From: Macrostomum lignano
Taxonomy: Eukaryota
Direction: 5' to 3'
DNA length: 64,000 bases
NCBI GenBank assembly: GCA_002269645.1
Contig: NIVC01001634.1
Span: 1 to 64,000, forward strand
Of this stretch, positions 1 through 64,000 are shown piece by piece (position 1 is the stretch's first letter; every line of letters starts with the position of its first letter). The notes below the pieces were generated by a model, which did not search any database, had not been told where the DNA came from, and saw only the letters and a list, made by a program, of their open reading frames with translations. Position numbers and translations under genes: made by a program.

Positions 1-55
1 AATACAGTCAGGTGAATTCCCCGTTCAGAAGCGGACAGCTGATTATGATGCCTAC

Positions 56-139
56 CTGAATGCTGAAAGCAGCTGACAGCAAAGCCAAGGCAGCAGCAAA
101 AGTGACCAGGCAGGAAGCCGGAACACTGCAGGTGGACAT
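56..139 (-). CDS. First coding exon (signal peptide/anchor) of a tandem paralog of the M1 aminopeptidase; the gene continues off the left edge
   Basis: 84 nt encoding MSTCSVPASCLVTFAAALALLSAAFSIQ, followed by a GTAGGC donor. Same as exon 9881-9964 except one synonymous change (TGT/TGC). Confidence 0.75.
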
Positions 140-259
140 TGCTCTTGTGCCCCTTTGCTGTGAGACAGTGGTGGTTGATTCTTTGTCGACTCTGAGATTT
201 TCCTGACTTCAGCTGGGCTTCGTTCAATGTCGGATCACTGTGGCTTGTCGCTTGTCGCT

Positions 260-265
260 CTTATA
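260..265 (-). promoter_or_regulatory. Candidate TATA box (TATAAG) of the aminopeptidase paralog
   Basis: CTCTATAAGAGC on the minus strand ~120 nt upstream of the ATG, conserved in both duplicated copies. Confidence 0.4.
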
Positions 266-458
266 GAGCTCTGTTTGTTCTTTTTAACTTTGCACCGACT
301 TTGTTTGAACAGGCTGTAAAGCAATTGTAGTAGGCAAGAGCAGGCTTTCAGAAGAAGTTTTCACAGCCTCTATAATCCACTTAATTCTATCAATATTATT
401 TCAAAAGCAATCGGAAGAAAAGGTTTGCCTAATCTAATGGCATTTTCAATACGAAGAA

Positions 459-1380
459 CCAGTGCAAGCTACCAGTTTGTACCAGCTACCAATGCAAGCT
501 ACCAGTTTGTACCAGCTACCAGTGCAAGCTACCAGTTTGTACCAGCTACCAGTGAAAGCTACCAGTTTGTACCAGCTACCAGTGCAAGCTACCAGTTTGT
601 ACCAGCTACCAGTGCAAGCTGCCAGTTTGTACCAGCTACCAGTGAAAGCTACCAGTTTGTACCAGCTACCAGTGCAAGCTACCAGTTTGTACCAGCTACC
701 AGTGAAAGCTACCAGTTTGTACCAGCTACCAGTGCAAGCTACCAGTTTGTACCAGCTACCAGTGAAGCTACCAGTTTGTACCAGCTACCAGTGAAAGCTA
801 CCAGTTTGTACCAGCTACCAGTGCACGCTACCAGTTTGTACCAGCTACCAGTGAAAGCTACCAGTTTGTACCAGCTACCAGTGAAAGCTACCAGTTTGTA
901 CCAGCTACCAGTGAAGCTACCAGTTTGTACCAGCTACCAGTGAAAGCTACCAGTTTGTACCAGCTACCAGTGAAAGCTACCAGTTTGTACCAGCTACCAG
1001 TGAAAGCTACCAGTTTGTACCAGCTACCAGTGAAAGCTACCAGTTTGTACCAGCTACCAGTGAAAGCTACCAGTTTGTACCAGCTACCATGAAAGCTACC
1101 AGTTTGTACCAGCTACCAGTGAAAGCTACCAGTTTGTACCAGCTACCAGTGAAAGCTACCAGTTTGTACCAGCTACCAGTGAAAGCTACCAGTTTGTACC
1201 AGCTACCAGTGCAAGCTACCAGTTTGTACCAGCTACCAGTGAAAGCTACCAGTTTGTACCAGCTACCAGTGAAAGCTACCAGTTTGTACCAGCTACCAGT
1301 GAAAGCTACCAGTTTGTACCAGCTACCAGTGCAAGCTACCAGTTTGTACTACGCTCGTAGCTACCAGCTACCAGTGCAAG
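459..1380. repeat. 30-bp minisatellite (CCAGTGAAAGCTACCAGTTTGTACCAGCTA)n
   Basis: Tandem units visible; explains ORFs 425-943, 462-794 and 1089-1430. Confidence 0.97.
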
Positions 1381-1845
1381 AAGCAAAGCACCCATTGCAT
1401 GAAAAATTTCTAGCCTCAATGCAGAAATGAGCTTACAGTAATAAACAAAGACTACGAAAGCCGTTAGGACTTCTCAGAAATTTCTCAGGCAGTTATAAAC
1501 ATGAAAGTTAAAAAAAAATTCACCAGCTTAGGCTGTACTTTTCAAGCATTGCAGCTTGACTTCGAGGTTAATTGGACTAGTTTTTGTGCATGCAAAATGA
1601 TGAGGAAAAAGCAAATAAGGTTATTGCTGTCCATAAATTTTGCGAGTGGACTTCAATCCCGGGCAGCCCTGAAGAAATAATTCGACAAAAATGTGTAGGT
1701 TTATCCCTTCTCAGTAAGATCTTTATAACAGAGCCGTACGGTAACGTATAGATATCGATTCAGAGTTGCCAAAGCTACCAGACCCATGATATCAGGACTG
1801 AAGCGTAGCAGTTGCAGAAGAATGGTAGTGAAAATTGTTGACTTA

Positions 1846-3085
1846 CCATTGTCGGCTGATTTTCCATGCAGGAATGGCATTCTTGCACTCTTTTGCGTGC
1901 AGGAATGGATGTCTATGGTAAAATCTCACTGAAAAAGCATTAGGCGCAGAAATGCATTCCTGCACTGTTTTGTGCATTCCTGCACGATGAATCATCCGAC
2001 AATGGAATTCCTTCACGGTCACTCGTGCGTGAAGGACATCGTGCACTCGTGCGCTAGCGCGCACTCGTGCAGATGTCATTCCCGCACTCGTGACCGTGCA
2101 GGATTATATCATTGTATCACGCTGGCGCGCGTTAGATGCACGATTTACTGTGCGTCTAATGTAGGTGTCTATGGCAATTTTCTATCTGAGTAAAGGCAAC
2201 AAGCGTGCGTCTAACGCGTGCGTGTAATGCACGGAAAGGCTCGATCGATTGGAAGTGTCGGGCGCGTCCGCCTCGGGCAATGAAGATTCTGCCCATTGAC
2301 TTCAGTGTCGTATTGGAAGCATAGAATGCGTCGTCAGTTAGAATATTGATTCGCCTTGTCGACATGAAATGCCGGTAGAGCGCAGCTCGGATACAAATCA
2401 ACGTGGCTGGAGCAAAGTATTCGCCATTCCTCTTGCGAAGTGAGCCATAGAAGTATCGCAATAGACTGTCGATCTCGCGCGGTGTAGAAGTCGCCAAATC
2501 ACGCTGAACTGACGGATGGTTCTCCATGAAGCTCTGCAACTTACCGACATAATATTCGGTAGCCTTTGTCACACTTTTACTAGCAGCGGTGTCCTCGATT
2601 TCGGAAACGAGCTGTTCCAATTCAAGTAGTTCAGCTTCTTCGTCAGGTATCTTCTTGAAAAGTGCCTCCAGAAGATCCTCCTCTTCTCGATCAATTGCCG
2701 ACTCCGGTAGATTATCAGGCTCGTTCAGAATGTCGTCAATCTCATTGGTGGACAAGCCGGAAATCATTTCGTTCGGAAATTTGCTCAGATTCAGAAGTCT
2801 GACTTTAGTTGGTGGCTCAGCCATATTCTCTCACAAGTGATTTTAATTTAACAGCTTCTTATTCCCTTCTTCGCAACACTCAATCAACTTGCGTGCCTTT
2901 CACGCATTTTTGTCTATGGTTAAGACAAATTAACTGAGCGTGCATCTAACGCGCCATCTAAAGTATTAAGCCAACGTAATACAATGCAACTCATACATCG
3001 ATTTTTTGTGCTTAAATGGTCTATGGCACTCGTGCGCTGCGCGCACTCGTGCATAGACCATTTAAGCACGCAAAATCGATGTATG
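1846..3085 (-). mobile_element. Internally deleted Crypton-type (tyrosine recombinase) DNA element with hairpin-rich ends
   Basis: Contains ORF 2156-2824, a shared 28-29-bp core at 2043-2071 and 3026-3053 (each centred in an imperfect palindrome), and a perfect 16-bp inverted repeat at 2127-2142/2939-2954. Exact boundaries uncertain. Confidence 0.65.
2156..2824 (-). pseudogene. N-terminal half of a Crypton/DUF3504-associated tyrosine recombinase (KCTD1/ZMYM/QRICH1-related), truncated before the catalytic domain
   Basis: Motif LLRYFYGSLRKRNGEYFAPATLICIRAALYRH...ILTDDAFYASN..LK...RGG.ARHFQSI resembles the Crypton pre-catalytic region (L..FY..vRK.dG..Y...sL..IRAaL.RH...I..D..F..aN). Similarity stops at ~2235, where terminal-type repeat DNA begins. 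Confidence 0.75.
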
Positions 3086-3851
3086 AATCCTACATTGATA
3101 CTGCATTTGGCCCCGGGGGCAGTTGGGTTGCGGGTTTTCTGCACCTCACGCTCCACAGGTGGCACCAAATGCTTTGGCAACCATTGCATTCTACCTGTTC
3201 ATCCACCTGGATTTAGCCTTCTAGTCTTTTCAGTCTTTGTTTGAGGATGCTCTCGAATAATATCAATATTCGCCGAGAAGAGAACAGTTTTTCGAGAGTT
3301 GAACCTCATTAGGCGGAGTCATTATTATGTAACAGAACACATATAACAGAACACATATAAATGTACGACCTACTTACGACGCTATGCAAAATGTAGAGTT
3401 GAAAATTTTAATGGCGAGCACAAACGAAGACTGTCAGTCCAAGAGAGTGTGGCTGCTTTAAATGAGCCCAATCGCCTTTTCCCCCGATACGATCCCTTCC
3501 CCGATCCTCCACCGAACTTGGTTGGAGTCAGCGTGGCGGCAGCAGCAGGACTGAGTCCGCCTCACAGCCGCTCTCCTCCAGAAAGAAACCACCTGCTTCA
3601 AAGAGGTGGCTGGAGATCACAGAGCAATTGAGATACTCAGCTAACTGCTCAAATGAACGATACCCCCATGTCTTTTAGCAAGTCTTTCCATTTCTCTATT
3701 TGGCGCGTGCAATACAATTAAGCCCATGCACTCTCCCCTCTCTTCGCCAAGCAACTACCAGTAAAAATTCCCAAGCCCCAACTCTGCCTTGCCAAAAACA
3801 ATTGTCTCGATTAGTTTTCGCACTATGGACTCCAGATATGCTCTAGAATCT

Positions 3852-3940
3852 CAGGGGTCGGCAAACTTCGGCCCGCGAAGCCGATCTCTATCCGGTCCCC
3901 GGGGCCTTTGAAAATTCAAAATAGCAATGCGGCCCGCGTC
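3852..3940 (+). mobile_element. hAT (Charlie-like) MITE left-end remnant
   Basis: Starts CAGGGGTCGGCAAAC..CGGCCCGCG, typical of hAT/Charlie termini. A homologous copy lies at 63769-63865. No matching right TIR found. Confidence 0.5.
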
Positions 3941-4303
3941 TCACATCCCTCCTCTTCTCTCTACTCCGATCTATCTCTTCTTCACTTATTTCTCTCTCCT
4001 CTCCTGTTTTCTATTAACTTCTATATCTATATAGAAATACAAAAATCTCTATATTTTCCTCGTAGCTTATATGCCGTACAAAAATGGAGTCCAGCTAATA
4101 TATTGGCTCGCGACCCTCCCTTGAGTTATTAACTTCATCTAACTGCATGCAGTATCTCGAGGGAGGGGGTTTAGGGGCCAGCAATGCTTGCAACCATGGA
4201 TCTTCAACCTTTGCTTGGACGCGAAAGCTTTTCTAGTACACAATGCAATCCAATAACGGTTGTGAACGTGTATCATCGGTCCATTTTTATTCAAAATAGT
4301 TTA

Positions 4304-4326
4304 TACGAGGGGTGTCCAAAAAGTCA
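4304..4326 (+). mobile_element. Possible Tc1/mariner terminal inverted repeat remnant
   Basis: TA followed by CGAGGGGTGTCCAAAAAGT resembles mariner TIR starts; no partner TIR or transposase seen. Confidence 0.3.
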
Positions 4327-4791
4327 AATTTAACATTCAACAGCCAGCAAGAATAGCAGCAACAAATTTATTTCATAGCGCGGCTTTACTTACAAATCAA
4401 AGAGTCAAAGAATTTTGAAAATATCACCAACTTTTCAAAAGTTATGCCTCCTTAACCTCAGTGGGGTACTGCATCTCAATACATAAACAGGAAAACCAAC
4501 TGCACTAAGCAATCTCTCATTGACTTGGGATGTGTTTCGTTTAGTTTGTGGCTGCAACCTCTGTGTTGCTAGTAAAGTGTTTTGATGGCTAAAACATTTA
4601 TCGTCCTTGTTGAGTAGACCTGTCACCAAAATTTTATAATCATTCTTGTATTGAGTGGGAGAGTAGTCGTGCAGAGATGTCGTAGTCGTGACATTAAATC
4701 AATACTCTATTCTATAACAATCCCAATTATTTGGAATTAAATTATCGCTTGTTCACAGTCAACTGAGTAAAAGTCACATCAAGCAATGCTG

Positions 4792-7700
4792 CTAATCCCA
4801 ACCGAGTCTTTTCCAGCTGTTACGCCCACCCAACACCCGATTAACCAAAACTCGCATCTCCACCCGGTCCTTTCCGACTCGCTCCGCTGCCAGACGGATT
4901 CGTTCGATCTGCCGTCGCACGGCGTCTTGAACTCCAACAGCCGAGTGGCTTCGGAAGAACCGTCGGACACGCCGGATACCCGACGTTGAACGAAACGCCA
5001 GTCCGTTTATCAGGCGTTTCAACATGTAGGGACCTTCGAATCGATGCGCAATCGCAGTCCAGTGTCGAGTTAGGAGACGCCAAACCGATCTGGAGCTCAG
5101 ACCGTCGACCAGACAAAGCACCTCTGAAGCTTGCAGCTCCGGGCCTAGCGCCAGAGAGATCAGCCGTTTCTCCACTTCGGGCCGCTTCTTGTCCTCAAAG
5201 GCACCCAGACAGCCGATGATTTCCTCCCGTCGGGCTATCGACTGTGTGCGATTCAATACCGACAAGAGCTGCCAGAAATGCGACACGCCGATGCCGCCGC
5301 CGCTGCTGCCACCAGCTGCGATTCGGCACACAACGCTCCACAAGTCTGGCGAAATAGTCTCTGGTCTGGTGCCATGTAGCCACCGAGGAAACGCTTTCAC
5401 TGCCCAGTTTTCGACGTTTCTATCGCCTGCGTAATCCAAACAAGTTGCTCGAACTCTCTCGAACCCGCTACTGTTCCGGGCTCTCAATCGAGTCAAGCAC
5501 AAATCGTGAACATAGCGCTGCCAGTTATTAAAAGCCTTTGTATCACTCATTGGCACCGCACCACCCATCTCGTACAGATGATTCAGCATGTTTGTCCACA
5601 CCTGTAGGCTGGAGTCGTGACGCAACACATGTACAGCATGCAGTGGATCCTCCGCCCAGACTCGGTCCGCTGCATGCATCGCGAACACATCATCCAGCAG
5701 CAATAAACGACCCGATGGTCTGATGCCGCCTCTGACTGCTTCTCTCAGCAGCTCGGTCATCAGACTGCGCGGGTAAGAGGTTCGATAGAAACCAGTAGCA
5801 TTGGGATTAAGCATGGCCCAACCGCAGTTAGGCAGTTGGATAGTCATTCTCGATCTGGTCATGACCCGTCTGATAACGTCGCCGTCCTGCGTTGCTATCA
5901 CGATCGGGATGCGCCAAAGCCACCGGTTGTGAAGGCGATCGGCTCCTGGCAGACGGTAGCGGCTCTGTCTGAGTCTTAAATTGCAACCAGATTCGTCAGT
6001 CTTAATGGAAGCGAAAATCACCGGGAAGCTTTTCCGCGTTGTCCAGTCGTGCATCACCTCCGCTATCGACGGTTCTCCAGCGGGTCTGTCATTGAGCGTC
6101 TCCTGTAGCGCCTTCCATAGGTCGCTGGTGGCAGCGTTGCCGAATCGATGCCGGCGAATGTAGTTGCGCAGACCAGCGAAGAAGTTCTCGCGTCCCAGCC
6201 AGTCGTGCAGCATGCCAACGAGGGCCGCGCCTTTGCCGTAGCTGATCGAGTCGAACACTTCCGCCGTGTCCTCCGGTCGATGAACGTCGGCCTCGACCGG
6301 GTGCGAAGCTTCCAGAGCGTCGTCGCTCATGGCGCTCAGCAGCTCGGTGCTCACGAACCAGCTCCGCGAGTCGATCAAGCCAGGCCGAATTTCGTCTAAT
6401 TCGTTGTATGACAACCAAGTGGCGAATCCCTCATTTAGCCAAAGGTCGGACCACCAGGCGGGCGAAACTAGATTGCCGAACCACTGGTGAGCCAGCTCGT
6501 GAATCACGGTCGTAGCAATGAATGCGCGAAGTGCCTCTGGTGTGTCTTTCGATGCCAGCAAGCTGGGCTCATGGAAGAGCACTAGGCCCCAGTTCTCCAT
6601 GGCCACGCTGGGAAAGTCTGGCAAGGACACGAGGTCAATCTTAGACAGGGGATAATTCGTGCCAAACAGTTTACCAAAATGTGTCAAGGTTTTGTTGGCG
6701 ATGCCCAACGAAAACGAGCCTTCATGGCGGCGTCCTGGAGGCGTGTAGACTCTGATGTTTATACCATTTTCGTCGACGGTTTTCAACGGTTGGTCGAACC
6801 GACCTATGACGAATGCCAGCAGGTAGGTTGACATTGGCGGTGTACGAGCGAATCGGACTTCGACCCGAGCGGCGCTTTGATTTTTGGAAGACGACGAGTG
6901 TGTTATTAGCTTCCGTGACACCGTAGGCGAGTTGGACAGCGCGAGTAGGTCAGCCGGGACTGTCAGGGTCAGATCGAAGGTGGCCTTCATTGCCGGCTCG
7001 TCCCAGCACAGAAACGCTTTCCGAGCGTCTGTGGGCTCAAAATGAGTGGCAATTATTATCGAGTCCAAGTGTGGCGGGTTACCAGGTGGTGAAGCTACTC
7101 GAAATACGCCAGATAGACGGGTGTTGATGCGAGCTGTGAACGATGCGTAGAGCTCCCAGATGCCCGGAGGGACTGGGTCAGCAAAATTCAGACTGATCAT
7201 TTGTGCGTCACGATCATACGTCACGTTCAGAGGCGAACCTGAAAGGGAGCAGGTTGGTTGAGTTGGTTGAGAAAAGCAGTAACTTGTAATTTTCATGCTC
7301 AATGAACGGATCGCAATGTTAAACCGCGGTCTGGCGCAAATGGGGTAGTTAATTCTTGTCTAATTAGGCATGGCGCTCGGGCTGTGGGTTTAGACACTGA
7401 AAAGGAATAAAGCTAGGCTCGAAATGTGCTTTCCCGCCTCCCTGCCTTTTTCTGCGCCCCAGCACTCCAGCTGATATTACTCTGTCTTGGCCCCTTGGCT
7501 GGCTGTCGAACGGCGTAATTTTCAATTAAATCTTTTAATTCCCCGTGCTAATTCGCCTATTCTCTTTCTTTGGCCTCAGCATTGCCTCTCAATCCTCAGA
7601 TCGCAGAGGACGAATTTGAGAGAACTTGCTGTGGCAGCGGCCTCGAGGAAGGGTTTTGAACCCGTCTGGCAACTCTATAAATCTGCGCATAAAGATCCTC

Positions 7701-9964
7701 GGAAGCGTCTTGACACGGTCAAGTTCAGTGACATCTTTGCTTTCAGGCAAGGGTTCGACGTTGCGTTCCGGCCGAGGACTATACCGGTCAATGCTACGAT
7801 CAAGGGGCTGTACCAGCATCATTATCTGCGATATCATCAAGATCCTTCTGGGACAGTAGCTCGTATCACGTCCACAGCCTGCTTCATCCAGCCAGCACCG
7901 TGCTCTTATTTGTACAACCGCCTTGAAAGCCAGCAATCTGGTGTACGATACCAGCATCCCTATGTGAACTTTGGCATCAAACTTTCTCTTTGCCATGGCT
8001 TAACCTTAACTTTCCATTTGATGCTTGCCTGGCCTACCAGCAACTCCCAGTTTAGGAGCTTGACAATTCAGCAACCACCTCATGAGCCACAGCATTTCAG
8101 CGATACCCCATTAGTCTTAACGACTCAGCAACTCCCCCCCCCTCCGACGAGCTTTGGCATATCAGCAATTCCTTCCAAGAGCCACAGCATTTCAGCAATT
8201 ACTGCATGAGTCTTAACATCTTAGCCACTAATCCAGTCCAGTCTTATGGTTGAATCCTAACCCTAACTTTAACCCTGCTAAGAGCCACAGCATTAACCGA
8301 GCCCCATGCTTCGCTAGGGTAAGAAAGGAGGTCCGCATCCTCAAGCACAACTTGGACTTCTTCACATATCAAACGCGACCTCTGGTTGTCCTTCTAGCGC
8401 AAACTGGTTCCTCACCTCCCTTCATTAACCAGCAGGATTTTTTTCCAAAGCCTGCTAAAGCTAACTCAAATTAAAAATAGACAATTTACTATAGCTATCA
8501 ACTCCCTGAAACCAATAAACCCCCTTGGACTCCCTGGACTTCCCTGGACTCCCTAGGACTCCCCTGGACTCCCAGTTCCAGCAACCCCCACACAGAGACA
8601 GAGACGCATGCTTTATTGCCGTCAATTAGGAAAATTAAATATTGTGACCCAGTCAATAATTTTCAATTTTCAAGAGGACAGAAGGTGACACACAGGTAAG
8701 CCAACCTAGGTCTCCGCTGTCAAGTTGCCTATCATCAGCTCTAAAACTATCCAGTAGCAATTAAAATCTGCACTTCACGCAGCCACATGAAGCATTTCTC
8801 CCAACAGCAACAGCATAGGAATCCTACTCACGTCCGCTCAGACTGGGAGCGCCTGTCAGAAGCACCGCGTTGCCGTTGAGAACTATTGAAGTGACTGCCT
8901 CGGATATCTGAAATTTTATAATGAGCTTCGTTGTTAGTATTTATGTCTCCTTTATTTGCACCCATCCCCTGTCATCTCTCCTTCTCCCAACTTTTCATAC
9001 TCAGAAAGCTTCAAAACGTCACTCACTGCAATTGTTGCAATCATTTTTCCAGCCAGAATGTTTGACGCTAAGTTGGGCTCAAAGAACAGCTGATAGTTTA
9101 ACGGTTTCACATGGGCTGGCAGTCTGCGAGCGATGCAGTCACAAAGTATTCTTATGGTTTGTTATAATTAGCTGGTGGGAAATTGGTGCTTTTCGAACTT
9201 TGAAGTGATGATAAGAGTGACAATGAGAGTGGAAATTAGGAGTGACGATAAGAGTGACAAAGTGAGTGACAACAGAGTGACAATACGAATTATATCAGGA
9301 GTGACGATAAGAGTGACAATGCGAGTGAGATCAGGAGTGACAATAAAAGTGACAATGCGAGTGAGATCAGGAGTGATAAGAGATGCGAGTGAGATCAGGA
9401 GTGCCAGTTACAGTAGAAAGCTTCACAATAAATTACTCGATCAGGAGTGACAATGCGAGTGAGATCAGGAGTGACGATAAGAGTGACAATGCGAGTGAGA
9501 TTAGGAGTGAAGATAAGACTAACAATGCGAGTGAGATCAGGAGTGATAAGAGATACGAGTGAGATCAGGAGTGACATAAGAGTGACAATGCGAGTGAGAT
9601 CAGGATTGACGATAAGACTAACAATGCGAGTGAGATCAGGAGTGACAATAAAAGTGACAATGCGAGTGAGATCAGGAGTGATAAGAGATGCGAGTGAGAT
9701 CAGGAGTGCCAGTTACAGTAGAAAGCTTCACAATGAATTACTCTCAGACATTTTCAGCTGTGCAGAGCGAGTACTTGCCTGTACTTTCGCGTCGAACTTG
9801 CTGCAGATGTCACCTGAAATCGATCAATACAGTCAGGTGAATTCCCCGTTCAGAAGCGGACAGCTGATTATGATGCCTACCTGAATGCTGAAAGCAGCTG
9901 ACAGCAAAGCCAAGGCAGCAGCAAAAGTGACCAGACAGGAAGCCGGAACACTGCAGGTGGACAT
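4792..9964 (-). CDS. M1-family zinc aminopeptidase (aminopeptidase N / puromycin-sensitive-like) with N-terminal signal peptide/anchor, ~921 aa
   Basis: Exons 9964-9881, 9813-9779, 9150-9027, 8907-8832 and 7238-4792 join in phase (2766 nt). They give the signal peptide, the RRLPAHVKPLNYQLFFEPNL M1 N-terminal motif, THFEPTDARKAFLCWDEPAMKATF, VAMENWG, the HELAH-x18-E zinc site and SYGKG (catalytic Tyr). Confidence 0.9.
7487..8209 (+). other. Unassigned 240-codon ORF antisense within aminopeptidase intron 4; possibly a decayed retroelement fragment
   Basis: Non-repetitive open frame with no recognisable domain; only a weak resemblance to the LINE endonuclease-RT linker region. Confidence 0.2.
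9200..9735. repeat. 24/36-bp minisatellite (GAGTGACAATGCGAGTGAGATCAG-type) filling aminopeptidase intron 2
   Basis: Tandem units, with a larger block duplicated (ending ..GTGCCAGTTACAGTAGAAAGCTTCACAAT at ~9430 and ~9733). Confidence 0.9.
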
Positions 9965-10068
9965 TGCTCTTGTGCCCCTTTGCTTTGAGAAATCAGTGTT
10001 TGATTCTTTGACGACTTGGGTGTTTGACTGACTCTTCGTTCAAGGTCGGATCACTGTGGCTTGTCGCT

Positions 10069-10074
10069 CTTATA
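10069..10074 (-). promoter_or_regulatory. Candidate TATA box (TATAAG) of the aminopeptidase gene
   Basis: ~105 nt upstream of ATG 9964; conserved with the copy at 260-265. Confidence 0.4.
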
Positions 10075-10309
10075 GAGCTCTGTTTGTTCTTTTTAACTTT
10101 GCACCGACTTTGTTTGAACAGGCTGTAAAGCATTTGATATATCTTCCTTCTTCTCACTCCCTGAGCTGTGAGTTGATTAAAGGATTTGATCAGAGCAAAT
10201 GCGTTGAACATACGAGTATTTGAAAAGTTGCCTTCGTTTTGTAACTTTCACCAAAAAGACTAAGACGAAAAATTCATGTCTGAATTGAGGGTGAGGTAAA
10301 GAATGAAAG

Positions 10310-10700
10310 TGTGAGGGAGAGGAAAGGGTGAGGGAGAGGATGAGAGAGGAAGAGAGAAAAAGAGGAGAGTGAGAGAGAGAATAAGAGGGTGAGGGAGAGA
10401 AGGAGAGGGTGAGCGAGGGAGATAGAGAGAGAGTGAGAGAGAAAAGAGAGGGAGGGAGAGAAGAGAGTGAGGGAAAATAGAGTGAGGGAGAGAAGAGAGT
10501 GAGGGAGAGAAGAGAGTGAGGGCGAGAAGAGAGTGAGGAGAGAAGAGAGTGAGGGAGAGAAGACAGTGAGGGAGAGAAGAGAGTGAGGGAGAGAAGAGAG
10601 TGAGGGAGAGAAGAGAGTGATGGAGAGAAGACAGTGAGGGAGAGGAGAGAGTGAGGGAGAGAAGAGAGTGAGGGAAACAAGTTGGGAGTGAGGGGATGTG
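10310..10700. repeat. AG-rich low-complexity/minisatellite (GAGAGTGAGGGAGAGAA-type)
   Basis: Purine-rich tandem units. Confidence 0.9.
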
Positions 10701-11309
10701 TTGAGGAAGATTGGGCAAGCGCAGTTAAAATTACCATATAGCAATCCATCAAGGTATTATTCTGGGTTGACAATGTAAACTCATACATTAATTTCATATG
10801 AGACACTATTACATGTACAAATACCCAATGTATAGAATATCCTGCAGAACAAATTAATTATAGTAATTCTATTATTCAATCATCTCGGTCTATTTGTCTC
10901 TCTATGGATCATCCAATACCTGAGTCAATACAATAGTTAAATAGATGGCCCTAGTGCCTGGCACTCTCGCCCACCAATCATCGGGCACAGATGGAGCCCA
11001 TCTCTCACCTGCCACAAAGCTGTCTACGGGAGATAGGATAGGACAATGGAAGGAGTGCAATGAAGGAGGGGCATCGTAAAACTAAAACTACACCTATAGC
11101 CGTGTGTCAGCACTCAGAGCGACTGAGTGACAGTTAGGGATCAAAATTAAACTGATAGTGTATAAAACTGCTGCCTTTGGTCTGAGCTGGTGAGCCTCCA
11201 GCCTCCCCCTTCATCAGGGCTCTGTCCGTCACTTGCCTCCAATTCATGAGTGTCTTTTCTGCCATTAGGAAAACTATTTTTTTAACAGGTGGAACTGTGA
11301 TAAGCATAT

Positions 11310-20777
<9,468 letters not shown>

Positions 20778-20799
20778 GTAAGGGCCAAGCTTTACTATG

Positions 20800-21915
<1,116 letters not shown>

Positions 21916-21974
21916 AGTAGAGGAACACGGCAGACAATTAAGAGATAAGAGAAGAGATAGAGGGTTAGAGAATG

Positions 21975-22465
21975 GGAGATGAGGCAGAGATGAGGCAGAG
22001 ATGAGACAGAGATGAGGCAGAGATGAGACAGAGATGAGGCAGAGATGAGACAGAGATGAGGCAGAGATGAGGCAGAGATGAGGCAGAGATGAGACAGAGA
22101 TGAGGCAGAGATGAGGCAGAGATGAGGCAGAGATGAGACAGAGATGAGGCAGAGATGAGACAGAGATGAGGCAGAGATGAGACAGAGATGAGGCAGAGGT
22201 GGGGCAGAGATGAGGCAGAGATGAGACAGAGATGAGGCAGAGATGAGGCAGAGATGAGGCAGAGGTGAGGCAGAGATGAGGCAGAGATGAGACAGAGATG
22301 AGGCAGAGATGAGGCAGAGGTGAGGCAGAGATGAGGCAGAGATGAGGCAGAGGTGAGGCAGAGATGAGGCAGATATGAGGCAGAGATGAGGCAGAGGTGA
22401 GGCAGATATGAGGCAGAGATGAGGCAGAGATGAGGCAGAGATGAGGCAGATATGAGGCAGAGATG
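21975..22465. repeat. 11-bp minisatellite (GATGAGGCAGA)n
   Basis: Direct observation. Confidence 0.95.
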
Positions 22466-22848
22466 TAAAGGGCAGGAGACACGGAGGCCCTCCAGTGGGG
22501 CGAAGAGGCTGTAAGAAAACGCTACTCTCCAGTGTTCTGCCCGCATTCTCGCACAACAGCAATTCAAATTGGCATCCTTCACTGGGCCTTTTTTCATCTC
22601 CAATCGATGCGGGTCCGGTGCCAATCAATTCGATTCAAGTGCTGGCTGGCGCTTGGATTAAAAGTACAGCCACCGAAGGAGTGAGGGGTCTCAGCTGTTG
22701 TATGTAAAAGAAATGCCAGCTACTTTGAACTGGTTAAACTAAAACATTTTCGATTGTGATGCCCTGGGACAAGCATTGATCTGGAGCTACATAGTGTATA
22801 CGCTTGAGTATGGGTGCTCAGGCCATGGGATTTGGGTCGATGAAATTG

Positions 22849-24523
<1,675 letters not shown>

Positions 24524-24757
24524 GGCAGGAGGCTCGCGCTACTGGAAGAAAAGTTTCGATAGCAGGGAGATAGGAGAGAGACAGGCTATCTGAGCCGTCA
24601 CAAGTCAAGGAGGATCGCATTGGTCCGCAGATCCCCAGCATCCCATTGGCCGGCACAGCCAACAAAAGGGATGAGGAGAGGTCGCGGAGAGGCGGCTCGG
24701 ACCAGTTTCGGAGAAAAAAGTTTATTCTGCTTAAAAACGAAATTCAATTTTCAAGGG

Positions 24758-26199
24758 ATGGCGCCTAGCAACTCTTCAGCAGCCCATCCACCTCTGATGG
24801 CTCCCGGCTCCCAGGACGCCATCAGTGTGCAGGTGTTGCTGGACCTGCTGACTCTCAACGAGACACCGGACGCATCCGTCATCGAGGCGATCTTCTACAA
24901 GCACCAGGCGGGCCACAAGCTGTCCAGCCCCTTCTACATCGGCCTGTGCGTTGCCTTCGGCGCCCTGCTGGTCACCGCCCTCATCGGCAACCTGCTCGTT
25001 CTCTACTCAATCATCTCCTGCTGGACTCAGCGGAAAACGCATCGTTGCCTCTACCTGAACCTCATCACCTGCGACCTGCTAGTAGCCACCGTCATCATCC
25101 CGGCTACCTGCTTCGACCAGCTGGACAGTCGATGGCTGTTCGGCGGCTCCGTGACCTGCGGCATCCGCCAAGGCCTGAGCGTCTGCCTGATGTTCAGCAG
25201 TGTGCATACGGCCACTGTGCTCAGCTGGCTGAGAAGTCTAGCGGCCAAACGGGCATATCGACCGCCGAAGGGTCGCACTGAGGGCCTCCTGGTGGCCGCC
25301 ATCTGGTTGGTGGCCGTGGCCCTGTCCTGTCCAGCTGCTGTAGTGTCCGAGGCCCACCAGCTGCTGCACGTTGTCAACGAGGTGATGAAGAACCAGCTGG
25401 ACAGGCCCGTGAACTGGCCAGTGTGCATCGAGAACTGGGACCGGCTGGGCCAGAAGCCCAAGTTCTGGTACGGCTTCGCCATCCTGCACCTGGCCTGCGT
25501 GCTGCCTCTGCTCAGCCTGGGTGTCGCCTACTTCAGGATCTGCCGCGCCATCTACCGGAGCAACCGGGTGCTGAATGCGCACAAGAGGTGCCAGGGAGTG
25601 CTGTCCGTCACCTACCACCATCACCAGAACACGCCGGACAATACTGTGCTGAGCATGAGGCCCAACTTCTCGCTGGCGTCCACCTGCAGCGCAATCAACC
25701 GCAGGAAGAGGGCCACCAACTCAAGGAGGATGTTCCTGCTCGGCCTGGGACTGGTGCTGATCTTTGCCGTCACCTGGCTGCCGCTGCAGGTGAGGGCTGA
25801 CCGACCGACTGACTGACTGACTGACTGACTGACTGACTGACTGACTGACTGACTGACTGACTGACTGACTGACTGACTGACTGACTGACTGACTGACTGA
25901 CTGACTGACTGACTGACTGACTGACTGACTGACTGACTGACTGACTGACTGACTGACTGACTGACTGACTGACTGACTGACTGACTGACTGACTGACTGA
26001 CTGACTGACTGACTGACTGACTGACTGACTGACTGACTGACTGACTGACTGACTGACTGACTGACTGACTGACTGACTGACTTGAGTGAGTGGGTAACTG
26101 ACTGACTGACTGACTGACTGACTGACTGACTGACTGACTGACTTGAGTGAGTGGGTAACTGACTGACTGACTGACTGACAGACACACAGACGGACAGAA

Positions 26200-26252
<53 letters not shown>

Positions 26253-26605
26253 CCCCGTCCCCACCGCAGCTGACCCAGCTGGTCCGGGCCTACTGGTCGG
26301 CCTACAAGAACAAACAAGAGTCGGACGCCAGCCCCGACTTCCACCGCCTGCTCACCCTGTTCCACCTGCTGGCTCTCACCAACTGCCTGGTGAACCCGTT
26401 CTACCTGCTGGCCACTCACGCCTGGTACCGGAAGCGCAGCCGGCGCCTCCTTCAAAGACTTCGCTGTCGATTTGGTCAGCCCTGCTGCCACGTGTCCTGG
26501 AACTGCAACGTGCGGCTTGGGCTCCGCGTGATCGCTGTGAGGAGAACCTCGCCGTCAGGGAGTGGCAACGGGAGCGGCGGAGCTGCCGTAGGCGCCAATG
26601 TCTAA
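24758..26605 (+). CDS. Class A (rhodopsin-like) GPCR, neuropeptide-receptor-like, 455 aa, two exons
   Basis: Exons 24758-25789 and 26270-26605 (phase 0). Seven hydrophobic segments; GNLLV (TM1), NLITCDLL (TM2), WLFGG..C (ECL1/TM3), IWLVAVALSCP (TM4), PVCIENW (ECL2), TWLPLQ (TM6), NCLVNPFY (TM7). Confidence 0.88.
25800..26252. repeat. (GACT)n/(GACA)n microsatellite filling the GPCR intron
   Basis: Direct observation. Confidence 0.98.
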
Positions 26606-26840
26606 CAGCTTAGCGCCAGTGTCTAACAGTATAGCGCCAGTGTCTAACAGATTAGCGCCAGTGTCTAACAGTTTAGCGCCAGTGTCTAACAGTTTAGCGC
26701 CAGTGTCCAACAGTTTAGCGCCAGTGTCTAACAGATTAGCGCCAGTGTCTAACAGTTTAGCGCCAGTGTCTAACAGTTTAGCGCCAGTGTCTAACAGATT
26801 AGCGCGCCAGTGTCTAACAGTTTAGCGCCTGTGTCTAACA
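26594..26840. repeat. 21-bp minisatellite (GCCAGTGTCTAACAGTTTAGC)n beginning at the GPCR stop codon
   Basis: Tandem units; the first unit (GCCAATGTCTAACAG) contains the GPCR TAA. Confidence 0.93.
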
Positions 26841-27443
26841 AGCAGTTTGACTCTTGCGTTGGAGCCTTATCTAGCATCAGCGGAACCCGTTTAATCCTAC
26901 GTGTTTATAACAAAGACCGTAGCATTATCCCAAGACAAAAAATCGATTTTTCAACTCGTATAAACCACGTTTGTTGTCAGGTGGATTTGATATTTTCGCT
27001 GGCTGGTAAAATTACGATTCATTAAATTAATTATTTTCTGGAATCTCAACTTTAGATGTGGAATTTAGTGAAAACTCTTTGTTAAAATGCGATTATTGCT
27101 TTTTAAAATCTGTTCTGCTGCGATGGTGGTACAGATGACTTATTTCATTTGAATAAAACTGCAAATTCGTTGTAAAAGTATTGTGACCCAGTTAAAAGCC
27201 TGTTCTCAGATGAGTTGCCTTCTTTACCTACTCTTCACCCTACCCTGTCCATTCTACTCTCTCCTCTCTATTGTCCCCCTTCTACTCTTTGCCCTAACTT
27301 CTCTACTCTACACTTCATTCTTTATTTTACTATCTCCCCCTCTTTCGCTCTACTCCACTTTTACGAGCCACATCCTCCACTTCAAGGGCTGTTGCCTTCC
27401 CCAGTGCTGAAAGCATTCAGTTCACGTTTGGAACAATAAACTC

Positions 27444-27445
<2 letters not shown>

Positions 27446-27526
<81 letters not shown>
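27446..27526. repeat. (GACA)n microsatellite, left flank of the inverted-repeat element
   Basis: Direct observation. Confidence 0.97.
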
Positions 27527-27534
27527 CTCTTACG

Positions 27535-30500
27535 ACTGTCTGTGTGTTTAGCGGGACCTGAGTTATGTTAATGCGTTACGTGGACCACGCAATTCCGGTT
27601 AAAAAAAGAGTCTGTTTTGACAACGCGAAAGGCTAGCTAGGGTTATCTTTTTGTTAACTTGACGGAATAGCCAGTTCGGGGAAACTGTGGTGGTTCACTA
27701 ACTACGTTTTGGGGACCGGGTTAGGTGGACCGCAAAAAAACAGTTGGTTTAGTTAGACCTCTTTCGTTGTAGAAAATTTATTGCTTTAAACTGTTCTTTT
27801 GAACTAATTAAAACAGAAATTCTCAAAAAGAACAGATAAAAGGGTTACGACGTCATTTAATGAAAATATCCCAAGTTCAAACCAATTTATTTAGCATTAC
27901 TAATCGGGTTAATCGGGTTAAACAAATGTACGATCGCATTAGTTAGTTGCGTCGCGTGAATACAAGAAGGTGAATGAAAATAAAGCATTTTGAAAATAAA
28001 TACAGAATCATATCAAATACTAACTGTAAACTCATTAAAACTAATTTAGGTCAAAATGTATGCTTCAAATACATGTTAACAAACGTAAGATTCCATTAGT
28101 TAAAAAGGTCATCCGAGTACGAGCCTACAAGAAGTTGAAGGGCATTTTTAATAACGACAAAAGTTACTAAAACTGAAATTAAATTGATTTGACTACATCA
28201 GTCCTATTATACTGAATGAGTTGGTGAGCAATCATATGATAAGCCAATCATTTTACCGACTTTCATCTTTTCGTTCACGCAGATGATGGCTTAATCTTCT
28301 TATTTTTTCTACGAAATATTCTCCTGGACCTTCCCTGCCTCCGTGGTCCGGGACCGCTTCTGTTATTGATCTGTCATTGCCTCTCTCACGAATTTCAGCT
28401 TACTCAGCCATCGAATCCACTTTCGTCAGCTCAGCTTCTTTTACAGTTCGTTTTAACCTTCATCTCGGTGAAACGCAGTCAGTCTCGTCGAGCTCAGGCG
28501 AACAAAATCAACCACAGGCTCCTACAAAGGTAGAAAATAAAATTAACTGACAATCAAACAGACACAGAAATCTGTTCCAGTTGTGTCTGTAGGTTATGTG
28601 GACCACCTCAGATCCAGAGCCTCAAACAGACAGAGAAATCTGTTCGAGTTGTGTCTGTGGGGGAGGTGAACCACCTTCTGAGAGCCTAAGCCTCAAACAG
28701 ACTTAGAGAGCTGCTTCAGTTGTGTCTATAGGTTATGTGGACCACCTAAGAGCCAGAGCCTCAAACAGACAGAGAAATCTGTTCGAGTTGTGTCTGTAGG
28801 TTAGGTGGACCAGCTACTGAGAGCCAAAGCCTCAAACAGACTGAGAGAGCTGCTTCAGTTGTGTCTGTAGGTTATGTGGACCACCTAAGAGCCAGAGCCT
28901 CAAACAGACAGAGAAATCTGTTCGAGTTGTGTCTGTAGGTTAGGTGGACCAGCTACTCCAAAGCACTTCTAGGCGATAGTCTGAGCCAGGAATCTCCGAG
29001 AGCCTCTCGTTACACATCCAGATGTTCTACCTTGATGCTGGACTAGCTCACTTTCTAGGAATCTGTTCTGATTGCATTCTAACAAACTGAAGCATTCTCG
29101 GCACTAAACTTTCTCGGCGGCTCTGAGAGCCAGAGCCTCAAACAGACAGAGAAATCTGTTCGAGTTGTGTCTGTAGGTTAGGTGGACCAGCTACTCCACA
29201 GCACTTCTAGGCGATAATCTGAGCCAGGAATCTCCGAGAGCCTCTCGTTACACATCCAGATGTTCTGCCTTGATGCTGGACTAGCTCACTTTCTAGCAAT
29301 ATGTTCTGATTGCATTCTAACAAACTGAAGCATTCTCGGCACTAAACTTTCTCGGCGGCTCTGAGATCCAGAGCCTCAAACAGACAGAGAAATCTGTTCG
29401 AGTTGTGTCTGTAGGTTAGGTGGACCAGCTACTCCAAAGCACTTCTAGGCGATAATCTGAGCCAGGAATCTCCGAGAGCCTCTCGTTACACATCCAGATG
29501 TTCTACCTTGATGCTGGACTAGCTCACTTTCTAGGAATCTGTTCTGATTGCATTCTAACAAACTGAAGCATTCTCGGCACTAAACTTTCTCGGCGGCTCT
29601 GAGAGCCAGAGCCTAAACAGACAGAGAAATCTGTTCGAGTTGTGTCTGTAGGTTAGGTGGACCACCTTCTGAGAGCCAAAGCCTCAAACAGACTGAGAGA
29701 GCTGCTTCAGTTGTGTCTGTAGGTTATGAGGACCACCTAAGAGCCAGAGCCTCAAACAGACAGAGAAATCTGTTCGAGTTGTGTCTGTAGGTTAGGTGGA
29801 CCAGCTACTCCACAGCACTTCTAGGCGATAATCTGAGCCAGGAGTCTCCGAGAGACTTTCGTTACACATCCAGATGTTCTGCCTTGATGCTGGACTAGCT
29901 CACTTTCTAGGAATCTGTTCTGATTGCATTCTAACAAACTGAAGCATTCTCGGCACTAAACTTTCTCGGCGGCTCTGAGAGCCAGAGCCTCAAACAGACA
30001 GAGAAATCTGTTCGAGTTGTGTCTGTAGGTTAGGTGGACCAGCTACTCCACAGCACTTCTAGGCGATAATCTGAGCCAGGAGTCTCCGAGAGACTTTCGT
30101 TACACATCCAGATGTTCTGCCTTGATGCTGGACTAGCTCACTTTCTAGGAATCTGTTCTGATTGCATTCTAACAAACTGAAGCATTTTATGCACTAAACT
30201 TTCTCGGCGGCTCTAAGAGCCAGAGCCTAAACAGACAGAGAAATCTGTTCGAGTTGTGTCTGTAGGTTAGGTGGACCACCTTCTGAGAGCCAAAGCCTCA
30301 AACAGACTGAGAGAGCTGCTTCAGTTGTGTCTGTAGGTTATGAGGACCACCTAAGAGCCAGAGCCTCAAACAGACAGAGAAATCTGTTCGAGTTGTGTCT
30401 GTAGGTTAGGTGGACCAGCTACTCCACAGCACTTCTAGGCGATAATCTGAGCCAGGAGTCTCCGAGAGACTTTCGTTACACATCCAGATGTTCTGCCTTG

Positions 30501-33500
30501 ATGCTGGACTAGCTCACTTTCTAGGAATCTGTTCTGATTGCATTCTAACAAACTGAAGCATTCTCGGCACTAAACTTTCTCGGCGGCTCTGAGAGCCAGA
30601 GCCTCAAACAGACAGAGAAATCTGTTCGAGTTGTGTCTGTAGGTTAGGTGGACCAGCTATTCTACAGCACTTCTAGGCGATATTCTGAGCCAGGAATCTC
30701 CGAGAGCCTCTCGTTACAAATCCAGATGTTCTGCCTTGATGCTGGACTAGCTCACTTTCTAGGAATCTGTTCTGATTGCATTCTAACAAACTGAAGCATT
30801 CTCGGCACTAAACTTTCTCGGCGGCTCTGAGAGCCAGAGCCTCAAACAGACAGAGAAATCTGTTCGAGTTGTGTCTGTAGGTTAGGTGGACCAGCTATTC
30901 TACAGCACTTCTAGGCGATAATCTGAGCCAGGAGTCTCCGAGAGACTTTCGTTACACATCCAGATGTTCTGCCTTGATGCTGGACTAGCTCACTTTCTAG
31001 GAATCTGTTCTGATTGCATTCTAACAAACTGAAGCATTTTATGCACTAAACTTTCTCGGCGGCTCTAAGAGCCAGAGCCTAAACAGACAGAGAAATCTGT
31101 TCGAGTTGTGTCTGTAGGTTAGGTGGACCACCTTCTGAGAGCCAAAGCCTCAAACAGACTGAGAGAGCTGCTTCAGTTGTGTCTGTAGGTTATGAGGACC
31201 ACCTAAGAGCCAGAGCCTCAAACAGACAGAGAAATCTGTTCGAGTTGTGTCTGTAGGTTAGGTGGACCAGCTACTCCACAGCACTTCTAGGCGATAATCT
31301 GAGCCAGGAATCTCCGAGAGCCTCTCGTTACACATCCAGATGTTCTACCTTGATGCTGGACTAGCTCACTTTCTAGGAATCTGTTCTGATTGCATTCTAA
31401 CAAACTGAAGCATTCTCGGCACTAAACTTTCTCGGCGGCTCTGAGAGCCAGAGCCTCAAACAGACAGAGAAATCTGTTCGAGTTGTGTCTGTAGGTTAGG
31501 TGGACCAGCTATTCTACAGCACTTCTAGGCGATATTCTGAGCCAGGAATCTCCGAGAGCCTCTCGTTACAAATCCAGATGTTCTGCCTTGATGCTGGACT
31601 AGCTCACTTTCTAGGAATCTGTTCTGATTGCATTCTAACAAACTGAAGCATTCTCGGCACTAAACTTTCTCGGCGGCTCTGAGAGCCAGAGCCTCAAACA
31701 GACAGAGAAATCTGTTCGAGTTGTGTCTGTAGGTTAGGTGGACCAGCTATTCTACAGCACTTCTAGGCGATAATCTGAGCCAGGAGTCTCCGAGAGACTT
31801 TCGTTACACATCCAGATGTTCTGCCTTGATGCTGGACTAGCTCACTTTCTAGGAATCTGTTCTGATTGCATTCTAACAAACTGAAGCATTCTCGGCACTA
31901 AACTTTCTCGGCGGCTCTGAGAGCCAGAGCCTAAACAGACAGAGAAATCTGTTCGAGTTGTGTCTGTAGGTTAGGTGGACCAGATACTCCACAGCACTTC
32001 TAGGCGATAATCTTAGCCAGGAGTCTCCGAGAGACTTTCGTTACACATCCAGATGTTCTGCCTTGATGCTGGACTAGCTCACTTTCTAGGAATCTGTTCT
32101 GATTGCATTCTAACAAACTGAAGCATTTTATGCACTAAACTTTCTCGGCGGCTCTAAGAGCCAGAGCCTAAACAGACAGAGAAATCTGTTCGAGTTGTGT
32201 CTGTAGGTTAGGTGGACCACCTTCTGAGAGCCAAAGCCTCAAACAGACTGAGAGAGCTGCTTCAGTTGTGTCTGTAGGTTATGAGGACCACCTAAGAGCC
32301 AGAGCCTCAAACAGACAGAGAAATCTGTTCGAGTTGTGTCTGTAGGTTAGGTGGACCAGCTACTCCACAGCACTTCTAGGCGATAATCTGAGCCAGGAAT
32401 CTCCGAGAGCCTCTCGTTACACATCCAGATGTTCTGCCTTGATGCTGGACTAGCTCACTTTCTAGGAATCTGTTCTGATTGCATTCTAACAAACTGAAGC
32501 ATTCTCGGCACTAAACTTTCTCGGCGGCTCTGAGAGCCAGAGCCTCAAACAGACAGAGAAATCTGTTCGAGTTGTGTCTGTAGGTTAGGTGGACCAGCTA
32601 CTGAGAGCCAAAGCCTTAAACAGACTGAGAGAGCTGCTTCAGTTGTGTCTGTAGGTTATGTGGACCACCTAAGAGCCAGAGCCTCAAACAGACAGAGAAA
32701 TCTGTTCGAGTTGTGTCTGTAGGTTAGGTGGACCAGCTACTCCACAGCACTTCTAGGCGATAATCTGAGCCAGGAATCTCCGAGAGCCTCTCGTTACACA
32801 TCCAGATGTTCTGCCTTGATGCTGGACTAGCTCACTTTCTAGGAATCTGTTCTGATTGCATTCTAACAAACTGAAGCATTCTCGGCACTAAACTTTCTCG
32901 GCGGCTCTGAGAGCCAGAGCCTCAAACAGACAGAGAAATCTGTTCGAGTTGTGTCTGTAGGTTAGGTGGACCAGCTACTGAGAGCCAAAGCCTTAAACAG
33001 ACTGAGAGAGCTGCTTCAGTTGTGTCTGTAGGTTATGTGGACCACCTAAGAGCCAGAGCCCTAAACAGACAGAGAAATCTGTTCGAGTTGTGTCTGTAGG
33101 TTAGTTGGACCAGCTACTCCACAGCACTTCTAGGCGATAATCTGAGCCAGGAATCTCCGAGAGCCTCTCGTTACACATCCAGATGTTCTACCTCGATGCT
33201 GGACTAGCTCACTTTCTAGGAATATGTTCTGATTGCATTCTAACAAACTGAAGCATTCTCGGCACTAAACATTCTCGGCGGCTCTGAGATCCAGAGCCTC
33301 AAACAGACAGAAATCTGTTCGAGTTGTGTCTGTAGGTTAGGTGGACCAGCTACTCCACAGCACTTCTAGGCGATAATCTGAGCCAGGAGTCTCCGAGAGA
33401 CTTTCGTTACACATCCAGATGTTCTGCCTTGATGCTGGACTAGCTCACTTTCTAGGAATATGTTCTGATTGCATTCTAACAAACTGAAGCATTCTCGGCA

Positions 33501-35793
33501 CTAAACTTTCTCGGCGGCTCTGAGAGCCAGAGCCTCAAACAGACAGAGAAATCTGTTCGAGTTGTGTCTGTAGGTTAGGTGGACCAGCTACTGAGAGCCA
33601 AAGCCTCAAACAGACTGAGAGAGCTGCTTCAGTTGTGTCTGTAGGTTATGTGGACCACCTAAGAGCCAGAGCCCTAAACAGACAGAGAAATCTGTTCGAG
33701 TTGTGTCTGTAGGTTAGGTGGACCAGCTACTCCACAGCACTTCTAGGCGATAATCTGAGCCAGGAATCTCCGAGAGCCTCTCGTTACACATCCAGATGTT
33801 CTACCTCGATGCTGGACTAGCTCACTTTCTAGGAATATGTTCTGATTGCATTCTAACAAACTGAAGCATTCTCGGCACTAAACTTTCTCGGCGGCTCTGA
33901 GAGCCAGAGCCTCAAACAGACAGAGAAATCTGTTCGAGTTGTGTCTGTAGGTTAGGTGGACCACCTTCTGAGAGCCAAAGCCTCAAACAGACTGAGAGAG
34001 CTGATTCAGTTGTGTCTGTAGGTTAGGTGGACCAGCTTCTCTACAGCAATTGAGTTGCAGGCCTTGCAGCTAGCTACTTTGAGATCATCAAACGAAACTC
34101 ACTTTTCTGGACTCGGTGTCGACGGATTTGCGAGCAGACTGATGATTTTCACCAGGCGATGCGGCTTCTTCGATTTCGCAGTGGCTTTTTGCGACGGTGT
34201 TTTTTTTAGTTTTTATTTTAGGCTTGGCGTCCTTTTTTGCGGGTCATCATATCTTGGTTGTAGATTACAGTTTTTGGCACAATAAATTTATATATGGATG
34301 AAACTTGGAGTAAGGATTAACATTAGACCTATTAAGTATAAAAAAACCGTTCTAATCTATACAATTGCAATCCTTTAGAGTTGTATAGTATGGATTATAA
34401 GTACTTTCTTTTAAACTGTCTGTGTCTGGTCTCACTACGCCATGGTTTACGTGGACCACCCGCTTAGACATTATATATCCCTCTCTCCACTGTCTTACCT
34501 TCAGAACGCTTGCGGGTTTCCTATTGGCTGCGGTCGGTCCCATTGTTGGGGTGGATCTATCCTCCTAAGTGTTAACCAGCCAATTATAGAAAGGGAGGTC
34601 TGTCTGTCTGTCTGTTCCAACCCTATACTCCTGCACATGTGTTTACGAGGACCAAACAGACAGTGAGTGTTAGGCTGACTGTTAATGCGTTCTTAGTTTT
34701 ACTGGGACCGCAATCAAGTCGACCTTTTGCTAGAGAGTCAGAGACCCGATCGCTAGCTAAAAGGCCCTTCTTAATTGCGTCCTCTTGATCAAATCTTTTG
34801 CATGTACATGTATGAATTGTCCTTTTCAATTAGGTAAATTGCATCTTCAACTTTGCACTTGAAAGGCTGCAGCTTAGGATCTTCTTCTTCCAACATTGGA
34901 GGAGGATAGAACAGGATATCCCATAGTGTTTAGGATAGAATTGGCAAGCACTTAATTCATGAAGTTGCTATTTTCTTCTTGTGTAATGGTAGAGCCTCAG
35001 AAATTCGCATTTACACAGTGTGGCTATCAAGGACCACTGGGAGTTCTTGAGAAGTCATTGAAGAATACTATTTAAGCTTCACTTAAATATCTTTCTTGTC
35101 TCGGAGTCTTTATCGTTTGATCTGGTTAGCGAATTGGATTTCTTTACGTTGGTGTCTTACTCTGTGAGTCTGTGCTCAGAGTACGATACCGGAATTGCTG
35201 GAACTGAGCTAATTAAATGGAGTTTAAAGTTTACTGTATCAAATTCATTTCGCATACGAGGTTTCAGAATTTTTAATTAACCTGCGCACCTACTTGAATG
35301 TCAAAGAACTGAACGCATATTGTTTTAAAGCCAGTAGCGGTCATAATATGATGCCAACATAGCCCTTTGTTCGTAAGGTAATGATCTGTAAAAAAATTCA
35401 GTTTTGCATCGAATCTATGCTTAATAACTGCTATACACAAACAGACACAAACAGACACAAACAGACACAAACAGACACAAACAGACGATTTTCGAAAAAT
35501 TTTCTAAAATTTTTCGGTTAACGTGGACCAGACTCGCTCGGTTTAGGTAGACCAGGCTGGAGGTCCAGCTAAACTGAAATGCAAATAACTTTGGAAAAAT
35601 CCATGCTAGACATCCCAAAATTGCTTAAGCCTTTCTTGACCCGCCTGACATTAATGTGAGATCCTCATCAACGTCTTAACCCCACCAGAGACAAAATTAT
35701 TTGGTGGTCCACCTAAGTGGTCTACCTACACCGGTTGGTCCAGCTAACGAGGCTACTGAACTTCCAAAAAGTCCACGTAAACACACAGACAGT
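27535..35793. mobile_element. Putative non-autonomous TIR DNA transposon (~8.3 kb) carrying an internal satellite array
   Basis: Perfect 16-bp inverted repeat ACTGTCTGTGTGTTTA at 27535-27550 / 35778-35793. Recurrent TTA[CGT]GTGGACCA motif is forward from 27575 to 35530 and reversed near the right end (35700-35780). No intact transposase and no clear TSD. Confidence 0.5.
28560..34045. repeat. Complex higher-order satellite (two related ~65-70-bp modules plus a ~170-bp module; ~240-bp and ~135-bp units)
   Basis: Recurring GAGCC[A/G]GAGCCTCAAACAGAC..GTTGTGTCTGTAGGTTAGGTGGACCA modules and CCACAGCACTTCTAGGCG..CGGCGGCTCTGA module, in irregular order. Confidence 0.97.
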
Positions 35794-35796
35794 AGA

Positions 35797-36335
<539 letters not shown>

Positions 36336-36845
36336 GCCATGGAAACATAGTGCATTCATTGAGCTGAAAATTTTAAGCTGTGCCAGAAAGTTTTTCACTC
36401 ACTAATGCTTCCAATAAATTTGATATCCGCATGTACGCTCTCACCTGTCCCCATCTCACTCTGAGCGTCAGACTTAATGTGGGCGTTTCTCCAACAATTA
36501 TCATTTTTGCGATGTATTGTAGTGGCTTTTATTTCCCAGAGCGTGACGCACTTCAGCTGTAAAGTTGCCAGAAAATATAGGGTAGGTGAGGGGGGGGGGC
36601 GAAAAAGAGGGAGAGCAGGGAAAAAAACGTTGCCATTGTGCCTTCTTCTGCTGTGCATGTAGACCGGTCGTTGGCATCACGCATGACTTTATAAACTGCT
36701 AATTAGCTCAGGAAATTGTAGGTGCAGTTGCTAAGCTTGTTTTTTCTTAGGGTGTAGAAAGATTACTTCAGGCCAGGAAAATAGTACAAAAAAGCCATGG
36801 ACAGTATCAGCCCTGCACATTCTGAGTGAGTGGGGAAGCCATGGA

Positions 36846-37333
<488 letters not shown>

Positions 37334-37344
37334 AAAGGTGGATA

Positions 37345-39130
37345 GATAGAAAGCTTATTTAGACTATATCCCACCCAATGCCAAAAGCACACGTGACGGC
37401 TTTCTGAGCAGGCAAATTTTTCGAGAAAGACAAATACTTCACTGGGAGGATGGAGACAAGAAAACTGAAGTATTTTCGCGCGTCAAACCAGCCCACGCAC
37501 TTCAGTTTCAGGTGCCTGCAACCCTCCTGTAGAGCAAGCAATCGAAAAAGTACACCTGTCAATCTGCACCGTAATCCTCCCAGGGAGGCCAATATTAACC
37601 CGAAGGGCTTCCAAGCACTCAAATCCCAGACAAAGGAGAAAGATACAAATAGAAATGCTAGCGCTCGCACAGAACAGCTGAAGCTTCGGGATTATGGGAT
37701 AGCATTAGCGGGCACTGGCACAAGCGGGCACTGGAACAAGCGGGCACTGGCACAAGCGGGCACTGGCACAAGCGGGCACTGGCACAAGCGGGCACTGGCA
37801 CTGGCGGGCACTGGCACAAGCGGGCACTGGCACAAACGGGCACTGCCACAAGCGGGCACTGGCACAAGCGGGCACTGGCACAAGCGGGCACTGGCACAAG
37901 CGGGCACTGGCACAAGCGGGCACTGGCACAAGCGGGCACTGGCACAAGCGGGCACTGGCACAAGCGGGCACTGGCACAAGCGGGCACTGGCACAAGCGGG
38001 CACTGGCACAAGCGGGCACTGGCACAAACGGGCACTGGCACAAACGGGCACTGCCACAAGCGGGCACTGGCACAAGCGGGCACTGGCACAAACGGGCACT
38101 GGCACAAGCGGGCACTGGCACAAACGGGCACTGGCACAAACGGGCACTGGCACAAATGGGCACTGGCACAAGCGGGCACTGGCACAAACGGGCACTGGAA
38201 CAAGCGGGCACTGGCACAAACGGGCACTGGAACAAGCGGGCACTGGCACAAACGGGCACTGGCACTGGCGGCCACTGCCACAAACGGGCACTGGCACAAA
38301 CGGGCACTGGCACAAGCGGGCACTGGCACAAACGGGCACTGGCACAAACGGGCACTGGCACAAACGGGCACTGGCACAAACGGGCACTGGCGCAAGCGCT
38401 CAGGCAAATGCCAGCAGCCAGAGTCAACATTAGCGCATCATCACAAAGTATTCAATTATATCAGTTCCTTGAAGCACCTGCTGAGCACCGTTGAAGCCGC
38501 AGTCATTCAATACTATGGCCAACAGGGCTTCAACTTTATCTTCCGTCTCTCCGTACACCAGACATGCGATTAAATACTCGTAGCCAATTCGATGTCGAAG
38601 TGAACAAGTCGGAGTGTTAGTTCCACTTGAACCAATCTTGCTGTCATTCCAGCCGGGACCCTAACCACAGCATCCCTCAATTTCTACTACAATTTACAAG
38701 TTGCTCAGGGACCTGTGGTCTCCTGTTCTTTAGTAATTGCAAGTTGCTATGACCATTGGCTGCAGTATAGGGGGGGGGGTTACTATCTGACGTTGAGTGG
38801 GTGGAGTTTCTCCTCTTTCTATATGAGTATAACACCCAGGCCAGCGGCGATATTGGGAAGACTATTGACAGGTCCCATCACCGATTCCCCACCTCACTCT
38901 CTTTCTCTCTCTCTGCTCGCCCGTCACCTGCAAGTGGGCTCTGGCTTAGACCACGCCTGGGGCGGGCCGGGGACTCCCAGATCTTAAAGAGAGTCTGGAA
39001 TGGAGACCGGCCCAGTCATGCATATTTTAAAAGCCATTGGGCGTTCTGTTTCGGCATCCTAATTTATGGAGATCGATTAAAACTTTCGCTGTTGCCAAGC
39101 CGCCTCCTCTTAAACTGAAGTTCATTCTAG
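37345..39130 (+). mobile_element. Possible decayed 3' end of a Gypsy-type LTR retrotransposon (integrase tail, PPT, LTR), interrupted by a minisatellite
   Basis: Frameshifted RDG..EKDKYFT..KKTEVFSRVKPAH (37380-37500) resembles the GPY/F integrase tail (..DGP..V.....FT......VS.DRLKPA). A G9 polypurine tract at ~38770-38779 is followed by LTR-like sequence with TATA-like and ATTAAA elements. Confidence 0.35.
37708..38395. repeat. 16-bp minisatellite (GGGCACTGGCACAAGC)n
   Basis: Tandem units; explains the ORFs at 37450-38494. Confidence 0.96.
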
Positions 39131-39227
39131 CATCTATTCTAGGAAGTACTCATCTGACCTAATTTTACCTGTAGCTTCTCGCACAAGATTCACCCCCATG
39201 AGGCCGGGCTCACAGGTGCTAGGGTGG

Positions 39228-39486
39228 CAGGTCTTGTGCAGGTCTTGTGCAGGTCTTGTGCAGGTCTTGTGCAGGTCTTGTGCAGGTCTTGTGCAGGTCT
39301 TGTGCAGGTCTTGTGCAGGTCTTGTGCAGGTCTTGTGCAGGTCTTGTGCAGGTCTTGTGCAGGTCTTGTGCAGGTCTTGTGCAGGTCTTGTGCAGGTCTT
39401 GTGCAGGTCTTGTGCAGGTCTTGTGCAGGTCTTGTGCAGGTCTTGTGCAGGTCTTGTGCAGGTCTTGTGCAGGTCTTGTGCAGGTC
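39228..39486. repeat. 11-bp minisatellite (CAGGTCTTGTG)n
   Basis: Near-perfect tandem array. Confidence 0.98.
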
Positions 39487-39499
39487 TCACGATAAGTAG

Positions 39500-40110
39500 G
39501 TCAGATGAGTATGTCAGATGAGTATGTCAGATGAGTATGTCAGATGAGTATGTCAGATGAGTATGTCAGATGAGTATGTCAGATGAGTATGTCAGATGAG
39601 TATGTCAGATGAGTATGTCAGATGAGTATGTCAGATGAGTATGTCAGATGAGTATGTCAGATGAGTATGTCAGATGAGTATGTCAGATGAGTATGTCAGA
39701 TGAGTATGTCAGATGAGTATGTCAGATGAGTATGTCAGATGAGTATGTCAGATGAGTATGTCAGATGAGTATGTCAGATGAGTATGTCAGATGAGTATGT
39801 CAGATGAGTATGTCAGATGAGTATGTCAGATGAGTATGTCAGATGAGTATGTCAGATGAGTATGTCAGATGAGTATGTCAGATGAGTATGTCAGATGAGT
39901 ATGTCAGATGAGTATGTCAGATGAGTATGTCAGATGAGTATGTCAGATGAGTATGTCAGATGAGTATGTCAGATGAGTATGTCAGATGAGTATGTCAGAT
40001 GAGTATGTCAGATGAGTATGTCAGATGAGTATGTCAGATGAGTATGTCAGATGAGTATGTCAGATGAGTATGTCAGATGAGTATGTCAGATGAGTATGTC
40101 AGATGAGTAG
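39500..40110. repeat. 13-bp minisatellite (GTCAGATGAGTAT)n
   Basis: Near-perfect tandem array. Confidence 0.98.
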
Positions 40111-40445
40111 GCCAGCTACATGTAAGTGAGCTTGTAAAGTAAACATAATAAAAGTGTCAAATATGTGCCGGTTTCCACTATTTCTAGTGTTTTTATGCTC
40201 ATAGTGTAGCTTATAGTCATAGCTTAGGCCACCATATCTATTAATTTATATACACACAAGCGTTTTAACATAATATGAGTACGCTGAGGCCAGCAGCCTC
40301 ACTTCACTCTCTGTCGGGGGAATTTTTCGTCTTAAAAATTGCTTCTGCAGCTGGGGTTCATTTTCTGCTCAGCTGGATGAAATAAGATCGGGGGGGGGGC
40401 AAAAATATTCTGGCAAAAACTTCTTCGAGCCAGATTAACAACTGT

Positions 40446-40770
<325 letters not shown>

Positions 40771-41197
40771 AGGCAAGCGGTGGACAGCTTAAAAGCAGGC
40801 CATTCTTAGCTACAAAAGCCCTGAGTGCACTCATCAGCTTAGGCCCAAGCCAGCGAATCCCGCTTAAACCTGATCTGACTCTTTTCCCAATCCCAAGCCC
40901 CAAAGTCAACCCCACTTTCCTGGGGCTAAATTTCGGTCTACAGTTGCTTCCCAATTCCCACAGTGGCTACCGGCTTAGGGTAGCAGCACGAAGGGGATGA
41001 CAGGAAGTAAAGTGGGAAAAGTGGGAGAGATCAAGTGAAGCAGACTGTGAGAGGTTGAGTCCGCGGGTTGTCTGGTTAGTGAATCCCTCAGTTCTCATTT
41101 GATAGCATGGCAAAGTGGCTTTGCAGAGCAGCCTTGGTAATCGGCGTTGAGAACGAAAAAGTCAAGAGAGGAAGAAAATAAGATCTAAACTCAGATA

Positions 41198-41515
41198 CCA
41201 CACCCTGTCTCTCAGTATCCCACACCCTGTCTCTCAGTATCCCACACCCTGTCTCTCAGTATCCCACACCCTGTCTCTCAGTATCCCACACCCTGTCTCT
41301 CTAGCGGAATGGGCGCCCGCGCCTTCCCGCTGTGTCCCCTCCGGGACAGCCCTGCAGCACCCTGTCTCTCAGTATCCCACACCCTGTCTTTCAGTATGCC
41401 ACACCCTGTTTCTAAGTATCCCACACCCTGTCTCTCAGTATCCCACACCCTGTCTCTCAGTATCCCACACTCTGTCTCTTAGCATCCCACACCCTGTCTC
41501 TCAGTATGCCACACC
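41198..41515. repeat. 22-bp minisatellite (CACACCCTGTCTCTCAGTATCC)n with a GC-rich insert at ~41303-41358
   Basis: Tandem units. Confidence 0.9.
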
Positions 41516-42003
41516 TAAAAACCCGTCTGAGAATATTAAGCAAAATAATCTCAATTTATAAGTGATTATTGTACAGAAAAAGCAAAATTTATTATAATTT
41601 GTGCGACTATTATTAATAATATTGTACAGCAAAATATGATTAATTAGATTGCGCCACAACCAGTTATTCCAACCAGCCAATTGTGTAGGGCAATATATCA
41701 TTCATTAATCCATTAATATTCATTAAAATTCAGTAAATATTAGTTTAAAAAATAAAAAAAACTATTTCGATTTTGTATGTAATATTCTCTCATTGATTTA
41801 GTCGCAAGATCAAATTTCGACTCAATTTTAGAGCCAATTATCTTCTTAATTTTATAGCAATTATCGACTCAATTTTAGAGCCAATTATCGACTCAATTTT
41901 AGAGCCAATTATTGACTCTATTTGACAATCACTTAATTAATTATCGACTCATTTACATTAGCCAATTATCGACTCAATTATCGGTTGAATTGCCAAATGC
42001 CTT

Positions 42004-54715
<12,712 letters not shown>

Positions 54716-55050
54716 TGTCGAGCTGATTCGATAGGAACTCGTGTCGGAGTTGGCAAAGCGGCAGTGTATCCGAATTGCTTAAGGACGGATTTTTATTAAG
54801 GTGAGCCTACTCCAGTGCGGAAGAGATTGAGAACGATTCCTACTATAAATGATTATCCATCAAAGAGAAACTTTACACTTTTAAGCAAGCAAGAAGAAAC
54901 ATTATCTACACTGGAGTTGGAGCGCGTGAAAGTCGAGACGTTCGGTGGGGCCGAATTAACGAGCTGACGGCAGGTGGGCGCGTTCAGGGGGGGGTCGTTA
55001 TTGAGCTAGGTTGCCTAATTTGGAATGCGGATGACTGCCGACTGTCTCCA

Positions 55051-55247
<197 letters not shown>

Positions 55248-55248
55248 G

Positions 55249-55477
55249 GATTTCTCGGTAGTTGCTCGCACTCTTTTGCACTACTTGAGTAGTCTGATTT
55301 TCGAACGGCAGGCTGGTTCCAGCAGGTAGTTCCTCTGGATAAAAGCGCTTACCGCGCCCATTGGCTTTCCAGCTGCCTTAATCGTTTCCGGTGATCTTGT
55401 GTGCGTGCTTTCAGCTTGATTGGCTGCGACAAGCAAGCTCGAAAGAGCTCGCTTCGCTCGCTCTTTCTCGCTATCTA

Positions 55478-55513
<36 letters not shown>

Positions 55514-55848
55514 GGATAGATAGGATCTAAGATAAATGGATCTATCTCGCTTCGCTCGCTCTTTCTCGCTATCTACTATCTATAGTCAGGACCTGCACCG
55601 GAGCGGTTACGAAAATTAGATTTCTCGGTAGTTGCACGTACTCTTTTGCACTACTTGAGTAGTCTGATTTTCGTTCGGCATGGCTGGTTCCAGCAGGTAG
55701 TTCCTCTGGATAAAAGCGCTTACCGCGCCCATTGGCTTTCCAGCTGCCTTAATCGTTTCCGGTGATCTTGTGTGCGTGCTTTCAGCTTGATTGGCTGCGG
55801 CAAGCAAGCTCGAAAGAGCTCGCTTCGCTCGCTCTTTCTCGCCATCTA

Positions 55849-55850
<2 letters not shown>
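55249..55850. mobile_element. Two direct copies (55249-55480, 55619-55850) and one 3' fragment (55545-55583) of a ~230-bp short element ending in GCTCGCTTCGCTCGC plus microsatellite
   Basis: Copies align throughout with a few substitutions; each ends ..GAGCTCGCTTCGCTCGCTCTTTCTCGC(T/C)ATCTAC followed by (TATC)n. Confidence 0.55.
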
Positions 55851-55882
<32 letters not shown>

Positions 55883-55981
55883 CTGTCTTTCTGTCTGTCT
55901 TTCTGTCTGTCTTTCTGTCTGTCTGTCTTTCTGTCTTTCTGTCTGTCTGTCTGTCTGTCTGCCTGTCTGTCTGTCTGTCTC

Positions 55982-56038
<57 letters not shown>
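55850..56038. repeat. (CTAT)n/(GTCT)n microsatellite
   Basis: Direct observation. Confidence 0.95.
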
Positions 56039-56803
56039 TTAGCTGCAGAATCCCCATAACTGAGTCTGCAATTTAATCACAAAGGCAACTGAATGGCAAA
56101 CCCAGTTATGAGTTGAATTGCATTCAAAACAAATTGAACCAACTACTGTGTTTATTTATTATCGAACACAAAGCGAAATCTAAAAGCAAAATGTGTTTGA
56201 CTGCTTGTGCCATTATTAAACATTATTGATGCGAAATCTAGATGCGTTAGATTTAAATGCAAGCTGTAACATTAACATTTCAAAACAGTGTAATTCGTTT
56301 GCTATAAACTACTGTACGATTGTACTTGCGTACTTATTCTTCATCGAGAAAATTTACAATTTAATAAGCTGTTCATAGCGAGAGTCTAATATTCAAGCAA
56401 GTGGATAGTGCGAAAGGGTGAGGGAGAGAGGAGGAGAGAGAGGGTTGAGAGTGAGGGAGGGGATCAGTAGGAGGGTGAGAAGGAGGGTGAGAAAGAGTGG
56501 ATGAGATCGCCAGTGAATGGTATCAGTGTGTGGATACAAGGCTTATAAATTGAGAAGAATTTTTAACGTAGAAAATTAGTTATCGAGTTTAATATCCAAC
56601 GCTTAAAAAATACGAGCAAATCTGCATTCAATACGAAATTTGCAATAATGAGATATTTCACTGCATTGATTTCACTGCATAGCTTGCAAACTTGCTTTCA
56701 AATGAAAAAATTAATATAAACTGTTATCAAGGGTAGCGAACTATCTACAAAAAAGCAGAAACTTTCATTTCTATGTACACACGCTGGATGCATTGACCTG
56801 CTG

Positions 56804-59800
56804 TTATTGAGATTTGCTCTCATTGTCAAGAGGCAAAATTGCTGATAACAATGCCTGTTCTGACTCCACCGCATCTTGACTTCTTTTCTCCTGCTCACTG
56901 CCGCTGAAATTATTGAATTAAGGCATGCAATCTCTGTAATTAGTGGCTTTCATTGGTGCTGATGCACTGAGCAATGTGACACTGTCCTGTCTAACAGGTG
57001 TGTGACACTGTCCTGTCTAACAGGTGTATGACACTGTCCTGTCTAACAGGTGTGTGACACTGTCTAACAGGTGTGTGACACTGTCTAACAGGTGTGTGAC
57101 ACTGTCCTGTCTAACAGGTGTGTGACACTGTCCTGTCTAACAGGTGTGTGACACTGTCCTGTCTAACAGGTGTGTGACACTGTCCTGTCTAACAGGTGTG
57201 TGACACTGTCTAACAGGTGTGTGACACTGTCCTGTCTAACAGGTGTGTGACACTGTCCTGTCTAACAGGTGTGTGACACTGTCCTGTCTAACAGGTGTGT
57301 GACACTGTCCTGTCTAACAGGTGTGTGACACTGTCCTGTCTAACAGGTGTGTGTCACTGTCTAACAGGTGTGTGACACTGTCTAACAGGTGTGTGACACT
57401 GTCTAACAGGTGTGTGACACTGTCTAACAGGTGTGTGACACTGTCTAACAGGTGTGTGACACTGTCTAACAGGTGTGTGACACTGTCTAACAGGTGTGTG
57501 ACACTGTCTAACAGGTGTGTGACACTGTCCTGTCTAACAGGTGTGTGACATTGTCTAACAGGTGTGTAACACTGTCCTGTCTAACAGGTGTGTGTCACTG
57601 TCCTGTCTAACAGGTGTGTGACACTGTCCTGTCTAACAGATGTGTGACACTGTCCTGTCTAACAGGTGTGTGACACTGTCCTGTCTAACAGGTGTGTGAC
57701 ACTGTCCTGTCTAACAGGTGTGTGACACTGTCCTGTCTAACAGGTGTGTGACACTGTCCTGTCTAACAGGTGTGTGACACTGTCCTGTCTAACAGGTGCG
57801 TGTCACTGTCCTGTCTAACATCCGTGTGACACTGTCCTGTCTAACAGGTGTGTGACACTGTCCTGTCTAACAGGTGTGTGACATTGTCTAACAGGTGTGT
57901 GACATTGTCTAACAGGTGTGTGACATTGTCTAACAGGTGTGTGACATTGTCTAACAGGTGTGTGACATTGTCTAACAGGTGTGTGACACTGTCCTGTCTA
58001 ACAGGTGTGTGACACTGTCCTGTCTAACAGGTGTGTGACACTGTCTAACAGGTGTGTGACACTGTCCTGTCTAACAGGTGTGTGACACTGTCCTGTCTAA
58101 CAGGTGTGTGACACTGTCCTGTCTAACAGGTGTGTGACACTGTCCTGTCTAACAGGTGTGTGACACTGTCCTGTCTAACAGGTGTGTGTCACTGTCTAAC
58201 AGGTGTGTGACACTGTCTAACAGGTGTGTGACACTGTCTAACAGGTGTGTGACACTGTCTAACAGGTGTGTGACACTGTCTAACAGGTGTGTGACACTGT
58301 CCTGTCTAACAGGTGTGTGACATTGTCTAACAGGTGTGTGACACTGTCCTGTCTAACAGGTGTGTGACACTGTCCTGTCTAACAGGTGTGTGACACTGTC
58401 CTGTCTAACAGGTGTGTGACACTGTCCTGTCTAACAGGTGTGTGTCACTGTCTAACAGGTGTGTGACACTGTCCTGTCTAACAGGTGTGTGACACTGTCC
58501 TGTCTAACAGGTGTGTGACACTGTCCTGTCTAACAGGTGTGTGACACTGTCCTGTCTAACAGGTGCGTGTCACTGTCCTGTCTAACATCCGTGTGACACT
58601 GTCCTGTCTAACAGGTGTGTGACACTGTCCTGTCTAACAGGTGTGTGACATTGTCTAACAGGTGTGTGACATTGTCTAACAGGTGTGTGACATTGTCTAA
58701 CAGGTGTGTGACATTGTCTAACAGGTGTGTGACATTGTCTAACAGGTGTGTGACATTGTCTAACAGGTGTGTGACACTGTCCTGTCTAACAGGTGTGTGA
58801 CACTGTCCTGTCTAACAGGTGTGTGACACTGTCCTGTCTAACAGGTGTGTGACACTGTCCTGTCTAACAGGTGCGTGTCACTGTCCTGTCTAACATCCGT
58901 GTGACACTGTCCTGTCTAACAGGTGTGTGACACTGTCTAACAGGTGTGTGACACTGTCCTGTCTAACAGGTGTGTGACACTGTCTAACATGTGTGTGACA
59001 CTGTCTAACAGGTGTGTGACACTGTCCTGTCTAACAGGTGTGTGACACTGTCCTGTCTAACAGGTGTGTGACATTGTCTAACAGATGTGTGACACTGTCC
59101 TGTCTAACAGGTGTGTGACACTGTCTAACAGGTGTGTGACACTGTCTAACAGGTGTGTGATACTGTCTAACAGGTGTGTGACACTGTCCTGTCTAACAGG
59201 TGTGTGACACTGTCTAACAGGTGTGTGACACTGTCTAACAGGTGTGTGACACTGTCCTGTCTAACAGGTGTGTGACACTGTCCTGTCTAACAGGTGTGTG
59301 ACACTGTCTAACAGGTGTGTGACACTGTCTAACAGGTGTGTGACATTGTCTAACAGGTGTGTGACATTGTCTAACAGGTGTGTGACATTGTCTAACAGGT
59401 GTGTGACACTGTCTAACAGGTGTGTGACACTGTCTAACAGGTGTGTGACACTGTCCTGTCTAACAGGTGTGTGACACTGTCCTGTCTAACAGGTGTGTGA
59501 CATTGTCTAACAGATGTGTGACACTGTCCTGTCTAACAGGTGTGTGACACTGTCTAACAGGTGTGTGACACTGTCTAACAGGTGTGTGACACTGTCTAAC
59601 AGGTGTGTGACACTGTCTAACAGGTGTGTGACATTGTCTAACAGATGTGTGACACTGTCCTGTCTAACAGGTGTGTGACACTGTCTAACAGGTGTGTGAC
59701 ACTGTCTAACAGGTGTGTGACACTGTCTAACAGGTGTGTGACATTGTCTAACAGGTGTGTGACATTGTCTAACAGGTGTGTGACATTGTCTAACAGGTGT

Positions 59801-62800
59801 GTGACATTGTCTAACAGGTGTGTGACACCGTCTAACAGGTGTGTGACATTGTCTAACAGGTGTGTGACACCGTCTAACAGGTGTGTGACATTGTCTAACA
59901 GGTGTGTGACATTGTCTAACAGCTGTGTGACACTGTCTAACAGTGTGTAACACTGTCTAACAGGTGCAATATTCTACAATCTGGCAAAAGGAATTCTGAG
60001 TCATCAAGCTGTAACATTGCCACAACTCACTGTTCAATCGCCGGAACGGCCTCATTTTGCTCAGGCTTTTCCTTCTCATCAGGATCCTCTTCTTCCTCCC
60101 GTTGTTGCTGAGGCTGCTTTGCAGCAGCTGCAGCCTCATCCTGGCCCGTGAGTCGCTCCTCCCTCTGCCGCTTGTGCATTCGAACTATTCGATGTTGGCG
60201 CCTGTTCGATTTTAGCGGCGACTCGCGAAACAGAATCAGTGCGTCCGAGCGGCCGACGCCACGGAGACAGCGAGCCAGGTGCGCAATGCTGGCGGAGGGT
60301 CGTCTTGACCAGGTGTGCAGCATCTCCCGGATGGCGAGCTGGTTACCACCGCGAAGGGCCTGGCGCTCCAGGATTGACAGCTCGTCAGGTGTGAGGCCTG
60401 TGAGGATTTAACAGATGACCAGGTGATTCTCGAGTGTCTAACGGGTGATTCTCGAGTGTCTAACGGGTGATTCTCGAGTGTCTAACAGGTGATTCTCGAG
60501 TGTCTAACGGGTGATTCTCGAGTGTCTAACGGGTGATTCTCGAGTGTCTAACGGGTGATTCTCGAGTGTCTAACGGGTTATACGATTCTACGGTTAATGG
60601 AATGCTATATTAAAGGCAATAAATATTTCTCACATTACTTACAGTCTCGCAGTTGTCATTTTTAGTTGTCAGTTTTATTTCAGAGAAATGTTTTGCAGGA
60701 AAAATATTGCCGATAAATTTTGCCTAACGATGCATGCATTTCAGTCTTGGTTCGATGAGCAAATGGCTAATTGTTTTCCCCATTGTTTTGTTTAATTAAA
60801 AAATATTTTCCAGACAAAATTAACCATTGTGTTCTCAGTTTCTACAACGCCCACTCGCCTGTTTGAGTTTTGACTAAACTACTCGTAAATAGGAAAATAA
60901 AATTTATTTTGTCTTAAAATATACTCGTATGTACTGCCTATTCTACTCTACAAATAGGTAAGTAGTATGCTTTGCGTTTTGCTGCTAAACCTATCTGCGG
61001 GTTTAATCGTTCTAACTTTTAAATAATATCATGTAGAATAAGCACCGAATCTGTTGTTATTTATGGTCCCAAACCTGATATTGTTTACCGGTATGGCGCC
61101 AAACCTGATATTGTTTACCGGTATGGTCCCAAACCTGATATTGTTTACCGGTATGGCGCCAAACCTGATATTGTTTACCGGTATGGTCCCAAACCTGATA
61201 TTGTTTACCGGTATGGTCCCAAACCTGATATTGTTTACCGGTATGGTCCCAAACCTGATATTGTTTACCGGTATGGTCCCAAACCTGATATTGTTTACCG
61301 GTATGGTCCCAAACCTGATATTGTTTACCGGTATGGTCCCAAACCTGATATTGTTTACCGGTATGGTCCCAAACCTGATATTGTTTACCGGTATGGTCCC
61401 AAACCTGATATTGTTTACCGGTATGGCGCCAAACCTGATATTGTTTACCGGTATGGTCCCAAACCTGATATTGTTTACCGGTATGGCGCCAAACCTGATA
61501 TTGTTTACCGGTATGGTCCCAAACCTGATATTGTTTACTGGTATGGTCCCAAACCTGATATTGTTTACCGGTATGGTCCCAAACCTGATATTGTTTACCG
61601 GTATGGTCCCAAACCTGATATTGTTTACCGGTATGGCGCCAAACCTGATATTGTTTACCGGTATGGTCCCAAACCTGATATTGTTTACCGGTATGGCGCC
61701 AAACCTGATATTGTTTACCGGTATGGTCCCAAACCTGATATTGTTTACCGGTATGGTCCCAAACCTGATATTGTTTACCGGTATGGTCCCAAACCTGATA
61801 TTGTTTACTGGTATGGTCCCAAACCTGATATTGTTTACCGGTATGGTCCCAAACCTGATATTGTTTACCGGTATGGTCCCAAACCTGATATTGTTTACCG
61901 GTATGGTCCCAAACCTGATATTGTTTACCGGTATGGTCCCAAACCTGATATTGTTTACCGGTATGGTCCCAAACCTGATATTGTTTACTGGTATGGTCCC
62001 AAACCTGATATTGTTTACTGGTATGGCGCCAAACCTGATATTGTTTACCGGTATGGCGCCAAACCTGATATTGTTTACTGGTATGGTCCCAAACCTGATA
62101 TTGTTTACCGGTATGGTCCCAAACCTGATATTGTTTACCGGTATGGTCCCAAACCTGATATTGTTTACTGGTATGGTCCCAAACCTGATATTGTTTACTG
62201 GTATGGCGCCAAACCTGATATTGTTTACCGGTATGGTCCCAAACCTGATATTGTTTACTGGTATGGCGCCAAACCTGATATTGTTTACCGGTATGGTCCC
62301 AAACCTGATATTGTTTACCGGTATGGTCCCAAACCTGATATTGTTTACTGGTATGGTCCCAAACCTGATATTGTTTACCGGTATGGTCCCAAACCTGATA
62401 TTGTTTACCGGTATGGTCCCAAACCTGATATTGTTTATGGCGCCAAACCTATTATTGTTTATGGCGTCACAACTTCCACAACTCACCCAGCTCACTCGCC
62501 AGCCGTCGCCACCTATCGGGATCAGCATCGTTAGCCAGAATATTCTCCAATCGTTGCATCCGCGATCCTGACAGTTCCCTCAACAGTCGCCGTCCGTCAA
62601 CTAGAATATTGTCCTCGGTTGGCTCGCTGCCGCCGAATCCGCTATCGGCGCTGCGACGCTTCGGTCGACGACATCCGGAGGAGTTGGCTGCTGTTAGGGG
62701 GAACTGGAACAGCACCAACTGCTCCTGATGCTCTGGCTCCTGATGCTCATGCTCAGGCTGATGCTGCTGTCGCAATGCTGACTCCACCGCAACCGCCTTC

Positions 62801-63000
62801 TCCTCGGTTGTCGACATGCCCGCTCTTCTCAGCATCTGTTTGACAAGGATCCAGGCCACTAAACCGAGGATCAGGCAGCCGAGCAGGCCGCAGTACACGG
62901 GCAGCAGGTCGGTGCCTTCGAGCAGGCTGCCAGCGCTGCTTGACGAGGCCGAAGATGACCAGCTTGGGGACAGCGGATCCGCACCTGCAGATGGAGACAT
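56804..63000 (-). CDS. p75NTR (NGFR/TNFRSF16)/NRADD-like single-pass membrane protein with intracellular death domain; 5' end uncertain
   Basis: Exons (63000 or acceptor 62984)-62487, 60397-60031 and 56903-56804 are phase-consistent. TM LLPVYCGLLGCLILGLVAWILVK resembles p75 LIPVYCSILAAVVVGLVAYIAFK. Juxtamembrane SADSG; death domain RWRRLASELGLTPDELSILE..IREMLHTWSRRPSASIAHLARCLRGVGRSDAL. Confidence 0.85.
56975..59965. repeat. 21/26-bp minisatellite (TGTCTAACAGGTGTGTGACAC[TGTCC])n filling the last intron of the death-domain gene
   Basis: 3-kb tandem array. Confidence 0.98.
60412..60580. repeat. 22-bp minisatellite (GTGTCTAACGGGTGATTCTCGA)n
   Basis: About 7 units. Confidence 0.93.
61068..62465. 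repeat. 30-bp minisatellite (AAACCTGATATTGTTTACCGGTATGGTCCC)n
   Basis: About 46 units in the death-domain gene intron; explains ORFs 61029-62528 and 61054-62571. Confidence 0.98.
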
Positions 63001-63768
63001 TTTGAGCTTAATAGTGAGAGCTGGAGTTGCGTGGATGATGGGAGTAGAGTGCTCCGATGTAACATGGTTGTACATGTGACTAATGAAGCGAAATAATATT
63101 TTAATTAATTAATTAGCTGAACATATGGGGATGTAGCTTAGTAGCTTAAGGAACAATTTGTGTCCTTGAGCCAGACAATTTAACTCTGAATTGCTTCAGT
63201 TGACCTAGATGTTAAATTGGTGTAATGCAGCATAGGGCAGGTGTAATCAATAATTGTTATTATTTCCATCTCCTTTACTTGTAAAATGCTGTTTAAGAAG
63301 TCCAAGCGTAAGAGAACCTTTAGAATTTTACGAGTATTTTTTTACGACACCTAATATAAATTATGTTATACAATACACACCATTTCAGCACACGCTGTAT
63401 CGGTTTTAGGCGCATAAAATCGATTTTTTCATACTTGTCCCAATATTATAGAACCAAAGCATTTTTAACGATTAATCAATTAAAGGCATCACCTCGCCAC
63501 TTTTAATTCTCGATCCAGTCGATATATATAGCTGTGGACCAATTAGTGGTGAATATATATGTACATTTGTCGACCATAAAAATTTTCTCTAAGTATCCCC
63601 TACTATAATGGAGATTTATGACTCTTCAAAACGGTTTGCATTATATTATACAACGGCCGTTTAATATTGGACAGGCGAACAATAAGATAAGAGCAATGAA
63701 ATCCGCAGATAAGCTATAACGGCAATTATCCGGCCAAAATTATTCTATTAATTATATATCGCTTTGAC

Positions 63769-63865
63769 CATGAGTTCGGCAACTCCCTCCACTCCACGGC
63801 CCGCAAAGCCTCTGCATCCGGCCCTCGGGTCCTTTTAAACTTTACAATGGAAATCCGGCCCGCTT
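63769..63865 (+). mobile_element. Degenerate hAT/Charlie-like MITE left end, homologous to 3852-3940
   Basis: Shares CGGCCCGC(G/A)AAGCC..ATCCGG(T/C)CC..GGG.CCTTT..AAA..CGGCCCGC; both copies are followed by CT-rich sequence. Confidence 0.45.
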
Positions 63866-63889
63866 TAGGTTTTGTCTTTTCTCAGCTCC

Positions 63890-64000
63890 CTTCTCTCTGA
63901 TCTCCGCTCCTCTCTTCTCTCCTCTCTCTTCTCTCCTCTCTCTTCTCTCCTCTCTCTTCTCTCCTCTCTCTTCTCTCCTCTCTCTTCTCTCCTCTCCTCG
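63890..64000. repeat. CT-rich 14-bp repeat (CTCTCTTCTCTCCT)n
   Basis: Direct observation. Confidence 0.9.

What the first reader, a model, noticed from the sequence alone, without database searches (positions are those of the whole stretch)
56804..63075. p75 neurotrophin receptor / NRADD-like death-domain protein, possibly without an ectodomain
Seen: the TM segment PVYCGLLGCLILGLVAWILVK aligns residue-for-residue with p75NTR PVYCSILAAVVVGLVAYIAFK, including the dimerising TM Cys. The juxtamembrane DSG motif and a p75-type death domain are present. No cysteine-rich TNFR repeats lie in the window; the in-frame ATG at 63000 would give a short Ser-rich ectodomain like mammalian NRADD/NRH2. A strong phase-1 acceptor at 62984 means CRD exons could lie beyond 64000. 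Established: p75 homologues are reported from only some protostomes. Inference: a neurotrophin-receptor-like signalling component in a probable flatworm, or an independently evolved NRADD-like form.
Basis: partly seen in the sequence, partly recalled or inferred. Interest (0 to 1): 0.7.

Follow-up and report, generated by a model that had tools for sequence, protein, structure and literature searches.

The report
Headless p75-like death-domain receptor, flatworm
This is a gene of the flatworm Macrostomum lignano for a membrane protein that keeps the transmembrane helix and death domain of the p75 neurotrophin receptor family but has no ligand-binding cysteine-rich repeats, a truncated form that arose in flatworms independently of the similar mammalian protein NRADD.

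Summary
On the minus strand, three exons (62984-62487, 60397-60031, 56903-56804) encode a Ser-rich stalk, a p75NTR-type transmembrane helix with the conserved Cys, a DSG juxtamembrane motif and a p75NTR-type death domain. The window is Macrostomum lignano. An RNA-seq-derived GenBank model of a 98-99% identical locus (BOX15_Mlig025712g2, 364 aa) uses the acceptor at 62984. It joins it to one upstream exon, about 7 kb beyond the window end, that adds 43 residues without any cysteine.

No cysteine-rich repeats were found in the window, in 18 kb upstream of the transmembrane exon at that locus, or upstream of a second headless paralogue (Mlig015487).

The closest relative (37% identity, BLASTP E 5e-40) is the published four-repeat NGFR-like receptor of the same species (Mlig018038g1). 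Homology starts in its stalk (WKELIDNGN), and two introns share position and phase.

In a neighbour-joining tree the three Macrostomum genes form one clade (96.5% bootstrap), apart from vertebrate NGFR and NRADD. The gene is therefore a lineage-specific, NRADD-like truncated paralogue, not an NRADD orthologue.

It probably acts as a ligand-blind partner or modulator of the full-length receptor; that step is inference. Interest is moderate: a new member of a known family, not described in the papers I could search.

The parts
62487..62984 (-). Coding exon E1 (second coding exon of the gene). It encodes the Ser-rich stalk, the transmembrane helix, the juxtamembrane region and the N-terminal half of the death domain. 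It ends ...ASELG with a phase-1 GTGAGT donor.
   Evidence: Identical exon limits in models P0001-P0003. 99.6% identical to L001 18305-18802.
62985..62986 (-). AG of the phase-1 splice acceptor that receives the upstream, out-of-window first coding exon.
   Evidence: Same intron position and phase in both paralogues.
62998..63000 (-). In-frame ATG 16 nt upstream of the acceptor. It is a possible alternative start (MSPSAGADPL...) only if transcription begins inside the first intron. The database models do not use it.
   Evidence: The ATG is conserved in L001.
62926..62970 (-). Ser-rich extracellular stalk segment (SPSWSSSASSSSAGS).
62839..62907 (-). p75NTR-type transmembrane helix LLPVYCGLLGCLILGLVAWILV followed by Lys. 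The conserved Cys codon is at 62892-62890.
   Evidence: p75NTR and NRADD TM matches; P, Y, C and L are invariant in the family alignment. It is the only hydrophobic segment. Modelled as one long helix with pLDDT 83-98.
62623..62658 (-). Juxtamembrane RRSADSGFGGSE, the DSG motif shared with p75NTR-like receptors. The octamer DSGFGGSE is identical in the full-length M. lignano paralogue.
62487..62583 (-). Death domain, N-terminal part (LRELSGSRMQRLENILANDADPDRWRRLASELG).
60031..60397 (-). Coding exon E2. It encodes the C-terminal part of the death domain (to 60222, ...SDALILFRE) and a charged, low-complexity tail. The GTGAGT donor overlaps an in-frame TGA (60029-60027), so intron retention would end the protein at ...AIEQ.
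   Evidence: (P0003 ends AIEQ).
56804..56903 (-). Coding exon E3 (last 33 codons, ...LDNESKSQ, plus stop TAA 56806-56804). It is used by model P0001 only. There is no PDZ-ligand C-terminus.
61062..62437 (.). 30-bp minisatellite (46 copies) that fills most of intron 1. A second array of 22-bp units lies at 60422-60578.
56985..59966 (.). 21-26-bp minisatellite (about 128 copies) that fills intron 2. This intron is 3.1 kb here and about 0.7 kb in the near-identical locus L001.

Best explanation
This is an expressed Macrostomum lignano gene (the Mlig025712 group) for a 'headless' member of the p75NTR/NRADD family. It is a single-pass membrane protein with no signal peptide.

Shown:
- The ectodomain is about 69 residues and has no cysteines. 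It consists of a stalk remnant (WKELIDNGN), one NST sequon and a Ser-rich stretch.
- The p75NTR-type transmembrane helix keeps the conserved Cys.
- The juxtamembrane DSG motif is present.
- The death domain is of the p75NTR type.
- The gene arose by DNA-level duplication of the flatworm's own four-CRD NGFR-like receptor (Mlig018038), with loss of the first exon, the single CRD exon and the 5' part of the stalk exon. It is therefore convergent with mammalian NRADD, not orthologous to it.

Inferred:
- The protein inserts N-out, using the transmembrane helix as a signal anchor.
- It cannot bind TNF-like or neurotrophin-like ligands through repeats.
- It acts as a ligand-blind partner. It would form homodimers, or heterodimers with the full-length receptor, through the transmembrane Cys and the death domain, and so tune that receptor's signalling. 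This is how p45/NRADD acts on p75NTR.
For: Family assignment: searches give sequence and profile matches to NRADD (5.8e-31), p75NTR DD (4e-20) and p75NTR TM (5e-13). All other death-domain families score 1e-11 or weaker. The AlphaFold model has DD pLDDT 94-98. Its three best Foldseek matches are p75NTR DD structures, with target-normalised TM-score 0.72-0.82 and rmsd 2.1-2.3 A. An exhaustive HMMER search of 1.84 billion representatives returned four-CRD 'TNFRSF16' proteins of Lingula, Capitella and molluscs.

No CRDs: the models P0001-P0003 start MPPALSQQ..., 11 residues before the stalk motif. Neither tblastn nor a CRD profile finds repeats in the window. None were found in 10 kb upstream of the first coding exon in L001, or in 10 kb upstream of the second headless paralogue in L002. 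The control locus L003 scores 5e-41. In-frame stops lie 27 and 16 codons upstream of the two MPPA starts, with only weak acceptor candidates between. A POU-homeobox gene ends 2 kb upstream of Mlig015487g2. In the full-length gene the CRD exon sits only about 750 bp upstream of the stalk exon.

Expression: the GenBank BOX15 models were built from RNA-seq by StringTie, TACO and TBONE (PMC5730564).

Origin: the alignment to Mlig018038g1 runs from WKELIDNGN to the end of the DD (37% identity, E 5e-40). The two shared introns have the same position and phase 1. The Macrostomum clade has 96.5% bootstrap support, and NRADD groups with vertebrate NGFR, weakly at 25%.

Topology: there is one hydrophobic segment and no N-terminal hydrophobic stretch. 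K+R counts are 0 before and 4 after the helix.

Against: I did not see RNA reads, 5' ends or trans-splice sites myself. The 5' end rests on published models and on the absence of CRD-like sequence in a limited span.

The open frame extends 27 codons upstream of the ATG in exon 0, so a further upstream exon is not formally excluded.

The only other copy I could compare is 98-99% identical in introns as well as exons. Purifying selection on this gene could therefore not be measured. Retention of the family-invariant residues is the only sign of constraint.

The C-terminus (SKSQ, or AIEQ) lacks the Val-ending PDZ-type tail seen in the full-length paralogue (MCQV), in the other headless paralogue (LTTV) and in most relatives.

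The tree places this gene with the four-CRD receptor rather than with the other headless paralogue. Either the head was lost twice or the tree is distorted by rate differences.

Dimerisation and modulation are pure analogy.
Confidence: 0.62

Rival explanations
1. It is an ordinary full-length p75-like receptor, and its CRD exons lie further upstream than the sequence examined. The MPPA start would then be an artefact of an incomplete transcript model.
For: The reading frame stays open for 27 codons upstream of the ATG in exon 0, and AG dinucleotides occur there. The intron before the transmembrane exon is already 8.2 kb, so long introns occur in this gene. I did not inspect reads.
Against: No CRD signal was found in 10 kb upstream of exon 0 in L001. 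That span contains only a duplicated copy of exon 0. Three models from two annotations start at the same Met. A second, divergent paralogue also starts MPPA just before the same stalk motif, and it has a POU gene ending 2 kb upstream. In the full-length gene the CRD exon is about 750 bp from the stalk exon. Similarity to the full-length protein stops about where the Met lies.
Confidence: 0.1
2. It is a decaying or functionless by-product of the heavily duplicated M. lignano genome. On this view it is a 5'-truncated duplicate that is transcribed but does nothing.
For: The genome has large recent duplications: 180 Mb in blocks at least 95% identical (PMC5730564). The locus is packed with unstable minisatellites. 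The PDZ-type C-terminus is lost. An acidic, His-rich insertion interrupts the juxtamembrane region. No selection test was possible.
Against: The frame is intact across three or four exons in all copies seen. At only 37% identity to its parent, it still keeps every invariant column of the family (P, Y, C and L in the helix; W, L, A, G and D in the DD) and the DSGFGGSE motif. The DD is predicted with pLDDT 94-98. Splice sites are canonical.
Confidence: 0.12
3. The death domain belongs to another death-domain family (MyD88/Pelle, ankyrin/UNC5, RIPK1/FADD), and the transmembrane match to p75NTR is chance among hydrophobic helices.
For: With the single sequence, the p75NTR DD match is only E 8.9e-5 and the TM matches only 2e-3 to 7e-3. 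MyD88 follows at 0.026. Foldseek E-values among DD structures are close to one another.
Against: The TM and DD hits point independently to the same family. The family profile separates NRADD and p75NTR from MyD88 by 9 to 20 orders of magnitude. The nearest full-length relatives are four-CRD TNFRSF16 proteins that align continuously from TM to DD. Pfam TNFR_16_TM and Death are recorded on the paralogues.
Confidence: 0.02

Closest known systems
Macrostomum lignano NGFR-like TNF receptor BOX15_Mlig018038g1 (513 aa; Bertevello et al. 2020, PMC7519573)
   Same: Same species. 37% identity from the stalk motif WKELIDNGN through the transmembrane helix, DSGFGGSE and the whole death domain. The stalk/TM intron and the intron inside the DD (at ELG) have the same position and phase. 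The two are sister genes in the tree (93.5%).
   Different: The published receptor has a first exon plus one exon with four CRDs. It ends in MCQV. The window gene lacks both of those exons and the 5' part of the stalk exon. It has a Ser-rich stalk insert and an acidic, His-rich juxtamembrane insert, and it ends SKSQ (or AIEQ). Bertevello et al. reported a single TNF receptor per flatworm and did not describe headless paralogues.
Mammalian NRADD / NRH2 / p45 (PDB 6hj7, 2ib1)
   Same: Same architecture: a short ectodomain without a ligand-binding domain, a p75-type transmembrane helix with the conserved Cys, and a p75-type death domain (PMC4122344). It is the best PDB match of the family profile (5.8e-31).
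   Different: It is not an orthologue. NRADD arose from a duplication early in vertebrate evolution, and a later deletion gave the mammalian form (PMC8686249). The window gene arose inside the Macrostomum lineage. NRADD has no counterpart of the WKELIDNGN stalk motif.
Vertebrate p75NTR (NGFR, TNFRSF16) and invertebrate p75NTR-like receptors (Capitella, Lottia, Lingula, molluscs; Wilson 2009, PMC2772990; 'PITA', bioRxiv 10.1101/2021.12.26.474206)
   Same: Transmembrane helix pattern (I/L)P(V/L/I)YC...GL...K, the DSG juxtamembrane motif and the death-domain fold, with the conserved W..LA.ELG and GR.D positions.
   Different: Those receptors carry four cysteine-rich repeats and usually a Val-ending C-terminus. 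This protein has neither.
Second headless M. lignano paralogue, BOX15_Mlig015487g1-g3 (281-283 aa)
   Same: It also starts MPPA, has the WK(V/E)LIDNG stalk motif followed by an N-x-T sequon, a p75-type transmembrane helix with Cys and a DD, and no CRDs. It shares both introns.
   Different: Only 30% identical to the window protein. It has lost the DSG motif and keeps a T-T-V C-terminus. It branches outside the pair formed by the window gene and the four-CRD receptor.

Membership tests
p75NTR/NRADD family (TNFRSF16-type transmembrane helix plus death domain) | Transmembrane helix of the TNFR_16_TM type with the conserved P-x-Y-C start, internal G-L and a closing Lys | tested here: met
   The window encodes LLPVYCGLLGCLILGLVAWILVK. 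It matches p75NTR TM peptides and the NRADD TM region. P, Y, C and L are invariant across 18 relatives. The profile hits 2mic at 5e-13.
p75NTR/NRADD family (TNFRSF16-type transmembrane helix plus death domain) | Death domain closest to the p75NTR/NRADD death domains rather than to other DD families | tested here: met
   Sequence: p75NTR DD is the best PDB hit. Profile: NRADD 5.8e-31 and p75NTR 4e-20 against MyD88 1e-11. Structure: the three best Foldseek matches are p75NTR DD.
p75NTR/NRADD family (TNFRSF16-type transmembrane helix plus death domain) | Juxtamembrane DSG motif between the helix and the death domain | tested here: met
   RRSADSGFGGSE at 62658-62623 aligns with the DSG column that is conserved in nearly all relatives.
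p75NTR proper / TNF receptor superfamily | One or more TNFR cysteine-rich repeats in the ectodomain (four in p75NTR) | tested here: not met
   The models have a 69-residue ectodomain without Cys. No CRD was found by tblastn or by profile HMM in the window, in L001 upstream or in L002 upstream. The control L003 scores 5e-41.
p75NTR proper / TNF receptor superfamily | N-terminal signal peptide (type I membrane protein) | tested here: not met
   The N-terminal stretch has no hydrophobic segment (11-residue windows starting in the first 25 residues; maximum Kyte-Doolittle mean 0.48). The only hydrophobic segment is the transmembrane helix.
p75NTR proper / TNF receptor superfamily | Binding of neurotrophins (or TNF-like ligands) | not testable with these tools
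   Ligand binding needs a binding assay. The absence of repeats makes p75-type binding implausible.
p75NTR proper / TNF receptor superfamily | C-terminal PDZ-type tail ending in Val (as in most relatives retrieved) | tested here: not met
   The protein ends ...NESKSQ (E3), or ...AIEQ if intron 2 is retained. The relatives mostly end in V.
NRADD/NRH2 orthology group (vertebrates) | Architecture: short ectodomain without a ligand-binding domain, p75-type TM with Cys, and a DD | tested here: met
   The NRADD description is taken from PMC4122344.
NRADD/NRH2 orthology group (vertebrates) | Descent from the vertebrate NGFR/NRADD duplication | tested here: not met
   Neighbour-joining tree on 157 columns with 200 bootstraps. 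The window gene groups with the M. lignano paralogues (96.5%). NRADD groups, weakly, with vertebrate NGFR. phmmer gives the M. lignano four-CRD receptor E 5e-33 and the best non-Macrostomum protein 3.8e-16.
NRADD/NRH2 orthology group (vertebrates) | Disulphide-linked heterodimer with the full-length receptor through the transmembrane Cys | not testable with these tools
   The Cys is present in this protein and in Mlig018038g1. Pairing needs biochemistry.

The most novel reading that the evidence does not exclude
Flatworms evolved their own 'headless p75' regulators, possibly twice. Mlig025712 is sister to the four-CRD receptor, and Mlig015487 lies outside that pair. If these proteins pair with the full-length NGFR-like receptor through the transmembrane Cys and the death domain, then truncating p75 into a ligand-blind modulator is a recurrent evolutionary solution, seen in mammals and in Macrostomum. 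It would also add an unrecognised layer to TNF/p75-type signalling in a regeneration model that has endogenous TNF ligands.
Probability: 0.35. Interest if true: 0.5.

Novelty: new member of a known kind. Interest (0 to 1): 0.35.

Why it matters
The published survey of flatworm TNF receptors concluded that each flatworm has a single NGFR-like receptor (PMC7519573). It searched for the cysteine-rich repeats, so by design it could not see headless relatives.

This locus, together with the Mlig015487 group, shows that M. lignano has at least three gene groups of the p75 family. Two of them lack the ligand-binding head.

That gives a clean case of convergence with mammalian NRADD. It also offers a tractable system for asking what a headless p75 does, because transgenesis is established in M. 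lignano (PMC5730564). The same species has TNF ligand homologues (PMC7519573), which makes a receptor-modulator relationship testable.

It does not bear on whether flatworms have neurotrophin signalling.

Tried and rejected
- The first word-indexed protein search with the full protein returned only three near-identical M. lignano models. Low-complexity words probably crowded out distant candidates.
- A second word-indexed search with the TM-DD alignment added only molluscan fragments. It found no flatworm or vertebrate sequences.
- A simple scan for Cys-rich open frames upstream in L001 gave only repeat-derived noise. I replaced it with tblastn and a CRD profile HMM.
- My first exon 2/3 junction (donor one base too far) gave a frame with stops. 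Moving the donor to the canonical GTGAGT restored the frame and matched model P0001.
- Comparing the window with L001 to look for exon-specific constraint failed. Introns are as similar as exons (98-99%), so the two are alleles or very recent duplicates.
- A first tree script timed out. It was rerun with a faster distance method.
- A literature search for the locus names found nothing.
- I looked for a TRAF6-type P-x-E motif in the PEHEHQEPEHQ stretch by eye and found none.
- I considered and rejected a retrocopy origin, because two introns are kept at the ancestral positions.
Full report
**What is in the sequence.** The gene lies on the minus strand. Reading the reverse complement of 56500-64000 and fixing the junctions by script gives three coding exons.

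- E1, 62984-62487. The acceptor is ...ctgcag|GTGCGG, an in-frame ATG lies 16 nt upstream at 63000, and the donor is G|GTGAGT in phase 1.
- E2, 60397-60031. The acceptor is ...cctcacag|GC and the donor is CA|GTGAGT.
- E3, 56903-56804. The acceptor is ...atttcag|C and the stop is TAA at 56806-56804.

The E2 donor overlaps an in-frame TGA, so an unspliced message would end ...AIEQ. Both introns are almost entirely minisatellite: 46 copies of a 30-mer at 61062-62437, and about 128 copies of a 21-26-mer at 56985-59966.

Read from the acceptor, the protein has these parts in order:

- a Ser-rich stretch;
- LLPVYCGLLGCLILGLVAWILVK (62907-62839);
- a basic stop-transfer sequence, KQMLRR;
- an acidic, His-rich insert;
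- RRSADSGFGGSE (62658-62623);
- a death domain split between E1 and E2 (62583-62487 and 60397-60222);
- a charged tail.

**Whose gene it is.** A protein search finds three Macrostomum lignano models at 84-98% identity. The best is GenBank BOX15_Mlig025712g2 (P0001, 364 aa, Pfam Death). All three models use the acceptor at 62984 and place one more exon in front: MPPALSQQPASWKELIDNGNLALTSGDQNDNENSTAVIHVSSQ.

That exon is not in the window. In the locus that encodes P0001 (L001, NIVC01000667.1) it lies 8.2 kb upstream of the transmembrane exon. The window is collinear with L001 and 98-99% identical to it in exons and introns alike. The missing exon should therefore lie about 7.3 kb beyond position 64000.

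The GenBank models of this assembly were derived from RNA-seq with StringTie, TACO and the TBONE boundary pipeline, with ORFs called by TransDecoder (PMC5730564). The exon chain therefore has transcript support, although I did not see the reads.

**Family.** The single sequence matches the following in a search of PDB sequences:

| PDB match | E-value |
|---|---|
| human p75NTR death domain | 8.9e-5 |
| NRADD, transmembrane region | 2e-3 |
| p75NTR transmembrane peptides | 7e-3 |

An exhaustive HMMER search of 1.84 billion representative proteins returns the M. lignano four-CRD receptor at 5e-33. After it come proteins that their sources call TNFRSF16 or TNFRSF16-like, from Lingula, Capitella (the p75NTR of Wilson 2009, PMC2772990), Ruditapes, Mya and others.

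These align continuously from the helix to the end of the death domain. Invariant residues are P, Y, C and L in the helix and W, L, A, G and D in the death domain.

A profile of that alignment scores as follows against PDB sequences:

| PDB match | E-value |
|---|---|
| NRADD, over TM to DD | 5.8e-31 |
| p75NTR DD | 4e-20 |
| p75NTR TM | 5e-13 |
| MyD88 | 1e-11 |
| ankyrin | 6e-10 |
| RIPK1 | 1e-9 |

An AlphaFold model of the TM-DD part has mean pLDDT 78.5. The helix is at 83-98 and the death domain at 94-98, with a disordered linker between them. Its three best Foldseek matches in the PDB are p75NTR death-domain structures, with target-normalised TM-score 0.72-0.82 and rmsd 2.1-2.3 A. Assignment to the p75NTR/NRADD family is secure.

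**No head.** The complete model has one hydrophobic segment and no N-terminal hydrophobic stretch. It has 0 K+R in the 15 residues before the helix and 4 after it. The ectodomain is about 69 residues, with no cysteine and one NST sequon.

The published M. lignano receptor (BOX15_Mlig018038g1, 513 aa, four CRDs, taken from the supplement of PMC7519573) served as the probe. By tblastn it finds only the stalk motif, the transmembrane exon and the DD exon in the window and in L001.

A profile HMM of 15 ectodomains was run against the six-frame translations. It finds nothing in the window (best E 2). It also finds nothing in L001, which holds 10 kb upstream of exon 0 (best E 0.08, on the wrong strand). 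The full-length locus L003, used as control, scores 5e-41.

In L003 all four repeats sit in one exon, only about 750 bp upstream of the stalk exon. In-frame stops lie 27 codons upstream of the ATG in L001, and the AG sites in between have weak pyrimidine tracts.

**A second headless paralogue.** The representative search also turned up BOX15_Mlig015487g1-g3 (281-283 aa; UniProt 'TNFR_16_TM domain-containing protein'). It too begins MPPA, then has DWKVLIDNG, an NFT sequon, a p75-type helix with Cys and a death domain, and ends LTTV.

At its locus L002, a POU-homeobox gene on the same strand ends 2 kb upstream of the start. An in-frame stop lies 16 codons upstream, and no CRD signal is present. 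This independent case makes an annotation artefact unlikely.

**Origin.** BLASTP of P0001 against the four-CRD receptor aligns residues 12-268 with 248-466 (37% identity, E 5e-40). The alignment starts exactly at WKELIDNGN. Identity to the other headless paralogue is 30%.

All three genes share the intron between the stalk and transmembrane exons and the intron inside the death domain at EL(M)G. Both are in phase 1. The copies were therefore made at the DNA level, not by retroposition.

I built a neighbour-joining tree on 157 columns with 200 bootstraps. The three Macrostomum genes form a clade at 96.5%. The window gene is sister to the four-CRD receptor at 93.5%. NRADD groups with vertebrate NGFR at only 25%.

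NRADD is reported to stem from a duplication early in vertebrate evolution, with a later deletion in mammals (PMC8686249). The flatworm form is therefore convergent with NRADD, not orthologous to it. The topology implies either two losses of the head or a rate artefact. The method and sampling are too light to decide between these.

**How it probably works.** The following are shown: the architecture, the retention of the helix Cys and of the family-invariant DD residues, the DSGFGGSE motif identical to that of the full-length paralogue, and the lack of any repeat.

The following are inferred. The protein would insert as a signal-anchor protein with the N-terminus outside, be glycosylated on the stalk, have no ligand binding of its own, and pair with itself or with the full-length receptor. 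The precedent is p45/NRADD. It has a truncated ectodomain without a neurotrophin-binding domain and heterodimerises with p75 through the transmembrane cysteines and the death domains, changing p75 output (PMC4122344).

M. lignano also has TNF ligand homologues (PMC7519573), so the full-length partner plausibly has an endogenous ligand. Nothing here connects the gene to neurotrophins.

**What weakens the case.**

- I did not see reads.
- The span searched upstream is finite.
- No selection test was possible.
- The C-terminus lacks the Val-ending tail of its relatives.
- The 3' end is ambiguous between E3 and read-through.

**Novelty.** NGFR-like receptors in flatworms, including this species, are published (PMC7519573). 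That survey reports one receptor per species and searched by the repeats. The PITA preprint cites it as well. No paper in the library names Mlig025712 or Mlig015487, and databases list them as hypothetical or 'death domain-containing' proteins. The finding is a new, independently truncated member of a known family, and I rate its interest as moderate.

Noticed in passing
L001 4886-5017 and 10001-10132: The first coding exon (MPPALSQQ...) and its 5.1-kb surroundings occur twice in tandem, with identical upstream sequence. This is either a real local duplication or an assembly artefact in NIVC01000667.1.
   Followed up: partly
window 60027-60036: The GTGAGT donor of intron 2 overlaps an in-frame TGA. 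Splicing or retention therefore gives two different C-termini (...NESKSQ or ...AIEQ). Database models exist for both (P0001 and P0003).
   Followed up: partly
window 56985-59966 versus L001 20617-21306: The intron 2 minisatellite is about 3 kb in the window, but the whole intron is about 0.7 kb in the 98-99% identical locus. Array length is unstable between copies.
   Followed up: no
P0002 and P0003 (database models of this gene): Two UniProt models skip part of the death domain (they jump from ...NDADPD to RPSASIAH or SIAHLAR). They look like mis-spliced predictions across the repeat-filled intron, and they carry no Pfam Death annotation.
   Followed up: no
L003 6001-18540 (full-length receptor Mlig018038g1): All four cysteine-rich repeats are encoded by one exon (8877-9434). 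The 17-residue first exon (MPRVRAALVKPADGQPQ) does not look like a signal peptide, so the published model may be incomplete at its 5' end.
   Followed up: no
L002 5915-7971: A POU-homeobox gene (Pfam Pou and Homeodomain) lies 2 kb upstream of, and on the same strand as, the second headless paralogue Mlig015487g2.
   Followed up: no
window 4792-7302 (-): An uninterrupted 836-codon ORF carries the HELAHQWFGNLV...WLNEGFA motif of M1 (gluzincin) aminopeptidases. It is apparently an intronless gene.
   Followed up: no
window 17780-18300 (+): An exon with [12 protein letters not shown], the pore-helix signature of ionotropic glutamate receptors. It runs straight into a (CTGT)n array of about 430 copies (18286-19997).
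   Followed up: no
window 24620-25816 (+): A 398-codon ORF with several hydrophobic helices. It looks like a rhodopsin-type G-protein-coupled receptor.
   Followed up: no
window 43787-44100 (-): A short open frame (...[16 protein letters not shown]...) resembles the C-terminal part of an ammonium transporter. It abuts a (GATA)n array.
   Followed up: no
window 28554-34034, 48060-50250, 22849-24523: The window is very rich in tandem repeats. There is a 238/377-bp satellite over 5.5 kb, a G+C-rich 18-mer repeated 119 times, and tetranucleotide arrays of 400 or more copies. This fits the 15% simple and tandem repeat content reported for this genome (PMC5730564).
   Followed up: no
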